A stretch of 64,000 nucleotides of DNA from assembly GCA_965203275.1 (NCBI GenBank), contig OZ241865.1, forward strand, positions 1,664,001-1,728,000. Direction: 5' to 3'. This DNA comes from Bdellovibrionales bacterium. GTDB lineage: Bacteria; Bdellovibrionota; Bdellovibrionia; Bdellovibrionales; JAUICD01. Both the position numbers and the translations under genes were made by a program. Below the pieces are notes generated by a model. It was given only the letters and a program-made list of their open reading frames with translations. It searched no databases and was not told the origin of the DNA. This document shows, piece after piece, positions 1-64,000 of this stretch. Every line of letters starts with the position of its first letter. Within the stretch, counting starts at the first letter, position 1.

Positions 1-1414
1 TTAGAGATTCTACGTCTTGTTCAACTGGTGGATCTAAAGGAACTTCTTGAGAAATAGAAGGTACATCTTCAACAATTGAAATATTTTCTAAAAACTCAAT
101 AGGATCAATATTAAATACCTGTAATATCTTATTTAATGTTGAATATATTGGTATATCATACTTATAAAAAATATCTTGTAATGTAGATGTAGGAACCCCA
201 CTTTTAATAGAAATTTCTTTGATATTAAGATGAGATTTTGTGATGAGGTCACGTAGGGTTCGACTTAAAGATATCTTGAGTTGAGAGATTTGATTTTGTG
301 AAAGTGGTGTTTGATAAGGCTGGATATGGGACTTCAAATCTATATTGGTTAATAATAATTTGATATTGATCCCTAAAGTATAAGCTATTTTAAATAAAGT
401 CAACAGATGTATATCATTCTGTGACATTTTTGATCGACGGATAGCACTTCTTATAAGAGGGTGGATAGTTATATTAAGATTTTTAAGAGCTTCTTGAATA
501 CGATAGAGTATTTGAATCATAAATCTGTTTTTGTTTTCGATAACTAGAGACATTTTCACTTGATCTTCTAAAAGTGCTATCATAGTAGGCTCATCTTGTT
601 TTAGATGAGTTTTAAACGTTTGATGAAAATAAGAATTTAACTCCTTTAAATAAATATTATACATGCTATCAGCTAGTATTTGGTTTTGAGTCTTTTTGTG
701 AAAGACAAGAACAGCACTTGATATGTTGTGTGCTGGCTGGATTTGAAATACATACAAGCGTTTTGATGTTTCAAAAAATATATAAACACTTTGGAGTTGA
801 AAATGATTTTGAGGACTATGAGTTTTTATTAAAATATCTCCTCCTTTATAAAAAAGTAATCCACTAAGCCTTTTTTGGTCATTTTGTAGGGTGAAATAAC
901 TATTGTAGTTGGGATCTGATAAATCAGTTAAAAAAGTACGCACAAAAAGAGCTGCCAGATATGGATTATGAAAAATTTGCTTTAGACTTTTCTTTTGAAA
1001 AAAGTTATTGATTATATAATCTGAACTTTCTTTTGATTCTTTAAGCTCATGGATCAAATGGTTCCATTCTTCTTTAAGCATTTTATTATGTACAATACTT
1101 TGTGAAGACTTTAAGATGAATGTTGTTAAAACAAAAGCCAGTTCAGTTTCTAACTCATAAACATCTTGAAAATGTTCATTGATAAAATCATAAGAAGAAG
1201 GCTCTTGAGCAAAATCAATCAATTGACGTCCTTCTATAGGTGAATCTTCCATTAAAACAGAAATAACATGATGCAAGTGATCATTTTGGGGTGATAAAGA
1301 CAAACCTGTATGTGCTATGAGAACCTCTGCACATACAGTATCATTTTGTGCATGAGATAGGTCAGGTCTCAAAAAACAACAGATCAACAGAAAATTTTTT
1401 AAAAATAATTTCAT
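1..1414 (-). CDS. Partial (runs off left edge) putative exported protein with XRE-like HTH region(s)
   Basis: Not in the ORF track. ATG at 1414, MKLFLKNFLLICCFLRPDLSHAQNDTVCAEVL (signal-peptide-like). Later SRTLRDLITKSHLNIKEISIKSGVPTSTLQDIF...STLNKILQVF resembles an XRE HTH. Frame checked at both ends, not at every codon. Confidence 0.7.
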   Translation of the reverse strand, partial: MKLFLKNFLLICCFLRPDLSHAQNDTVCAEVLIAHTGLSLSPQNDHLHHVISVLMEDSPIEGRQLIDFAQEPSSYDFINEHFQDVYELETELAFVLTTFILKSSQSIVHNKMLKEEWNHLIHELKESKESSDYIINNFFQKKSLKQIFHNPYLAALFVRTFLTDLSDPNYNSYFTLQNDQKRLSGLLFYKGGDILIKTHSPQNHFQLQSVYIFFETSKRLYVFQIQPAHNISSAVLVFHKKTQNQILADSMYNIYLKELNSYFHQTFKTHLKQDEPTMIALLEDQVKMSLVIENKNRFMIQILYRIQEALKNLNITIHPLIRSAIRRSKMSQNDIHLLTLFKIAYTLGINIKLLLTNIDLKSHIQPYQTPLSQNQISQLKISLSRTLRDLITKSHLNIKEISIKSGVPTSTLQDIFYKYDIPIYSTLNKILQVFNIDPIEFLENISIVEDVPSISQEVPLDPPVEQDVESL

Positions 1415-1896
1415 TTTAACTTCATTAAAATAACTTAATATAATCCATAAAAATCATCACTGTCTTGAATCTTAAGCTAAGTTCAAGGTTTATTTCAAAT
1501 CTTCTTAGGTTTAAACCTTTAAGCCCTTTAAACTTGAAAGGTTATATAACAAAATAAATGATCATGCAAGCCTATTCATCTAACTGAAGGGATTTTAAGC
1601 ATAAATTATCTACATTAAGTATGATTTTCTTTTAGAAAAATCAATTAGAAGTTAATTATGTTGGAGATGCTTTCCTTATGAAAGGCTAATAAGAATGCTT
1701 TTATAGGATTTGGTGTATATTTTTTTCATATTTTTGCATTTTTAATAATATAAACACTTTTAGTGAGATCATTAATCCTTTACATATTAGAGTCATGCAT
1801 GACGGAGATATAGTACATTTTAAGAAAAAAGTAAATGGTAAGTTGTAAAAAATTCATGGTTTGTGTTATGAAACCCTCTTTTTATTGGTTAAAACA

Positions 1897-1912
1897 TGGC
1901 ATTCAAATTGCT
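1897..1912 (+). promoter_or_regulatory. Sigma54-type -24/-12 promoter
   Basis: TGGCATTCAAATTGCT = GG-N10-GC. Confidence 0.6.
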
Positions 1913-1924
1913 TATTGATTAGGT

Positions 1925-2057
1925 ACATGGAGTGATTTAGTCTTAAGTTGTAACTCCTCATTTTTGAGATTTTGAATATTGAGTATTTTTCTCCCCTCTT
2001 ATTATACTCAATATTTTATTACTCCTTGTCCCCTTTCCTTTGGAAAGGGGTTTTTTT
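1925..2057 (+). ncRNA. Candidate small RNA or leader
   Basis: Lies between the sigma54 motif and an intrinsic terminator. 11-bp stem AATATTGAGTA/TACTCAATATT with a CTCCCCT loop. Confidence 0.4.
2030..2057 (+). terminator. Rho-independent terminator
   Basis: CCCCTTTCC-TTT-GGAAAGGGG followed by T7. Confidence 0.75.
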
Positions 2058-2138
2058 ATTTGCCCTTTAGTGTCATACTGTACTTTGTATAAAAAATAAA
2101 GCAAATAATTAAGTTAAAAATATTTCAAAGGTCAAAAT

Positions 2139-2951
2139 ATGCAAGAACACTGGCAAGCATTTTTCTTAGGGTTAATTCAAGGCATCTGTGAATTTTTACC
2201 TGTTTCAAGCTCTGGTCATTTGGTTCTTTTTGAGCTTATTTTTAATACTTTCCATGATCTGACCTTTGTTCTTTTAGTTCATCTTGCTACTTTATTTTCT
2301 ATTCTAACTGTAATGAGAAAAACCATCCTACAACTTATAAAACTATTTATATCAGATGTCAAAAATAGAAAATATGGCCCTGGCATGAATATTTTCTTTA
2401 AAGTTGTTATAGGTAGCCTGCCAGCAGGTTTTATAGGAGTGTTTTTTAAAAATAAACTTATGTATTTTTTTACATCTCCAATAACTGTGAGTTATGGTTT
2501 TTTGTTCACAGCTTTTTTATTATTGATCACCCATTTTTTTTACTCTTCTCAAAGGATGATGTCCGTAGACAAAATGATTTCTGCTTTAAGTAGAATATCC
2601 TATAAACAAGCAGTGTTTATTGGATTTTTTCAAGCTTTAGCTATTGTTCCAGGGATTAGCAGATCTGGTTCTACTATTGCTGGAGGGCTTTTCTTACGTC
2701 TCAATACAGTCACAGCCGTTTATTTTAGTTTCTTTTTAGCTGTTCCTGCTATTTTAGGTGCTACTATTTTACAGCTTTCTCTGGAAGGCTCACACCTTCC
2801 CTTAAATATTCTTTTTATAGGATTTTTATCGGCTTATTTGATGGGATGTTTGAGCTTGTGGTTGCTTTTAAAAGTCGCATTAAAGGGATATCTTAAATAC
2901 TTTTCTGTTTACCTGTGCTTGCTGGCTGTGATGATGTTTTTCATTTCTTAA
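2139..2951 (+). CDS. uppP: Undecaprenyl-diphosphate phosphatase (BacA)
   Basis: QGICEFLPVSSSGHL and PGISRSGSTI signature motifs; multi-TM. Confidence 0.95.
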   Translation: MQEHWQAFFLGLIQGICEFLPVSSSGHLVLFELIFNTFHDLTFVLLVHLATLFSILTVMRKTILQLIKLFISDVKNRKYGPGMNIFFKVVIGSLPAGFIGVFFKNKLMYFFTSPITVSYGFLFTAFLLLITHFFYSSQRMMSVDKMISALSRISYKQAVFIGFFQALAIVPGISRSGSTIAGGLFLRLNTVTAVYFSFFLAVPAILGATILQLSLEGSHLPLNILFIGFLSAYLMGCLSLWLLLKVALKGYLKYFSVYLCLLAVMMFFIS

Positions 2952-3468
2952 GGGCTTTTTCATCTTCGTCCTCATCTTTGTCATTATTTTTTTCACTTTC
3001 GTCATGTAAAGTAGCAGAAGTGTCTTCTTCTATAACTAGAGGTTGCTCTAATGACCAATCACCTGTAGGGTTGACTGCCATGTCATCTTGTCCCCCTAGA
3101 AGGCTGTCTGTTTGACCCATCTGATGGAGATTCCATGCGAAAAGACTCCCTAAAACAATTAAAAAAGCAGCAGCTATCATTAATAGCTTATGGGTTTGAT
3201 AAGATAAAGGGAAAAAAGACGATCGTTTAGAAGTGCGAGAGATTTTATTCATAATCTGATCATGGATGCGATCTTGATTGCCTTGATTTGAATGAGGCAG
3301 ATGATCTGCTTTGCTGATATTGGATTTAAGTTGCCGATAATCAGATACAATCTTTTGAATCTCTGGAGAGTTTTGTAAATGAATATCCATATCTTCTTTT
3401 AAAGAAGGCTCTATATCTCCTTCTAAATAATCAATCCATAATTGTTCATCTTTTATTGTTCCTTTCAT
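2941..3468 (-). CDS. Putative transmembrane anti-sigma factor
   Basis: Directly downstream of the ECF sigma. N-terminal LWIDYLEGDI..HL (degenerate zf-HC2-like) and a single TM. Confidence 0.7.
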   Translation of the reverse strand: MKGTIKDEQLWIDYLEGDIEPSLKEDMDIHLQNSPEIQKIVSDYRQLKSNISKADHLPHSNQGNQDRIHDQIMNKISRTSKRSSFFPLSYQTHKLLMIAAAFLIVLGSLFAWNLHQMGQTDSLLGGQDDMAVNPTGDWSLEQPLVIEEDTSATLHDESEKNNDKDEDEDEKALKK

Positions 3469-3638
3469 TATTGACTCCTTATGTCTATTTATTTATAATT
3501 TCTTTGCTTTTTCTTTAAATTTCTTCCCTTAAATTGTGTTAAAAATGAAGAACCCCCCTTCTTCGCACTCAAAATCCTTTAAGGCAATGACCAGTACATC
3601 CATGCGGCTATTGTTTAAAAACAAGTATTTTAAAGGCA

Positions 3639-4229
3639 TTAGGTAACACTACCTAGCAAAAGATCTTTTTGAAAGATCTTTCTTAGTTTCATTAATCCAT
3701 GCCTATAATTAGCCTTTGCTGTATCATAAGGGCATTGCATAATATGAGCGATCTCTTTAAAGCTCAAATCTTCATAAATCCTTAAAATTAGAGCCTTTTT
3801 TTGTTTGCTTGGCAACTTGTCAATTTCTGTTCGAAGCCTCTTTTTTGTGTCATTTTCAGATATATAAGTTTCTGCTTTTGCTGCCACTGATAAATTTGTT
3901 TTTTCTATATCTAAAAAGCTTTTCTTTAAAGTTTTTAGTTTGTTTTTCCCTGTATTAAGTGCAATGGTATAAAGCCAACTTTTAAAAGAGCTACGTCCTT
4001 CAAACAAATGAATCTTTTGATAGGCTTTCACAAAACTCTCTTGTACCACATCTTCGGCTAAGCCTTGATCCTTTAAAAGTCGAAAACATAAATTAAGTAA
4101 GCTTTGTTGATGCCTCCTTACTAATTGTGAGAAAACTTCTGTATTCCCCTCTTTAAGCATATCTACAAGCTCTCTGTCTGACTTTACAACCTCATTACTT
4201 TCTGTTTTTATTGCATATAAATGTTTCAT
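3639..4229 (-). CDS. ECF RNA polymerase sigma factor
   Basis: AEDVVQESFVKAY, FKSWLYTIALN, LSFKEIAHIM (regions 2 and 4). Confidence 0.93.
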   Translation of the reverse strand: MKHLYAIKTESNEVVKSDRELVDMLKEGNTEVFSQLVRRHQQSLLNLCFRLLKDQGLAEDVVQESFVKAYQKIHLFEGRSSFKSWLYTIALNTGKNKLKTLKKSFLDIEKTNLSVAAKAETYISENDTKKRLRTEIDKLPSKQKKALILRIYEDLSFKEIAHIMQCPYDTAKANYRHGLMKLRKIFQKDLLLGSVT

Positions 4230-4295
4230 AACACACCTTAAGACTTCCTTAAGTGTTCAAAAGGTTAATTTTTTTTTCATTCATTCGTTCGTTCG

Positions 4296-5700
4296 TTTCA
4301 CTAAAAGTGGTCTGTTTCCCTAAAATTGAACTAGCCTCTGGCTACTTTTGGGCAGTTAGCCCGACGGCTACCGCCGTCGATCAAAGGCTGAGCTGTTTCA
4401 CTAAAAGTGGTCTAGCCTCTGGCTACTTTCTGGCGATGACCACGATGGCTTTCGCCATCGATAAAATGGTCATCGCCTAGAAAGCCTGACCACTTTTAGT
4501 AGGAAGGATCCTTTCCTCTTTTGACACGATGTTAAGGAAAAAGCTCCTTCCGATACCCATTTGCCGGATGCCGGATCCCGGATAAATACGATGTTAAGGA
4601 AACAAGATATTCACTCCCGGGATCAGGCAGTCCGGCAAGCAGGCATCCCGTGTTCCGGAACCTGATACCGGGTTGCCAGATCCCGGATCCCAGATAAACA
4701 TCCAAACACCTATAAGAAGTTTTTAGCCAAAAGAAGCCTGATTTCTGCCATTTCCTTTAGAGGCATATATGCTTTATCGGCTTTTTCGAAAAATTCTTCC
4801 CACGTCTTTGTGCTAGGTTCGTCTTTCTTTCACTAAAAGTGGTCTGTTTCACTAAAAATAAACCAGCCGTCATTTTCACTCAAAATGCATCATGCCTCTG
4901 TTTCCCTAAAATTGAACTAGCCGTCTTTTGCACTAAAAGTAAACTGACCTCTGGTCACTTTTGGGTTGCCAGCCGAAGGCTATTCGCCTTCTTAAATGCT
5001 GGCAACCTCAAAAGTCCGTTTACTTTTAGTAGGGGAGGATCTCCTCGTTTTTTAACACCATGTTAAGGAAAGAGAGTTCTTTCTGATGCCGGATCCCGGA
5101 TCCCGGATAAATACCATGTTAAGGAAACAAGATGTTTATTTCACGTCGATAAAATGGTCATCACCTCAAAAGCCTGACCACTTTTAGTGAAAGAAAGGCA
5201 TGATGCATTTTGAGTGAAATGTTAAGGAAAAAAAGTTCTTTTTTTGTTTTTTTATTCTCTTTTAGATTCTGCGTAATTTTCAAAAAAACACAAAATAAAT
5301 ATTTTATGAGTGGGAGGCGGGGGCAGGCTAAAGGAGCTGTTTCCCTAAAAGTGGTCTAGCCTCTGGCTACTTTCTGACAATGACCACGATGGCTTTCGCC
5401 ATCGATAAAATGGTCATTGCCTAGAAAGCTTGACCACTTTTAGTAAGGAGGATCTCTTCGTTTTTTAACACGATGTTAAGGAAACAGAGTTTCATTTGTA
5501 AACCCGCTTGCTCCTCAAAAACATTTTAGAAGCATATCTTGTTTCCCTAACATGGTGTCAGAAGCAAGGAGATTCGCCCTACTCAAAATGAGCGGATTTT
5601 TGAGGCATTGCTCTTTTTGGACAGCGATAGCTGTCAGAGCAATGCCCAAAAACACACCAGATGTGTGGCTCATTTTGAGTGAAAAAAGAAGGTTAGGGAT
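4296..5700. repeat. Mosaic cluster of structured element A (full copies 4396-4540+, ~4927-5071+, 5340-5484+, 5542-5684-) with GATCCC and E modules
   Basis: Recurring TTTCAC..nested stems..GTTAAGGAAA units. Confidence 0.9.
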
Positions 5701-5938
5701 AATCTTTTTTGTTTCTTAAAAAGAAAATAACGGGATCAGTATCTGTCTAATAAAATAACTATTGTCTAATTCATTATCACTCTGCATGTCTCATTATGTT
5801 ACAAAAGATGATTTTCATACTTTAAATACTTAATAAATACACAGATGGACTGCTGTAAGATTTGGCATAGTTTTTGATGTATTTTAATTAAGGCATAAAA
5901 AATATACGCATTTTTCATTTAAGAAAGGGGTTTTAATA

Positions 5939-8900
5939 ATGAAGTTTATTCAACAGCTCAACGATCTAACTATCTGTAGATTGTTTACATGCTCTATCTG
6001 TTTATTTGTGATCGGTTGTTCCTTTATTGCTTGCGGAGAAGCTCCTATGCAAGAACATGGAGCTTTAGACCCTGAAGCCCAAAGGCGACTTGCTAACCCA
6101 GAAGAAAATCGGGAAATATTACGCAGAGAACTTGAAGAAATACAAAAGAGAATGCAAGAGGCTGCTCAGGAGGCTCAGGAAGCTCAAGAGGCTGAAAGCC
6201 AAGACTCGTCTACCCCCCCCCCCCCCCTCCAAATTCTTTAACCTCACAAGCTATTGAAACTATTGAGTTATCTAGTAGTCAACCTGAAAAAAGTGGATGG
6301 TTTTCGTCATCTTGGAACTATCTTGTAGATAAAGGGTTTAGTGCAACACAAGCTGTAAAAGACTACGTCAATGACTTAGAAGATCAAAAGTTAAAAGAGG
6401 AATATCAAGAATTAAAAGCGGAAATAGAAAAGTGGGAATCAAGAAGTTTTAGAAATCGGGAACTCATGAGAAAAGACAAAGGTATATTCAGCAGAGTTAT
6501 AGATTTATTTTCAAATAACGATAACGAAGTGTTGATTGAAGATACAATGTATGATTTAGATGAAATGCCAGATGATCTACGCACGGCTATACAAAAAATA
6601 GAATCTGAAGATGATACCTTAAAAGAAGAAATTGCTCAAGCGTTAAAGCCTTTCAGGATTCCTTTTTATTTCCAAGCTTCGCATCCTGATGGTGTAGATG
6701 TAACCAATGTCAATGTTGCGTTTAAATTTCGTGATACAAGTGGGGAGCGAAGAATGGTACCGTCTGCATTATATGCAGTGATATTGAGAACTCTTGAGGA
6801 TGATTATACTCAACAAGAACTTGTAAAGGCCATACAAGCATTAATCACATTGGGAGCCGATGTAAATTTATACAAAATAAACCGCCAAAGAAAGAGAATT
6901 TTACATTTTGCAATACATTTGATAGAAGATGAGATGCTAGCATTAGAAGTGGCTAAAGTATTGATTGATGCTGGAGCTAGGGTTAATGCTGTCGATAACA
7001 CCGGGGGTTGGACTGGAGAAATAGCTTTGCACTGTGCTGCTGAGAAAGGATTTTTAGAAGTAGTTAAGTTATTACTAGATCGTGGAACTAATGTAAGTAT
7101 ACAAAAACTAAGAGGAAGTACTGCTCTCTATCACACAAGAAGGAGAGCAAGAAATCCAGAAACGAGAAAGCCACAACATCAAGAGATTATAGAGTTATTA
7201 ATTGCTGCTGAACAAAGAAAGAAGGCAAAAAGAAAACATAACATTGAACAACTTATCCAAAGCTGGACTTCTATGACTCCTGAAGACAGAAGGTCAAGTG
7301 ATTTGACGAATTTTTCTCTTAGCCTTACTAGCTCACGTCGATGTAGAAGAGAATTTCCTGCAAGCAGACAATGCCTTCAAATAAAATCTTTTAGAAACGG
7401 TGATCAACGGACTGTTATTTATCCTTTGTCTGTATTAACTGAAGATGAATTAACTGCACTTCAAGCCGTTCAAGAAGAATACAATGCACAAAGAGAAGCA
7501 AGAGAGCGAAGGGCAAGAGCAGAGCAAAGAGAGAGAGCAACAGCAGAAAGAAGAGAAAGGCGAAGGAGAGAGAATAACATCGAGCAACTTGTCCAACGTT
7601 GGATTTCTATGACTCCTGAACAAAGATACAATAATATCATAACTCTTAATACTTCTGAAAGACGTGAAGCTTTTGTTCTTAGTATCTATAACTGTTGGGG
7701 AGGTCAATGCCTTCGAGTAAAGAGAAGAGGGCAAGAGAGTAGTTCTGATTCAAATACTACATTCCTTTTGGATGTATTAACTGAAGATGAAAGAAATGCA
7801 CTTCAAACTATTGAACAAGAGCAAAGAGAATACAATGCACAAAGAGAAGCAAGGGAAGCAGCAGAGCAAAGAGAAAGGGCAGAACAGAGAAGAGAAAGAG
7901 ATGCAACAGAAAGAAGAGAAAGGGCAGAACAGAGAGAAAGAGATGCAACAACAAGTAGAGATCGACGAAGGATAGAGAATAACATTTCGAAACTTGTCCA
8001 ACACTGGATATCTCTGTCTCCTATGGTAAGAGAAAATTTTATCAGAAATGTTAATAACTCTGAAATAAAATGTGAAGGTTTTTTTCTTAATATAGTTTCT
8101 AACTGTAGAAATGGACAACAATGCCTTGATGTAAAGCAAAAAAACCATATTAGAGGTAATCGTAATGAGATTTATTCTTTCCCTTCTGTTAGGCTTCCTT
8201 GGTCTGTATTAACTGAAGATGAAAAAACTGCACTTCAATTAGCTCAAGAGGAGCAAAGGGAATACAATGCACAAAGAGAAGAAAGAATAGCAAGACAGAG
8301 AAGAGAGCATAATATTGAGGCACATGTCCAACGCTGGACTTCTATGACTCCTGAACAAAGAGAAGATAATATCAAAATCGTTGATAACTATGAAAGACGT
8401 GAAGCTTTGGTTATTAATACGTCTTCCCGTTGTAGAGAAGGACAATTGGTATCGATTCAAACGAGATATAATTGTAATAATGTGAGTTGTTCTTCGACTT
8501 CTGTTAGGCTTCCTTTGTCTGTATTAACTGAAGATGAAATAACTGCACTTCAAGCAACAGGAGGAAGTGAAAAGCAAAGGATAGAGGATAATATTTCGCA
8601 ACTTGTCCAACAATGGGTTTCTATGACTCCTGAACAAAGAGACAATAATTTCAGCATTACTAATACTTTTGAAAAACAAGAACATGAAATTTTTGTGCTT
8701 GAGATCAGTAGCTGTGGTTTTAAAAGCTTAGGTACATGGGTAGAGGCATGCATTCTTCGAGTAACAAAAAAAAAATCTGGGTATACTGTTAATTCGTATT
8801 TTACATACCCTGCATCCATATTAACAGAAGATGAGATAACTACACTCCAAGCAGTTCGAGAGGAGCAAAGAGAATACAATGCACAAGCAAGGGCGAGAGA

Positions 8901-10182
8901 AAGAAGGGAACGAGAAGAAAGAAGAGAACGAGAAGCAAGAGAGCGAAGGGCAAGAGCAGAGCAGCCAAATCAAGGGCAACGAACAAGCACCCAGTCTGAT
9001 CCAAGGAGTCAATGGGCTGCTGATAGAGTCCGTTTAACTCAAGTCAGAGCAGCTTTAGAAGCTCCTCATGTCAATGCTTATGCTATCACACATGTTAAGC
9101 TTTTCCCTATTGCTAAACCACGCTTAGACCCCTACCCATTTACAAGAGACGAAGATATGGCACATCTGTCTTTGAAAAACAGAAATGACGGATTTACCTT
9201 AGAAGTATTTAACCCTGAGCAACCAGAGCAGAGCAAAGTTGTTCTAGCTCAAAAAATACATGATATTGAAATGAGTATCAGGTGTCATGATCAACTCAAT
9301 TGTAATGAAAATATTCTTCGTTATAGATCTAATGATCATCAAGATAGCCAGTGGCAAACGTATCCTCTTTCTAACTTGATCGGATATGAGAGTGGCAACA
9401 ATGTTTATCAAATGAGAATAATCTCAGATAAAGAGCATGGAGATACTCAAGTGAGATGGGGTACTGGTCGCCGTCGAGTGAATAGATATTATAGAGGTCA
9501 CTTTCGTATAGCTATTACTAAGAGAAAAAGCAATGACATGATGGAATGGAGCTTGATCAATGATGTTCCCGTAGAACAATATCTTCGTTCAGTTGTTCCG
9601 GGTGAGATGCCATTGACAGATGATCAAAGTGCTTCAAGGACTGCCTTTGCTGCTTTAAAGGCTCAAGTGATAGCAGCCAGGTCATATCTTTTCAGTAAGA
9701 TCAAAGAGAATAGACATGTCAAAGCAATGGGATGGGATGTAGACCCTACAACATGGTTTCAGTCTTATCCAGGTTCTAAAGAAGTAAGAAGTGGCAGAGT
9801 AAGAAACAGAGAATTTTTAAGAAGCGATGAAGCAGTGGAAGCCACAGTGGGTGTGATCCTCACATATCGAGGACAGTTAGCTATGACAGAATATCATGCT
9901 TGCCGAAGAGATAGCACAAGATCAAGTAGCAGTCTACCTATATTTAGAGCAAAGAAGATTCCAAGTGGAGAGAGATGTGGTCGTTACAGAGGTGAAGGAG
10001 GTCATGGTCGTGGTTTATCTCAGAGAGGTGCTATGTGGCTAGCCCGTGTAGGATGGGATGATGAAGAATCACCTACAGAAAATGCCACCAAGCCTGAAGA
10101 TGTTACAGAGCCATGGAGTCATGTTGATATTCTTCGCTACTTTTATCACGGAGTCAATGTCCAAAATCACCACGAGCTTTAG
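5939..10182 (+). CDS. Lipoprotein with ankyrin repeats, 5 internal repeats and a C-terminal SpoIID/LytB domain, frameshifted at a C15 tract
   Basis: Lipobox-like SFIAC. The frame of the 6466 ORF stays open back to the poly-C. Ankyrin ALHCAAEKGFLEVVKLLL. SpoIID motifs EQYLRSVVPGEM, ALKAQVIAARSY, GHGRGLSQRGA. Confidence 0.8.
6213..6227 (+). repeat. C15 homopolymer, candidate phase-variation tract
   Basis: 15 consecutive C in an AT-rich genome at the frame junction. Confidence 0.85.
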
Positions 10183-10183
10183 G

Positions 10184-11210
10184 CTCACTAAAAGTAAACT
10201 GACCTCTGGTCACTTTTGGGTTGCCAGCCGAAGGCTATTCGCCTTCTTAAATGCTGGCAACCTCAAAAGTCCGTTTACTTTTAGTAGAAAGGATCCTCTT
10301 GCTTTTTGACACCATGTTAAGGAAAAAGAGTTCTTTCTGATCCCGGATCCCAGGCCCCGGATCCCGGATCCCAGATCCCGGATCCCAGATAAATACGATG
10401 TTAAGGAAACAAGATATTTATATTTATTTCACTCCCGGGATCCGGGATCCGGTAATCTGGCATCCCGGGATCCGGGATCCGGTAATCTGGCATCCCGGGA
10501 TCCGGGAACTGATGGCGGGTTGCCGGTTTGTTTCACTCAAAATAAATCATGCCTCTGTTTCCCTAAAATTGAACTAGCCTCTGGCTACTTTTGGGCAGTT
10601 AGCCCGACGACTGTCGTCGTCGATCAAAGGCTAACTCCCTCAAAAGCTTGTTCAATTTTAGGAAGAAGGATCTCCTCGTCTCTTGACCACATGTTAAGGA
10701 AAATATCCTTTTAATACCAGTTAGCCCGACGGCTACCGCCGTCGATCAAAGGCTGAGCTGTTTCCCTAAAAGCGGTCTAGCCTCTGGCTACTTTCTGGCG
10801 ATGACCGCAAAGGCTTACGCCTTTGACAAAATAGTCATCGCCTAGAAAGCCTGACCACTTTTAGTAGGAGGATCTCTTCGTTTTTTAACACGATGTTAAG
10901 GAAACAGAGTTTTATTCGCAAACTGTTTGCTCCTGAGATAATAAAAGAAATTTTCCTTAACATGGTGTAAAGGAATAAAAAGATCCTCCCTACTCAAAAT
11001 GCATAGATTTTTGAGGCAATCAGCCTTTGATCGACGGCGGTCGCCGTCGGGCTGATTGCCCAAAAACATGCCAGAGGCATGATGCATTTTGAGTGAAATG
11101 TTAAGGAAACAAGCTATTTATTCCCGGGATCCGGCAAGCAGGCATCCCGGGATCTGATGCCGGGCTACCGGATGCCAGATGCCAGATCCCGGATCCCGGA
11201 TCCCAGATAA
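10184..11210. repeat. Mosaic cluster of element A (10184-10325+, 10558-10702+, 10761-10904+, 10952-11098-) with GATCCC modules
   Basis: Same nested-stem units; begins 2 nt after a stop codon. Confidence 0.9.
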
Positions 11211-11330
11211 ACTCTATGTTTTGAGTTTAAGGGTTCTTTAAAAAGAGATAGATAAAAGATGCTACTAGAGTTCAAAAAAACATCTACTTTGTTCTAGTAG
11301 CACCTTACTTACTCTTTAACTTAGTCTATC

Positions 11331-11942
11331 TCATCCTGCTCGATATGGAAATCTTCGTTTTGGTCTTGGTGGTGGTGGGCCTGCGACGCCCCATTTTATC
11401 CTCGGTCTATTACCATGATACATACCATACTTGCACCGCGTATAGACGTTTGGCCTATTATAACCTTCTCTATATATTGGCGGCATAGGCCAACAGAATA
11501 AATCTGAAGCTCTGTATCCATTTTCATCAGTAGCAAATCGATCAGCTCCATCTGCTAAAAAGTCCCAGTAAAGAGATATCTTAGACTCATCACTGATCGA
11601 AGAAGTCATAAGAACATGAAGTAATGTTGAACCCTTAGGAAGACTAGTGTAATAGGGATCAAAACATTCATCTTCTAAATTAGGATTCACATCTGCACCA
11701 TATTGTAGCCAGAAGCTAAGGTCTGCCACTGCTTTAGAACTATGCCAACCTCCTGCTTCTTTAATAATATGGAATAATACAAAAGGACAATCACCTTGTT
11801 CTTCTTGCCACAATGATTCCAGCCAACATTGTAGGTCAAAGAAAGAACAATTAGAATCATCTTCTTGTTCCTGCCCTAAAACAGCTGTGTTTAAAGATAA
11901 AGTACATAAAAATATAGTTAATAATAAAATTAGTGATTTCAT
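11331..11942 (-). CDS. Secreted protein with degenerate ankyrin-like repeats
   Basis: Signal peptide; LQYGADVN, GSTLLH, LADGAD..DENG. Confidence 0.65.
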   Translation of the reverse strand: MKSLILLLTIFLCTLSLNTAVLGQEQEDDSNCSFFDLQCWLESLWQEEQGDCPFVLFHIIKEAGGWHSSKAVADLSFWLQYGADVNPNLEDECFDPYYTSLPKGSTLLHVLMTSSISDESKISLYWDFLADGADRFATDENGYRASDLFCWPMPPIYREGYNRPNVYTRCKYGMYHGNRPRIKWGVAGPPPPRPKRRFPYRAG

Positions 11943-12476
11943 TGTTTGTTCTCCTTATCAAATATTAATATATTAATAAAATGTAAAAACTTTTTGAAAT
12001 GTTCATTCTTTCAACGCAACTCAGGCCAATTTTTCTGGAATAGGTCTATCTTTTTTCTGAAATCTTCTACATTTATTTGATGATATATAGAGATTTTTGT
12101 TTGAGTACTCCAATCATTCCAAACCATTTTATAGATAATAACCATTGCCTTAGCATCAAAAAATAAGGCAAAGGTTGCAAGAATCCACAGACATACCCTT
12201 AGCTTGCTAAGAAAATAAATTAATACGTATTGATAAGAATTTTTAGTGAGAGGTAATATCTCATTGACAAGATAAAGAGCGACGACGAAGTTTCACCAGG
12301 TTCCTCTTTAGTGTAAGATTACTGTTTGCAGAAAAAAGCAGAAAGTGGTTAAGAAATAATTCTTTCATAATTAGCCTCCTAATCCTAAATTTGTAAATAT
12401 TCAAAATGGTGAAACTTCTTAAAAACTTACTCTAACATAAGGAAAATATAAAAGTCAATAGAAAAAATGAGTTTTT

Positions 12477-12550
12477 TCACTAAAAGTGGTTGTTTCACTC
12501 AAAAGTGGCCAGAGGCCAGTTCATTTTGAGTGAAAAGAAAAGGTAGGGAT
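12477..12550. repeat. Minimal element-A derivative (two 5' ends facing each other)
   Basis: TTTCACTCAAAA...TTTTGAGTGAAA enclosing TGGCCAGAGGCCA. Confidence 0.75.
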
Positions 12551-12554
12551 ACCT

Positions 12555-12992
12555 TCACGATAAAAAATCTTCAAAGAAATAAAGTGTTTTATAATTTTCC
12601 ACCACAGCCAATAAAGTATAAACTTTTTCACCATAATGGATTGAAATATACTGATGAGCTTTCCTAAGCCTTTCTAATTGTCCACTTCGGTAAACTCTGT
12701 CTAGCATTTCAAAATGACTTACAGACTTGACTTCCACAATGAAAAATCCCATAGCATGCCTCATAAAAAGATCTATTTCAGCAAATGACGTCTGATAATG
12801 TTTCTCTATAAGCTTAAACCCTTGCTTCTCAAGATATGACTGCACATAATCTTCAACAATTTGCCATTGAGGACGTTTGCCAGTACTGCTTAACTCCTTT
12901 AAAGGTTTTGCGATGTTCAAAACAGGGTCCAAATTGAGCGATGGCTTCTTTATGCCTTTTTGTAGCATAGCCTTTATGAATTTCAAAACCAT
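12555..12992 (-). CDS. YraN (UPF0102) family nuclease-like protein; start uncertain
   Basis: YLEKQGFKLIEKHY..AEIDL..IVEVKS; follows rnhB. Confidence 0.8.
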   Translation of the reverse strand: MVLKFIKAMLQKGIKKPSLNLDPVLNIAKPLKELSSTGKRPQWQIVEDYVQSYLEKQGFKLIEKHYQTSFAEIDLFMRHAMGFFIVEVKSVSHFEMLDRVYRSGQLERLRKAHQYISIHYGEKVYTLLAVVENYKTLYFFEDFLS

Positions 12993-13476
12993 AGTAAGGA
13001 TACTCCTTTGCTAGTTCTCGCATTTTTTGATCTCTTATAACCTTTGCTAGAATGGAAGCTGCTGCAATAGGCTTAGCTCTCATATCTCCTTTAATTAAGG
13101 GGATTTGATCAAAGCCTTGCAGATGAGGAATAGGAAACTTTCCATCTATGAGAGCTGTTCCTGATACAACACCAAGCTTTAAAATAGCTCTTTTCATTGC
13201 TAATAAAGATGCCTGTAAAATATTGAGATTGTCAATCTCTAATTGAGTTGCAAAGGCTACAGCATATTGCTGATAGGTCATAATATTTTTAGCTAAGTGT
13301 TGCCTTTGTTCTGGAGATAATAACTTTGAGTCAATATAATTATTGATTTGAGATAAATCTTTTAAGATCACAGCTGCTGCATAAACAGAGCCAGCAAGGC
13401 AACCTCTGCCTGCTTCATCTACCCCTATCACAGGGGAAGGCAAGTCTTCCCAAGCAAATTTTTGATACTTTTCCAT
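12853..13476 (-). CDS. rnhB: Ribonuclease HII
   Basis: IGVDEAGRGCLAG, DSKLL, IAAASILAKV, HKGYAT. Confidence 0.96.
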   Translation of the reverse strand: MEKYQKFAWEDLPSPVIGVDEAGRGCLAGSVYAAAVILKDLSQINNYIDSKLLSPEQRQHLAKNIMTYQQYAVAFATQLEIDNLNILQASLLAMKRAILKLGVVSGTALIDGKFPIPHLQGFDQIPLIKGDMRAKPIAAASILAKVIRDQKMRELAKEYPYYGFEIHKGYATKRHKEAIAQFGPCFEHRKTFKGVKQYWQTSSMANC

Positions 13477-13922
13477 TGAGTTTGAACAGGTTAAGATTGA
13501 TTTGTTTTATTTTAAGTGCTTTCTATAAAGCTTCCACAAAGTGTGGCATGATAATAAAAACCTCTTGTTTATACTTGTATATAAACAACTATATAAGCAA
13601 CAGAATTTATCAAGTCAAATAAAAGTCATGTCATAGCAAAATATAAACATAAAAAATTAATGCCCATTAAAAACATAACATTTCCACAGAGTTCAAAATA
13701 CCATTTCACTATAAGCCCTCAAGCCTTTACTTGACTATTTTAATAAATTAATCTTTAAATATAAAAAAGATTGTTATTATATACTCAAGAGATTCAAAAG
13801 ACTCAAAAGACTCAAGAGACGTTTTTTGACCTCAAGTAAACAAAAATGACAAATTTTGTCTTAGCTTTTGCTTTTTAAAACACAAAATAAGCTATTTTTT
13901 AAGATAGTTTGAATTTTACTTT

Positions 13923-13938
13923 TGGAACTCTATTTGCA
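13923..13938 (+). promoter_or_regulatory. Sigma54-type promoter
   Basis: TGGAACTCTATTTGCA, GG-N10-GC, upstream of the 14003 ORF. Confidence 0.5.
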
Positions 13939-14002
13939 TACATATAATTAAGGATTAAATCAATTGATGTAATGAAAACAAATACCAAATAAGGAATAAA
14001 AA

Positions 14003-14866
14003 ATGATTTTTAAAAAATATTATACATTTATTATGAGTGGAATACTTTTGAGTCTACATCTTAGCTTTGTAGCTTGTAATTTTGAAAATGGAAAGCAGTT
14101 TATTGATGGTCCTACATTAAGAGGTATGACAAATACAAATAATGATTTAGGAGGAACAATCAATATAGTCAACAAAATAGGTCAATATTCAGCCGGTCAA
14201 GAAATTAGAAATTTTTACAATGAGCATAGAAACAAAATAGAAATAACTCATAATGGCTCCATACAAAATGTTGATTTTATAAATAGCTCAAAAATTACTA
14301 TCGAAGCAGATAATAGCTATAAAGTGACTATCACTCTTAACCCTCAAGCAAATGAAGCAGATCAATTACATCTTGTTGCTCATGGCATTGAAAGACTCAG
14401 ACGAGCCATAGCTATAAAAGAATATATAGAAAGTTATCCACAGGCATCTCCTATTTCATTGTCTTTCATTCAAGAAATCCTTTACAATGAAGAAAGAGAA
14501 AACACTCACCACAACCAGATGAGCATGACAGAACAATACTTTGTGACAGCCTTGTATTTTCACTCTCGATATTATGCTTATGCTCTTAATCAAAAGCTTC
14601 AAGAAGAAATTGATGCTTTAGATCAAGACGAAACAACAAATTTAGCTCTTTCTGATGATTTAGCAAATAACTTAGAAAATATGTTAGAACATGTTTTATT
14701 AGAGGCAAACAACAAAAGTTTATTTACAAGTCCAAGAGATATCTCACGATATCAAGATGAAATAAAAACAACAGTGGATCAGAATGAAGATATTCAAACA
14801 TTTATATATGAAACGCTAAGAAATGCTAATGAAGGCAGACTAGCAACAGGAGATATACATATTTAA
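14003..14866 (+). CDS. Hypothetical lipoprotein
   Basis: Hydrophobic N-terminus ending LSFVAC; RBS AAGGA. Confidence 0.65.
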   Translation: MIFKKYYTFIMSGILLSLHLSFVACNFENGKQFIDGPTLRGMTNTNNDLGGTINIVNKIGQYSAGQEIRNFYNEHRNKIEITHNGSIQNVDFINSSKITIEADNSYKVTITLNPQANEADQLHLVAHGIERLRRAIAIKEYIESYPQASPISLSFIQEILYNEERENTHHNQMSMTEQYFVTALYFHSRYYAYALNQKLQEEIDALDQDETTNLALSDDLANNLENMLEHVLLEANNKSLFTSPRDISRYQDEIKTTVDQNEDIQTFIYETLRNANEGRLATGDIHI

Positions 14867-15099
14867 GAGCATCAAGATCAATAACCAAGTAGCTGTTGGT
14901 GTAAAAATTTGCAGATTGTCAATATGTCTTACATCCCTAACCCCCACCACCCTTCGATTGTTTCATTGTCTAACTCTTAGACATCCCACTAAAGTTCAAA
15001 CACTTATCCTCTCAAAATATTTTATATCTTTGACAAGCCCTAATATCTAAGTGCTTGATATTAAAGAGGAATTAATTTTATCCCACACTTTGATACTTT

Positions 15100-15115
15100 T
15101 GGCATATTTTTAGCT
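15100..15115 (+). promoter_or_regulatory. Sigma54-type promoter
   Basis: TGGCATATTTTTAGCT, GG-N10-GC. Confidence 0.5.
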
Positions 15116-15156
15116 TATATAAATTATAGATAAGTAAAATAAGGAGGGATTACAAA

Positions 15157-15372
15157 ATGAGAAAACTTTTTTTAGCTTTGAATATTTGTGTTTTTGGCTT
15201 TGCATCTTCTGCTTTTGCAGGTCCTACATGTTCCGACAGACTTGGAGCAAATAGTGATGTTGCTATCAATGATTTACCAGTTCCAAAATCTTATAGCCGC
15301 AATAATAAGAGAAAGTCTCGTAAAGCAGGTACAGGTGTCAGAGAAGCAAATACAAACAATAATCGTAGATAA
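15157..15372 (+). CDS. Small secreted protein with basic tail
   Basis: Strong RBS AAGGAGG; signal peptide ending AFA. Confidence 0.75.
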   Translation: MRKLFLALNICVFGFASSAFAGPTCSDRLGANSDVAINDLPVPKSYSRNNKRKSRKAGTGVREANTNNNRR

Positions 15373-15426
15373 GTAGGTCAAATATAATTTAGGGGTGGCC
15401 AAAGATTTCAAAGTGTATTGTTTTGG

Positions 15427-16167
15427 TTATTCTCCTGAATTTGTTTTGAGATTAGAGTAGACCTTTTGAACATCTTCTAAATTCTCTAAGTTTTTCATAA
15501 GCTGTAAAACCTTTTGAGCTTTGTGAAAGTCTAGGGTCACTTTGTTATTGGCTTTTTTTATCAGTAACTGATCTGTAGGTGTATAGCCAGCTTTTTGCAA
15601 ATGCTCTAATAAAGGATTTTTAGATGGTGCTAAGATAGAAATATACTCATCTGTCTCTTGAATATCTTCTGCTCCTGCTTCAATAGCCATCTCTTCAAGC
15701 TGTGTTGCATCTATATTTTTTTGTTTGAGTTCTGTTTTATTAAAGATCAACTGATATTGATTAGAGAAAATCCATATCACAGATCCTTTCTCTCCTAAAC
15801 TTCCGCCAGCTTTTTGAAACATTAATCGCACCTTTGCTACAGTACGTATTTTATTATCTGTTAGAGATTCCACTAAAATAGCTACTCCTCCTGGCCCGTA
15901 ACCTTCATACACTATATCTTCATAAGATTGACCTGATATCTCACCTGTCCCCCTTTTAATAGCACTGTTGATTTTATCTTTAGGCATAGAAATATCTTTA
16001 GCTGCCTTAATAGCTCTACGTAACCTGACATTGTTATTTGGATCGCCTCCTCCTATCTTTGCTGCTACAATGATCTCCTTTGTATGTTTAGAAAAAAGCA
16101 CCCCTCTCTTAGCATCTTCTTTCTCTTTATCACGTTTAATTGTTGACCATTTACTGTGTCCTGACAC
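15427..16167 (-). CDS. yebC: YebC/PmpR family protein
   Basis: MSGHSKWSTIK, YEGYGPGGVAILVESLTDN. Confidence 0.95.
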   Translation of the reverse strand: MSGHSKWSTIKRDKEKEDAKRGVLFSKHTKEIIVAAKIGGGDPNNNVRLRRAIKAAKDISMPKDKINSAIKRGTGEISGQSYEDIVYEGYGPGGVAILVESLTDNKIRTVAKVRLMFQKAGGSLGEKGSVIWIFSNQYQLIFNKTELKQKNIDATQLEEMAIEAGAEDIQETDEYISILAPSKNPLLEHLQKAGYTPTDQLLIKKANNKVTLDFHKAQKVLQLMKNLENLEDVQKVYSNLKTNSGE

Positions 16168-16275
16168 TTTTCACCTCCTATATATTTTCTTTACAAAAAA
16201 CTTGCTAAAATAAACAAGACTTTTTAAAATCATTTTAACATAATAAATTTAAAAGTACATTAAAAGGCATTCTGT

Positions 16276-17061
16276 ATGGAAAACCAAAAACATTATGAAA
16301 TCATAGAGCATTATCAAGCACTCTATCAAAAAAATAATCGCAGTAAGATTTTTGCACCCTTAGCTGAATCCTACCTTAAAATAGGCTTATTGCAACCTGC
16401 CTTAGAAATATGCCTCAAAGGAGTTAAAATGCACCCTCACTTTCCAAGTGGGCATATTGCATTAGCAAAAGTTTATCTTTTAAATAGCGAAACAGACAAA
16501 GCTATCCCTGAACTTAAAAAAGTTATAGAACTAGCTCCAGAAAACCTCCTAGCTCACAAACTACTTGCCGAAGTTTTTTTAAAACAAAAAAAATACAAAT
16601 CAGCTCTGCGATCATTTAAAATGTTGAGCTTTTTAACCCCTCGCAATAATGAAGTCCTAGAACAAATACAAAAACTAGAGAAGCTTATCTTTCAAGCTAA
16701 CACTGACACATTTGAAATGAAATCTCTCCAAGAAATCAAACCTTCACCTCCTCTTTCAGTTCAATCAGAAGAAATACCTGATTTTTTAGAAAGGACACTT
16801 TCTTTAGTAGACGCTTATATACAAAGAAATGAAACACAAACCGCACTTAAAACCTTGAAAGAAGCAGAAAATAACTTAGGACGACATCCACAAATCACAA
16901 AACGTATACGTTTTTTATCAGCAAGAGCGACTTCTCGTCCTTTAGATATGGATATTATAGAAGAACAGCCAGTACCAGCCACACTAGATGTCTTAAAAAA
17001 AGTAAAATTTTTGAAAAATCTCTTAGTCTGTATTGAAAAAAATGCTAAAGTCATTTTATGA
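16276..17061 (+). CDS. Tetratricopeptide repeat protein
   Basis: FAPLAESY..., GHIALAKVY, PENLLAHKLLAEVF. Confidence 0.85.
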   Translation: MENQKHYEIIEHYQALYQKNNRSKIFAPLAESYLKIGLLQPALEICLKGVKMHPHFPSGHIALAKVYLLNSETDKAIPELKKVIELAPENLLAHKLLAEVFLKQKKYKSALRSFKMLSFLTPRNNEVLEQIQKLEKLIFQANTDTFEMKSLQEIKPSPPLSVQSEEIPDFLERTLSLVDAYIQRNETQTALKTLKEAENNLGRHPQITKRIRFLSARATSRPLDMDIIEEQPVPATLDVLKKVKFLKNLLVCIEKNAKVIL

Positions 17062-17094
17062 CAAAACATTAGAAAAGCAAAAGGAGGAACGCTT

Positions 17095-17841
17095 ATGTTT
17101 CATCGTATATTTTTACTACTTAGTTTAACTTGGGGTTTACTTTTAGGAACTTATATTTTAACACCATCAGCTTATGGTGGCGTAGAAGTTTCAGCCCATT
17201 TCGGACTTAAATTTAGCAGTAACTTGAATTTTCAAAAATTAGCTAACAGCCCAAGCAACAATATATGGCAAGATCAAAAAGGTCGTCCTTGGGTGTTAGG
17301 TGGGGATGCTCTTTTTAAATTACCATTTGGTTTAAGTAATTTAGGAATAGGATTAAGATACCAATACCTTTGGTTGCCAGAACAAGATTATATAAGCAAT
17401 GTATTAAGTAGAGGTGCAGACAGTAGCACTACAACAACTGCGGAAAATAATACGTTTAAACTGAATACACATCGCATAGCTCTTTTAACTAATTATAGAT
17501 TTTTTGACACCAAATTATTTTTTGTAGGAGCTTTATTGGCTATTGACCTGTGGCGGTCCTTAAATATTAAAACGATGCTCAACGAGGAGGGACCCAATGA
17601 AATAGAAATCAAACATAAGCAATGGATTAGAGCAAGCGGTCAAATAGCGGTAGAGGCTGGATTGAAAATGTTTACAGGCTTATTTATTCGAGGGGAAGTA
17701 GGGTATGATATATCTTCCTTTAGTGGAGATTTTGAATGCACTAACAGTGCAAGTTGCGAGAATGCTACCCAAACACAGGATAATAAAATACACCTGAATT
17801 CTTTTTATGCTATAGCGGGAGTGGGTTGGTTCTTTGGCTAA
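17095..17841 (+). CDS. Putative outer-membrane beta-barrel protein
   Basis: Signal peptide, amphipathic strands, aromatic C-terminus GVGWFFG. Confidence 0.7.
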   Translation: MFHRIFLLLSLTWGLLLGTYILTPSAYGGVEVSAHFGLKFSSNLNFQKLANSPSNNIWQDQKGRPWVLGGDALFKLPFGLSNLGIGLRYQYLWLPEQDYISNVLSRGADSSTTTTAENNTFKLNTHRIALLTNYRFFDTKLFFVGALLAIDLWRSLNIKTMLNEEGPNEIEIKHKQWIRASGQIAVEAGLKMFTGLFIRGEVGYDISSFSGDFECTNSASCENATQTQDNKIHLNSFYAIAGVGWFFG

Positions 17842-17896
17842 ATTGCCTATTTCTATCAAGTAAGTTACAAATTAGACAGATTATTCTATGGTATTG

Positions 17897-19303
17897 CTAC
17901 AATACATGGATAGGATGACCTAATGCAGTTGCACAAGATTCCGCTAAGGTCTCACTCAAAGTAGGATGAGGATGAATTGTGTAAGCAATATCTTCAAGAG
18001 TAGCTCCCATTTCTATAGCAAGAGCAGCTTCACTGATCAAATGACTGGCATCAGGACCAACAATATGAACTCCCAACACTAACTGATTGTCTGCATGAAA
18101 GATGACCTTCACAAAACCTTCTGGCTCTTGAAAACAAAAAGCTCTTGCATTAGCAGTAAAAGGAAACCGACTTACTTTAAAAGGCAATCCTTGTGCTTTA
18201 CATTCTGCTTCATTGAGTCCCACAGAGGAAAACTCAGGATGAGTAAAGACCACAGATGGAATAACCTTAACATCAAAGGTGCGATTTTGACCTGCCAGAA
18301 CCTCTGCCACAAGTATACCCTCATAACTTGCCTTATGTGCCAGCATAGGTTGACCTGCTATATCACCAATAGCAAAAATATGAGGTATATTTGTGCGTCT
18401 TTGTGCATTGACTTGAATAAAACCATTTTGATCTAATAACAAACCAATATCCTTTAAGTTCATTTGATCAGAATTAGGCTTTCTGCCAATAGCTACCATG
18501 ACTTTATCTGCTAGCAAATTTTGTTTTTTTTCTGTACTCTCAATAGTGACACTTAATGTCTTCCCTTGATCATCCCATGAGTGAGCTTTTGTATTTTTTA
18601 GGATAGTAATGCCTATTTTCTTTAAATGCTTTTCTATCACTTGCAAAATATCGTCGTCTGCCATTCCACTTAAAATTTGTGAGCTGGCCTCTAACACAGT
18701 AACTTGACTGCCTAAGTGGCAGAAATAACCAGCAATCTCTAAACCAATATACCCACCTCCAACGACAATCACTTTTTTAGGAATTTCTTGTAATGCCAAT
18801 GCTCCTGTAGAAGATAAAATGTTTTTTTCATCAAAAGCAAAACCTGAAAGTGGGGTAGAACGAGAGCCAGTAGCTACAATAAAATATTTTGCTTCTATTT
18901 GTTTGGTGCTATCGGTGGAGAGGGTTACTTGTATTTGTTGAGGTGAAGTAAAAGAAGCTTCACCATGAATGACTTCTACGCCGTTGCCTTTTAATAAAGA
19001 TAAAACACCTTTAGACATTCTTTGACAAATAGATGTCTTCCATAATTGTAGCTTTTTCATATCAATAGAAGTTGTTCCTTTAACTTGGATACCCATAGCT
19101 TGAGCATCAGAACCCGTCAATTTATGAAAAAAATGAGCAGCAGAAATCAAAGCTTTAGAAGGAACACATCCTATATTGAGACAAACTCCACCCATATATT
19201 CTTTTTCAATAATCGCTGTTTTAAATCCTAACTGTGCTGATCGAATGGCAGCTACATAGCCACCAGGTCCTGCACCTATGATCACAACGTCGTATTTTCT
19301 CAT
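17897..19303 (-). CDS. lpdA: Dihydrolipoyl dehydrogenase
   Basis: GAGPGGY, GGVCLNIGCVPSK, HPHPTLSE. Confidence 0.97.
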   Translation of the reverse strand: MRKYDVVIIGAGPGGYVAAIRSAQLGFKTAIIEKEYMGGVCLNIGCVPSKALISAAHFFHKLTGSDAQAMGIQVKGTTSIDMKKLQLWKTSICQRMSKGVLSLLKGNGVEVIHGEASFTSPQQIQVTLSTDSTKQIEAKYFIVATGSRSTPLSGFAFDEKNILSSTGALALQEIPKKVIVVGGGYIGLEIAGYFCHLGSQVTVLEASSQILSGMADDDILQVIEKHLKKIGITILKNTKAHSWDDQGKTLSVTIESTEKKQNLLADKVMVAIGRKPNSDQMNLKDIGLLLDQNGFIQVNAQRRTNIPHIFAIGDIAGQPMLAHKASYEGILVAEVLAGQNRTFDVKVIPSVVFTHPEFSSVGLNEAECKAQGLPFKVSRFPFTANARAFCFQEPEGFVKVIFHADNQLVLGVHIVGPDASHLISEAALAIEMGATLEDIAYTIHPHPTLSETLAESCATALGHPIHVL

Positions 19304-19322
19304 AGCACTCCTTATTAATACA

Positions 19323-19826
19323 TTATTGAATAAAATGATCTTCTGTAAGCCATATAAAACCCTCTTTATCTTCTATAAATTCATGTCCACAAGTTATATC
19401 ATATATAAGAAGTGATTTAGCAATACCTCTTTCTGAATCGTACAGAACAAAAAAAGATAAAGAACAAGTTTCAGGTGTACTACCTACAAAGTTAGCAATG
19501 GTATAATGCACTCGAGCTATCCATTCAGAACCAATAGAAGTGATACATTCAAAACCTTGATGACCTCTTGGACAATTGACAGGGCGAGGTAATGCATTTT
19601 CATCATAAAAACTTAAGTGAGAAAAGCTTGTTGGCCAGCCAAAATCGTTGGTAATGGCATCCAATAAAGGAGCTTCTATAGCCTTCAAATTGAGTCCTGG
19701 TCTTTCTTGCAAGGTATCCTTTTGGAACTCAAATCCAAATCCTTGTGGTTGTGGCTGTGAATAAATATTAGTCAAACCTATTAAGTATATGCTAATCATT
19801 AAAAATACATTTTTAAATAAATTCAT
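19323..19826 (-). CDS. Hypothetical secreted protein
   Basis: RBS AGGAGG; signal peptide. Confidence 0.65.
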   Translation of the reverse strand: MNLFKNVFLMISIYLIGLTNIYSQPQPQGFGFEFQKDTLQERPGLNLKAIEAPLLDAITNDFGWPTSFSHLSFYDENALPRPVNCPRGHQGFECITSIGSEWIARVHYTIANFVGSTPETCSLSFFVLYDSERGIAKSLLIYDITCGHEFIEDKEGFIWLTEDHFIQ

Positions 19827-19969
19827 TTTAAAATCCTCCTTGAGCTTGTTAAAATTGATTTTTTACTATACAATAAACTTTGAGGACTGTCAAGAAATAA
19901 AAATTTATAAACTTATTTTTGTATAAATACAAGCCATGGTTAGATTTTAACAAATTACAGAGGTCAAAA

Positions 19970-22024
19970 ATGACAAATTCTATACTAGGTCTTCAACTTA
20001 TTTTAGAGAAAGGAGAAGGCCATAAAACTGAATTTAAAGAGAGCTTAAGTTCAGGATTAGATAAAACCATAGTGGCTTTTGCTAACTCCTCTGGAGGTAA
20101 AATCTATATTGGTATTACTGATCAAGGAAGGATTAAAGGGCTTTCTATTACAAATAGGCTCAAAGCTCAAATAGAAAATATTGCAAAAAGCTGTGATCCC
20201 AGAGTGGCTATTTCTATTCGAGAAATAAAAAAAGAAAAGATATTAGTAATTACTGTTAAAGAAAGTAAATCAAAACCTCATAAATGCTCTTCTGGTTTTT
20301 ATATTCGCTCAGGGGCATCCTCTCAAAAGCTTACAACAAAAGAAATACGAGCATTTATGGAAAATGAAAATGTCATTAGCTTTGATAGTGTATTTTGTAA
20401 AAAATTTGTTTATAGTAAGCATTTTGATAAAGAGAAATTATTTTCATTTTTAGATAAAGCAAAAATTACTTACAATAGAAAAGATATAATACCATTACTA
20501 GAGAACCTAGATGTTGCAAAAAAAAAGGGTTCTAAAATTATTTTCAATAATACAGGTGTTCTTTTTTTTGCTAAGAATTTAGATGATATTTATCATCATA
20601 CAAAAATCTCATGTGTTCGTTTTAAGGGAATAGAAAGAGTTCATATTTTAGATCGGAAAATATTTAACAATGATATGCTTAGCAACATCAATAATGCTCT
20701 TTTATTTTTAGAAAATCATCTTCAATTAGAGTACAGAATTACTTCTAAAAGCTTACAAAGAACAGAAGTATTAGAAATTCCAAAGGTTGCTTTAAGAGAA
20801 GCCATTATTAATGCTGTTACTCACAGAGATTATCTTAATCAAGGAGCTAATATAAGCATAGAGATATATGATGATAGAGTAGAAATTTCCAGTTTTGGTA
20901 GTTTGCCTAAGGGGATCAGCTCAGAAAATTTCGGCAGAAAAAGCATCCTAAGAAATCCTATTATTGCTAATCTTATGCTCAGGACAGGATATATTGAACA
21001 AATGGGAACAGGTATTGAAAGAATGAAAAGTTTAGTCAAAAAAGCAGGTTTAGATCCCATTAAATTTGAATTCAATTCTTTCACAACAGTTGTCTTCTAT
21101 CGTCATCCTTTATTATTATTTTTTATTCGTCAAATTCTATCCAAAGTCTATCCAAAAGCTCTAACAAATGCAGAAATTAACAAAGAACTTGAAGAAAGGT
21201 ATGACATATCCAAACACACTGATCAAGATCAAACAAAATACAAAGCTGGGACTTCATATCAGGCTTTAAAACAGCTAAAAGACATGAAAATAGTTGAACA
21301 ACTAGGAGGTAGAGGAACATGGAGACTTGCGAGTAAAGACGTCGGTAATGATGTCGGTAATGATGTCGGTAAAGATGTCGGTAATGACGTCGGTAATGAC
21401 GTCGGTAATGATGTCGGTAATGACGTCGGTAATGATGTCGGTAATGATGTCGGTAAAGATGTCGGTAATGACGTCGGTAATGATGTCGGTAATGACGTCG
21501 GTAATGATGTCGGTAAAGATGTCGGTAATGATGTCGGTAATGATGTCGGTAAAGACGTCGGTAATGACGTCGGTAATGATGTCGGTAATGACGTCGGTAA
21601 TGACGTCGGTAAAGATGTCGGTAATGATGTCGGTAATGACGTCGGTAATGATGTCGGTAATGACGTCGGTAATGACGTCGGTAATGACGTCGGTAATGAT
21701 GTCGGTAATGACGTCGGTAATGACGTCGGTAATGACGTCGGTAAAGATGTCGGTAATGATGTCGGTAATGACGTCGGTAATGATGTCGGTAATGAATTGA
21801 AGACAGAGTCTAGGAGAATTCTTAAGTTATTGAAAATATTAAAGCTTATAGATAATAATAATTTTTCTGTTGCTTTATTTGCAAAACAGCAAGGAATAAA
21901 TAAACGCACAATAGAAAGAGATATAAAGTTTTTAAAAGATAGAGGGTTCATTTCCATTGAAGGGAAAACAAAATCTGCAAGATACAAGACCACAAAAAAA
22001 TATAAACGTTTAAAAAAAAATTAA
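19970..22024 (+). CDS. Schlafen/AlbA_2 + ATP-binding (HATPase_c_4-like) + wHTH protein with DVG(N/K)x38 linker
   Basis: [56 protein letters not shown]-terminal [14 protein letters not shown] 19970 preferred as start. Confidence 0.88.
21338..21793 (+). repeat. 12-bp tandem repeat GAYGTCGGTAAW x38
   Basis: 456 bp counted directly. Confidence 0.97.
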
Positions 22025-22142
22025 AAGAAATTTGATTTTTTTGAAAATCACATTATTAAAAAATAGTTAATGAGTTAATGACAAATGATCCCTCCTAAAA
22101 ATACACAAAGTACACAAATGATTGTCACTTATTGGAGTTGAA

Positions 22143-23459
22143 ATGATAGAAGTTAATTTTGACGGTTTAGTAGGCCCTACTCATAACTATGGTGGTTTAA
22201 GTTATGGAAACACTGCTTCACTTAACTTTGCTCAGCAAATATCTTCTCCTAAAAGGGCTGCTCTTCAAGGATTACACAAGGCAAGAGTTTTAGCAGATCA
22301 TGGTTTAGTTCAAGGTATTCTACCACCACATTTACGTCCAAATGTGGAAGCACTTCGTAATATAGGATTTCATGGTTCTGATCAAGAAGTTATATCTCAG
22401 GCGTATCATCAACATCCTAGGTTGCTGTTCTCGGTTTCTTCAAGCTCTTTTATGTGGACAGCCAACGCTGTAAGTGTTTGTCCATCCTCTGACTCTACTG
22501 ATGGTAGAGTGCATTTTACTCCAGCTAATTTGAGAACTAAGCCTCATCGAGCTATTGAAACATCTCAAACCCAACATATTTTTAAAAATATATTTAGTGA
22601 TGAATCTATATTTGTTGTACACGATCCTATCAGAATGGGTAATACTTTTTGTGATGAGGGGGCTGCTAATCACACCCGATTTGAATTTCATAATCAAGGG
22701 TATCATTTTTTTGTGTATGGTTGTAAAGCCTTTCATAACCAAGAGAACATCCCTAAAATATTTCCAGCAAGGCAAACTCTTGAAGCTTCTCAAGCTGTAG
22801 CTAGAATTAACTGTATTCATCCCGAGAAGTGTTTTTTTGTTCAACAAAATCCCAAGGCTATTGATGCAGGTGTTTTTCACAATGATGTGATCAGTGTAGG
22901 ACATCAAAACATACTACTTTACCATGAGATGGCTTTTTTAGAAACAGAGAAGGTCATTGCTCAACTTGATGAAATGTCTAAAGGGAGTTTAATTAAAATA
23001 AAAGTGTTAAATGATCAAGTTAATTTACAGAAAGCAGTCAAAACATATTTATTTAATTCACAAATTGTAACTATGCCTAAAGGTTATATGGCCTTGATTG
23101 CTCCACAACACTGCAAAGAAGACAAAAGTGTCAATGCTTTTATTCATAAAATGTTAAATGATCATAATAATCCTATTGATGAAGTTATATATTTTGATCT
23201 TTTACAAAGCATGAAAAATGGTGGAGGGCCAGCTTGTCTCAGATTAAGGGTTCCTTTAACTCAAAAGCAATTAGAGAAAATAAATCAAGGTTGTTTGCTT
23301 TCTAATGCTAAGTATGAGGAGCTAGTCAAATGGGTTCATCGCCATTATCGAGATGAATTGAAATTACAGGATTTAGCAGATTTTAAGTTATTTGAAGAAT
23401 CTCAAGAAGCTTTACGAGAACTTGAAGAAATTATGAATATCCAGCTAGGATACCATTAA
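22143..23459 (+). CDS. astB: N-succinylarginine dihydrolase
   Basis: EVNFDGLVGPTHNYGGLS, DEGAANH, GVFHNDVI, NGGGPACLRLRV. Confidence 0.96.
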   Translation: MIEVNFDGLVGPTHNYGGLSYGNTASLNFAQQISSPKRAALQGLHKARVLADHGLVQGILPPHLRPNVEALRNIGFHGSDQEVISQAYHQHPRLLFSVSSSSFMWTANAVSVCPSSDSTDGRVHFTPANLRTKPHRAIETSQTQHIFKNIFSDESIFVVHDPIRMGNTFCDEGAANHTRFEFHNQGYHFFVYGCKAFHNQENIPKIFPARQTLEASQAVARINCIHPEKCFFVQQNPKAIDAGVFHNDVISVGHQNILLYHEMAFLETEKVIAQLDEMSKGSLIKIKVLNDQVNLQKAVKTYLFNSQIVTMPKGYMALIAPQHCKEDKSVNAFIHKMLNDHNNPIDEVIYFDLLQSMKNGGGPACLRLRVPLTQKQLEKINQGCLLSNAKYEELVKWVHRHYRDELKLQDLADFKLFEESQEALRELEEIMNIQLGYH

Positions 23460-23846
23460 ACATAAAAGCACATCTGTCATCTTAGCCACATTTTTGCTTA
23501 TACAGGTTTAGAGTCATCTGAGCTGTATTTATAGAAATATCACAATTTTAATAAATTTCCTAAAGTCTTGCCATAAATCCTGACATTATAGTGGATAGTG
23601 GCATAAAATCTTCTTTTACCCCTAAACTATTCAAGTAATTCAACTTTATTCTGAGGCTATCTAGTCAAGATTTTATGCCTATCGTTATTCTTGTTGAAAG
23701 AAAAGATAACACAGGGCGTTTAAGTTCGAGATATCTCTTGACTTATTATAAAGCATCATTATATATATTCGCAAAATGCTTGTTGAGCATCACAGCACAA
23801 TAAGTATTCACTTATAAACATAACAAACAAATAATGGAGGCTTACA

Positions 23847-24632
23847 ATGGGTGGCTTTGGAATGGGTACAGTTATTTTTGCTGTTTTTATACTCTACCTG
23901 ATTATGTCAGGTATCCGAATTATTACAGAATATGAAAGAGGCGTGGTTTTTCGTCTTGGTCGACTCCTTCAAGTGAAAGGTCCTGGTTTGCGTTTTTTAA
24001 TACCTTTTGGCATTGACCGTATGATGAAAATAGGTATGCGAACTGTGACGATGGATATTCCTACACAAGATGTGATCACAAGTGATAATGTGTCCATCAA
24101 AGTCAATGCTGTGGTTTACTTTAAGGTTATGGACCCTGAAAAAGCTGTACTGGTTGTTGAAGATTACTTTTTTGCTACTAGTCAGTTATCTCAAACAACT
24201 CTTCGTTCTGTTGTTGGACAATGTTCTCTTGATCATCTTCTCACAAAAAGAGAAGCTATCAACATAAAGCTACAAGACATCTTAGATGTGCAGACAAATC
24301 CTTGGGGTATTAAAGTAGAAATGGTAGAAGTCAAACACATTGACCTTCCACAAGAAATGCAAAGAGCTATGGCTAAAGAAGCAGAAGCAGAAAGAGAACG
24401 TCGAGCAAAAGTGATCAGTGCTGATGGTGAATTACAAAGATCAGAAAAGCTCATGCTTGCATCTAATAAGTTAGCACAATCACCATCTGCTCTTCAGCTA
24501 GCTTATCTGCAAGCTTTGAATGAAATTGCTAGTGATAAAACAAACACTATTGTTTTCCCCCTTCCTTTAGAGATGGTAAGTACATTTTTAGAGCATACCT
24601 CTAAAGAGCATACCCCTACAGAGCATAAATAA
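23847..24632 (+). CDS. SPFH/band 7 stomatin-like (slipin) protein
   Basis: [33 protein letters not shown]. Confidence 0.94.
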
Positions 24633-24846
24633 AAACTCCAACCGAAAAAAATATAACTTGAGTATGTACTTTAGGTTCTAAAGCATTGACTGTAATGAGT
24701 TTTTGCATCTAAAAAATTTCATCCTAAACTCCTAATTCTTGACAAATTTTCAAAAAGAAAGCTATAAAAATAGCTTGCCAGAAAGAGGATAAAAGATTAA
24801 AGTGACTAAAATGGGAAAAGTTTAAAGAATAAGAATAGGAAATAAA

Positions 24847-25437
24847 ATGAATACAAAACTACCTATCAATAGTAAATCTTTACTACTTTCCATAATTGGG
24901 CTTCCAGAAAGTGATCTTTCAGGTGAATTAGGTGGGATTACAAGATTGCAAAAACTTGTTTTTTTACTTGAAAGAGAATACGGCATTCAAGCAAGTGAAG
25001 ATCAAGAGTTTGTCCCTTACAAAGCAGGACCATATTCTGCAAAATTATATGATGACTTAGAATTTCTTGAAAATCTTGGATATCTTAAAAGTGAAATTGT
25101 AGGAGAAATGACACACGAAGAAGCCCTTGAAATTGATGCTCTCAATTTTGAAGATTTTGTTTCTTCGAATAGTGATGAAAGGATAGGATCTGCAGATGCC
25201 TATCTTGAAAGAAGCTTTCAGCTTACAGAAAGAGGGAAGTCAAAAGTTAAGGAGTTATTGAACAAACCTGATTATAGGCCTCTAGTAGAGGGTATTAAAA
25301 AAGTTAAATCTAAATACGGAAAATATTCTCTTTCAGATTTACTTTATTACGTTTATTCAAAATATCCTGAAATGACAACAGAGTCTGAAATTAAAAACAA
25401 AGTCTTAAGCTCTAAAAGCAAGGGCTGGTTAGTGTAA
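24847..25437 (+). CDS. SocA/Panacea(DUF4065)/YwgA-like winged-helix protein
   Basis: GITRLQKLVFLL...FVPYKAGPYSAKLYDDL...LLYYVYSKYPE. Confidence 0.65.
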   Translation: MNTKLPINSKSLLLSIIGLPESDLSGELGGITRLQKLVFLLEREYGIQASEDQEFVPYKAGPYSAKLYDDLEFLENLGYLKSEIVGEMTHEEALEIDALNFEDFVSSNSDERIGSADAYLERSFQLTERGKSKVKELLNKPDYRPLVEGIKKVKSKYGKYSLSDLLYYVYSKYPEMTTESEIKNKVLSSKSKGWLV

Positions 25438-26024
25438 TGATTGAAGTATTATTTACATTTCATAGCACATCAGTTATTGCAGCTTTAATGTATTATTTTA
25501 AATTTAGTCAAAATGGATCTGCATATTTTAAAGAAAATCGTCAATTTATTAGCAATATTAAAAACAATATAACAGATGAACTGACCAAGGAAATATCTCA
25601 ATTAGTTACCCCTCTAAATGTTATTGAACTACATCTACAAGAAGGAAAAATAACTTATGATAAGAGGAATATAAATCCTCCTAAAGGAGAAAAATTTAAA
25701 AATTGGTTAGGTAATTATCTGATTAAAGAAATGAACTTTTTTATTCTGTATTACGAGTTTAAAAAAACACATATAGCGTGGAAAAAATGGTCGGCTTTTT
25801 TAAAAGGATATTCTATCTTTGTTGCAATATTTCAGATTTTGAACCTTTTAATATGTTTTTATTTACTTTATTTTAATACAATTGATCTTAATGAATGGAA
25901 AATTTTGATTTGCTCTGGATTACCGGCTGTAATTTTTTTAGTTGTAGGTATACTTATGATTTTTTATAAAGATACTTTCAAGAACAAAATAATAAATATG
26001 AGAGATGAATATCATGGATTATAA
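25437..26024 (+). CDS. Membrane protein (2-3 TM)
   Basis: Hydrophobic segments; TAATG coupling with the upstream gene. Confidence 0.7.
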   Translation: MIEVLFTFHSTSVIAALMYYFKFSQNGSAYFKENRQFISNIKNNITDELTKEISQLVTPLNVIELHLQEGKITYDKRNINPPKGEKFKNWLGNYLIKEMNFFILYYEFKKTHIAWKKWSAFLKGYSIFVAIFQILNLLICFYLLYFNTIDLNEWKILICSGLPAVIFLVVGILMIFYKDTFKNKIINMRDEYHGL

Positions 26025-26427
26025 ATACGAAAAGAATTTACATTTATACATTAGGAGATATTTTATCAATAAATCTTTTAAACCTTATGAAGAGTTGAAA
26101 TTTTATGATAGGAGAATTGACATAGTGGCTTATTCTGCCCCTAAAAAAAAAATTATTTCTGTTGAAGCTAAGTTATCTAATTGGTATAAGGCATTTCAGC
26201 AAGCATTAATATATCAACTTTGTTCTGATTGGGTATATATTGCTATGCCAGAAGGTAAATTAAAATGTATCGATCAAAAAAAAATGAAAAAAGAAGGTAT
26301 TGGATTTCTTGCTATTTATTCATCAAATCGCTGTCGTGAGCTTATTAAACCACGTCGTTCTAATAAAAATATGCGATCTTATTATAAAAAAGACTTAATT
26401 AACTCAATTAATAGATGTTTGAGGTAA
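26005..26427 (+). CDS. Small PD-(D/E)XK nuclease-like protein
   Basis: E..RIDIV..ISVEAKL..AFQQALIY..DWVYIA. Confidence 0.7.
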   Translation: MNIMDYKYEKNLHLYIRRYFINKSFKPYEELKFYDRRIDIVAYSAPKKKIISVEAKLSNWYKAFQQALIYQLCSDWVYIAMPEGKLKCIDQKKMKKEGIGFLAIYSSNRCRELIKPRRSNKNMRSYYKKDLINSINRCLR

Positions 26428-26433
26428 AATAAC

Positions 26434-27756
26434 GTGCAAAATTTTTTGAGATATAGCAGTCATTCAGAAAAAAAATATTTTGAAAAAATGTTTCGATTTT
26501 TTGATGGTATTATTTTTTCAGCTAACCTATTGGAGATCACTCCTTCAGCTACAAGTAGCCTGATCATAAAGTTTGCTGGAAAAAAGAATAAACAGCCTTA
26601 TATTATAGATCCAATGACCTATGTCTTTGGAGAATTATATTATGGAAAAAAAAAGAGGACAGACTTAAATTGGATTACTTCAGACGGAAAAGGATCAAAA
26701 ATAAAGAACTCCTATAAAAAATTAGCCCATTCATTAGGTCATACTTTCCAGCAATGTATAGAAAAAAGAAAAGCAATATCAATTCAAGATTTACAAAATG
26801 ACAATAGAAGGAAAGATATATGCAAAACAACTATTGAATATCAAAAAAAACAAATTTCAAATATTTTGAGTAAAGATCGGGAAGATTTTGTTGACGATTT
26901 TAAAGAAGATATACCTGAACCAGGTATGATTATTACTCCTTATTTTTTTATTCACCCAGGTAAAGAATTAGAATGCTTGGATATAATTGATAAGATAGCT
27001 ATAGATTCCATATCTTATGAAAAGTCATCTCTGTATATAAAATTTTGTTTTAATAAAGAAATGCTTTTAAATTCAAAAGCTATTCAAAAAATATTAAGTA
27101 TTTGTGATAGAGAATTTAAAGGTATTTGGTTATGGATAAATAACTTTGATGAGAAAAAAGTAAACTCTAAATATCTTATAGCATTCAAAAATCTTATTGA
27201 ATCTATTTCTAAAAAAGAAAAAGAAATATTTAATAGACATGGAAGTGGATATTCAATGATGTTATCTAAGTTTGGAATGAATGGAATATCAAATGGAGTT
27301 GGATATGGAGAGAAAAAGGGCATAATGCCAGTCTCAGGACAAGGCACTCCACCTGTTAATTACTATTTTCCAAAATTATATAATACTTTTGGAGTTCCAG
27401 ATATAGAAAGAGCCTTTAGTGATATCGGAGTTAATTCTCCAGAAACTTTTTTTGAGCATATTTGTGATTGTGTCATCTGTAAAGGGGTTATTGATCAGGA
27501 TATTTCTAATTTTAGAAACTTTGGTAATCAATATTCTTCAGATCCAAATACAAAAAAACAACTAACAGTAGCAGCTACAGAATGCACACGTTATCACTAT
27601 TTATTATGTAAAGTTAAGGAAAAAAAATACATCCAAAATGCTAGTTTAGAAACAATTATTAAAGACTTAAAAAACTCTTTGCCTATTTCTGAAATAGATA
27701 CTCTTAAATCAGAACATATATTAAGATGGATAGAATCCCTTAATGATAAGGAGTAA
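26434..27756 (+). CDS. Hypothetical protein, probable TIM-barrel (TGT/beta-protein-like) with CxCxxC..H zinc site
   Basis: YIIDPMTY, IITPYF, C-terminal CDCVIC...YHYL; the fold is an inference. Confidence 0.55.
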   Translation: MQNFLRYSSHSEKKYFEKMFRFFDGIIFSANLLEITPSATSSLIIKFAGKKNKQPYIIDPMTYVFGELYYGKKKRTDLNWITSDGKGSKIKNSYKKLAHSLGHTFQQCIEKRKAISIQDLQNDNRRKDICKTTIEYQKKQISNILSKDREDFVDDFKEDIPEPGMIITPYFFIHPGKELECLDIIDKIAIDSISYEKSSLYIKFCFNKEMLLNSKAIQKILSICDREFKGIWLWINNFDEKKVNSKYLIAFKNLIESISKKEKEIFNRHGSGYSMMLSKFGMNGISNGVGYGEKKGIMPVSGQGTPPVNYYFPKLYNTFGVPDIERAFSDIGVNSPETFFEHICDCVICKGVIDQDISNFRNFGNQYSSDPNTKKQLTVAATECTRYHYLLCKVKEKKYIQNASLETIIKDLKNSLPISEIDTLKSEHILRWIESLNDKE

Positions 27757-28099
27757 AGAATAGGTTTTTACTTATGATTATTTCATACTTTAGAAATCCT
27801 AAAACAGCTTATATCCCCTCATTTTAAGTTGATTTTCCAGTTTATATTTTTTAGTTATTAGAATAGAAAAGTGGTTTTTCTCTTAGCTGTATGTTATAAA
27901 CTTCTTGCCATTGGTTAATAAAAAATAAGCTTCCATTTAGGAGTTTCAGTATTCGAAAATATTGGAGGAATCAATTTTGACAACTTATGAAATTTACTCA
28001 AAAAGAAAAGCAACAAGCTATTTCTCAAGCTTATGTCTATGACCTGTCTTTCAAAAGGTTTTTTGATAGTGTAGAGAATATATTAGCCTTTTTAACCTT

Positions 28100-29310
28100 G
28101 GTTCACGCAAAATGGTCATTTGTTTCCCTAAAATTGAACTAGCCTCTGGCTACTTTTGAGCTGGATCTTCAATTTATTTCTTAAATTTCAAAATCATTGC
28201 CCTGAGACCAGATTCTTTCCCATTCATATCATTAGCTTTTATCACTTTTTACTCATTTGGCTTCGTTATTTAATGCTTCAAATTCAAAAAATGATTGCGA
28301 ATGGTAATTGGCAGTTAGCCCGACGACTTTCGTCGTCGATCAAAGGCTGGCTACCTCAAAAGCTTGTTCAATTTTAGGAGGAGGATCGCCTTGTCTCTTC
28401 ACATGATGTTAAGGAAAAAGTTTTTTTTGATGCCGGGTTGCCTGACTGCCGGATCCCAGATCCCGGATCTCGGAAAAAATCAAATTTAGCTTTAAGTATT
28501 TTTACACAGTTTATATAAAAAAGCTCCTAATTTATCAGCTTGTTTTGCTAATTCCATACAACCAACAAATTCTAGATCCAATATTGCCTGAGTTGTTTCA
28601 CTAAAAGTGGTTGGCTCACTCAAAGTGAACTGACCTCTGGTCACTTTCTGGCGATGACCACGATGGCTTTCGCCATCGATAAAATGGTCATCGCCTAGAA
28701 AGCCTGTTCACTTTGAGTAAGGAGGATCCCTTCGTTTTTTTACACAATGTTAAGGAAAAAGTTCCTTTTTTTATTTTTTTATTCTTTTTAGATTCTGCGT
28801 AACCATCAAAAAATGAAGAATATTATGAGTGGGAGGCGGTGGTAGGCTGAAGATCTTCCGCAGACTCGCTTGCTCTCCAAAAGCAAGCGAAGGTTGAGGA
28901 CTTCGGAAGCCTGCCTCCGCATTCCACTCATAAAAAACATACAAATAGAAAAGCAGAATCGAAGGGCGGGGGGTGGGGTTAGGGAGTTAGCTGTTTCACT
29001 AAAAGTGGTCTGACCTCTGGTCACTTTCTGGCGATGACCACGACGGCTTTCGCCGTCGATAAAATGGTCATCACCTAGAAAGCCTGACCACTTTTAGTAG
29101 AAAGGATCTCCTTGCTTTTTAACACCATGTTAGGGAAACAAGATATTCGTCTTTTTAGATTTTTTTCTAAAAGATGGGGAAATTAGGGTTTGAAAATTAG
29201 AAATTCAGTGATTTCAATAAGTTAATACTGTGACTTTTGTATAAAAGTTACAGTATTAAGTGTTTGTAATTGTTAGACTTTTTTAGGTCGACTTTAGAAA
29301 TTTCTCATTT
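28100..29310 (+). repeat. Mosaic cluster: interrupted element A (28123-28417), A (28615-28758), module E (28759-28986), A (28994-29138), module D (29139-29310)
   Basis: Units recognised by identity to copies elsewhere in the window. Confidence 0.88.
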
Positions 29311-29409
29311 TTTAGTGTTTTTTATAACCTAGGCTTGACTTTTTAGATATATGTTGTTATAAAATCAAAAATTAATTAATTCAAAGAAGAAAAAGAAGGA
29401 GAAGTACAA

Positions 29410-30687
29410 ATGAAAAAATATATTTTTATCCTATTTATTGCTTTGCTTGTTTCTAGTGATTCTCTATCTATGGACCTAGGGAAGACTTGTGTTGGAGTCC
29501 TTATGTCAAATTTAAAACAAAAAGTTATTAAAAAGCCCTTAAGTGAGAGTGAATTATTGAATCTAAATAATAGGTTATTAAATCTTGTTCGTGCCAGCGG
29601 CCGTACTAGATTGATAAAGAAAGTGCTAGAAAATGGTGCTAACGTCAATTATCAAAACGAAAATGGCAATACGGCTTTAATGGTGGCTAGTTATGAAGGA
29701 GATATAGAGATTGTAAAGTTATTGCTAAAAAAGGGAGCTAACGTCAATCTTCAAAACAAATATGGCATGACGGCTTTAATGTACGCTAGTTCTAAAGGCC
29801 ATATAGAAATTGTAAGGTTATTGCTAGAGGTTAGAGCTAGTGTTAATCATCCTGAAATTGTAAGGTTATTGATAGAGTTTAGAGCTAACGTCAATCATCA
29901 AGACGAAGATGGCATGACGGCTTTAATGTTGGCTAGTTCTAAAGGCCATATAGAAATTGTAAGGGCATTGCTAGAGGCCGGAGCTAACGTCAATCTTCAA
30001 AACAAAAATGGCAATACGGCTTTAATGTATGCTAGTCATGAAGACCATATTGAAGTTGTAAGGGCATTGCTAGCGGCCAGAGCTAACGTCAATCATCAAG
30101 ACGAAGATGGCGATACGGCTTTAATGTATGCTAGTCATGAAGACCATATTGAAGTTGTAAGGGCATTGCTAGCGGCCGGAGCTAACGTCAATCTTCAAAA
30201 CAAAGATGGCGATACGGCTTTAATGTATGCTAGTCATGAAGACCATATTGAAGTTGTAAGGGCATTGCTAGCGGCCGGAGCTAACGTCAATCATCAAGAC
30301 AAAAATGACAATACGGCTTTAATGGTGGCTAGTCTTGAAGGCCATATTGAAGTTGTAAGGGCATTGCTAGCGGCCGGAGCTAACGTCAATCTTCAAAACA
30401 AAGATGGCAATACGGCTTTAATGTATGCTAGTTCTAAAGGCCATATAGAAATTGTAAGGTTATTGCTAGAGTTTAGAGCTAGCGTCAATCTTCAAAACTC
30501 TGGTGGCTGGACGGCTTTAATGGTGGCTAGTCGTGAAGGCTATATAGAAATTGTAAAGTTATTGCTAAAGGCCGGAGCCAACGTCAATCTTCAAGATAAA
30601 GAAGGCAAGACAGCTCTATGGTTTGCTAGAAATAAAGGACGTACTGATATTGAAAGACTATTAAAAGAGGCCGGAGCTACAGAATAA
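29410..30687 (+). CDS. Secreted ankyrin repeat protein (~11 repeats)
   Basis: Signal peptide; repeated GNTALMYAS..HIEVVRALLAAGANVN. Confidence 0.95.
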   Translation: MKKYIFILFIALLVSSDSLSMDLGKTCVGVLMSNLKQKVIKKPLSESELLNLNNRLLNLVRASGRTRLIKKVLENGANVNYQNENGNTALMVASYEGDIEIVKLLLKKGANVNLQNKYGMTALMYASSKGHIEIVRLLLEVRASVNHPEIVRLLIEFRANVNHQDEDGMTALMLASSKGHIEIVRALLEAGANVNLQNKNGNTALMYASHEDHIEVVRALLAARANVNHQDEDGDTALMYASHEDHIEVVRALLAAGANVNLQNKDGDTALMYASHEDHIEVVRALLAAGANVNHQDKNDNTALMVASLEGHIEVVRALLAAGANVNLQNKDGNTALMYASSKGHIEIVRLLLEFRASVNLQNSGGWTALMVASREGYIEIVKLLLKAGANVNLQDKEGKTALWFARNKGRTDIERLLKEAGATE

Positions 30688-30779
30688 GACCAATTCTATT
30701 TATCCTTATGTAAGTCCAAAGCCCGGCTTGAATTTTCTAAAATCCTATATTTCCATAGGCCATAGTTTTTTATAAGGAA

Positions 30780-31600
30780 ATTTTTCCTTAACATCGTGTC
30801 AATCCGGGATCTGGGATCCGGCAACCGGCATCTAAATGAACTCTTTCCTTAACATGGTGTTAAGAGAAAAAAGGATCCTCTCTACTCAAAGTGAACAGGC
30901 TTTTGAGACAATGACCATTTTGTCAAAGGCAAAAGCCTTTGCAGGCAACACTCAAGGCGTAAGAAGGAACTTTTTCCTTAACATGTGGTCAAGAGACGAG
31001 AGGATCCTTCCTACTAAAAGTAAACGGACTTTTGAGGTTGCCAGCATTTAAGAAGGCGATAGCCTTCGGCTGGCAAGCCAAAAGTAGCCAGAGGCTAGTT
31101 TACTTTTAGTGAAAAAGAGAGGTGTGGCTCATTTTGAGTGAACCAAACCCTTAACATGGTGTTTATCCGGGATCTGGGATCCGGGAACCCGGCATCAGGT
31201 CCTAAAGCATTGATTGTAATGAATTTTTTCATCTAAAAAATTTCCTCCTGAGCCCTTGGCGGGTTTAAAATGAACTTTTTCCTTAACATGGTGTTAAAAA
31301 ATGAGGAGATCCTCCCTACTAAAAGTAAACGGACTTTTGAGACATTGCTCTTTTTAGACAGCGATAGCTGTCAGAGCAAACATCAGAAGGAAATCTTTTT
31401 CCTTAACATTGTGTTAAGAAATGAGGACATCCTCCTTCCTAAAATTGAACAAGCTTTTGAGACAGTTAGCCTTTGATCGACGGCGAGAGCCGTCGGGCTA
31501 ACTGTCCAAAAGTAGCCAGAGGCTAGTTTACAAAAGTGGCCAGAGGCTTAACAGTTCAATTTCCTAAAGCAGGTAATGAATTTTTTCACTAAAAAATCGC
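30780..31600 (-). repeat. Mosaic cluster of element A (full 30973-31114, near-full 31398-31530, partials)
   Basis: Reverse-strand copies starting TTTCCTTAAC. Confidence 0.88.
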
Positions 31601-31646
31601 TTGCTGAATAAAGAAGTGAAATCCTATAAATATGGCTTGATCCGGT

Positions 31647-32510
31647 ATGGTTAAGAAGGCATACATTTTTATGTTTATTAAATTTTGTGGCTTTCAATGT
31701 AATAATGTTTGTGGGGTGTTTGCCTTCCCTCAAGAAGACTGCCCTGAAGTTTTATTTACTACTTTGGATAAAGATCATCAAAGGTTCAGAGAACTTTCAC
31801 CAGAAGCTCAAAACATGCTCCAGATAGCTTCAATCATTGCTCAAGTGACACATAGCAATAACTCTATACCTGCAAAAATAAATATTTATCATATCCTACT
31901 TGCAGCTTTGACAAAAATCCAATCAGCCAATGAGTCCATCTATCGTTTAAATTTAGTGGATATAGATGGTGATGGTGAAAATAAAAGTGCATTATTTGTT
32001 GTTTTAGAGAATCTAGGGATTTTAAGAGATTTTCAAGGATTTCTTTTAGAAGAAATAGGTTTAAGTAGAAGCGATCCAGAGCCTTTTGAATTCCAATCAG
32101 ATGGATTGCTTCTTCTCAATCTGAATGAAGCTGTATTGACATCGACAAAAATTAACTATGACAAAGAAGTTGATCGCTTATGGAATTTAGCTATTCGTGA
32201 AAAAGAAGAAGAGATCAGATACATAGATCGTCAAAATGGTCGGATTTTACAACTTAGTAATACAGAAGATGCAGTCAGGTACATAAATATTAGAGATAAG
32301 ACAAAACGATATGATAAGACTTTTCGTATTCCCACTTTTCCAGAACATTTCTTTTTAGCATCCTTACATGTTGATTTGCCTATTTTTCATTTTCTATCAG
32401 AGTATTTTGATGGTAAGACACCAGCTCAGATTAAGGATACACTCTATCCATTGATAGATCAAGCTAAGCAATCTTTTTGGAATTTTTCAAAAAAGAAGAA
32501 ACGCATATAA
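31647..32510 (+). CDS. Putative exported protein with Clp N-domain-like repeats
   Basis: N-terminus ..VFAFPQEDCPEVL; FRELSPEAQNMLQIA..INIYHILLAAL and PEHFFLASL. Confidence 0.5.
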   Translation: MVKKAYIFMFIKFCGFQCNNVCGVFAFPQEDCPEVLFTTLDKDHQRFRELSPEAQNMLQIASIIAQVTHSNNSIPAKINIYHILLAALTKIQSANESIYRLNLVDIDGDGENKSALFVVLENLGILRDFQGFLLEEIGLSRSDPEPFEFQSDGLLLLNLNEAVLTSTKINYDKEVDRLWNLAIREKEEEIRYIDRQNGRILQLSNTEDAVRYINIRDKTKRYDKTFRIPTFPEHFFLASLHVDLPIFHFLSEYFDGKTPAQIKDTLYPLIDQAKQSFWNFSKKKKRI

Positions 32511-33032
32511 TTGACTTACACAAAAGAACAAAAAGCAGAGGCTATTGATTTAGCTATTGAAATGAGTAAAAAGATAGGAGTTAAAAAAGCCTCTGCAAAA
32601 GTAGCAAAGCAGAAAAAGATCAATCGCGGAGTTCTGGAAAGGTTGGTTTATAAATATAAAAGACATTATAATTTACCTAAGAGCCACAAAACTTATTCTG
32701 AAGAAGAAAAAGCAAAGGCTATCGATCTAGTTATTAAAAGAAGTGAAGATATAGGATTTAAAGAAGCTACCTTAGAAATAGCAGAGAAGGAAAATATCAA
32801 TCCTAACACTCTAAGTGGTTGGGTTTCTAAACATAAAAAAGATCATAAATTATCTAAGAGTAAGAAAGTTTATTCTGAAGAAGAAAAAGCAGAGGCTATT
32901 GATGCAGTTATTGAAATGAGTAAAACAATAGGAGTTAACAAATCCTTTGCAAAAATATCAGAGCAAAAAAATATTCCTGTTCCTACTTTGGAGAGATGGG
33001 TTTATAAATATAAAAGAGAGGCATTGCTCTAG
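32511..33032 (+). pseudogene. Three tandem HTH_Tnp_1-like repeats; probably the C-terminus of 31647 cut off by an in-frame TAA
   Basis: YSEEEKAEAID..TLERWVYKYK x3, same frame directly after the stop, no RBS; a degraded 4th repeat follows. Confidence 0.6.
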
Positions 33033-33244
33033 TTATTAACAGAGAGTAAGAGATAGGATCTGAAAAAGCTATTGCGGAAGCCTCAAAAGAAGCAAGGACC
33101 TGCGAGACCTGCGAGTGTTCAACAAGCTAAAAGCGAAGATATTACACCTGCAAATGGCTTAACCAACTTCCAAAAAGTCTCCTGCACCACAAAGACGTTG
33201 TTCCCTACATTGGTTCCGTTAGTTCCTTCAAAGTAATCATTAAG

Positions 33245-34047
33245 TTTATCCGGGATCTCGGATTCCATATAAACATCATGTTAAGGAAACAAGAGTTCCT
33301 TTTTTTGTTTTTTTATTTTTTTAGATTCTGCGTAACTCTCAAACAAAAAGTAATTAGGTGGAGGATGGGGCAGTGGGAGACTGAAGATCTTCCGCAAATT
33401 GAGCTTGCTTCCCAAAAAGATTTTAGAGGCATATCTTGTTTCCTTAACATGGTGTCAGAAGCAAGGAGATCCGCTCTACTCAAAATGAGCAGATTTTTGA
33501 GGCATTGCTCTTTTTAGACAGCGATAGCTGTCAGAGCAAACATCAGAAGGAAATCTTTTTCCTTAACATGTGGTCAAGAGACGAGAGGATCCTCCCCTAC
33601 TAAAAGTAAACGGACTTTTGAGGTAGCCAGCCTTTGATCGACGGCGGTAGCCGTCGGGCTGGCTACCCAAAAGTGACCAGAGGTCAGTTTACTTTTAGTG
33701 AAAAACAGAGGTGTGGCTCATTTTGAGTGAAATGTTAAGGAAACAGAGTTTCATTTGTAGACCCGCCTGCTCCTTAAAAACATTTTAGAAGCATATCTTG
33801 TTTCCTTAACATGCTGTAAAGGAATAAAAGGATCCTCTCTACTTAAAATGAACAAGCTTTTGAGGTAGCCAGCCTTTGATCGACGGCGTGAGCCGTCGGG
33901 CTGGCTACCCAAAAGTGGCCAGAGGCCAGTTCATTTTGAGTGAAATGTTAAGGAAAAAGTTCAGTTTTAGGGCCTGTTGCCGGATCCCAGATCCCGGATC
34001 CCGGATCCCAGATCCCGGATGCCGGATCCCGGATAAATACCATGTTA
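33245..34047. repeat. Mosaic cluster of element A (33558-33703-, 33801-33945-), partial E, GATCCC module
   Basis: Identity to other copies. Confidence 0.88.
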
Positions 34048-34062
34048 CAGTCAGTGATGATG

Positions 34063-35958
34063 TCAATCATCAGGCCAGGCTTCGACTGCCCGTTTTCTTT
34101 CAATGACACGATTTATGTATTCATAATAGAATTGTTCTTGGATATTTATTTTGGTATCCCTACTGTTTTCTTGAGCATATTCTAGTTTAAGGCGTAGGGA
34201 ATTATTAGATGATATCTCACTTTCTAGGATTTCAAGCTCTCTTTGTTTGCTCCGCCCTAATAGATTCTGTCTTTTGCATTGGCTTATTAATGTTATATCG
34301 CTATAGTTAAAATTATAGCAGTCATTATAAAGCTTAACATCATTTCTCGTAGGGCAGTTGTTATAAAGAATAACATTAAAATGAATGGGATCTAAAAGAG
34401 AGACATCTTGACCTGATTTAAAAACATTATTCCATCTATCCAATACATTGGCCATAATGCTATTATATTGTTCAATATAAGGACTATCATTGTTATTTGT
34501 TGAAGGAATTATACTAGAGTATTCAGGGTATCCAGGATTTTCAAATTCATCATCCCAAATTTCGTCAGTAGACCAAGACTTGTCATATTCATCTTCTAAT
34601 CCAAAGATATGAAGTAGTTCATGAAGTATAATAGGGCAATCTATATTGCTTGAATATTCATCAAATCTTGTCATCATAAAATTAGGAAGAGTTATAGTTA
34701 TTGTGTGTGCTGGGGTGCAAATATCTTTCTTTTCATAAGCGTCTTCAAGAACAATCTCTAGCTTTTCACCACGTGGTCCTAACATCTTAGGATTTACTTG
34801 ATTCATACACTGCCTTGCTTTATTTAAAAAATGTGTATGGATATGGTGATCATAAGCTTCTGATACCTCTTGGCCGTCTGAGCCTGAAAATCCATGATCG
34901 GTATTGAAAGGATCAGCAGGAGCTATAGAGGTAAATTTTATAGATACAGATATTTTATAGTGATTATTATTTTCTTTTTTAACAATGTAATTGGCAATGT
35001 CACCTACTTTTTCTCTTTCTTCACCAATTGAATACTCACTACACAAAAGATGATCATTGATTTCATTTAGAAAACTTTGAGTATCACTTAAAATGGTTTC
35101 CTGGCTTAGATAACTTTCAACTGTTTGAGGGTTATGTTGTATCTGTGCTGTCAGTAAAGACAGACGTCTTTGGATCATCCGATTGTTCGTCAATATGTTT
35201 TGGCATATAGGATGATTACTTTCCTGCTGACAACGATTTGGTATAGATGATAATTTTAAAAGAAACCTATTATAACTCTCATCATAACGACGATGACCAC
35301 TTACACCTTCTTGGAGAAAAACTATCATAGCTCTTAAACAAGCATCTCCCATTCTTTTTAATTGATCCAATGCCTGATTAGATTGCTGTGGAGAACCATA
35401 GATTAACATTTGAGCCACATCAGGATGGCGACATATATCACATCCTGCATCAAAGAGAGTTTCGACCTCATTTACCAGGCTTTGATCAAGAGAGTCCACA
35501 GGTTTATAATTATCAGGATATAAAATACGACTGGCTTGATGCTGTAATAGTTGCTGTTGTATATTTATACTTATAGGTTCTATTTCTTGTAAACAAGATT
35601 CATATTCATCTTCATCATGATCATGATTAGAATCATATAGATATAGCTCCATATCCATAATACATAAGAGTTCCATTGTATAGTTTAAGTCATTTATCCA
35701 CTCTTTATTTTCACGATCTGACTGATTTAGCCATTGCTTAGCCCGTTCTAAAAAAGATGATCTGTTGATCATTCTTCTATTATTATCAAAATGAATAATA
35801 AATGATTGGCTTTCATCATTGAAGTGATGAATGGTGACACTCTTCTGGTTATTTTCTACACTAGAATCTACCTTTGTGGAGGAGGATCTTTGTTGAGAAT
35901 CAGCAACAGTAGTGTAAAATATAATCAAAAGAAAATATAATAATCTATATGTTTTCAT
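34063..35958 (-). CDS. Secreted zinc metallopeptidase-like protein
   Basis: Signal peptide; HELLHIFGLEDEY and NSIMA Met-turn. Confidence 0.8.
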   Translation of the reverse strand: MKTYRLLYFLLIIFYTTVADSQQRSSSTKVDSSVENNQKSVTIHHFNDESQSFIIHFDNNRRMINRSSFLERAKQWLNQSDRENKEWINDLNYTMELLCIMDMELYLYDSNHDHDEDEYESCLQEIEPISINIQQQLLQHQASRILYPDNYKPVDSLDQSLVNEVETLFDAGCDICRHPDVAQMLIYGSPQQSNQALDQLKRMGDACLRAMIVFLQEGVSGHRRYDESYNRFLLKLSSIPNRCQQESNHPICQNILTNNRMIQRRLSLLTAQIQHNPQTVESYLSQETILSDTQSFLNEINDHLLCSEYSIGEEREKVGDIANYIVKKENNNHYKISVSIKFTSIAPADPFNTDHGFSGSDGQEVSEAYDHHIHTHFLNKARQCMNQVNPKMLGPRGEKLEIVLEDAYEKKDICTPAHTITITLPNFMMTRFDEYSSNIDCPIILHELLHIFGLEDEYDKSWSTDEIWDDEFENPGYPEYSSIIPSTNNNDSPYIEQYNSIMANVLDRWNNVFKSGQDVSLLDPIHFNVILYNNCPTRNDVKLYNDCYNFNYSDITLISQCKRQNLLGRSKQRELEILESEISSNNSLRLKLEYAQENSRDTKINIQEQFYYEYINRVIERKRAVEAWPDD

Positions 35959-36173
35959 TACCTTCCCTCCTTATTTACATATTCATTAATTAATTATGAT
36001 TTTGCATCTTTAATACTATTTTGTGTGTATATCATTCAGATAATGATCAAGTCAAGAGGTTTTTTGAAGCTTTGTAAAAATTACATACATTTTTAGTATT
36101 ATGGTGTAAATAATAGCTAGCAAAGGGGAAAAGCATTGCAGTATAGAGTTATATTTTAGCTAGTGAGATCAAC

Positions 36174-39100
36174 TTAATAACTGTCTGGACCACATGTATG
36201 ATTATGAGTACCTCTACACACACCCATCCTCTTATCCTTTTCTGTATATGTACAAGTTCTGGGTCCATCACTACTTACAGTACAGACATTTCTAGCTCGA
36301 CAACCATCTGTAGGTGCTTCGCATCTTCTAGTTGTACGAGAACAGAGTTCACTATCAGTATATCCTGCTTTACTACAAGTCCATGTCGTCTGTGTGATCG
36401 TATGCCTAATGAGATCATCCTCAATATCACAACTGATATTTTTTTTATGTCTATTACGCCTCTTACTATACACACCTCCATGACATTCTTTTCTTATTTC
36501 CCGAGTGTTTCTATTAACAGCTGAGCAGGGATAACCACATCCAAGATGTGGAGTATTACAAGTGCATTTTGGTTTAGAAGGCCCTGGTGTGTCGACAGCG
36601 ATACAACCGATACCATCGGCATTCTTAATATATCCATCCTGGCACCTGCGATTAAAGCATCCAGAGTCTGGATGCTGGTGGCATCTTGTTCCCGGTGGCA
36701 GTTTATCATTACAAGCACTTGCATTGTTATATTCACATGTTGATTCTGGTACAGTTATAGGGTCAGATACAGGATTAGATGAAGAAGAAGGTATAGAATC
36801 TCTATAACAACAATATTTCATAGGATGCGTCTTGTCTTTGATCTCCCATATATCTCTTGATGTTAGGCCAGGAGGCACGACATCTTTCCAACCGCCAGGT
36901 CCAGTTCCATATTTTTTTAACAATGCACAAGGTGTATTCTTTGATGTATTTGTAACCATAAAGAATTCTTTATTTCCATTTCCAACAGGTGGTGGTTTGT
37001 CCTCTGCTGCACGGCAAGTTTTGTGTTGCATCCAAAGAGGATGCTTTAATTTTTTCATCATTAGATTACAAGCATGTCCACAAGATGGATAACACACTCC
37101 ACCCACATCTCTAACATGGCATTGCAATGGAGTACCACAGGTTTTTGATGCACAATAATCACCTGAGCATCCATCACCGCAGGCTCCATGAGGATTATCA
37201 GGATCAATAGGTGAAGCAGTAGGGTCAGGCTTAGGCTTAGGAGGTTTAGGAGGTGATGACTTACTACATATAGGTTTTCTTTCGCTACATTTGTCTTGTG
37301 AGAAATGCCTACCCCCAACACCCTTAGTTCCACATCCTCCATTAGGAGTGCCACAAATTCCATTAAAGTTTATTGTACAGCTCCTCTTGCTACCTGGTGC
37401 ATAGATGGGATCACAATTACATTTCTTCATTGCTCCGGTTGGATTACCATCTTTATCTTTAACAGGACATTGCTTACAATTTCTTTCACCTACTTGGTTA
37501 CCTTTTACAGAACAAGGTTGACCTGCTTGACCAGCACATAAACCTTTATATTTTTTACGTGACCCACTTTCTGTCAATTGACAAGTATAACCTCCTTTAG
37601 AAAACTGACATGAATCATTTTGTTTTTTGCCATGGCATTTACTCGTTGGCCCTGTAACGCCACTAAAAGGTTTTGTTGCATTACAAGGAAGAGTGTAACG
37701 ACAATTATAAAGACCTAAAGGAGGGCAACCAGATTGTGAGTCTTGTTGATCGTTACCTCCACCTCTAGGGCGAATACACACATTTGAATGACGATTTTCA
37801 TCAACACATCGATATTTGTCCACACCACCGCAATCATCCTTATAACCATCGCAACATATTAAACCTGGCTGGCACTCCACATATTGACAAGAGCCTCCAT
37901 CCTTGCTTGGCTCTGCAACATATATTCCCCAGCCTCTATTCGTATCTTGACACTCATTGCCTCCGCAGACATGGTAATAGCGAGCTCCCATCTTTTGAGG
38001 ATTGCATCCATTAGAGTCACTGCCAACGCTATTGACAAACTGACACCTAATGATCCCACCATTGCCATCTGTTCTGGTCTTGTTACCATATTCCTTTTCA
38101 AAACAATCCATTGTATAATGTTTAGGAAACTTTCCTTCTGTTGTCTTTGCAGGTACTTTTGAATCAATCTCATAAGGAGCCTCCTGGTTAGTAAACCAAT
38201 ACAGATTGTTAAAATCTTTTGACTTAAATGTATTTGGCAAATCTGTATCCCATACAAGATCTTGCTTTACACCCACATCACAAATATCCTCAGGTTCAAA
38301 TATGACTGTTTGACGGCCATGGGTGATGCTTTGTAACTCACCCTGACAGATGCCAAGGTCCTGATCATTAGATGTGTTCACAATACCACTTAGAGGAACT
38401 TGCCCACTTCCATCCCTATGCTTACCTGTGATATTGCATTTTTCAAGATTATGAGTGAATTGATCCTCTTGTAAAGATTTGAATTGGACATTTTCTTGAT
38501 TGCATTGAATCCATTTATTCGAAAGAGAATTTGTGGGTAGTTGCCAGTTTGTAGACCTGTTTGCATGATAACGCCTACCCTTTCTACCATCACTGGGCCT
38601 GCCTACAGCATCATTTGTAATATCTCGTGAGTTAGAATCAATAGTAGGCCTTTTAGCGTCTATGTAAAATGAAAAAATATGCTTACTAGCAGATCTTTCC
38701 AATGTAGACACCTCTATCATTTCTAGGTCGTATCTTCTATTCTCCTGCAAATCATTGAAGGTCAATCTTAACTTATTGTTGGCAAGTAAACTAGCAGTTG
38801 TACTACCAGACTGCTGGGGAAACTTAAAATTATGACATCGTCTCCATTGTTCCATCTGAGGTGTACACCCTGTAGCCGTATGTGCTTTGTTTCTATTAGT
38901 GCCACTCACACATGCCATTGAAGCCCTACATAAAAGCAAGGTTGCTGCCTCCTCTTGACCGCCAGTGACTGCAAAATTGCCAAAATTCAAAATTGCTGTG
39001 ATATCATTGTAATCATTCCCATCTGTATCACAGGAGGTTTGCTTGCGAGCTGTATTGGGTAATAAATTCTTGTTGTGACCATTTACAAGTGATTCCACTG

Positions 39101-40151
39101 TGATCTGACGATGACCTAAATTCCCTGTTAAAGTCTTTGTCTGATGAGAAAATATTCGCATTGACTCACAAGACATCTCTTGACCATTTTTTTCATACTT
39201 GAGCTTGACCTTAAATTGAAATCCTAAATCATTGTTACCTAAATAATAAGAACGAAAATGATTATTAGATGATATCATTCGTTGAGTACTAGCAGGCGTA
39301 GACAATCTTGGACTTGTTAAAATCAACTTATGACTGGAATCACTTGGATGTCTTGGACAATTATACGTAGCTGTTTTAAATACTCCACCTTCATAATATA
39401 TTTTATAACAAGTTATATCGTTATAATTTTCTAGAAGCTCATTTCTGGGCAATCTCACTGGAGTGATTTTAATATAATAACTCATATTTTGTAAATTATA
39501 TTGTCGACGATACTTATACCACAAGCTATGCATCCTATCATCGGTGAGTGTAGATAAACTATCATCAATAACAAACTTTTTACCCAATCCATTATTGCCT
39601 TTAAAAAATTGAGGATCCTTATTATAAAGATATTGTAAAAAATTAACAGAATTAATTAATAAAACAGAAGATGAGCTTTCTAAAACCACTTGATTTGTAT
39701 TACTGACCACATTTACAAGAGGTATACCTGTATTGACCCAGGAAAGTGTAGGCATATTTTCATTCATTAAACTTTTGTATAGTTTTTTATAGTGATCAGA
39801 AGCAGGGATACTTTGACCTAGCTTCACATCTTCCCAATTTCCATCATCACCATAACTTGTACCAGATTTCGACTTAATAAAGAGAGGATTATATCCCGAA
39901 GCAGAATTTGTCGAAGAAATTTTATAACCATAAAGACGCGTTCCTAATGATACAACTCTATCAATAGCCTTTTTAGCTATCATGCTACACTGAGAATCTT
40001 GAGCAGTTGAACTCAAAGTTATCTTTGATTGAGTAAAGAAATAAGTGCTACTTACAGCAATAGTGGCTAAAAGACTCGCACCTACAAGTACTCCTACTAA
40101 GGATACTCCTCTTTGTTGAGTTAGATGATATTTAAAACTCTTAAGAAACAT
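36174..40151 (-). CDS. Giant Cys-rich protein with prepilin-like N-terminus
   Basis: QQRG|VSLVGVLVGASLLA; Cys-dense C-terminal half. Confidence 0.75.
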   Translation of the reverse strand: MFLKSFKYHLTQQRGVSLVGVLVGASLLATIAVSSTYFFTQSKITLSSTAQDSQCSMIAKKAIDRVVSLGTRLYGYKISSTNSASGYNPLFIKSKSGTSYGDDGNWEDVKLGQSIPASDHYKKLYKSLMNENMPTLSWVNTGIPLVNVVSNTNQVVLESSSSVLLINSVNFLQYLYNKDPQFFKGNNGLGKKFVIDDSLSTLTDDRMHSLWYKYRRQYNLQNMSYYIKITPVRLPRNELLENYNDITCYKIYYEGGVFKTATYNCPRHPSDSSHKLILTSPRLSTPASTQRMISSNNHFRSYYLGNNDLGFQFKVKLKYEKNGQEMSCESMRIFSHQTKTLTGNLGHRQITVESLVNGHNKNLLPNTARKQTSCDTDGNDYNDITAILNFGNFAVTGGQEEAATLLLCRASMACVSGTNRNKAHTATGCTPQMEQWRRCHNFKFPQQSGSTTASLLANNKLRLTFNDLQENRRYDLEMIEVSTLERSASKHIFSFYIDAKRPTIDSNSRDITNDAVGRPSDGRKGRRYHANRSTNWQLPTNSLSNKWIQCNQENVQFKSLQEDQFTHNLEKCNITGKHRDGSGQVPLSGIVNTSNDQDLGICQGELQSITHGRQTVIFEPEDICDVGVKQDLVWDTDLPNTFKSKDFNNLYWFTNQEAPYEIDSKVPAKTTEGKFPKHYTMDCFEKEYGNKTRTDGNGGIIRCQFVNSVGSDSNGCNPQKMGARYYHVCGGNECQDTNRGWGIYVAEPSKDGGSCQYVECQPGLICCDGYKDDCGGVDKYRCVDENRHSNVCIRPRGGGNDQQDSQSGCPPLGLYNCRYTLPCNATKPFSGVTGPTSKCHGKKQNDSCQFSKGGYTCQLTESGSRKKYKGLCAGQAGQPCSVKGNQVGERNCKQCPVKDKDGNPTGAMKKCNCDPIYAPGSKRSCTINFNGICGTPNGGCGTKGVGGRHFSQDKCSERKPICSKSSPPKPPKPKPDPTASPIDPDNPHGACGDGCSGDYCASKTCGTPLQCHVRDVGGVCYPSCGHACNLMMKKLKHPLWMQHKTCRAAEDKPPPVGNGNKEFFMVTNTSKNTPCALLKKYGTGPGGWKDVVPPGLTSRDIWEIKDKTHPMKYCCYRDSIPSSSSNPVSDPITVPESTCEYNNASACNDKLPPGTRCHQHPDSGCFNRRCQDGYIKNADGIGCIAVDTPGPSKPKCTCNTPHLGCGYPCSAVNRNTREIRKECHGGVYSKRRNRHKKNISCDIEDDLIRHTITQTTWTCSKAGYTDSELCSRTTRRCEAPTDGCRARNVCTVSSDGPRTCTYTEKDKRMGVCRGTHNHTCGPDSY

Positions 40152-40446
40152 CGTGGATGGCCTCAATTTTTCAATAATTTCAATAATGGAATAAATGCAT
40201 ACTTTATTAGATTTATCGGATGATCTCTTTAAAAAGATAAATAAATCCTTAAGAAATCTTTAGCTCAAAATAATTTGACTCAAAATAAGACATAGTAAAT
40301 GGCAATTAAATTATTCTTCTTAAGAATATTTAGAGTATTTTTGATAGATGGCCGTCCGCTATCTAATGAAAAGATGTATATTTTGTTTAATATCCGGCCT
40401 TTGTTTAGATTCTGAAAATAAAATCAGTCTATATCGCATATTAACT

Positions 40447-40462
40447 TGGCATATATATTGCT
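40447..40462 (+). promoter_or_regulatory. Sigma54-type promoter
   Basis: TGGCATATATATTGCT. Confidence 0.6.
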
Positions 40463-40576
40463 TCCTAAAAGCTGTAAGTATTTTAAAGTGGATAACCTTC
40501 AACGAGATATTTTTAACGAGATATTAATATGTCGTGACATAAATATATATATAAACAATTTTATTCGGAGGTCATT

Positions 40577-42757
40577 ATGAAAAGTCAAATTTGTGATCAA
40601 GTAACATTAAAACTTATTATAATTTTTATTTTTTTAGGGATGATAACGTCTGGATGTGATTCTAGTACAAAGCCTGAAAAACCACATCTTCCAAGTCAAC
40701 AAAGTCCAGAGGTTCAAGATATTCAAGATGTTTATGAAATCCACGAAACACCCAATAATACAGAGATAGTATCAGAAGTACCTACAGAAATTATGGATAT
40801 GTCAAAAGAATCTCCATTTGAAGAAGTTCCATTTGAAGAAGTGGTGATCAAAGAGTTCGAAGATACTAGTACAGAACAAAATACAAATTTAGAGCCTCAA
40901 AAACCTGATATTTCCTTTATTCAGGCTGTAGAGCAGAACAAAGTAGATACTATACAAAAATGGCTTGAAATGGCAACAGACCCTGATGCAAGAAACAGCA
41001 AAGGGCAAACAGCTTTGATCATAGCTGCTTGTCAGGGTTATATAGAAGCTACACAGATGCTTTTAAATGTAGGTGCTGATCTCTACTTAAAAGATCAGTT
41101 AGATCATTCAGCTGTGATGTGTGCTATTTCTAAGGATTATATTAATGTAGCCCGAATGCTTTTAGAGCATACAGAAAACCTCAACCTAGAAGTCAATGAA
41201 AGAGGTGAAAGCATCTTGATATGGGCTGCTCGCATGGGCTATGAAAGGGCTGTATCATTGCTGATTGAATTAAATCTTAATTTGAATATTCAAGATAAAT
41301 ATCATTATACAGCCTTAATATGGGCTGCCAGAAATGGCCATACAAAGGTAGCTCGTTTATTGATAGATGCTAAAGCTAATGTAAATGCACAAGATAATTC
41401 TGACAACACAGCACTAATGTGGGCAGCTTTTTATAATCACATAGAGATAGCTAAGATGCTTATAGCTAATCGCATAGATCTCAACTTAGCAGATGATCAT
41501 GCACACACAACTCCTTTGATGTGGGCTACTTTAAGAGATCATATAGAAATAGCTGAAATGCTTTTAGAGGCAGGGGCAGATCCTGTCCCTAGCTATCTAA
41601 ATACTTATACACCTCTTACATGGGCGGCTCTTAAAGGTTATAGCTCAAAAATTTCATTACTTCTTAAAGATGGTGAAGATCCTAACGTAAGGGATCAGCG
41701 TGACAGGATTCCTTTGCTCACAGCTATCAGAAAAAATACAACAGCAATCGTTAAACCTTTCATGGAAACAAACATAGATCTCAATGTGAAAGATGGAGAT
41801 GGTAATACTTTATTGATAAAGTCTGCCTATTATGGTCATACAGATATTCTTAAGATACTTATAGAAAAAGAAGTAGACCTCGATATTCAAAACAATGAGG
41901 GATACAACAATATAGGATACAGTGGATTGATGCAAGCTGTTCGAGGAGGTCATATAGAAGCAGTTAAGTTATTAGTGGAGGCAGGGGCAGATCCTTTTTT
42001 AAAAAGAGGATCTGTAACAGCCTTAAGTTTTGCTGCAATAGAGGGTCATGTAGAAATATCTAGGATACTCATAAGTTTTATGCTTGAAAGGAATCCTCAA
42101 TTTTCTGATGATTATGCTTTTCTTTGGGCTGTCAAACATGGACATATAGAAATTGTCCGATTAATGGTAGCTGGTGGTTTTGATGTAAATACTAAGATAT
42201 CATCACCTAAGTCAGTTCTAGCAGAAGCTATTTCCCATCGCTATATAGATATAATAGAGCTATTAATAAATTCTGGTATTAATGTAGGACGTGGCAGTGC
42301 AAACACTTCGCCTGTTGCAACCTACAAAAGAGATGCTAATGGAGAACTACCTCTTACCCTTGAATCGATTTTCGACACTGTACCTCCTTTAATCAGAGCT
42401 ACTAATATAGGAGATACAAAAATAGTCAGCATGCTTTTAGAGGCAGGTGCGAACCCCAATCGCTATGGTGATTATGGAAATACAGCTTTGATTCATGCAG
42501 CTCGAAAAGGTTATACGGAAGTTATGGCCATGCTGTTAGCAGTAGGTGCTAGAATTGATTCACAAAATCGTTATGGCAGAACAGCTCTAATGGAGGCTAT
42601 TGATAAGGGTAAAACCACAGTAGCTCTTTTACTGATAGAAGCAGGTGCTAAACTTGATATTGTAGATATCGATGGTTATACAGCCCTAAGCCTAGCACGT
42701 CAAAAGAATAACAGAAGAGTTATAAACAAGTTATATGCGTATAATGTTAGAAGATAG
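40577..42757 (+). CDS. Ankyrin repeat lipoprotein
   Basis: Lipobox ITSGC; many TALIWAA-type repeats. Confidence 0.93.
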   Translation: MKSQICDQVTLKLIIIFIFLGMITSGCDSSTKPEKPHLPSQQSPEVQDIQDVYEIHETPNNTEIVSEVPTEIMDMSKESPFEEVPFEEVVIKEFEDTSTEQNTNLEPQKPDISFIQAVEQNKVDTIQKWLEMATDPDARNSKGQTALIIAACQGYIEATQMLLNVGADLYLKDQLDHSAVMCAISKDYINVARMLLEHTENLNLEVNERGESILIWAARMGYERAVSLLIELNLNLNIQDKYHYTALIWAARNGHTKVARLLIDAKANVNAQDNSDNTALMWAAFYNHIEIAKMLIANRIDLNLADDHAHTTPLMWATLRDHIEIAEMLLEAGADPVPSYLNTYTPLTWAALKGYSSKISLLLKDGEDPNVRDQRDRIPLLTAIRKNTTAIVKPFMETNIDLNVKDGDGNTLLIKSAYYGHTDILKILIEKEVDLDIQNNEGYNNIGYSGLMQAVRGGHIEAVKLLVEAGADPFLKRGSVTALSFAAIEGHVEISRILISFMLERNPQFSDDYAFLWAVKHGHIEIVRLMVAGGFDVNTKISSPKSVLAEAISHRYIDIIELLINSGINVGRGSANTSPVATYKRDANGELPLTLESIFDTVPPLIRATNIGDTKIVSMLLEAGANPNRYGDYGNTALIHAARKGYTEVMAMLLAVGARIDSQNRYGRTALMEAIDKGKTTVALLLIEAGAKLDIVDIDGYTALSLARQKNNRRVINKLYAYNVRR

Positions 42758-42766
42758 AGGCGTTTG

Positions 42767-43110
42767 GTTCACTCAAAATGCATCATGCCTCTGGCATGTT
42801 TTCTGGCAGTTAGCCCAACGGCTTATCGCCGTTGATCAAAGGCTAACTGCCTAGAAAATCCATTTATTTTGAGTAAGGAGGATCTCTTCGTTTCTTGACA
42901 CCATGTTAAGGAAAAAGATTTCCTTCTGATGTTTGCTCTGACAGCTTACGCTGTCTAAAAAGAGCAATGCCACAAAAAACTGCTCATTTTGAGTAGGGAG
43001 GATCTCTTCGTTTCTTGACACCATGTTAAGGAAACAAGATGTTTATCGCAAAGGCTTTCGCCTTTGATAAAATGGTCATTGCCTCAAAAATCTATGCATT
43101 TTGAGTGAAA
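42767..43110 (+). repeat. Element A (42767-42914) plus two partial tandem copies
   Basis: Nested stems; hub at 42905 and 43025. Confidence 0.88.
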
Positions 43111-43131
43111 TAATGAAAAGGGTTTGAAAAT

Positions 43132-43806
43132 ATGAAAAATGATGAAAATAACCTATTTTTAAGTTTAACAAAAGATCGCATTTTCAAGATTTTTTTTAAG
43201 GGCCGAGAAGATTTAGTCAAATCACTCTTAGAGAGTTTTTTACCTTTGCCAAAAGGTTCTGTGATAGAGAGTGTTTCCATATTGGATCCTGAACTTCATC
43301 AGGACAAGATTCATAAGTTATTCGTATTAGATTTATGTGTCAAAATAAGGCGAATGTTAAATGGTGTTCTTGCAAGGCCGGAGAAAGTGAATGTGGAGGT
43401 TCAGACCACATCTTATAAGCATTTTACAGATAGGGTATTAGCTTATTCTAGTCGTCTTTATGGTAATCAATTGAGGGAGGGTGAAGGTTTTGATCAGTTA
43501 CTTCCTATATACACACTTGTTTTCACAACAGTTAATTTGAGAGAGTTTAAAGATGTACAAGATTATTGCCATATTTGTAATCTCCGTAGAACAGAGTATC
43601 CTTATGCTGTGATGTCTAAGGGTATGTGTTTTGTGATAGTAGAGTTAGATAAGTTTCGTTCAGAATTAAACCATTTGCTTGACAAAAGAGATGCTTGGTG
43701 TTATCTTTTAAAGAATGCAAGTAATATGAATTTAAAGGAGTATACCAATTTTCAGAATAAAAGGGATCCTTCTTCTGGGATCTGGCAACCCGGCATCAGG
43801 TCCTAA
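43132..43806 (+). pseudogene. Rpn/PD-(D/E)XK nuclease family transposase, N-terminal part truncated by an element insertion
   Basis: KDRIFKIFF, VLDLCV..VNVEVQ, DRVLAYSSRLY..QL, WCYLLKN; the last codons come from the repeat. Confidence 0.85.
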
Positions 43807-43961
43807 AACTGAACTTTTTCCTTAACATTGTGTTAAAAAAGGAAAGGATCCTTCCTACTAAAAATAAACGGATTTTTGAGGCAATCAGCCTTTGATCGAC
43901 GGCGAGAGCCGTCGGGCTGATTGCCCAAAAACAGCCAGAGGCTGGTTTATTTTTAGTGAGA
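43765..43961 (-). mobile_element. Element A (43817-43961) with tail, inserted in the Rpn gene
   Basis: Splits the gene; flanked by AGAATAAAAGG at 43754-43764 and 43959-43969. Confidence 0.8.
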
Positions 43962-43976
43962 ATAAAAGGAGGTATT

Positions 43977-44363
43977 ATGGCAAAGGCAGCGGATCATCTA
44001 TGGGACTTATCGCAGGACGAAATTTTGCAAGAAATTGCATTTAAGGAGAGATTAAATGAGATGGAGCGACAGGCAATAGAGAAGGAACGACAAGAAGCAG
44101 AGAAAGAACGACAACAAGCAGAGAAAGAACGACAACAAGCAGAGGAGAAGAAGCGACAAGCAGAGGAGAAGAAGCGACAAGCAGAGGAGAAAGAGGCTAG
44201 GGAAAAAGCAGTTAAGCAAGCAGTAGAGCAAGGGATGGAACAAGGGATGAAACAGAAACAAAAAGAATTTGTTCTTAAGTTAATTGAGAGAAAAATGAAA
44301 TTACAAGAAATTTGTGAGATCACTGGCTTATCGGAGGCAGAGGTTCAAAAAATGAGCAAATAA
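43977..44363 (+). CDS. Rpn C-terminal segment (RpnS-like small protein)
   Basis: AAGGAGG-N4-ATG; coiled-coil repeats, GMEQGM, EICEITGLSEAEVQKM. Confidence 0.75.
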   Translation: MAKAADHLWDLSQDEILQEIAFKERLNEMERQAIEKERQEAEKERQQAEKERQQAEEKKRQAEEKKRQAEEKEAREKAVKQAVEQGMEQGMKQKQKEFVLKLIERKMKLQEICEITGLSEAEVQKMSK

Positions 44364-44401
44364 TCAATCAGTTGTAATAGCATTCCATTTTGAAATCAAT
44401 T

Positions 44402-44710
44402 GTCACTAAAAGTGAACCAGCTTCTGCTGTAGCTCATTTTAAGTGAAACATTATCCCTAACCCCACCCGCCACCCTTCGATTCTGCTTTTCTATTTTGTT
44501 TGTATGAATATGAGTGGGATGCGGGGTCAGGCTTCCGAAGTCCTCAACCTTCGCTTGCTTTTGGAGAGCAAGCGGGTCTGCGGAAGATCTTCAGCCTGCC
44601 CCCACCTCCAACTCATATATATATATATTCATTTTTTTGAAAGTTACGCAGAATCTAAAAGAGAATAAAAAAAACAAAAAAATGAAACTCTTTTTCCTTA
44701 ACATTTCCCT
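44402..44710 (-). repeat. Minimal A derivative plus full module E (44454-44702)
   Basis: Reverse complement of 28749-28986. Confidence 0.85.
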
Positions 44711-44951
44711 CAATGTAAATCAAATAAAAATTTATAATAGAATAACAAGGTCAATAAAACTAAGTGAATGTCTCAAAATGAAACACTTTTCTCATAAATT
44801 TAGGACTTTATGATAAATAAGAAATAATTTTTAAAAAAAAATTAAAAAATAAAAACAAAACATCCGAATAAATAGAGATTCTATAAATAACTGTCATTAT
44901 CAAACAGACTTAAGGAAAGTAAAAAATAAATGACTTAAGGAGTGAATAACA

Positions 44952-47900
44952 ATGAAAAGTAAAGTATTGATAACCTTGTTTATATTGGTCTTTTGCTTTG
45001 CTATAGATACAATAGATACAAATGTACACGCTCAAAGTCGCACTGTAAGTGACCTCTTAAATAAGATTTCTAAAAAGCGTGTCAAAAAGAGACAAACAGC
45101 AGTACCTACATTACAAGATCCAAAACCTAAAAGAATTAAAAGATCTCAATTAAGACGGGTAGCTCCCACAAAGAGATCATCAACGTCCTTTTTAGGTCAA
45201 AGTGGAGACGAAGCCCAATTAGGAAAACTCCTTGATGAAGAAATTAAACAACTTTTTAAACTCATGCAACGTTATCAAAAAAGCAATGACCGAGGAGAAA
45301 TTTGGTTGCGTCTTGCAGAAAGATATATAGAAAAATCTAAACTTTTAGAGATAAACATTCAACGAAAGTTTGATAAAAGATTACAAAAATGGGAAAATAC
45401 AGGTCGCCAAAGCAATCCTCCTAGGCTCAACTTAAAGCCAGTTTATGTTTTCAATAGAAAAGCTATTGAGCTTTATAGGCTTTTTCTAAAAAACTTTCCA
45501 AAAGATAGCAAAATAGACCAAGCATTGTTTTTCCTCGGCTGGAATTACTTTAACTTAAATCAAGCAGATGAAGGTGTTAAATATTATAATCGTCTTATTG
45601 TAGAACATAAAAGAAGCCCTTATGTTAAAGAGGTTTATTTTGAACTAGGAGATTATTATTTTGAAAAGAAAAACTGGAACAGAGCTAAAAAAGAATTTTT
45701 AAAAGTAGCTCGCAAAAAACCAAAAGACAGATTTTATCACCTTGCAATCTATAAACTTGCATGGTGTGAATACAACTTAGGTAATGGGCCAAAAGGTATT
45801 AGGTATTTAGAAAGAGTGCTAACTGAGACAAAAAAATTATCGGCATCCAATAATTTGAATAATAAAGGCATAAGTCACATCCATTTAGCTAGAGAGGCTA
45901 CAAGAGACCTCATTGTGTTTTATTCTAAAGTGAAAAATTATAAAGGTGCTAAAGCTTACTTCCGGAGATTTTTTAATAGAGAAACTGTTAGTAAACATCT
46001 TGAAGAACTAGCGTATATTTATGCTGATGATAAAAACCATCAGGCAGCTCGTCATGTATTTAAAATTTTAATTCAAGAAAATTCCACATCTCCAAAAGCT
46101 TTTGAATATCAAAGAGAAATTGTGTCTGTTTACCACGGCTTGGAATCACCTATTTTCAAATCAGAGCTTTTTGACTGGGTCTCTAAATATTCTAAAAAAA
46201 GTCGATGGGCGACTGCTAATAGAGAAAATACAGATGTTTTACAAAAAGCCGAAAACACCCGTGAAGATACTCTTCGAAGATATATATTAGGCATTCATCA
46301 AACAGCTCAAAAATCCAATGCCCTTCGTAGCAAAAAAGAAGCTATGGAAGGATATAACATTTATCTTAATTATTTTGCCAATCATAAAGAAGCAATAGAG
46401 ATGAGATTTTATTTTGCAGAGCTTCTCTATGATCTTAAAAGATTTCCACAAGCATCTGTCCAATATCTTAAGGTAGCTGATGCAAAATCTAAAAATAAAT
46501 ATTCCAATGAAGCTCTAATGAATGCCTTTTTAGCATTAGATCAAGGATTAAAACAAAACAAAAAACGCATCAATAAAAATACTAAAAGAGTTCCTTATCC
46601 TCCCGCAGAAAAGCAATTCTTAGCAACAGCTCAAAAATATCTACCTAGACTCAAACAAACCAATCCCGACAAAGTAGCCAATATTGCATTTAAAATAGCC
46701 CATATCATGTATACACATAACCATTTTGATCAAGCTTTAAAGTCCTTTTGGGATATCATTAAAGTCTATCCTAATACTGAATTTACAGAATCTTCTGCTC
46801 ATTTAATTTTAGATATTTATAATTTGAAAAAAGATTATGTAGGTCTGATCACTGCGGGAACACGGCTCATTCAGTCACCTTCTTTAAATCCTAAAATGAA
46901 AGCCGAAATCAAGGCTATTGTAGAGGGTTCTCAATTTCAAATTGCTCAAAACTTAGAGAAGCAAAAGAAATACAAAGACAGTGCAAAAGCTTATGGAGCT
47001 TTTGCAGACAAAAATCGAAAGTCTAAATTATATGCTCTTGCTATTTTTAATGCTGCAATTAACTATGAAAGAGGCAATGATATTCTAAGAGCTATCAAAT
47101 ATCATAGACAAGTTGTCAATACTAAAAATGCAGTTTCCAAAAGAGATCACCACCAAAAGTCAAGACGTATTTTAGCAACCCTTTATGAAAAGACAGGGCA
47201 ACTCAAGAAGGCAGCGTTTCATTTTGAAGCGTATGCAAAAGCTTATCCTAATGATCAATACACAAATGAATCTTATCATAATGCAGCTATTATTTTTAGA
47301 GGCTTCAAACAATATGACAAAGCTGTTCAAAATTTTAATTCTTATTACCATGCATCCCAAAACTCCAAGGCGGATAGATCAAAACGTCTATCTGCTCTCA
47401 TTTCTATTGCAGAAATTCATGAGCAAACAAATAGAAAAAAGAGAGCTTATGCTTATTATGAAAGATATATCAGAGAAAACCCATCAGATCCTGCAGAGAC
47501 TATTCTTGCTCACGTAAGATTAGCTCGTATTGCAGCTGATTTAAAGTGGAAGAAAAGAGCAAGTGAATGGTATACCAAAACTGTGGCTGTTCAAAAAGCT
47601 TACTCTAATATAGGAAAGTCAGAAGCTGCTGAAGCAAAATTTTATCTCTTACAAGAAACATATACAGAATTTCGATCGCTTCGCATACCTGTTAATCAAG
47701 CTCGTCAAGCAGGAGTTATTAATAAGAAGTTAGCTTTGTTGAAGACACTCAGTGCAAAGCTAGCTGAGGTTGTTGCTTATGATGATCCCAATTATGTGAT
47801 TCGTTCTGTCACTCTTATTGGTGAAGCGAATGAACATTTTGCTCAAGCAGTGATGACAGCTCCGCTTCCTCCAGGTCTTAATAAAGCACAAGAAGAGGAA

Positions 47901-48863
47901 TATAGAAAAGCTGTCGATCAAAAATTAGCAGCCCTCCCTCGACGTACAGCTATAGAAAATTATAAGCTTGCTATTCATAAAGCCTTTGAACTAAAAGCCT
48001 ACAATAAAGCACTCAAAAAAGCTTTCAAACGTTTAAGTGTCATGCAACCTAATTCTTATAAAGAAATGAAAGATATTCCCATTAGAACAGTCAAGCTGGA
48101 CCTTTATCGCCTAAACAGTGATCCTATAGAGGAAAATAATGATGAGGAGGAAGAAGAAGATATTGAGGAAGGTGCAAATGTCAAAGCAAGAAAAGTAAGA
48201 TCAAAATATACTCAATTAGCCTCTGCTATTCAAAATGGAAATGAACAAGAATCTCAGGTGATTCGAGCTGCCACGAAAATTCTTGCTAAAAATCCACAGG
48301 ATGGAGTGGTTCTCAATGGATTAGCTGTCTTCTATTTAAGAACTAAAAGACCAGGTATAGCTAAAATTTACTTAGGTAAAGCTCTTAAGTCAGATATTCC
48401 TAAAAGTGTTTTACAAAATAATAGAGCTGTTGCCAGTCTTATGGAGGGTGAAACTAAAGTAGCAGTAGATGATCTCATCCAGGTCATAAAAGAAAAAATA
48501 TCAGGTCCTGCTGCAGCTAATCTAGGCTATATTTTACTAGATCACCAAGACATGGTAAATGCTACTAGATATTTAAGAGTTGCAGCAAAAGCCTTCCCAG
48601 AAGATCCAGCTATTCTTAATAACTATGCTATCGTCCTTAAATATAGAGGAGAATTTGACCAGTCTAAAAGTCTATATAAACGATCTCTTGAAAAAGATTC
48701 ATCACATCCTCATATACAACTTAACTATGGAAGACTTTTAGTCGAAAAGTTTAAAGGAGATAATAAAAGAGAAGCTATAGAACTTTTAAATAAAGTAAAA
48801 TTTATAGGAAGTGATGTCACAACAATTAATGCAGCAGAAGATTTATTAAAAGAAGTTCAATAA
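44952..48863 (+). CDS. Gliding motility TPR protein GltD/AgmU-like, possibly fused to a GltE/AglT-like TPR region
   Basis: Signal peptide, extensive TPRs, synteny with gltF/gltG/aglRQS. Confidence 0.8.
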   Translation: MKSKVLITLFILVFCFAIDTIDTNVHAQSRTVSDLLNKISKKRVKKRQTAVPTLQDPKPKRIKRSQLRRVAPTKRSSTSFLGQSGDEAQLGKLLDEEIKQLFKLMQRYQKSNDRGEIWLRLAERYIEKSKLLEINIQRKFDKRLQKWENTGRQSNPPRLNLKPVYVFNRKAIELYRLFLKNFPKDSKIDQALFFLGWNYFNLNQADEGVKYYNRLIVEHKRSPYVKEVYFELGDYYFEKKNWNRAKKEFLKVARKKPKDRFYHLAIYKLAWCEYNLGNGPKGIRYLERVLTETKKLSASNNLNNKGISHIHLAREATRDLIVFYSKVKNYKGAKAYFRRFFNRETVSKHLEELAYIYADDKNHQAARHVFKILIQENSTSPKAFEYQREIVSVYHGLESPIFKSELFDWVSKYSKKSRWATANRENTDVLQKAENTREDTLRRYILGIHQTAQKSNALRSKKEAMEGYNIYLNYFANHKEAIEMRFYFAELLYDLKRFPQASVQYLKVADAKSKNKYSNEALMNAFLALDQGLKQNKKRINKNTKRVPYPPAEKQFLATAQKYLPRLKQTNPDKVANIAFKIAHIMYTHNHFDQALKSFWDIIKVYPNTEFTESSAHLILDIYNLKKDYVGLITAGTRLIQSPSLNPKMKAEIKAIVEGSQFQIAQNLEKQKKYKDSAKAYGAFADKNRKSKLYALAIFNAAINYERGNDILRAIKYHRQVVNTKNAVSKRDHHQKSRRILATLYEKTGQLKKAAFHFEAYAKAYPNDQYTNESYHNAAIIFRGFKQYDKAVQNFNSYYHASQNSKADRSKRLSALISIAEIHEQTNRKKRAYAYYERYIRENPSDPAETILAHVRLARIAADLKWKKRASEWYTKTVAVQKAYSNIGKSEAAEAKFYLLQETYTEFRSLRIPVNQARQAGVINKKLALLKTLSAKLAEVVAYDDPNYVIRSVTLIGEANEHFAQAVMTAPLPPGLNKAQEEEYRKAVDQKLAALPRRTAIENYKLAIHKAFELKAYNKALKKAFKRLSVMQPNSYKEMKDIPIRTVKLDLYRLNSDPIEENNDEEEEEDIEEGANVKARKVRSKYTQLASAIQNGNEQESQVIRAATKILAKNPQDGVVLNGLAVFYLRTKRPGIAKIYLGKALKSDIPKSVLQNNRAVASLMEGETKVAVDDLIQVIKEKISGPAAANLGYILLDHQDMVNATRYLRVAAKAFPEDPAILNNYAIVLKYRGEFDQSKSLYKRSLEKDSSHPHIQLNYGRLLVEKFKGDNKREAIELLNKVKFIGSDVTTINAAEDLLKEVQ

Positions 48864-48881
48864 TTATAAGGAGAGTAAAAA

Positions 48882-49142
48882 ATGATGAAATTTTGGTCTT
48901 TATTTATTTCATTGGTGTTTTTGGTTTCTTTACTTTTTAGTTTTGATGCCTTTGCTCAAAAAAATAACAGAAAATCAAAAAAACAAGTTCTTGATTTTGA
49001 AGATCAGCTAGTGGAAGGCGAAGTCAACAGATCTGAACTTTTATTTTTATTGCAAAAAAAGCGATATAATTTAGGACGTTTAATTCAACTTAGAGAAGAT
49101 TTTTTGCCAGAAATGCGACGTGGAAGGCAAAAGATCAAATAA
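48882..49142 (+). CDS. GltF/CglF-like small secreted gliding protein
   Basis: Signal peptide; LDFEDQLVEGE..LIQLREDFLPEM; synteny. Confidence 0.8.
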   Translation: MMKFWSLFISLVFLVSLLFSFDAFAQKNNRKSKKQVLDFEDQLVEGEVNRSELLFLLQKKRYNLGRLIQLREDFLPEMRRGRQKIK

Positions 49143-49225
49143 ATTTTAGGTCATAATGAAAAAAGTAAAACATCATAAACAACAACAGAAAGCAGTAATT
49201 GCAACGCAAAAATAAGTGACAGAAA

Positions 49226-52200
49226 ATGAAAGATATTTTTCTTAAAATTTATTATAACCAACAGCTTATAGGAGTTAAACAATTCCGTACAGACCGCGTT
49301 GTTTTAGGTAGTGGCAATGTAGATATTCGTCTCGAGGGTCTTTTACTGGCCCATGCAGAGATTATCAAAAGAAAAGATGGCCATTATTATATAGTGACTG
49401 GACCTGAGTTTGTCTTTATTAAAGGGCAGTGGGTTAAAGAATATCTTCTTTCAACACATGAGTTTTTTCAAATAGGTCCTTATCAGATAGAAGTTTATTT
49501 AGGTTTCCCAGAAGCAGTATCCTTACCACCGATACAGCCTATACCACAAGCTTCTAGTGGAGGAGTCCAATCACAACCTATACCTCCTCCTGCTTCAAAT
49601 ATGCAACCTCATCAACATACACCTGCACTTCATCCACAACAAATACAACCTATTGCTCCACCTTCCGGCACGCCTCCACACACTGCTCCTCCTCCACAAC
49701 AAATACAACCTGTTACTCCACCTTCCGGTACACCTCCGCAAACTGCTCCTCCTCCACAACAAATACAACCTATTGCTCCACCTTCCGGTACGCCTCCACA
49801 AATTGCTCCTCCTCCGCAACAAACACAACCAGTTACTCCACCTCCCGGTACACCTCCGCAAACTGCTCCTCCTCCGCAACAAACACAACCTGTTACTCCA
49901 CCTCCCGGTACACCTCCGCAAACTGCTCCTCCTCCGCAACAAACACAACCAGTTACTCCACCTCCCGGTACACCTCCGCAAACTGCTCCTCCTCCGCAAC
50001 AAACACAACCTGTTACTCCACCTCCCGGCACACCTCCACAAGCAATGCCTCTGCAACCTCCATCTCAAACACCTGTAACACCATCACAAGCAGAACAATA
50101 TCCTCCAGCAATAACACCCTATTTATCACATCCAATGCCACCCGCACCACCACCTCCACAAGTACCACTTCAGCAACAAGAGTCACAGGAGTCATCTGAA
50201 CAGAAGACATCTACTATATCACTTACACAAACTGAATCAGCACAGCTCTTATCTGAATTGATGGCAGAGGAACAAACAGAAGTCACGAGTACACAAGTGC
50301 CATCTCAATATCCTGATCCACAAATATCACCTGAGCTATCACAACAAACACAACCTGTTGTTCCACCTCCTGGTACGATTCCACAAACTGCTCCTATTCC
50401 GCAATCAACGCAACCAGTTACTCCGCAACCAACACAATCTGTTGCTCCACAACCAACGCAACCTGTTGCTCCACAACCAACGCAACCTGTTGCTCCACAA
50501 CCAACACAACCAGTTACTCCGCAACCAACACAATCTGTTGCTCCACAACCAACACAACCTGTGATTCCTCAACAAGCAGTGCAAGTGCAACCTCAAGTCA
50601 CACAACAACAGATACCTCCATCTCCAGATATTTCTGTATCAGCAACAAAATCTTCAAAAGATTTACTCACTGAAGAAGCGAAGAGGCAGCCATCTGAAGA
50701 GATTCATGATCAGGTAGATTTATATGGAGCATCTCAGATGACTCAAAAAGCAGAGATGGTATCTTCTTCCTCACCAACACCTATCACAGAGGAGACAGAG
50801 GAAGACACAGTTTCACTCCACAAACCACGAAAGAGCTACCGTAAAAAAGCCACTTTTGCATCTTCTAGTGATCTCAAAGATATTAATGAAAGGATTAAAC
50901 CAGAAGAAGGAAGTGTTATTAAAGTACTTGTGACTTGGAATGAGAAAATACTCAACACACTTTATTTTGACTCTAACTCTACTGTCACTGTTGGCTCTCA
51001 CCCTAAAAGTGATATTCTTTTACCAGTGTTTGGTAGCTCTCAATATTTACATAAATTAATTAAAATTAGCAACCTAGCTTCCTTGTCGATCACACACAAA
51101 ATGAAGGGTGTTTTAGTCAAAAACTCTGAGCATATCCCCTTTGACGATCTGATTAATAGTGGAGCAGCAAATCGATCAAAATCTGGATTTAACATTGACT
51201 TACAAAGAGGGGAAATGGCAAGAGTTGATTTTGAAAATGGTTTGTCTATTTTTGTCAAATACACAGCACCTACTCCAAAGCCCTTATTGGGGCCTTTTCT
51301 AGCTCTTACATCAGGACAACTTAATGGTCTCATCATGGCTATTGGTTCGACTATAGTCATGGCTATTTTTTTTTTAATGGTCCACGAACCTATTGCTATA
51401 GAACCAGAAGATGAATTGGAAGAGAGAACAGCTACTTTTGTTTATAAAAAACCTCCACCACCTCGTATTGAACCTATCCCTGTTGTGAAAAAGGAACCAC
51501 CAAAGCCTATTAAAATTAAACCTCGAAAGGTCAAACCAAAAGAAAAGCCTAAGAAAAGACCTCAACCACAACAAGTTGCTAAGACAAAACCTAAACAACC
51601 TGTCAAAAGGAGAGTGGTAAGAAGAGCAAAAGAAGGAGCAAGACCAAAAGACCTTAAACCTGTCTCTAAAAAGACCAAGAGTAAACAGTTTGCAGCAGGA
51701 ACGAGTAAAAATGGTAGAGAAGCACTTCAAGCTAAAAGAGGAGCTGGCAAAGGCGGAGGTAGTGGAGCAAAGGCTGAAGGCAGAAAGAAAAAAGACATCA
51801 ATCAAATTGGTTTATTGGGAACTTTTTCAAAAGGAGGTTTAGAAGATACTCTTAGGACTGCTTCTGATGGGGCAGGAGTTGTAGGAGGTGCAGCTCGCAA
51901 AGCTAGAGGTGCAGGTGGTTCTGCCAGTGGTCGAGGAGGTGTTGGTGCAGGTGGAGGTCTTGCAGCTATTGGTCGAGGAGGAAAAGGAGAAAGCACTTAT
52001 GGCATTCCAGGTGGAGTCAAAACAAGAGGACGTGGAGGCGGTACAAAAGGTTATGGCTTTGGTTCTCTTGGTGGAAAATCAAATGTACGGGTTGATTTAC
52101 CAGGAGGTGTCGGAGAAACTATCACAGGTATGATGGATAAAGAAGCTATACGTAAAGTAGTTAGAAGAAACTTACGCCAATTAAGAACTTGTTATGAAAG

Positions 52201-52426
52201 ACTTGCTCAGAGAAATTCCAATATCTCAGGTCGAATTGATTTTAATTGGACTATTATATCGAATGGTCGAGTTGGGGAAGTGAAAGTTACAAAAACACAA
52301 ATTAATGATGCTCGAACACTTGATTGTATGAAAAGGCGTTTATCGTCGTGGAGATTCCCTGATCCTCCTGAAGGGGTGATTGGAGATATAAATTATCCAT
52401 TTGTGTTTATAACGTCTAGACAATAG
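49226..52426 (+). CDS. GltG/PglI-like protein (FHA-like, Pro/Gln linker, TM, TonB-like AgmX/PglI C-terminus)
   Basis: MDKEAIRKVVRRNLRQLRTCYE..SWRFPDP..INYPFVF. Confidence 0.88.
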   Translation: MKDIFLKIYYNQQLIGVKQFRTDRVVLGSGNVDIRLEGLLLAHAEIIKRKDGHYYIVTGPEFVFIKGQWVKEYLLSTHEFFQIGPYQIEVYLGFPEAVSLPPIQPIPQASSGGVQSQPIPPPASNMQPHQHTPALHPQQIQPIAPPSGTPPHTAPPPQQIQPVTPPSGTPPQTAPPPQQIQPIAPPSGTPPQIAPPPQQTQPVTPPPGTPPQTAPPPQQTQPVTPPPGTPPQTAPPPQQTQPVTPPPGTPPQTAPPPQQTQPVTPPPGTPPQAMPLQPPSQTPVTPSQAEQYPPAITPYLSHPMPPAPPPPQVPLQQQESQESSEQKTSTISLTQTESAQLLSELMAEEQTEVTSTQVPSQYPDPQISPELSQQTQPVVPPPGTIPQTAPIPQSTQPVTPQPTQSVAPQPTQPVAPQPTQPVAPQPTQPVTPQPTQSVAPQPTQPVIPQQAVQVQPQVTQQQIPPSPDISVSATKSSKDLLTEEAKRQPSEEIHDQVDLYGASQMTQKAEMVSSSSPTPITEETEEDTVSLHKPRKSYRKKATFASSSDLKDINERIKPEEGSVIKVLVTWNEKILNTLYFDSNSTVTVGSHPKSDILLPVFGSSQYLHKLIKISNLASLSITHKMKGVLVKNSEHIPFDDLINSGAANRSKSGFNIDLQRGEMARVDFENGLSIFVKYTAPTPKPLLGPFLALTSGQLNGLIMAIGSTIVMAIFFLMVHEPIAIEPEDELEERTATFVYKKPPPPRIEPIPVVKKEPPKPIKIKPRKVKPKEKPKKRPQPQQVAKTKPKQPVKRRVVRRAKEGARPKDLKPVSKKTKSKQFAAGTSKNGREALQAKRGAGKGGGSGAKAEGRKKKDINQIGLLGTFSKGGLEDTLRTASDGAGVVGGAARKARGAGGSASGRGGVGAGGGLAAIGRGGKGESTYGIPGGVKTRGRGGGTKGYGFGSLGGKSNVRVDLPGGVGETITGMMDKEAIRKVVRRNLRQLRTCYERLAQRNSNISGRIDFNWTIISNGRVGEVKVTKTQINDARTLDCMKRRLSSWRFPDPPEGVIGDINYPFVFITSRQ
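49634..50570 (+). repeat. Coding tandem repeats: 60-bp x~7 and 24-bp x~7
   Basis: QQTQPVTPPPGTPPQTAPPP and PQPTQPVA units. Confidence 0.9.
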
Positions 52427-52437
52427 AAATTTTTTAT

Positions 52438-52465
52438 TAAAGGTTTTGAGGTTAAATAACGATAG
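52438..52465 (+). promoter_or_regulatory. Sigma28/FliA-like promoter
   Basis: TAAAGGTT-N12-AACGATAG; same spacing as at 57937. Confidence 0.4.
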
Positions 52466-52637
52466 ATGTTAGTAGTGGGGTGAGAAATATAAAATAGCTT
52501 ACACTATTGAGACCTGTTGCCTCAAAAGAAGGAACATAAAAAGAATACATTTTGAAGAAAACAGTAACCGGAGGGAAATGAACACCTTGTTTCCTTTCAG
52601 TTACTTAAAATGGTATGAGAAAAATTAGAAGGAACTT

Positions 52638-52779
52638 TTTCCTTAACATGGTGTTAAGAAATGAGGAGATCCTTCCTACTCAAAGTGAACAGTTCTAGGC
52701 AATGACCATTTTATCGATGGCGAAAGCCATCGTGGTTATCGCCAGAAAGTGACCAGAGGTCAGACCACTTTTAGTGAAC
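52638..52779 (-). repeat. Solo chimeric element A in the aglR leader
   Basis: Its two outer stem arms come from different subfamilies. Confidence 0.85.
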
Positions 52780-52808
52780 AACAAAATGAAAACAGAAAGG
52801 AGTTAATT

Positions 52809-53492
52809 ATGGAAGAACAAATTTTTCAAGAAACAGTGGCACAGAATAATTGGATCGTACAAGCTTTTATTGATGGTGGAATTCCCACCATGTCAGCAAT
52901 TGCTTGTATTGGAATTCTCACACTGTTACTCATATTTGAAAGATTATTTACTCTTAGAAACTTAGGAGTAGATAAAGAGGATTTTAACGAAAAGGTTTTT
53001 GGTATGATCTTAAGAGGAGATGTTAAACAGGCGGTGACTTTTTGTGATTCCAGAGTCACTCCTTTGACAGAAACTCTTAAGGCAGGGTTAGTCCAAGTAC
53101 TTAATCGCCGTGCTGATGAAGAAGTACAGGTTGCTATGGATGCAGCTGTTTTAAGAGCCACCCCTAGAATTGAGGGTTGGACAGGCTTCTTAGCAGTCTT
53201 TGGCAACGTGGCCACTTTGGCAGGGTTGTTAGGTACAATTATTGGATTGATCAAGGGTTTTGGTGCTTTATCAGAAGTTGATCCTGCGGAAAAGGCAAAT
53301 ATCCTTTCACAGGCGATCTCTCATGCACTTAACTGCACAGCCTTTGGATTGATTGTGGCTATACCAGCTTTAATTTTTTACGGATATTTTCAAGTAAGGG
53401 TAGGTCATGTGATCAATGATATGGTTGAAAGCTCTATGAGTCTTATGAACCTTGTTGTATCTAATAGAGATAAAATAAACAAAGCTAACTAG
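52809..53492 (+). CDS. MotA/TolQ/ExbB family, AglR-like
   Basis: ATLAGLLGTIIGLI, ALNCTAFGLIVAIP; RBS AAGGAG before ATG 52809. Confidence 0.93.
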   Translation: MEEQIFQETVAQNNWIVQAFIDGGIPTMSAIACIGILTLLLIFERLFTLRNLGVDKEDFNEKVFGMILRGDVKQAVTFCDSRVTPLTETLKAGLVQVLNRRADEEVQVAMDAAVLRATPRIEGWTGFLAVFGNVATLAGLLGTIIGLIKGFGALSEVDPAEKANILSQAISHALNCTAFGLIVAIPALIFYGYFQVRVGHVINDMVESSMSLMNLVVSNRDKINKAN

Positions 53493-53505
53493 AGAGGCGG
53501 AAATT

Positions 53506-53988
53506 ATGGCAGCAATAGAAGAGAATACAGGCAAAAGGACAGTCAATTACGAATTAAATATTGTACCTTTTATTGACTTGATGTCTGTTTGTATCATTTT
53601 TTTATTACTGACGGCTGTTTGGACACAAGTTTCTATGATTCAAATTGGTAGCTCTATTTATGGCAAGAGAACAGACGATCAAGAAAGCCAACCGCCTCCT
53701 AGACCAGAGATCAACCTAGAGCTAATTGTCAATCAGAGTGGGTACACTGTGATTATAGGACAGGATAGCATTCCTATACCTCGCATTCAAGGTGAAGAGG
53801 GAATAGAATATGATCAAAGGAATCTTATTTTAACATTGAAGAGTGTTAAAGATAGATATCCAGATAAGAAGGATGCCATGATTGCTGTCGAAGAGGATCT
53901 TGTTTATGAAAATTTAATTCAAGGAATGGACAGTCTTTTGTTATCTGGCTTTCCTGAAGTAGCAATTAAAACAGGGAGTATACAATAA
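53506..53988 (+). CDS. ExbD/TolR family, AglQ-like
   Basis: ELNIVPFIDLMSVCIIFLL. Confidence 0.92.
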   Translation: MAAIEENTGKRTVNYELNIVPFIDLMSVCIIFLLLTAVWTQVSMIQIGSSIYGKRTDDQESQPPPRPEINLELIVNQSGYTVIIGQDSIPIPRIQGEEGIEYDQRNLILTLKSVKDRYPDKKDAMIAVEEDLVYENLIQGMDSLLLSGFPEVAIKTGSIQ

Positions 53989-54587
53989 TGGCTATATATC
54001 CACCAGGTCATAGAATGAGAGGAAGTAAACGGCTTGCTAAGGCAGGTCGAAAGATTGTAGCCCAGCTGTCTTTAACAGCAATGGTCGATATGTTTACTGT
54101 TTTGGTGGTTTTTCTTTTAATGAATTATAGAACCACAGAGACAGTTCTTTATATACCAAAAGAAGTCGAGTTACCAAAAGCTTCTGAAACAAAAGAACTC
54201 AAGCCAGCTCATGTAGTGACTATTTCTTCAAGAGAAATTTTGATAGATAGAGAAGTGGTAGCTTCTTTTAGAGAAGTACAAACACAAAAAGATTGGATGG
54301 TGATTGCATTGAGAAACAGACTTGTTGAAATGTTTCGTCAAGATGAACTAGAATATCAGTCACGCTTAGGTGTGAGGTTAAGACAAGCTACTATAGCAGA
54401 TACAAAAAAAATAGATAAAGAAAAAGAAAGACTCAGAAAAATCACTATCCAAGCAGATAAAGATATTGATTTTTTAACTATCAAAAAGATTATGTACACT
54501 GTCACAGAAGCAGGTGCTAAAGAAATAAACTTTGCTGTTATTTTGGTCCCTAAACCTGAAGAAACTGAGAATGCTTTAGAAGGGTAG
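53988..54587 (+). CDS. ExbD/TolR family, AglS-like
   Basis: LSLTAMVDMFTVLVVFLL, IQADKD..IKKIMYT. Confidence 0.92.
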   Translation: MAIYPPGHRMRGSKRLAKAGRKIVAQLSLTAMVDMFTVLVVFLLMNYRTTETVLYIPKEVELPKASETKELKPAHVVTISSREILIDREVVASFREVQTQKDWMVIALRNRLVEMFRQDELEYQSRLGVRLRQATIADTKKIDKEKERLRKITIQADKDIDFLTIKKIMYTVTEAGAKEINFAVILVPKPEETENALEG

Positions 54588-54596
54588 AGTGATCCA

Positions 54597-54660
54597 TTTC
54601 ACTAAAACTGTGTGGTCTATTTCAAGTGCAAAAGACGGCATGATGCATTTTAAGTGAAAC
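54597..54660. repeat. Minimal element-A derivative between convergent genes
   Basis: TTTCACTAAAA...TTTTAAGTGAAA. Confidence 0.65.
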
Positions 54661-54669
54661 AATGCAATA

Positions 54670-56475
54670 TTATGGCCAAGCCTCTATATGACGTATACGT
54701 TCCTCTTGATCTGCTATAGCTCTCTCTGTTCTTGATATATGAAAGCGAAGCTTTGGGTCAGAGTTTGGATCTTCTTCTAACATACTTTTGAATATTCTCA
54801 ATTCCTCTTTAAAGTATTGTAGATTCTCTCTTTCTATGGATAAAATCTCCGATTTATTTCTGCCTAATACATTGGATCTTTCACAGCGTTCTTTTTGATC
54901 TGAACAGTCATGCTCTCCTCCATTTTGGATTGATGTTTGATAAGCTAACTGAGAGCATTCTCTATAAAGCTTCACATCTTCTCGATGATGGCATTGACCA
55001 TAAAGGATAGCATTAAAGTGGGCAGGATCTAAAATGGAGCTTTCACTGTTAGTATTATGATATCTTTCTCTGTGAGATGCCATAATGGAATTTTCTTGTA
55101 CCACTCTACAGTCATATTTAAGAGCATAGGTAATATTATTTACTGTAGGACTTTCTCTAGATATCACATTTCCATTAACATCAACATACTGTCCTCTTGT
55201 CCTTTCTCTATACTCATCCTCTAAACCTAGAAGGTGAAGTACTTCATGCACTATTACAGGGCAGTCAACATTTGCTGCATAACTTATGCTATTAGAACGA
55301 CCTTCTGAAGACTGAATACTGATACGTATATTACGCATGCACCGACTGTTTTGAGCATTTGCATCAAGTATTTCAAGATGAAGTCTACTCCCATCGTGGG
55401 GGTGAAACAATCTAGGATTTATTCTATCAATACATCCTTTCACTCTATTAAAATAATGGCTATGGACTTGATTTTCTGTTACTTGACCATCGTAGTCATC
55501 AGCGGGATGAAAAGAAAGAGATAAGGGGATTGTATAATTTTTATCACTTTCTTTTGTGACAACATAATCGTTCCCTCGGACTCTGACATTTCTTGTTTCT
55601 CCTATTGTGTAGTCACTACACATAATATCATTTTCTAAACTATCTATATAATCCTGTAATCTACTAAATCCACCAGATCTGATAGAACATACATCAAAGA
55701 TGGCATCATTTGAAGGATTGATTTGAGTAGCTAAGGCTATGAGTCTTCTCTCCCTAATTGCATAGTCTGAGATTATTTTTTGACAGATAGGATGATCAGA
55801 TCTCCTATAACAATCACTTGGAATTTTTAAATTAGCTATCAATCTGACTAATCTATCAAATACTTCCTGAAGGCAATCTCTTTGATTTTTACAGATCATG
55901 TTGAGCATCTCTTCATATTGTGCTGGAGATCCATCACGTAAAATTAGAATAGCACGAAAGTTAGATATGTTTTGGGATGGGCAATGAGATGATAATCTTT
56001 CTTTAATTCGCTCAAATTCTTGATATCCAACACCTATACGAGTATAATTTTCAGGATATAAAATACGACGAGATTGTTGATCTAAAAATTGATTTTGAGC
56101 TTCTAAAATAGAGTTTTCTACATCTTCTACACAAGTTGTTTTTATTTGTTCATTTGTTGTGAGTTGACACAAATCAGAAGAACTCTCTTTGATTATATTC
56201 AATATTCTGTGGATAAAATCTCCATTCTCATAGTTAGAAGATTGAAGAATCCGTTTTGCATTATTAAGAAAATCAGATAAATCTACCTTTCCATTACGAA
56301 GTGATATTGTATACCTTTTCTCTTTTTCTTCCTGAGAGATTCCTCGCACATCTCGAAAAAAAGTATAAGAAATACTATTTTGAGCAAAGCTTTCTTCAGA
56401 AAAGCTGATCAGGAAAGTCCAGATAAAGATAAACAATATTGTATAGATGTAAAAATGTGATGAGAGTGATGGCAT
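54670..56475 (-). CDS. Secreted zinc metallopeptidase-like protein, paralogue of 34063-35958
   Basis: HEVLHLLGLEDEY, NSIMA; shares SRxLYP.NY, LDPxHFNxILY and EAWP with the paralogue. Confidence 0.8.
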   Translation of the reverse strand: MPSLSSHFYIYTILFIFIWTFLISFSEESFAQNSISYTFFRDVRGISQEEKEKRYTISLRNGKVDLSDFLNNAKRILQSSNYENGDFIHRILNIIKESSSDLCQLTTNEQIKTTCVEDVENSILEAQNQFLDQQSRRILYPENYTRIGVGYQEFERIKERLSSHCPSQNISNFRAILILRDGSPAQYEEMLNMICKNQRDCLQEVFDRLVRLIANLKIPSDCYRRSDHPICQKIISDYAIRERRLIALATQINPSNDAIFDVCSIRSGGFSRLQDYIDSLENDIMCSDYTIGETRNVRVRGNDYVVTKESDKNYTIPLSLSFHPADDYDGQVTENQVHSHYFNRVKGCIDRINPRLFHPHDGSRLHLEILDANAQNSRCMRNIRISIQSSEGRSNSISYAANVDCPVIVHEVLHLLGLEDEYRERTRGQYVDVNGNVISRESPTVNNITYALKYDCRVVQENSIMASHRERYHNTNSESSILDPAHFNAILYGQCHHREDVKLYRECSQLAYQTSIQNGGEHDCSDQKERCERSNVLGRNKSEILSIERENLQYFKEELRIFKSMLEEDPNSDPKLRFHISRTERAIADQEERIRHIEAWP

Positions 56476-56697
56476 ATAAGATTATCGGCATTTTAAGTGA
56501 AAGACTCAATCTTACTTTAGTCAAGAGATGCAAATAGATCCTGTATCTTGACAGTCAATAATATGTAAAAAATTTTTGAGAACTAGGCTTGATCAGTCAA
56601 TAGTGGCCTACACCAAAATATCTTGAATAGGCTACAATGATCTCTTTTTATTTATACATTTTGTCAATGGCAAAACGAAATGGTGAAAGAATAAATT

Positions 56698-57722
56698 TTT
56701 CCTTAACATTTCACTCAAAATGCATCATGCCTCTGGTTCACTAAAAGTAAACTGACCTCTGGTCACTTTTGGGTAGCCAGCCCGACGACTTTCGTCGTCG
56801 ATCAAAGGCTGGCTACCTCAAAAGTCCGTTTACTTTTAGTAGGGAAGGATCTCCTCGTTTTTTGACGCAATGTTAAGGAAAAAGATTTCCTTCTGATATT
56901 TGCTCTGACAGCTTACGCTGTCTAAAAAGAGCAATGCCGCAAAAAACTGCTCATTTTGAGTAGAGGAGGATCTCATTGTCTCTTAACATCATGTTAAGGA
57001 AACAAGATATTTATATTTATATTTATTTCACTCCCGGGATCCGGGATCAGGCAATCTGGCATCCCGGGATCTGGGACCTGATGCCGGTTTGCCCGATCCC
57101 GGGATCCCGGATCCCAGATCCCAGATCCCGGGATCCCGGATCCCAGATCCCGGGATCCCGGATCCCAGATCCCGGGATCCCGGATCCCAGATCCCAGATC
57201 CCGGGATCCCGGATCCCAGATCCCGGGATCCCGGATCCCAGATCCCAGATCCCGGGATCCCGGATCCCGGGATCCCGGATCCCGGATCCCGGGATCCCGG
57301 ATCCCGGATACCGGATCCCAGATCCCAGATCCCAGATCCCGGATGAACACCATGTTAAGGAAAGAAGATGTTCGTCTTTTTAGATTTTTTTTCTAAAAGG
57401 TTAGGAAAAGGGTATTTAAAAGGCATTTGGAAATTAGAAATCCAGTGATTTCAATAAGTTTGTTTCACTAAAAGTAAACTGACCTCTGGTCACTTTTGGA
57501 TAGCCAGCCCGACGGCTGTCGCCGTCGATCAAAGGCTGGCTATCTCAAAAGTCCGTTTACTTTTAGTAGGGAGGATCCTCTCGTCTCTTAACTCCATGTT
57601 AGGGAAACAAGACGTTCATTTTTCTGTATTTTCTAAAAGATAGTGAAAAAAAGTATTTGAAAATTAGAATTTAAGTGATTTCAATAAGTTAGCACTGTGA
57701 CTTTTGTATAAAAGTCACAATT
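56698..57722 (+). repeat. Mosaic cluster: A (56736-56881), partial A, GATCCC module, D fragments, A (57463-57607)
   Basis: Identity to other copies. Confidence 0.9.
57095..57341 (+). repeat. GATCCC(A/G/GG) 7-8-mer microsatellite, ~34 units
   Basis: Read directly. Confidence 0.95.
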
Positions 57723-57936
57723 TGAAAGAGTAAAAAACAGGCAAATTTTTGCAAGAAAATTGTTTTGAAAAATAAAACAAATCAAATGTTATAAAACGCG
57801 AATTAAAAATGACTACTTATTTCACTGATCTTATGTCTTTAAGATTGGTAAAGTCTTTCAAGATGATACAAAAATTTAAAAAAGTGATTCTTTTTGATAC
57901 AAAATGTCACTTTTTTTGATTTTTTTAACAAAAATA

Positions 57937-57964
57937 TAAAGTTTTATGTCATAATAAACGATAA
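57937..57964 (+). promoter_or_regulatory. Sigma28/FliA-like promoter upstream of pilins
   Basis: TAAAGTTT-N12-AACGATAA. Confidence 0.4.
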
Positions 57965-58149
57965 GAGTTGTGTTAGACGAAAAATTAGAAATTTCTAAAG
58001 TCGACCTAAAAAAGTCTAACAATTACAAACACTTAATACTGTGACTTTTATACAAAAGTTACAGTATTAAGTAGCTGAAATCACTAGGTCGCTTAGAATA
58101 AACTCTACTTTCGTCATAAATGACGTAGGTATATGGACATAATGGTGTT

Positions 58150-58857
58150 ATGGACAGATCAAATCAAAAAGGCTTTTCTTTAATTGAGATAATGGTCACT
58201 GTGGCTATTGTGGGCATTTTAGCTGTGATTGCCATACCGGAATATAGTAGCTTCAAAAGAAAAGCCATTCAGTCCAATGCTAAAACAATTCTTAGTGGCA
58301 TTTATGCTACACAGATGACGTTTATCACCGAGTGGGATTATGGAACGTCAAACTTAAAACAGATGGGATATGAACAAATAGGAGAGGCTTATTATATTGC
58401 TGGATGGCATACAGCAGACTATAAAGCTAGAGGAGTAAACGTCAATGTAAGTACACGTCCCACTTCTGGCATATATAATGGTCCTTTAGTCGATAGTGCT
58501 GATATACAAAAAACCAATACGCTAGAGATGAGTTTTGATTTTGCTCCGGGTGTTACAAGTAAGATCTCCCCTCAAATGAGCTATCCCAGGGTGGCTAAAA
58601 GAGGTTCATGTAGTTGTACCCCTAATACCTGTAACCCTACCACTGACTGTAACATGAATGATTCAAATTGCACTGTGAAATCATCCCCCCCTAATGGTGC
58701 AACTCAATGTGAGTATGTTCCAGAAGGTGTTAATAATAGTAACATGCCTCCTTCTTTTGTAATTGAAGCTGTTGGCAATATTGGTGGAAGTACATACGAT
58801 AAATGGTCCATCAGGGAATCAAAACGTTTAGAAAATACAGAAAATGGAACAAACTAA
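58150..58857 (+). CDS. Type IV pilin
   Basis: QKG|FSLIEIMVTVAIVGILAVIAIP. Confidence 0.93.
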   Translation: MDRSNQKGFSLIEIMVTVAIVGILAVIAIPEYSSFKRKAIQSNAKTILSGIYATQMTFITEWDYGTSNLKQMGYEQIGEAYYIAGWHTADYKARGVNVNVSTRPTSGIYNGPLVDSADIQKTNTLEMSFDFAPGVTSKISPQMSYPRVAKRGSCSCTPNTCNPTTDCNMNDSNCTVKSSPPNGATQCEYVPEGVNNSNMPPSFVIEAVGNIGGSTYDKWSIRESKRLENTENGTN

Positions 58858-59331
58858 ATGATCTTAAAGATTCTTAACTTTCTAAGAATAATGATTAAGA
58901 AACTGAATAATCCAATAGGTTTATCGTGTGCTTTTGTTTGTTTGGCAATATCGTGGATTGTTCCAATAGGCTTTATCTATGAGAGCTTTAACATTAAAAC
59001 AAATGAAAGAATAAAAACAGACATTCGTATCACACAGGAAGCATGGGATAGCCTTTTTAGTCCAAACACAAATTATATTGAAAAAAACAATTTAGAAGGA
59101 AGTAAAGAAAATCTTTTAAGTGCTTGTAAGAAAAACACATGCAATATCTATCGAGGTATTCCGGCCATGACTCAAGCTTGTAAAGAAACACTATCAACAT
59201 CTAAGAAGTTTCATGATCACAGGGTATATATTTGTGGGCTTGTGGTCTCTTTGGATAATGATAAGCCATTGGATTGCCAACAGCTAAAGTGGCAACCTTT
59301 TGATAGTTTTTGTAAAGAAACAGTTATTTAA
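58858..59331 (+). CDS. Hypothetical single-TM Cys-containing protein in the pilin operon
   Basis: Abuts the pilin stop; N-terminal TM. Confidence 0.65.
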   Translation: MILKILNFLRIMIKKLNNPIGLSCAFVCLAISWIVPIGFIYESFNIKTNERIKTDIRITQEAWDSLFSPNTNYIEKNNLEGSKENLLSACKKNTCNIYRGIPAMTQACKETLSTSKKFHDHRVYICGLVVSLDNDKPLDCQQLKWQPFDSFCKETVI

Positions 59332-59344
59332 AAGGAAACATACT

Positions 59345-59950
59345 ATGAAACAATCCGGAGTTTCTCTAATTGAGTTATTAATCGTCGTAGGCATTATTGG
59401 TGTTTTAAGTGTTATAGCTATTCCACAATATCAAAAATATAAAATGAAAGCCATACAAGCTGAGGCTAAAACTTCCTTATCTACACTTTACTCATTAGAA
59501 AGACTTTTTATCACCAACTATGGATGGGGTACGTCTAGCTTTTCACAACTTGGTTTTGAACCAAAGGGTACTTATCACTATTCAGCAGGATGGCCATGGC
59601 TAGGGAGAGATGGAGTACCCTTCAATGTCAATGCGAGAACAAGAGCGTCTATAACAGCATCACCTTACACAGGACCTCTAAGGACACGTGGTGGGATAAA
59701 CATGTACAATAGATGTAGTAGTAATGCAAATCCAAATAGAAATCCTAATTGTCTTTTGATAGGCAATCCGGCCCCACGTTTTCAAGTTCCTAAGGAAAGA
59801 TCCGGCTTAGCTGAAGACAGATATGTAAGGATAGATAACATGGGTTATAGGAATGTGAAGTTTATAATTGGAGCAGGCAATAGACATAGAGATAATTGGA
59901 TTATAACAGAGAATAAGAAGTTGATTAATGTTCTTAATAATGTCCCTTAA
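59345..59950 (+). CDS. Type IV pilin
   Basis: MKQSG|VSLIELLIVVGIIGVL; RBS AAGGA before ATG 59345. Confidence 0.92.
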   Translation: MKQSGVSLIELLIVVGIIGVLSVIAIPQYQKYKMKAIQAEAKTSLSTLYSLERLFITNYGWGTSSFSQLGFEPKGTYHYSAGWPWLGRDGVPFNVNARTRASITASPYTGPLRTRGGINMYNRCSSNANPNRNPNCLLIGNPAPRFQVPKERSGLAEDRYVRIDNMGYRNVKFIIGAGNRHRDNWIITENKKLINVLNNVP

Positions 59951-59968
59951 CCATAAAGGAAACAGAAT

Positions 59969-60559
59969 ATGAAACAAGCAGGATTTTCTTTAATTGAATT
60001 AATGATCGCTGTGACTATTATTGGTGTTTTAAGTGTTATAGCTATTCCACAATATCAAAAGTACAAAGCGAAGGCTAGACAGGGAGAGGCTAAGCTCTCT
60101 TTATCTATACTTTACACAATGGAAAAGGTATTTATCACCAATTATGGATGGGGTACGTCTAACTTTTCACAACTTGGTTTTGAACCAAAGGGTACTTATC
60201 GCTATTTGGCAGGATGGCCAGGGAATGGGATAAATGGAACACCTTTTAACGTCAATGCAACAGCAAAAGCGTCCATAACGGCATCACCTTACACAGGACC
60301 TATAAGCACACATCATGCAATAAACATATTGCAGAAGTGTAGCAATAAACGCAATCCAACTAGAAATCCTAATTGTTTTTTGATAGGCAGGGCGGCCCCA
60401 CCTTTTCGAGTTCCTAAGGAATCATCCGGCTTAGCTGAAGATAGATATGTAAGAATAGATAACATGGGTTATAGGAATGTAAAGTTTATAATTGGAGCAG
60501 GTGGATATAGAGATCAGTGGATTATAACAGAGAATAAAAAGCTGATTAATGTTCCTTAA
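59969..60559 (+). CDS. Type IV pilin, tandem paralogue of 59345
   Basis: MKQAG|FSLIELMIAV; long stretches identical to the previous gene. Confidence 0.93.
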   Translation: MKQAGFSLIELMIAVTIIGVLSVIAIPQYQKYKAKARQGEAKLSLSILYTMEKVFITNYGWGTSNFSQLGFEPKGTYRYLAGWPGNGINGTPFNVNATAKASITASPYTGPISTHHAINILQKCSNKRNPTRNPNCFLIGRAAPPFRVPKESSGLAEDRYVRIDNMGYRNVKFIIGAGGYRDQWIITENKKLINVP

Positions 60560-60566
60560 TCATATT

Positions 60567-60985
60567 TTTCACTTTCACTCAAAATGCATCATGCCTTTGG
60601 TTCACTAAAAGTAAACTGACCTCTGTTTCACTCAAAGTGAACTGGCCTCTGGCCACTTTTGGGCGATGACCGCAAAGGCTTTCGCCTTTGACAAAATGGT
60701 CATCGTCTCAAAAGCCTGTTCACTTTGAGTAAGAAGGATCTCTTCGTCTCTTGACCACATGTTAAGGAAAAAGTTCCTTCTTACACCTTGGGCAATGACC
60801 GCAAAGGCTTCCGCCTTTGACAAAATGGTCATCGTCTCAAAAGCCTGTTCACTTTGAGTAAGAAGGATATCTTCGTCTCTTGACCACATGTTAAGGAAAA
60901 AGTTCCTTCTTACACCTTGGGCAATGACTGCAAAGGCTTTCGCCATCGATCAAAGGCTGATTACCTCAAAAGCCGATTAATTTTA
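60567..60985 (+). repeat. Element A (60626-60770) followed by a 129-bp tandem concatemer
   Basis: GGGCRATGAC at 60661, 60790 and 60919. Confidence 0.9.
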
Positions 60986-61003
60986 AAGTTTAAGCATGAT
61001 TAG

Positions 61004-61034
61004 AGAGGGCTTTACGACGGGCCCTCTTTTTTTT
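61004..61034 (+). terminator. Probable intrinsic terminator
   Basis: AGAGGGC-loop-GCCCTCT followed by a T tract. Confidence 0.55.
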
Positions 61035-61042
61035 AAGTAAGT

Positions 61043-61423
61043 TTAAAGACCGGGCCCGTATATTTCTATCGACTCTTTTAAAAGTCTTTTCACATCTTCT
61101 GAAAAAAAACTCTCATAGTCTAAGATACTAGCGTCTTTGTTCGGATGATTGACGTCCGCACCATATTCTAGCAATAACCTTACAACTGCTATATGGTCTC
61201 TCATACTAGACACCATTAAAGCCCTATAAAGAGCTATGTCTTGAATATTAGCACTATTTTCTAGCAATGACCTTACAAATGTTATATCGCCATACTTACT
61301 AGCCATTATTAAACCCACACTGTCATTTCTGTCTTTAAGGTTGACTCTAGCTTGAGTGGCTTCTGAAATTTGACATACAACCATGGACAAAATTAAAGAT
61401 AAAGAAAAAATTATATTTCTCAT
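61043..61423 (-). CDS. Small secreted ankyrin protein
   Basis: RBS AGGAGG; signal peptide; HIAVVRLLLEYGADVN. Confidence 0.85.
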   Translation of the reverse strand: MRNIIFSLSLILSMVVCQISEATQARVNLKDRNDSVGLIMASKYGDITFVRSLLENSANIQDIALYRALMVSSMRDHIAVVRLLLEYGADVNHPNKDASILDYESFFSEDVKRLLKESIEIYGPGL

Positions 61424-62209
61424 TGTTTGGTCCTCCTTTTAAATTGGTTTAAATTTTTAAGTTAAATAACAATAAAGTACATACAAGGTTAAAGTCTTAA
61501 TTAAAAGGGCTTTTTCTATGTTTTAGAAATAAACCTTGATAAGATTTGTAATTATATCTTATTTAGGGCCGAAGTCAAGCATTTTTTAAGAATTAAGTAA
61601 AAAAAGCGGATAGGAACATCTTTAAGTAAGTCTGAAAGCCCGGCTTAATCTTTCTAAACCCCTATATTTCCATAGTTTTTTATGAGGCTCAACACAAATA
61701 GGCAACATTATTTTTCATAATCAATAAAGCTTCTGTGAGACGACCTTATAATCATCCACTTTGGCAAAAAGCCAAGTGGATGCCATAAGGGTTTATTAAT
61801 TTAACCAATTAAAAGAAAGGAGCAATATCATGTAGTTTAAACAGAAAAAAGAACCTCCAAAACTTTTTAAAAGCCAAGAAGCAAAATATTATATGATACT
61901 TAACGAAGTGTTTTTTTTGCTATCTTTAGATGGAATAGATCCCCCTTGACTTTCTTGCAGAATATAATGAACACATTTTGAATGAAACAAGAGAGAAGAT
62001 GAAAGAAGTAGCATAATGAAAAATGTTTTTGGAGTTATTGCAGGAATAGCTTTAAAGATAAAGGAGTTTATAGTCAAGTTTAAAAAATAGATAAGGAATT
62101 GGAAAGGGTAAACGATAGAATAGACAGGCACGACAGGAAGTTTGACAAAATCGATGACAAGCTAGAAAAACACGGCGAGAGGCTTAATGCTCTAGATAAA
62201 TAAGATACA

Positions 62210-62713
62210 CTATGGGTTTTGTGTTCCCTGTTCAACTCTCACTGGCTTAAGGCTTTCACTTCCACCGTCCGGTGGAACTACTAATCCGTTAGCACCAGAA
62301 TCACCTTCAACCTGATCAACATCTTGGGGAGCTTGTTTTTTAGCATCAGTAGGAGTTTTCAATTGATCTTTCAAAAGTTCAGGGTTTATTTTTCCATTCT
62401 TAGCTAGAACAATAATAAATAAATTTCTTAGGCTGTCAATTTTGTTGTCTATATTCTCAATTCTGTTTTCCATGCTCTCAATTCTAGTATTTTGAACAGC
62501 AATATCTTCTTTTATATCATCAATCATATAACCTTGAACTGAGAAAAACAAAATAGCAAAGGCTATGAGTATGCCTATGAGTATGCCTATGGTCCATTTG
62601 ATTTGAGTAATGTTGTTGCCTTCTATTTTATTGCTTAGCTTGGCCTCTAGGTTATCTAAGTCAGTTTTAGTCACATAATCATTGTTTTTTTCCATATCAT
62701 TATTTTTTTTCAT
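62210..62713 (-). CDS. Coiled-coil/TM protein (DUF1640/CCDC90-like N-terminus)
   Basis: YVTKTDLDNLEAKL..IKWTIGIL; RBS GGAGG. Confidence 0.6.
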   Translation of the reverse strand: MKKNNDMEKNNDYVTKTDLDNLEAKLSNKIEGNNITQIKWTIGILIGILIAFAILFFSVQGYMIDDIKEDIAVQNTRIESMENRIENIDNKIDSLRNLFIIVLAKNGKINPELLKDQLKTPTDAKKQAPQDVDQVEGDSGANGLVVPPDGGSESLKPVRVEQGTQNP

Positions 62714-62892
62714 ACGTAGCCTCCATATTATAGAATATCACAGAGATTTTAAGAAAGATAGTGGAGCAGAACAAAAAAGCTATGATTTGAGCTAATATTG
62801 GCAAAAAACAAGGTTTCACAACTCCACACTGCATCATAGCCCTGATTTGAAGGTTTATTTTTTTTAATAAGTTTAATGGAGATTTTGTCATT

Positions 62893-63036
62893 GAAGCACA
62901 AAGTTTATACCACAAAAAGCGAGAAAGAATTATTAACGTAGAAGCACAAAGTTTATACCACAAAAAGCGAGAAAGAATTATTAACGTAGAAGCACAAAGT
63001 TTATACCACAAAAAGCGAGAAAGAATTATTAACGTA
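62893..63036 (+). repeat. 48-bp perfect tandem repeat x3
   Basis: Copies at 62893, 62941 and 62989. Confidence 0.95.
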
Positions 63037-63407
63037 TGGTTCTTGCTTCTTCAAATGAAGGAGATACCATCTTAGATCCTTTTGCAGGGAGTGGAACAAC
63101 CTTAAGAGTTTGCCAACAATTAAACAGGATATCTATAAATTTTGAAATCAATCCTGAATATTTTAATATAATAAAACAACGTCTCAAAACCCCATTTCAT
63201 GGTTTTGATAGCATAGACCCTAGAACTCAGAGAATACCAAAAGACTTGAATAGCCCTCAAATAAGACAAAATTACTTAAACTTTCATCAAAAACAATTTC
63301 TACAAAACCATAAAAATTCCTTACCTACATTTAAAAAAGAAGTTGAAAAAATGTATACCCATAAAATGAGCGACACAGAATCTCAACAAATTTTAAATAA
63401 ATCCTGA
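63036..63407 (+). pseudogene. C-terminal remnant of an N4/N6 DNA methyltransferase
   Basis: ASSNEGDTILDPFAGSGTT SAM motif present; the catalytic N-terminal half is missing. Confidence 0.8.
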
Positions 63408-63715
63408 GTTCATAATCCGTCTTGAAAAAAATACTTTACTCACCTTAGCTTTTTATTTACCTTAAAATTCATTGCTCTTAGCTTTTTGTGCCTTAAAGAT
63501 TTTATTTCTTATTTGAAGTTATCCTGTGATTTTGCAAAGACAAAATCTACCACTGACCTTTTAATAAGGCGATCTTAATAAGGTGATCCTGATTTTGAAA
63601 TAAAATAATGGTTGAAAAAGTAAAAAGACTTATTTAAAGTATGGGGTTCAAATCTCAAATCTATGATCTGAGAAAAAATAAAACGCATCAAAGATAATAA
63701 ATGATAAAGGTTTTT

Positions 63716-64000
63716 ATGGGAACAAATGAACTGAGGAATATCATCAAAAGATGTTGCGACTCATTGAGAAGAGATGATGGAATTAGCGGGCCAGTTGAAT
63801 ACACAGAGGCACTTTCATGGCTTCTTTACTTAAAGTTTTTTCAAGATAAGGAAAAAAGAAGGCAAGAGATGGCTACGATCAATAACGAGGAGTATACTTT
63901 TATCTTACCTCCAAAATATCAATGGGATTCTTGGACTTCTGATAAAAAACTCTCTGGTAAAAATTTGATTCAATTCATTGACAATGATTTATTCCCCTAC
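63716..64000 (+). CDS. hsdM: Type I R-M methyltransferase subunit, N-terminus (partial)
   Basis: Not in the ORF track. MGTNELRNIIKRCCDSLRRDDGISGPVEYTEALSWLLYLKF...YQWDSW...LIQFIDNDLFPY, open to the window end. Confidence 0.85.
   Translation, partial: MGTNELRNIIKRCCDSLRRDDGISGPVEYTEALSWLLYLKFFQDKEKRRQEMATINNEEYTFILPPKYQWDSWTSDKKLSGKNLIQFIDNDLFPY

Follow-up and report, generated by a model that had tools for sequence, protein, structure and literature searches.

Element A, an abundant three-armed hairpin repeat of a Bdellovibrionales genome whose behaviour is closest to that of REPINs

Introduction

How does a hairpin repeat come to be dispersed through the spacers of a bacterial genome, its stems differing in sequence from copy to copy and still pairing, and what copies it there? 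This question is raised by Element A, which was noticed in a 64-kb stretch of a Bdellovibrionales genome (64,000 nucleotides, hereafter the window). Small structured repeats, such as REP, BOX, ERIC, RPE, Correia, and NIME, have been known for decades; to our knowledge, only REPINs among them have a credible mobiliser. On balance, we lean towards regarding Element A as a lineage-restricted, non-coding, selfish, REPIN-like DNA repeat, and not as an RNA gene.

Results

Architecture of Element A and its copies in the window

Element A is a non-coding repeat unit of approximately 155–157 bp that folds into a conserved three-armed hairpin. The unit has TGTTTCAC on its 5' side, followed by a three-way junction whose inner arms, the P2 hairpin and a long hairpin made of P3 and P4, are enclosed by P1, and by a 3' tail in which small inverted repeats surround a nearly invariant TGTTAAGG(AAA). 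RNAalifold and single-sequence folds reproduced the layout given in the original prediction, namely TTTCAC, P1, the P2 hairpin, P3 with a bulged T, the P4 tetraloop hairpin, an A-rich joiner, P3', P1', GGAGGATC, and TTRACA-N3-TGTTAAGGAAA. The bulged T, described there as invariant, is present and nearly so, one P3 variant (21 copies) carrying a G at this position. The sequences at its two ends, TGTTTCAC and TGTTAAGGAAA, do not correspond to a single REP in opposite orientations, and the tail is asymmetric.

The copies detected by an HMM search lie on both strands of the window (Table 1); 19 of them are full, extending at least from HMM position 10 to position 148, and 14 are partial. Approximately 20 near-complete copies had been predicted, and all ten that had been located individually proved to be full and on the strand assigned to them. 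The tail motif TGTTAAGGAAA, with at most one mismatch, occurs 42 times in the window compared with 3.7 ± 2.0 times in shuffled sequences, none of the 100 shuffles reaching 42.

Table 1. Positions of Element A copies, helices of the reference copy, and an interrupted gene in the window
Feature	Position	Strand	Details
Reference full copy	4391..4543	+	TTTCAC 4396-4401; tail 4501-4540, TTGACA 4521-4526, TGTTAAGGAAA 4530-4540
P1, reference copy	4400-4412 with 4488-4500	+	
P2, reference copy	4413-4417 with 4421-4425	+	
P3, reference copy	4426-4442 with 4467-4484	+	bulged T at 4478
P4, reference copy	4443-4449 with 4454-4460	+	
5' partial copy	4311..4391	+	HMM 3-83; abuts the reference copy
Array of four short 5' stubs	4830..4925	+	TTTCAC and P1 5' arm, in some also P2 5' arm; a full copy follows
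Full copy	4925..5074	+	
3' partial copy	5144..5232	+	followed by inverted stubs ending GTGAAA beside TGTTAAGGAAA
Full copy	5335..5487	+	
Full copy	5540..5686	-	
Full copy	10182..10328	+	
Full copy	10555..10703	+	
Full copy	10756..10907	+	
Full copy	10951..11098	-	a second, inverted TGTTAAGGAAA (11099-11109) adjoins the 5' end, so that 11-bp inverted repeats frame the copy
5'-truncated copy	28308..28420	+	HMM 41-154
Full copy	28610..28761	+	
Full copy	28989..29140	+	
Full copy, then 5'-truncated copy	30841..31117	-	30970-31117, then 30841-30953
Near-full copy, then truncated copy	31275..31530	-	31395-31530 (HMM 19-154), then 31275-31390
Full copy, then truncated copy	33437..33705	-	33555-33705, then 33437-33550
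Full copy	33799..33945	-	
Full copy, then two truncated copies	42764..43107	+	42764-42917, then 42922-43036 and 43041-43107; upstream of an Rpn-like gene
Rpn-family PD-(D/E)XK nuclease gene	43132..43806	+	shortened by an insert holding Element A; last 13 codons are repeat DNA
Full copy inside the Rpn-gene insert	43814..43961	-	insert from ~43766 to 43963, flanked by the 11-bp direct repeat AGAATAAAAGG
Full copy	52635..52779	-	
Full copy, then truncated copy	56734..57004	+	56734-56884, preceded by a 27-nt stub (56709-56735), then 56888-57004
Full copy	57460..57609	+	
Stub array, full copy, and tandem units	60594..60985	+	stubs 26 nt x 2.3 (60594-60652); full copy 60623-60773; 129-nt units 60659-60944 (2.2 copies, 96% matches)

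Abundance and decay in the genome

The host genome is small (2.57 Mb) and host-associated. Element A occupies 1334 loci in it, 737 of them full copies, which amounts to 6.4% of the genome and about a quarter of all intergenic DNA; the 597 truncated copies come in addition to stub arrays and nested or tandem forms. The full copies are dispersed and split almost evenly between the strands (380 − and 357 +). Judged against a crude ORF set, 2154 of the 157,966 Element A bases lie inside ORFs (98.6% are intergenic), and 8 of the 737 full copies are within genes. Private variants amount to 0.23% per site where bases are paired and to 0.45% where they are not, below 0.5% in either case; the copies are young or homogenised.

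Complementary changes and mosaic helices

Across the 19 full window copies, 96.5% of the cells in the alignment of helices pair, compared with 83.4 ± 0.7% after shuffling, and both sides have changed at 26 of the 48 pairs compared with 17.6 ± 1.8; neither value was reached in any of 500 shuffles, and slid controls gave 27.6–48.1% paired. In the second species, both sides change at 36 of 48 pairs, and at 10 of 36 pairs the other genomes use Watson-Crick types that this genome has rarely or not at all. The claim of a multi-stem fold kept by compensatory changes is therefore upheld in both species.

The helices are also mosaic. A total of 218 P1-P2-P3-P4 combinations were found among the 737 copies, and the adjusted mutual information of P1 with P1' (0.67) exceeds that of P1 with the intervening P3 (0.49). 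Helix variants are thus shuffled between copies, their partner strands still being complementary. Selection on structure may not be the sole explanation of such changes, as replication template switching at imperfect palindromes, a mechanism named in an excerpt of PMC7202029, could produce complementary changes without selection.

Insertions and other modes of spread

That Element A has moved follows from an exact 157-bp insertion in one paralogue pair. Its flanks are near-identical (two mismatches over ~65 bases on the left and 85 on the right), the target duplication is 0 bp, and the insert ends 16 nt beyond TGTTAAGG. The insertion in the Rpn gene of the window carries an 11-bp direct repeat, and 5 of 14 Rpn-like paralogues carry an insert, all at one codon. 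These two clean insertions differ in duplication length (0 bp vs 11 bp) and in both their 5' and 3' ends, in a comparison of paralogues that gives no dates. No common target motif was found among the few clean insertion sites.

Tandem duplication of Element A with flanking DNA is a third mode of spread. Apparent long target duplications (at least 30 nt) were mostly of this kind and were rejected as such, so that much of the spread could be recombination and not transposition. An origin of the 5' stubs by nested insertion into the P2 loop was dropped, since what remains of the outer copy on the 3' side often does not match the P1 of the stub. Logan contigs from four public runs break at the repeat clusters and none bridges a copy; the joints listed are repeat chimeras.

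Relatives in other genomes

The Element A design, with other helix sequences, fills a sister species (G001). In their longest aligned stretches, which are largely coding, the two closed genomes with Element A share ~69% identity (173 long HSPs, 400 kb of G001 being compared with this genome, G000), and they are not syntenic over the part compared. The one orthologous site compared, the rpsQ-rplN spacer, is empty of Element A in G000, G002, and G003 (23, 14, and 38 nt, respectively) and contains 4 units of 201 nt in G001, an example of tandem duplication with flanking DNA; at one locus, 4 units are found in G001 and 3 in a G001-like contig. The copies of G004 lie on short contigs, one of which has a second ribosomal operon, rplN included, that is 98% like that of G001, the rplN of G004 itself being elsewhere. 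This contig is probably a mis-binned G001-like contig, and a correlation of PDDEXK_2 genes with Element A in 5 of 5 genomes was therefore dropped.

In a pattern scan of genome contigs, multiple matches were found, among the matches listed, in the G001 record only, and 59 other loci, again among those listed, scored at best 22–28 bits vs 120–188 bits for true copies. Plasmid, phage, and IMG/VR sequences gave no Element A match, 19 single chance pattern matches not fitting the model. None of 4227 Rfam families matched at gathering score over the whole window; at E <= 1, there were three weak matches to plant and animal miRNA precursors (19–25 bits vs cut-offs of 80–130). The repeat had originally been recognised as no known family, and these searches agree. 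Among the matches listed in a literature search, there was nothing relevant on Bdellovibrionota or on such an element; one of them names 'Bdellovibrionota', in a coral-skeleton microbiome survey.

Search for a mobilising enzyme

Co-occurring HUH (RAYT/TnpA) or reverse transcriptase genes had been proposed, as had tyrosine recombinase genes bounded by the repeat. The genome has no match to Y1_Tnp (Y1 HUH; control positive in 6 of 14 genomes), to the G001 TnpA protein used as a query, to RVT_1 (reverse transcriptase; control positive in 3 of 14 genomes), or to IS110 DEDD. The Y2_Tnp (IS91) profile also gave no match here, its control being positive nowhere either. Two Xer-like genes, one of them split, encode the sole tyrosine recombinases; they score below integron-integrase cut-offs, and neither is bounded by Element A. 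No parent IS with Element A termini was found among the screened multi-copy ORF families. Two resemblances were discarded along the way: integron attC sites, since Element A is dispersed on both strands with no co-oriented cassette array beside IntI, and a dif-like tail, for which a degenerate XerD-arm pattern gave 13 loose matches vs 7 for the reversed control, none convincing.

As this genome lacks Y1 HUH, RT, and IS110 genes, the mobiliser would not be one of the usual enzymes. The proposal of a non-autonomous mobile element thus stands in one part, Element A being non-coding, dispersed, and known to have moved from the exact insertion; the enzymes named for it gain no support. No mobilising enzyme having been found, the evidence for mobility in trans consists of two or three insertions.

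It is unlikely that Element A belongs among the true REPIN/PATE-type elements and travels as single-stranded DNA with the help of a Y1 HUH enzyme (RAYT or IS200/IS605 TnpA) whose gene was recently lost or is borrowed from an unassembled co-resident replicon. Insertion without target duplication and the hairpins near both ends would suit such an enzyme, as would the compensatory changes and the tandem clusters with flanks, both of which are described for the REPINs of Pseudomonas fluorescens SBW25 in an excerpt of PMC3116915, where compensatory hairpin changes are common. The sister genome G001 does have one Y1 gene. However, this gene encodes an IS200-type TnpA (IS200 equivalog, 140.9 bits), its IS200 end hairpins are unlike Element A, and the nearest Element A copy is 3.5 kb away. 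Also against this explanation are the two negative searches in the present genome (Y1_Tnp and the G001 TnpA query), the very little decay of its copies, and an orientation unbiased by replichore (p = 0.21, a weak test with an uncertain GC-skew origin and terminus).

The TGTTAAGG joint

The motif TGTTA[AG]GG occurs at 1375 sites genome-wide. Its left contexts include the A tail (966), the end of a heptamer array (84), and the inverted A 5' end (100), and the right contexts, AAG-type vs CAA-type, are found in ratios of 525:294, 39:26, and 62:27, respectively; left and right contexts assort about independently. In tandem arrays, the following unit begins 2–4 nt past TGTTAAGG, and in G001 the motif pairs with its own complement to give a terminal hairpin of 9 bp.

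These features could point to a recombination scaffold similar to Neisserial intergenic mosaic elements (NIMEs), an explanation that we regard as just as unlikely. The inverted repeat TTTYYTTRAC-N5-GTTAAGGAAA would dock a site-specific recombinase or nuclease, candidates being the Xer-like tyrosine recombinase and the Rpn-family PD-(D/E)XK nucleases; this joint would be where the A body, heptamer arrays, and other modules are linked and swapped, and the host might benefit from the diversification of adjoining ankyrin/TPR genes. In the part of PMC1797815 drawn on here, NIMEs are portrayed as short inverted repeats that border many families of repeats within dynamic arrays, and a recombinase is hypothesised for them. 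Matches in the present genome number 14 for PDDEXK_2 and 16 for Transposase_31 (~30 Rpn-family genes). Nevertheless, no enzyme is tied to the motif, the exact insert ends 16 nt away from the joint rather than at it, the co-occurrence with PDDEXK_2 in five genomes is undermined by the probably mis-binned G004 contig, and a role in toxin/antitoxin defence accounts better for the Rpn-type genes (excerpt of PMC10400941).

A further, very unlikely reading is that Element A is the natural DNA substrate of these Rpn-family 'putative transposases'. Nicking by a structure-specific nuclease, either at the three-way junction in its folded form or at the hairpins of the TGTTAAGG tail, would be followed by copying of the unit into breaks without a classical transposase, and intrastrand template switching would regenerate helix complementarity automatically. 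If true, bacterial mobile DNA would include a class that is self-templating and does without a transposase.

The folded strand and the RNA alternative

A new ribozyme or ncRNA had also been suggested. We consider it highly improbable that Element A is a dispersed structured RNA selected for its fold, whether a cis-acting UTR element, a small RNA, or a ribozyme. The fold with its three-way junction is very stable, and its unpaired motifs (the P2 loop TCT, the bulged T, the A-rich joiners, and the tail) are kept across two species. The terminator-like matches are the small P2 and P5 hairpins, and a short P5 with a T-run looks terminator-like in some copies. G-T wobbles had been read as marking the TTTCAC-to-GTTAAGG strand as the folded one, but GT does not exceed AC: in 662 distinct full copies, which together provide 23,699 pair cells, 251 GT/TG were counted vs 367 AC/CA, and in 60 copies from other genomes the two were equal (37 vs 37). 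The small tail hairpin alone tolerates G-T, at one + strand position in 9 of the 19 window copies. Folding z-scores lie between −7.6 and −10.7 on both strands, as DNA and as RNA, and folding is as stable for one strand as for the other (−69.7 vs −70.8 kcal/mol as RNA). For Element A, strong covariation together with very negative folding z-scores should not be taken to indicate an RNA gene.

Placement gives no support to an RNA either. Relative to co-directional genes, 184 copies have the same orientation and 205 the opposite one, so that there is no bias, and convergent, divergent, and tandem spacers are occupied alike. Rare stem variants mostly break pairs (67 broken, 16 GT, and 21 WC), promoter-like sites are not above shuffles (4 vs 2.7 ± 1.6), and the truncated copies, stub arrays, and nested or tandem forms, as well as the Rfam result, also argue against it.

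Cut-and-paste movement as an ordinary MITE by the DDE transposase of a resident insertion sequence is extremely unlikely: the size of Element A is typical of MITEs, ~100 of the 1375 joints have an inverted TGTTAAGGAAA at the 5' end of the unit and hence an 11-bp terminal inverted repeat, one insert has the 11-bp direct repeat, and active IS256-like and IS4-like elements are present, but the left inverted repeat is absent from most copies (conservation upstream of TGTTTCAC falls to background), the duplication length is inconsistent (0 bp at the exact insertion vs 11 bp), and the ends of both resident elements are unrelated to Element A, two copies of the IS256-like element, which makes 8-bp duplications, lying inside Element A copies as later arrivals.

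Discussion

Comparison with known systems

IS200/IS605-derived palindrome-associated elements and Rickettsia palindromic elements (RPEs) are small, structured, non-coding repeats of genomes that are reduced or host-associated; insertion of the IS200/IS605 type entails no target duplication, and RPEs are often in frame within genes. Element A is likewise small, structured, and non-coding, with one insertion lacking a duplication. It differs from the former in that its genome has no TnpA and from the latter in being kept out of genes (8/737).

The behaviour of Element A is closest to that of REPINs. Similar to the REPIN/REP-RAYT system, in the account excerpted from PMC3116915 (see also PMC3337134, in part), it is extragenic, present in hundreds of copies, and built of a palindromic unit predicted to fold as single-stranded DNA; it shares with REPINs the compensatory changes across the hairpin, the tandem clusters with flanks, and a spread inside a lineage and not across phyla. 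Unlike REPINs, it is a four-helix three-way junction with a tail and not a doublet of a short REP, its helix variants are shuffled as modules, and its genome has no RAYT or Y1 gene, the sole Y1 of the sister species being an unrelated, unlinked IS200.

The Neisserial intergenic mosaic elements (dRS3 and RS) and Correia elements, in the excerpt of PMC1797815, are also intergenic mosaic arrays in which a short inverted-repeat motif flanks different 50–150-bp modules; there, too, unit number varies between related genomes and no transposase is known. The joint motif of Element A, however, differs in sequence and belongs to a large structured unit, the main module (the A body) forms one highly structured family in contrast to more than 100 unrelated RS families, and the organism and its base composition are unrelated, with no phage integrase linked to Element A. 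Pneumococcal BOX elements (boxA-boxB(n)-boxC), as portrayed in the excerpt of PMC3049150, are modular, variable in length, and rich in stem-loops, one may insert into another, and their mobiliser is not known. In contrast to Element A, they are reported with terminal inverted repeats and target duplications, their modules are serial instead of nested helices with co-varying partner strands, and their copy numbers are far lower.

A REPIN-like repeat and its implications

In the REPIN-like reading that we favour, copying or movement of the unit would occur in trans, with its DNA folded as a single strand or as a cruciform. The route, whether transposition of single-stranded DNA or a site-specific recombination that uses the TGTTAAGG joint, would leave no target duplication. 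The helices would stay complementary as only foldable copies propagate, and intrastrand template switching or gene conversion may add to this.

Element A is dense and clean, with four co-varying helices in a genome without a HUH, RT, or IS110 enzyme. This density, the low decay, the co-varying helices, and the lack of a known enzyme make it well suited to asking how hairpin repeats can multiply when the known enzymes are missing, and what share of the 'compensatory evolution' of palindromes comes from selection and what share from replication template switching.

A small structured repeat fills about a quarter of the intergenic DNA

The stretch at 4396-4540 is a single copy of a repeat of ~155 bp, Element A. 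A profile search of the window, which covers bases 1,664,001-1,728,000 of the contig, detected 19 full and 14 partial copies on both strands, and all ten coordinates named in the original prediction were among them. The tail motif TGTTAAGGAAA occurs 42 times in the window, versus 3.7 ± 2.0 in shuffles. The host genome (G000) is one contig of 2,567,810 bp with 35.1% G+C. Once overlapping opposite-strand matches had been taken out, 1334 loci were counted genome-wide (737 full copies, with 665 distinct sequences, and 597 partial copies), which represent 6.4% of the genome. With a crude ORF gene set, intergenic DNA amounts to 649 kb, so that Element A fills about a quarter of it. By the same crude gene set, only 2154 of 157,966 element bases are within ORFs and 8 of the 737 full copies are within genes; Element A thus avoids genes.

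A covariance model built on the window copies and run against relatives matched 3 of 41 genomes: G000, its sister species G001, and G004. The 401 kb of G001 yielded 56 matches, in which 93.4% of cells are paired and 36 of 48 pairs show compensatory changes. The two sister genomes are only ~69% identical across long alignable stretches; their helix variants are largely different and their unpaired motifs are the same. The G004 copies are on short contigs (C11, C4, and C1). One of these is a second ribosomal-protein contig in this bin, whose rplN/L14 is 98% identical to that of G001, while the bin's own rplN/L14, on C14, is 89% identical to that of its congener G003. We take the G004 copies as probably mis-binned DNA from a G001-like organism. 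No copy was found in a further sample of 150 genomes from across the phylum or in plasmid, phage, and viral-contig collections, and we take the family as so far confined to one genus.

The genes of the window are rich in ankyrin and TPR repeats, which fits a host-associated lifestyle. Its lipoamide dehydrogenase is only 56% identical to the nearest one in named genomes.

The fold is conserved through discrete helix variants

The layout proposed in the original prediction, in which P1 encloses the P2 hairpin and a long P3-P4 hairpin, agrees with RNAalifold on the 19 full window copies and with single-sequence folds. In these 19 copies, standard pairs occupy 96.5% of pair cells (83.4 ± 0.7 with partners shuffled) and both sides vary in 26 of 48 pairs (17.6 ± 1.8 shuffled); none of 500 shuffles matched either value, which bears out the claim that the stems differ in sequence yet stay paired. 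Sliding the partner by 1-3 columns reduced pairing to 27.6-48.1%. Across the whole genome, Watson-Crick pairs make up 94.1% of 23,699 pair cells, with 2-4 Watson-Crick types at most pairs.

For each helix, a limited set of discrete variants occurs, and each variant is matched by its own partner strand; common variants number roughly ten in both P1 and P4, eight in P2, and about twenty in P3. The copies are otherwise very clean, the rate of variants below 2% frequency being 0.23% for paired and 0.45% for unpaired sites. These rare stem variants mostly break the pair (67, versus 16 that give G-T and 21 that remain Watson-Crick), so the covariation sits between variant classes rather than in copy-by-copy repair.

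Variants of the four helices are shuffled, giving 218 P1-P2-P3-P4 combinations among 737 copies. Association between helices, measured as adjusted mutual information, falls with distance (P1-P2, 0.56; P3-P4, 0.59; P1-P4, 0.30), whereas the two P1 strands, ~90 nt apart, reach 0.67, versus 0.49 for P1 with the intervening P3. Something keeps the partners together, be it selection for foldability during propagation, exchange of the whole nested cassette, or template switching inside the palindrome. Template switching is described in PMC7202029 as a recognized source of mutation at imperfect inverted repeats; we infer that it may act on the Element A palindromes.

Neither strand is favored

G-T wobbles had been taken to mark the folded strand. 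This did not hold for P1-P4, where GT+TG numbered 251 versus 367 for AC+CA (37 versus 37 in 60 copies from other genomes). Fold strength is equal on both strands, the reference copy giving -43.6 and -43.6 kcal/mol as DNA and -69.7 and -70.8 kcal/mol as RNA. There was no preference of orientation relative to co-directional neighbor genes (184 same, 205 opposite) or to inferred replichores (p = 0.21, with an uncertain origin), and the numbers of copies in the three spacer types (tandem, convergent, divergent) roughly track spacer length. At gathering scores, Rfam returned no match; at E <= 1, it brought up only miRNA-precursor noise below threshold. Promoter-like sites were not enriched in the copies. 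We read Element A as a putative DNA-level element.

Copies arise by insertion and by tandem growth

One clean insertion was found between paralogous stretches that are near-identical (two mismatches) over ~65 bases to the left and 85 to the right of the site. The extra sequence in one paralogue is exactly 157 bp long and runs from TGTTTCAC to TGTTAAGGAAAAAGTTCTTCTATC; no target base is duplicated (alignment A2). A second case is given by Rpn-family PD-(D/E)XK paralogues, 5 of 14 of which are interrupted at one codon (the window gene at 43132-43806 among them), the intact ones providing the empty site. The insert contains Element A in inverted orientation together with ~55 nt of heptamer-like DNA; it has an 11-bp direct repeat at its flanks, and at the 5' end it falls 4 nt short of the exact 157-bp insertion. 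The five genes count as one insertion event, subsequently copied with the gene. Candidate target duplications of 30-140 nt were really tandem repeats of Element A with its flank.

Rpn-family genes have an internal Shine-Dalgarno sequence and ATG (…FQNK GGIM AEAAKHLW…) and a variable run of a four-residue repeat (GMEK/GIEK). The insert splits the five paralogues exactly upstream of this internal start, so that the nuclease and the C-terminal part end up in separate ORFs. This arrangement fits the design described for Rpn proteins in PMC10400941, a 'toxin with intragenic antitoxin and variable 4-aa repeats'.

The clearest case of tandem growth is the rpsQ-rplN spacer, which is 23 nt long in G000, 14 nt in G002, 38 nt in G003, and 798 nt in G001. 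The latter holds four antisense units of 201 nt each (85% matches), and each unit includes a repeat of the final 33 nt of rpsQ. At this locus, a G001-like contig has three units. Unit 3 of G001 differs in its P1, P3, and P4 variants, so exchange or re-insertion has acted there as well. Tandem arrays elsewhere have periods of 157, 260, and 290 nt. Some copies are truncated, and 5' stubs of 26-27 nt form arrays; of 1283 Element A 5' ends, 164 come after the P2 loop of a stub that precedes them.

A joint motif adjoins several modules

The motif TGTTA[AG]GG occurs 1375 times in G000. Its left neighbor is the A tail in 966 cases, a GGATCCC-type heptamer-array end in 84, the inverted 5' end of another copy in 100, and other sequence in 225; to its right are two main continuations, and the two contexts assort about independently (525:294, 39:26, 62:27). 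Together with the T-rich TTRAC upstream, it makes up a 10-bp inverted repeat whose arms are separated by 5 nt. In G001, a complementary sequence downstream pairs with the motif to give a 9-bp terminal hairpin. The motif looks like a putative protein docking or recombination site. The 7-nt repeat arrays (GGATCCC / CCAGATC type), with direct TGTTAAGGAAA copies at both sides, look like a second module that has the joint motif in common with Element A.

The 'CAAGAT' tail class runs into a conserved multi-copy extension of ~80 nt, beyond which are a perfect 16-bp palindrome, TAATACTGTAACTTTT-GTAT-AAAAGTTACAGTATTA, and a conserved multi-copy stretch. A separate multi-copy family of ~100 nt, the GCTTGCTCC…GCAAGC hairpin, may have an Element A copy on either side or lack one.

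Features of Element A, its neighbors, and multi-copy genes (window coordinates unless stated)
Feature	Position	Description
P1		12-13 bp; encloses short P2 hairpin
P2		Short hairpin; invariant TCT loop
P3		Long helix; bulged T; capped by P4 tetraloop hairpin
3' tail		Small palindrome around GGATC; hairpin TTRACA-N3-TGTTAA
Tandem array	60659-60944	129-nt units
Stub arrays	4830-4925; 60594-60652	Head-to-tail 17-27-nt pieces of 5' end (TRF: 26 nt x 2.3)
rpsQ-rplN array	G001:C1:2842660-2843560 (L145)	Ribosomal protein gene cluster
7-nt repeat arrays	57048-57355; 4560-4700; 10340-10400; 33960-34030	
'CAAGAT' extension example	3' of 57609	Copy at genome 1,721,460, classed filled
GCTTGCTCC…GCAAGC examples	Genome 830631; 1669335 (window 5335); 706081	Flanks of these copies
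Rpn-family gene parts	43132-43806; about 43977-44360	Paralogues elsewhere in G000
Ankyrin/TPR-rich genes, examples	29410-30687; 40577-42757; 44952-48863	
In-frame tandem repeat	21225-21800	12-nt unit; ORF 19919-22024
In-frame tandem repeat	29503-30741	99-nt ankyrin units; ORF 29410-30687
In-frame tandem repeat	49563-50600	60-nt + 24-nt proline/glutamine-rich units; ORF 49226-52426
IS256-like element	G000:C1 214264-215663; 626473-627872 (outside window)	8 copies in G000; 8-bp duplications
IS4-like element		Multi-copy in G000
Resolvase-type genes		Six, multi-copy in G000
PDDEXK_2 genes		14 matches, multi-copy in G000
Transposase_31 (Rpn/YhgA) genes		16 matches, multi-copy in G000

Candidate enzymes and known repeat families

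Of the enzyme genes named in the original prediction, the HUH (Y1_Tnp) and reverse transcriptase candidates found no counterpart in G000, where Y1_Tnp, RVT_1, and IS110 DEDD gave 0 matches and a positive control matched for each; tyrosine recombinases were present as two Xer-like genes, one of them split. Y2_Tnp also gave 0 matches, but its control was silent too. G001 encodes a single IS200-type TnpA, whose end hairpins are unlike Element A and which lies 3.5 kb from the nearest Element A copy; no trace of this gene was found in G000.

The ends of the IS256-like and IS4-like elements of G000 are unrelated to Element A. The former is 1400 bp long, and its near-identical copies (7 of 8 are 99.8-100% identical mutually, the eighth 95.6%) and 8-bp target duplications indicate recent activity. 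Two of its copies landed inside Element A copies.

A MITE assignment fails on inverted repeats, target duplication, and a parent IS. The closest match in behavior is the REPIN. According to PMC3116915, REPINs lie outside genes and fold as ssDNA, changes that compensate one another across their hairpin are 'common', and their tandem clusters include flanking sequence in the units. Two features that define REPINs are lacking, namely a RAYT gene and construction as a REP doublet. The modular joints recall the neisserial NIMEs and the pneumococcal BOX elements described in PMC1797815 and PMC3049150, respectively. We file Element A with the small structured intergenic repeats, as an element that would work like a REPIN.

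Follow-up and report, generated by a model that had tools for sequence, protein, structure and literature searches.

What kind of system is encoded by a compact, AT-rich cassette of four genes in the genome of a Bdellovibrionales bacterium (lineage JAUICD01; assembly GCA_965203275.1, contig OZ241865.1)? A preliminary description, made from the sequence alone, had proposed an anti-phage or toxin-antitoxin (TA) system in which a TIM barrel of the tRNA-guanine transglycosylase (TGT) fold, acting in base exchange or as a sensor, is coupled to nuclease and membrane effectors. The window, by which we mean the whole 64,000-nucleotide stretch of the contig that was analyzed, carries the cassette at 24847-27756, where the list of open reading frames (ORFs) gives four translationally coupled plus-strand genes. 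The features of the locus are as follows:

24775-24848, plus strand: promoter-like hexamer pairs (consensus match only) in the 214-nt gap 5' of P1
24847-25437, plus strand: P1, ORF of 196 aa
25437-26024, plus strand: P2, ORF of 195 aa
26005-26427, plus strand: P3, ORF of 140 aa
26434-27756, plus strand: P4, ORF of 440 aa with a GTG start

Architecture and flanks of the cassette

The genes are packed as tightly as had been described. The final base of the P1 stop codon is also the first base of P2 (TAATG), 20 nt are common to P2 and P3, and 6 nt separate P3 from P4, while the GC content of the cassette is 0.280 as compared to 0.358 in the remainder of the window. The GTG start of P4 is supported by conservation of residues 1-18, in which K13 is invariant; the database copy of the protein, at 422 aa, begins at a later start. 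Upstream of P1, hexamer pairs occur at two sites, each matching 9 of 12 positions, but the candidate promoter is weak because across the whole region such pairs are no more frequent than in shuffled sequence (17 found, 20.5 expected).

The operon had also been described as bordered by repeat modules, which holds on one side only: 143-nt units lie downstream, at 28616 and 28996, and none lies upstream. This repeat is dispersed genome-wide, with 96 genome matches (from 40 of 557 candidates scored), and the copies near the cassette are incidental, not cassette-specific. A synteny comparison with a genome of the same genus found an SPFH gene alone in common and so gave no insertion borders for the cassette.

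A recurrent and mobile gene set

The gene set was found at 79 other loci spread over many phyla, and the cassette is thus more than a chance arrangement. A tblastn search near P4 placed a P1 homologue beside it in 72 of the 79 loci and a P3 homologue in 59, and clustering of the neighbors at all 80 loci recovered P4 in 80, P1 in 73 and P3 in 71, as compared to at most four loci for every other neighbor cluster. These counts show P1, P3 and P4 to be a strictly co-occurring core.

The cassette is horizontally acquired and mobile, as seen from its patchy spread, atypical GC content, intermixed phyla and plasmid copy. Of 61 genomes, those of the host and 60 relatives, only the host's was found to have P4, and phyla are intermixed in the P4 tree. 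The mobilizable plasmid pSI-1 bears the same four genes, each annotated as hypothetical, and transposases and integrases lie near several of the loci. No tblastn match was obtained in phage genomes, and matches to BFVD folds were weak (best E 4.4e-4, TM 0.31-0.37).

P4 is predicted to be a TGT-type barrel with an altered active site

The AlphaFold2 model of P4 (pLDDT 90.5, pTM 0.90) was compared with 48,161 chains in an unbiased fold scan. The top five matches all belong to the TGT superfamily: ArcTGT (Z 21.3, rmsd 3.3, 299 residues aligned), TGT (Z 19.2), QTRT2 (Z 16.3), DpdA (7ui4, Z 16.1) and Cap10 (Z 14.3), with generic TIM barrels reaching a Z of at most 13.7. As modeled, P4 is a TGT-superfamily (β/α)8 TIM barrel with TGT-type topology. 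The zinc site on which the preliminary description had based its assignment is likewise retained, with C344, C346, C349 and H388 (CDCVIC..H in the window) invariant in 29 aligned homologues. All but two of 190 full-length P4 proteins (188) have the CxCxxC motif, which is missing from the distant plasmid copy.

At the level of sequence, P4 stands apart. It has no match in Pfam (E≤1), NCBIfam or PADLOC and none to PF01702, a search with which detected canonical tgt alone in the host genome. Its profile retrieved nothing below E 0.9 among PDB sequences, and the nearest clusters in the ESM Atlas are all labeled "hypothetical protein" with no Pfam family. When aligned by hhalign with 30 canonical TGTs, P4 gave seven columns around the Cys motif in local mode (probability 1.4%) and nonsense in global mode; since the Cys motif alone was aligned, hhalign provides no residue-level mapping of P4 onto TGT. 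The P4 family, which numbers 1054 representative clusters at E≤1e-3 (50%-identity clusters), is therefore an unannotated one in the libraries and literature searched. A search for fused forms of P4 gave no match of 771-2200 aa, although this carries little weight, and two representatives that seem to be fused have the look of products of deletion.

P4 has a conserved set of residues where the barrel strands end C-terminally. D59 is the sole Asp conserved in at least 85% of 72 full-length homologues, apart from which the conserved acidic positions are all Glu (E240, E293 and E396); D59, E240 and E293 are located at or just past strand ends. Judging by motif (IDPxTY, after strand 3) and spacing, D59 probably occupies the place of the TGT general acid/base. 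Position 287 would correspond to that of the TGT nucleophile Asp by strand spacing, as opposed to superposed coordinates. There 99% of family members have His, as compared to Asn in the window copy, which may therefore work differently or less well. A helical insert of ∼100 residues separates strands 3 and 4.

These features bear on whether the cassette is a Dpd-type system resembling restriction-modification (R-M), in which P4 would exchange a base of host DNA, for preQ0 or another, to mark self and P3 would cut unmarked DNA. The TGT/DpdA fold and zinc site of P4, the restriction-endonuclease fold of P3 with its intact motif (see below) and the presence of both QueC and canonical tgt in the host genome are all in keeping with such a system. 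However, the available text of PMC10164549 describes three invariant active-site aspartates in TGT and DpdA, serving as general acid/base, in base recognition and as nucleophile, whereas P4 keeps one. Neither preQ0-synthesis nor DpdB-like genes are conserved beside the cassette, and of 20 carrier genomes, 7 lack a full-length QueC match (their completeness was not given), including two from cultured Halanaerobium isolates. A Dpd-type system would also leave the membrane or SIR2 effector and the Panacea protein, both described below, without a role. The base-exchange function suggested by the preliminary description is weakened by the single conserved Asp, the unlinked preQ0 genes and the QueC gaps in carriers, and we regard a Dpd-type system as unlikely. 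At one locus, L076, a DpdB-like ParB domain protein lies nearby.

P3 resembles a minimal PD-(D/E)XK nuclease

In P3, five positions (D39, E54, K56, Q66 and G100) do not vary among 49 sequences, and they include a D..ExK..Q motif. The AlphaFold2 model (pLDDT 94.9) best matched 3dnx (Z 15.4, rmsd 2.6, 127 residues aligned), an uncharacterized protein that we take to belong to the MmcB repair-protein family, followed by the PaqCI nuclease (Z 10.9), 2okf (Z 10.3) and NucS (Z 9.5). Motif and model together indicate that P3 is a minimal, MmcB/SPO1766-like PD-(D/E)XK nuclease with its active-site motif intact, in agreement with the initial assignment. Only noise (E 0.016) was obtained against PADLOC.

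The presumed kinship with MmcB raises the question of whether this is a housekeeping operon for nucleic-acid repair or RNA modification, and TIM-barrel enzymes do act in base excision repair. Against such an operon stand the absence of P4 from all 60 host relatives, the atypical GC content and the plasmid copy, together with the SIR2 or membrane partners and the Panacea protein, which make a housekeeping role very improbable.

P1 and P2 resemble a Panacea antitoxin and membrane toxin pair

P1, which carries an acidic insert mid-protein, had been called SocA/Panacea-like. While the window protein itself falls short of the Pfam SocA_Panacea (PF13274) cut-off of 25.7 bits, scoring 16 (E 0.024), matches at E≤0.01 were obtained for 23 of 48 family members, the best at 1.3e-6. 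Of its partial PADLOC matches, that to PDC-M19A (2.9e-15) spans 52 of 294 profile positions and covers the Panacea core only; others are to Specificity_I and DarG, and the P1 profile found no solved relative among PDB sequences. By its sequence, P1 is probably a divergent Panacea (PanA/SocA-like) protein, and by analogy we propose that it may act as an antitoxin or regulator of the effector. An isolate bearing one of the loci, L057, is entered as "noPanA" in the PanA survey (supplement file 1), a survey that, in its available text, left out operons of more than three genes (PMC8832971).

The soluble part of P2 is helical and leads into a transmembrane (TM) hairpin at the C terminus, with two segments (126-144 and 156-174) predicted by hydropathy, as expected from its earlier description as a membrane protein. 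It has no family match in Pfam, NCBIfam or PADLOC and evolves fast, with homologues 11-32% identical to the window protein. P2 lies within 100 nt of P1, the distance by which the toxin slot beside PanA is defined. We propose that P2 is a membrane-disrupting effector. According to the available text of PMC8832971, the toxin partnered with PanA is often a small membrane protein bearing C-terminal TM helices. Such proteins are the commonest validated PanT type after translation inhibitors are set aside (PMC8832971, PMC10440598).

The fourth gene is not the same at every locus. At 50 of the 68 loci whose core is complete, a TM protein occupies the slot between P1 and P3; 17 have a SIR2-like protein instead, and 1 has neither. 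The SIR2 identification comes from Pfam SIR2_2 (6e-7) and the PADLOC models SIR2 (2e-12) and Aga_SIR2 (5e-13), and the GAGxS, NWD and HGS motifs and four Cys are conserved at 90% or more in 18 sequences. The SIR2 gene lies directly 5' of P1 in 15 loci (order P4-SIR2-P1-P3), and in 3 it does not. In the P4 tree the SIR2 loci are nested within the TM loci, and two changes are needed to account for them. No adaptor domain common to P2 and the SIR2 proteins was found, leaving nothing there to explain a common control. The window cassette is of the membrane-protein type, SIR2 being found only in other loci, such as L060 and L071 of Halanaerobium; the L057 copy, from Pseudomonas cuatrocienegasensis CIP 109853, likewise has a TM protein. 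Exchange of SIR2 and TM effectors is a recurrent pattern in SIR2-bearing defence systems, and its occurrence at 17 loci here strengthens the reading of the cassette as a defence or TA system.

The resemblance to PanA pairs could mean that the cassette is a plain addiction module with no role against phage, in which P1 would neutralize P2 or SIR2 and P3 and P4 would be extra toxins or stabilizing accessories. This is rather doubtful, if less so than the other alternatives. The PanA-like P1-P2 pair with its 1-nt overlap fits such a module, as do the mobilizable plasmid copy, the patchy distribution and the transposases and integrases near several loci, but stabilization should require less than four genes that are strictly inherited together and include two conserved enzyme-like cores, and immune effectors are typically where SIR2 and TM proteins replace each other. 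The available text of PMC10440598 indicates that TA and defence roles are not mutually exclusive.

The swap also bears on whether P4 is itself the toxin, for example in excising or exchanging a tRNA or rRNA base, with P1 as its antitoxin and P2 or SIR2 and P3 secondary. The TGT fold and its zinc subdomain bind tRNA in known enzymes, and the position of the conserved D59, E240 and E293 at or just after strand ends is in keeping with this reading. However, it is P2 or SIR2 that is exchangeable and not P4, and neither fused nor stand-alone P1-P4 pairs were seen; a toxic P4 is accordingly quite improbable.

Defence context

Conservation of the gene order in defence islands had been named as a check. 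While the gene set recurs at the 79 loci, enrichment of islands around it was not significant. One locus (L040) lies between DUF499/DUF3780 and Gabija, and others adjoin R-M, DRT, TIR or DarG genes, but many flanking genes are housekeeping ones. As compared to a control of 78 ORFs from arbitrary places in ten carrier genomes, PADLOC matches at E≤1e-8 were found for 27 of 126 flanking ORFs versus 11 of 78 control ORFs (p 0.27), and at E≤1e-30 for 15 of 126 versus 3 of 78 (p 0.07), neither difference being significant.

The cassette as such matches no named system in PADLOC v2.0.0, Pfam or NCBIfam, as had been anticipated; in PADLOC-DB v2.0.0, no one system is matched by all components, and P1 alone gives partial matches. 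A cassette of this kind was not described in the literature searched, nor was a tested function found for any member of the four protein families, and the main text of the DefensePredictor paper mentions neither TGT nor Panacea.

A proposed mode of action

The combination of a TGT-fold protein, a nuclease, a Panacea protein and a membrane protein replaceable by SIR2 looks like an undescribed anti-phage or TA-like system. On balance, we favor a conflict system that is complete in itself and moves horizontally, and that most likely serves anti-phage abortive infection around a TA-like pair. In such a system, P3 and P4 would form a module for sensing or processing nucleic acid, with P4 binding a nucleic acid or base through its TGT-type zinc subdomain and base pocket, its chemistry altered. 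P1 would keep the effector inactive, in the way that small membrane toxins are held in check by PanA antitoxins, until a phage cue led to release of the effector. P2 might then depolarize the membrane, SIR2 would destroy NAD+ in the sister systems, and growth of the infected cell would stop before phage were made. A more specific version, which we consider a long shot, is that P4 is a re-tooled sensor that retains the zinc subdomain and base pocket but no longer performs transglycosylation, and that recognizes 7-deazaguanine-type or other hypermodified bases of phage DNA or RNA, freeing with P3 a suicide effector (membrane protein or SIR2) from the Panacea protein. If this were true, the base modification by which a phage escapes restriction would become an alarm signal.

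Should the cassette prove to act in defence, the TGT fold of the queuosine pathway would have been recruited to immunity in prokaryotes three times independently, Dpd and type IV CBASS being the other two cases, with opposite features retained in P4: the zinc site kept and the catalytic aspartates lost. A Panacea antitoxin-like protein acting among four genes, one of which alternates between a SIR2 and a membrane effector, would also tie classical TA modules to multi-component immunity.

Comparison with known systems

P4 shares with TGT, ArcTGT and DpdA (PF01702) the barrel topology and the C-terminal CxCxxC..H zinc subdomain. Unlike the enzymes of this superfamily, it shows no sequence-profile likeness beyond the seven columns of the Cys motif, and it differs from TGT and DpdA in its remaining Asp (D59, where they have three), the strand 3-4 insert, the lack of a preQ0 link and the setting among nuclease, Panacea and effector genes. 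QTRT2, a non-catalytic TGT subunit, keeps the zinc site but not the catalytic Asp, and its fold match to P4 offers a precedent for a binding over a catalytic role. QTRT2 is, however, the partner of eukaryotic QTRT1 in tRNA modification, whereas P4 has conserved strand-end residues of its own. Cap10 of type IV CBASS, as described in the available part of bioRxiv 10.1101/2025.04.06.647259, is a TGT-fold protein within a defence operon that has been remodeled away from tRNA modification, as P4 may have been. Cap10 has lost the zinc site and kept the catalytic and base-reading aspartates, the reverse of P4, and in that account it partners a QueC homologue and a CD-NTase, neither of which is in the cassette.

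Like PanA-PanT pairs, the cassette has a Panacea-like gene directly 5' of, and coupled to, a gene for a small protein with C-terminal TM segments; unlike them, it comprises four genes, its P1 is divergent, and P3 and P4 have no counterpart. The likeness to PDC-M19 is confined to the part of PDC-M19A matched by P1, since P2, P3 and P4 match no PADLOC model, and no paper mentioning PDC-M19 was found. Finally, while the sensors of SIR2 systems such as Thoeris ThsA, SIR2-HerA, DSR and pAgo-SIR2 (TIR, HerA, pAgo) are not in the cassette and the window copy has a membrane effector, the 17 sister loci share with these systems a SIR2 protein with intact motifs, which stands alone in their effector slot.

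Cassette layout and immediate surroundings

The four cassette genes are tightly coupled, with one base in common between P1 and P2, a 20-nt overlap between P2 and P3, and a gap of 6 nt between P3 and P4. The GC content of the cassette is 0.280, as compared to 0.358 for the remaining window. The cassette genes and two further open reading frames (ORFs), the latter described from translation only, are as follows.

Features of the window discussed here
19919-22024, + strand: 701-aa ORF
24847-25437, + strand: P1, Panacea-like (PanA/SocA-like) ORF, 196 aa
25437-26024, + strand: P2, small membrane protein ORF, 195 aa
26005-26427, + strand: P3, PD-(D/E)XK nuclease ORF, 140 aa
26434-27756, + strand: P4, TGT-fold ORF, 440 aa, GTG start
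29410-30687, + strand: 425-aa protein

The database copy of P4 has 422 aa and begins at an internal ATG (26488 as compared to the GTG at 26434), which removes the conserved first strand. Because residues 1-18 are kept across homologues and K13 is invariant, the GTG at 26434 is the better start.

The preliminary description had the cassette bordered by repeat modules. This is correct for the downstream side, where 143-nt units at 28616 and 28996 (87% alike, spaced by ~380 nt) lie within non-coding 28379-29149, but no repeats were found upstream. The 143-nt unit is a dispersed repeat with at least 96 matches in the host genome (40 of 557 candidates scored), and the downstream repeats are not a component of the cassette. 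Of the two other ORFs, the 701-aa one has a globular N-terminal part, a mid-protein run of several dozen VGND/VGKD tetrapeptides and a basic, HTH-like C-terminal tail, and the 425-aa protein combines a hydrophobic N-terminal leader with about ten ankyrin-like 33-residue repeats.

A fixed trio with an exchangeable fourth gene

When one genome per species was scanned, 79 loci with a P4 homologue emerged, from Acidobacteriota, Planctomycetota, Bdellovibrionota, Gemmatimonadota, Pseudomonadota, Bacillota, Bacteroidota, Chloroflexota, Spirochaetota, Verrucomicrobiota, Saccharimonadota and other phyla. By tblastn, homologues of P1, P2, P3 and P4 were found in 72, 8, 59 and 79 of these loci; by cluster membership over 80 loci including the window, the counts were 73, 34, 71 and 80. 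A second transmembrane (TM) cluster was present in 14 of the 80 loci and a cluster of ~450-aa proteins in 18, with all remaining neighbor clusters limited to at most four loci each. Three architectures were seen: P1-TM-P3-P4, P4-X4-P1-P3 (15 loci) and P1-P3-P4-X4 (3 loci). X4 matches Pfam SIR2_2 (6e-7) and the PADLOC models SIR2 (2e-12) and Aga_SIR2 (5e-13), conservation across 18 sequences reaches 90% or more for its GAGxS, NWD and HGS motifs and for four Cys, and it is SIR2-like as judged from these signatures.

Among the 68 loci with P1, P3 and P4, a TM protein lies between P1 and P3 in 50, a SIR2 protein is present in 17, and one holds only a fragment; in the 12 loci outside this set, a contig end truncates the locus or the ORF filter removed P3. 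The core trio of P1, P3 and P4 is fixed and the fourth gene exchangeable. Between P2 and the second TM cluster, similarity is confined to the final TM segment and the tail (probability 90%), and the SIR2 protein showed no relation to either. In a P4 tree built by a quick method with SH-aLRT support, phyla are intermixed. One clade of 32 rows holds all P2-type loci, including the window, whose P4 is placed next to that of a Bdellovibrionales MAG (support 99); in a second clade of 40 rows, the SIR2 loci form two groups nested among TM loci. One locus (L069, 1972-7347) is split by ~2.6 kb carrying a 531-aa ORF on the opposite strand, with P1 and TM gene fragments on one side and shortened P3 and P4 on the other.

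P1, P2 and P3

For the window P1, the score against SocA_Panacea falls short of the cut-off (E 0.024); of 48 members of its family, 23 reach E<=0.01 (best 1.3e-6). A partial match to PADLOC PDC-M19A (2.9e-15) covers 52 of 294 positions. The isolate carrying one of the homologous loci, L057, is listed as 'noPanA' in the supplement of the PanA survey, and the P1 family is therefore probably a divergent branch of Panacea, uncounted by that survey. No family matched P2. From hydropathy, its TM segments are predicted at 126-144 and 156-174, and its homologues are 11-32% identical to the window protein, with E85 as the only invariant residue. In P3, D39, E54, K56, Q66 and G100 are invariant across 49 sequences. 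Its sequence matches are weak (NucS, E 0.012; UPF0102; Hjc), and its model (pLDDT 94.9) matches 3dnx (Z 15.4, 127 aligned), the PaqCI nuclease domain (10.9), 2okf (10.3) and NucS (9.5). From sequence and model, P3 is a minimal PD-(D/E)XK nuclease with a predicted intact active site.

P4 has the TGT fold and a single conserved Asp

P4 has no family match in Pfam, PADLOC, NCBIfam or PHROG. A word-indexed search returned 57 homologues, all named ones being hypothetical; a P4 profile run against 1.84 billion representatives matched 1054 proteins at E<=1e-3, of which 531 reached E<=1e-30, and the nearest ESM Atlas clusters are without any assigned family. The AlphaFold2 model, built from 29 sequences (pLDDT 90.5, pTM 0.90), shows a beta/alpha barrel of eight strands with a helical part C-terminal to it. 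Foldseek placed QTRT1 and TGT on top (E 1.8e-4), with DpdA ranked 11th, and upon re-alignment to its top chains, 50 of 50 among the matches listed were TGTs (Z 19.4-21.3). A second scan, independent of Foldseek and covering 48,161 representative chains, ranked ArcTGT first (Z 21.3, rmsd 3.3, 299 aligned), followed by bacterial TGT (19.2), QTRT2 (16.3), DpdA (16.1), Cap10 (14.3) and generic TIM barrels (<=13.7). The zinc-site residues C344, C346, C349 and H388 are invariant, and the Cys motif occurs in 188 of 190 full-length proteins.

At the sequence level, PF01702 finds the canonical tgt alone in the host genome and does not find P4, and hhalign of P4 against 30 canonical TGTs aligned nothing beyond the seven columns of the Cys motif (probability 1.4%). 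In several genomes of the host phylum, a second TGT match falls in open frames of ~670-700 aa, about twice the usual length.

Across 72 full-length homologues, the conserved positions map to the barrel strands of the model or immediately follow them: N31, D59-P60-T62, P169-Y170-F171, W234, E240, N267, G270, position 287, G292 and E293. Position 287 (window 27292-27294) is His in 99% of these homologues but Asn in the window, and Asn, Ser or Thr in its closest relatives; a P4 sub-clade has altered a probable active-site residue. Judged by strand spacing, without coordinates, D59 would occupy the general acid/base position of TGT and residue 287 that of the nucleophile. PMC10164549 describes three active-site Asp as invariant throughout TGT and DpdA; in P4, D59 is the sole conserved Asp. 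Given the fold match and this single Asp, P4 is a member of the TGT fold superfamily and lies outside the TGT/DpdA enzyme family as defined by catalytic residues.

A role in inserting preQ0 into DNA was also weighed. QueC has a full-length match in 13 of 20 carrier genomes, no match at all in three, and a short N-terminal PP-loop match only (<=73 of 210 positions) in four, two of them cultured Halanaerobium isolates; genome completeness is not given for these counts. No queuosine or preQ0 gene is conserved beside the cassette in the 80 loci. A preQ0-inserting role is weakened, and P4 might use another base.

Genomic neighborhood and mobility

The 121 flanking ORFs of L001-L040 are mixed by Pfam, with housekeeping genes, transposases, integrases and defence-type genes (RES, STAND ATPase, a 1096-aa methylase, type I R-M, SNF2+NOV_C, AAA_15/AAA_21 and others). 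In a Sumerlaeia MAG (L040, 689-11044), the cassette is flanked on one side by a DUF499/DUF3780 pair and on the other by a complete Gabija system (GajA 4e-132, GajB 1.5e-58). PADLOC matched 27 of the 126 flanking ORFs of L040-L079 at E<=1e-8, with 17 of 38 loci represented; Gabija and DUF499 around L040 are among these matches. As a control, 78 ORFs were chosen likewise from ten carrier genomes, at two arbitrary positions per genome. They gave 11 matches, spread over 7 of the 20 positions, and several of the models matched were generic ones for kinases, helicases or ATPases. Neither difference was significant (27/126 versus 11/78 at 1e-8, p 0.27; 15/126 versus 3/78 at 1e-30, p 0.07), and island context is therefore not counted as evidence.

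The host alone of 61 genomes carries a P4 homologue, with none found in the 60 relatives searched (same genus, family or order). A distant actinobacterial version, adjoining a relaxase, is present on the mobilizable Arthrobacter plasmid pSI-1 (NC_010494.1; 3384-6212), where all four genes keep their order and are annotated as hypothetical (profile matches: P1 2.7e-41, P2 2.7e-6, P3 2.2e-16, P4 6.5e-27). Its P4 (409 aa) is without the Cys motif and keeps the D-P, P-Y, W..E and SHGVG motifs. A tblastn search of phage genomes gave no match. Nearly identical P4 copies in a Hyphomonadaceae MAG and a Phycisphaerales MAG (end branches 0.0065 and 0.034) point to a very recent transfer or a binning error.

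Proposed mechanism and comparison with known systems

In both of its forms, small membrane protein or SIR2, the exchangeable gene is a putative effector of a typical cell-killing type. PMC8832971 describes PanA antitoxins that neutralize small membrane toxins with C-terminal TM helices, and PMC10440598 a proposed sensor role for Panacea. Together with the fixed trio, these precedents lead us to propose an abortive-infection model, in which P1 would keep P2 (or SIR2) inactive, P3 and P4 would bind or process an infection-signalling nucleic acid, and release of the effector would abort the infection.

The cassette corresponds to no system in PADLOC v2.0.0 and to no Pfam or NCBIfam model, and the papers searched contain no description of one like it. 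The PanA survey left out operons of more than three genes (PMC8832971). We rate the cassette as a probable multi-gene, abortive-infection or TA-like system with exchangeable effectors, built on an undescribed TGT-fold branch. Re-use of this fold for defence has a precedent in Cap10 of type IV CBASS, as described in bioRxiv 10.1101/2025.04.06.647259. In Cap10 the zinc site is gone and the catalytic Asp retained, whereas P4 shows the reverse, a feature set that resembles that of a binding module such as QTRT2.
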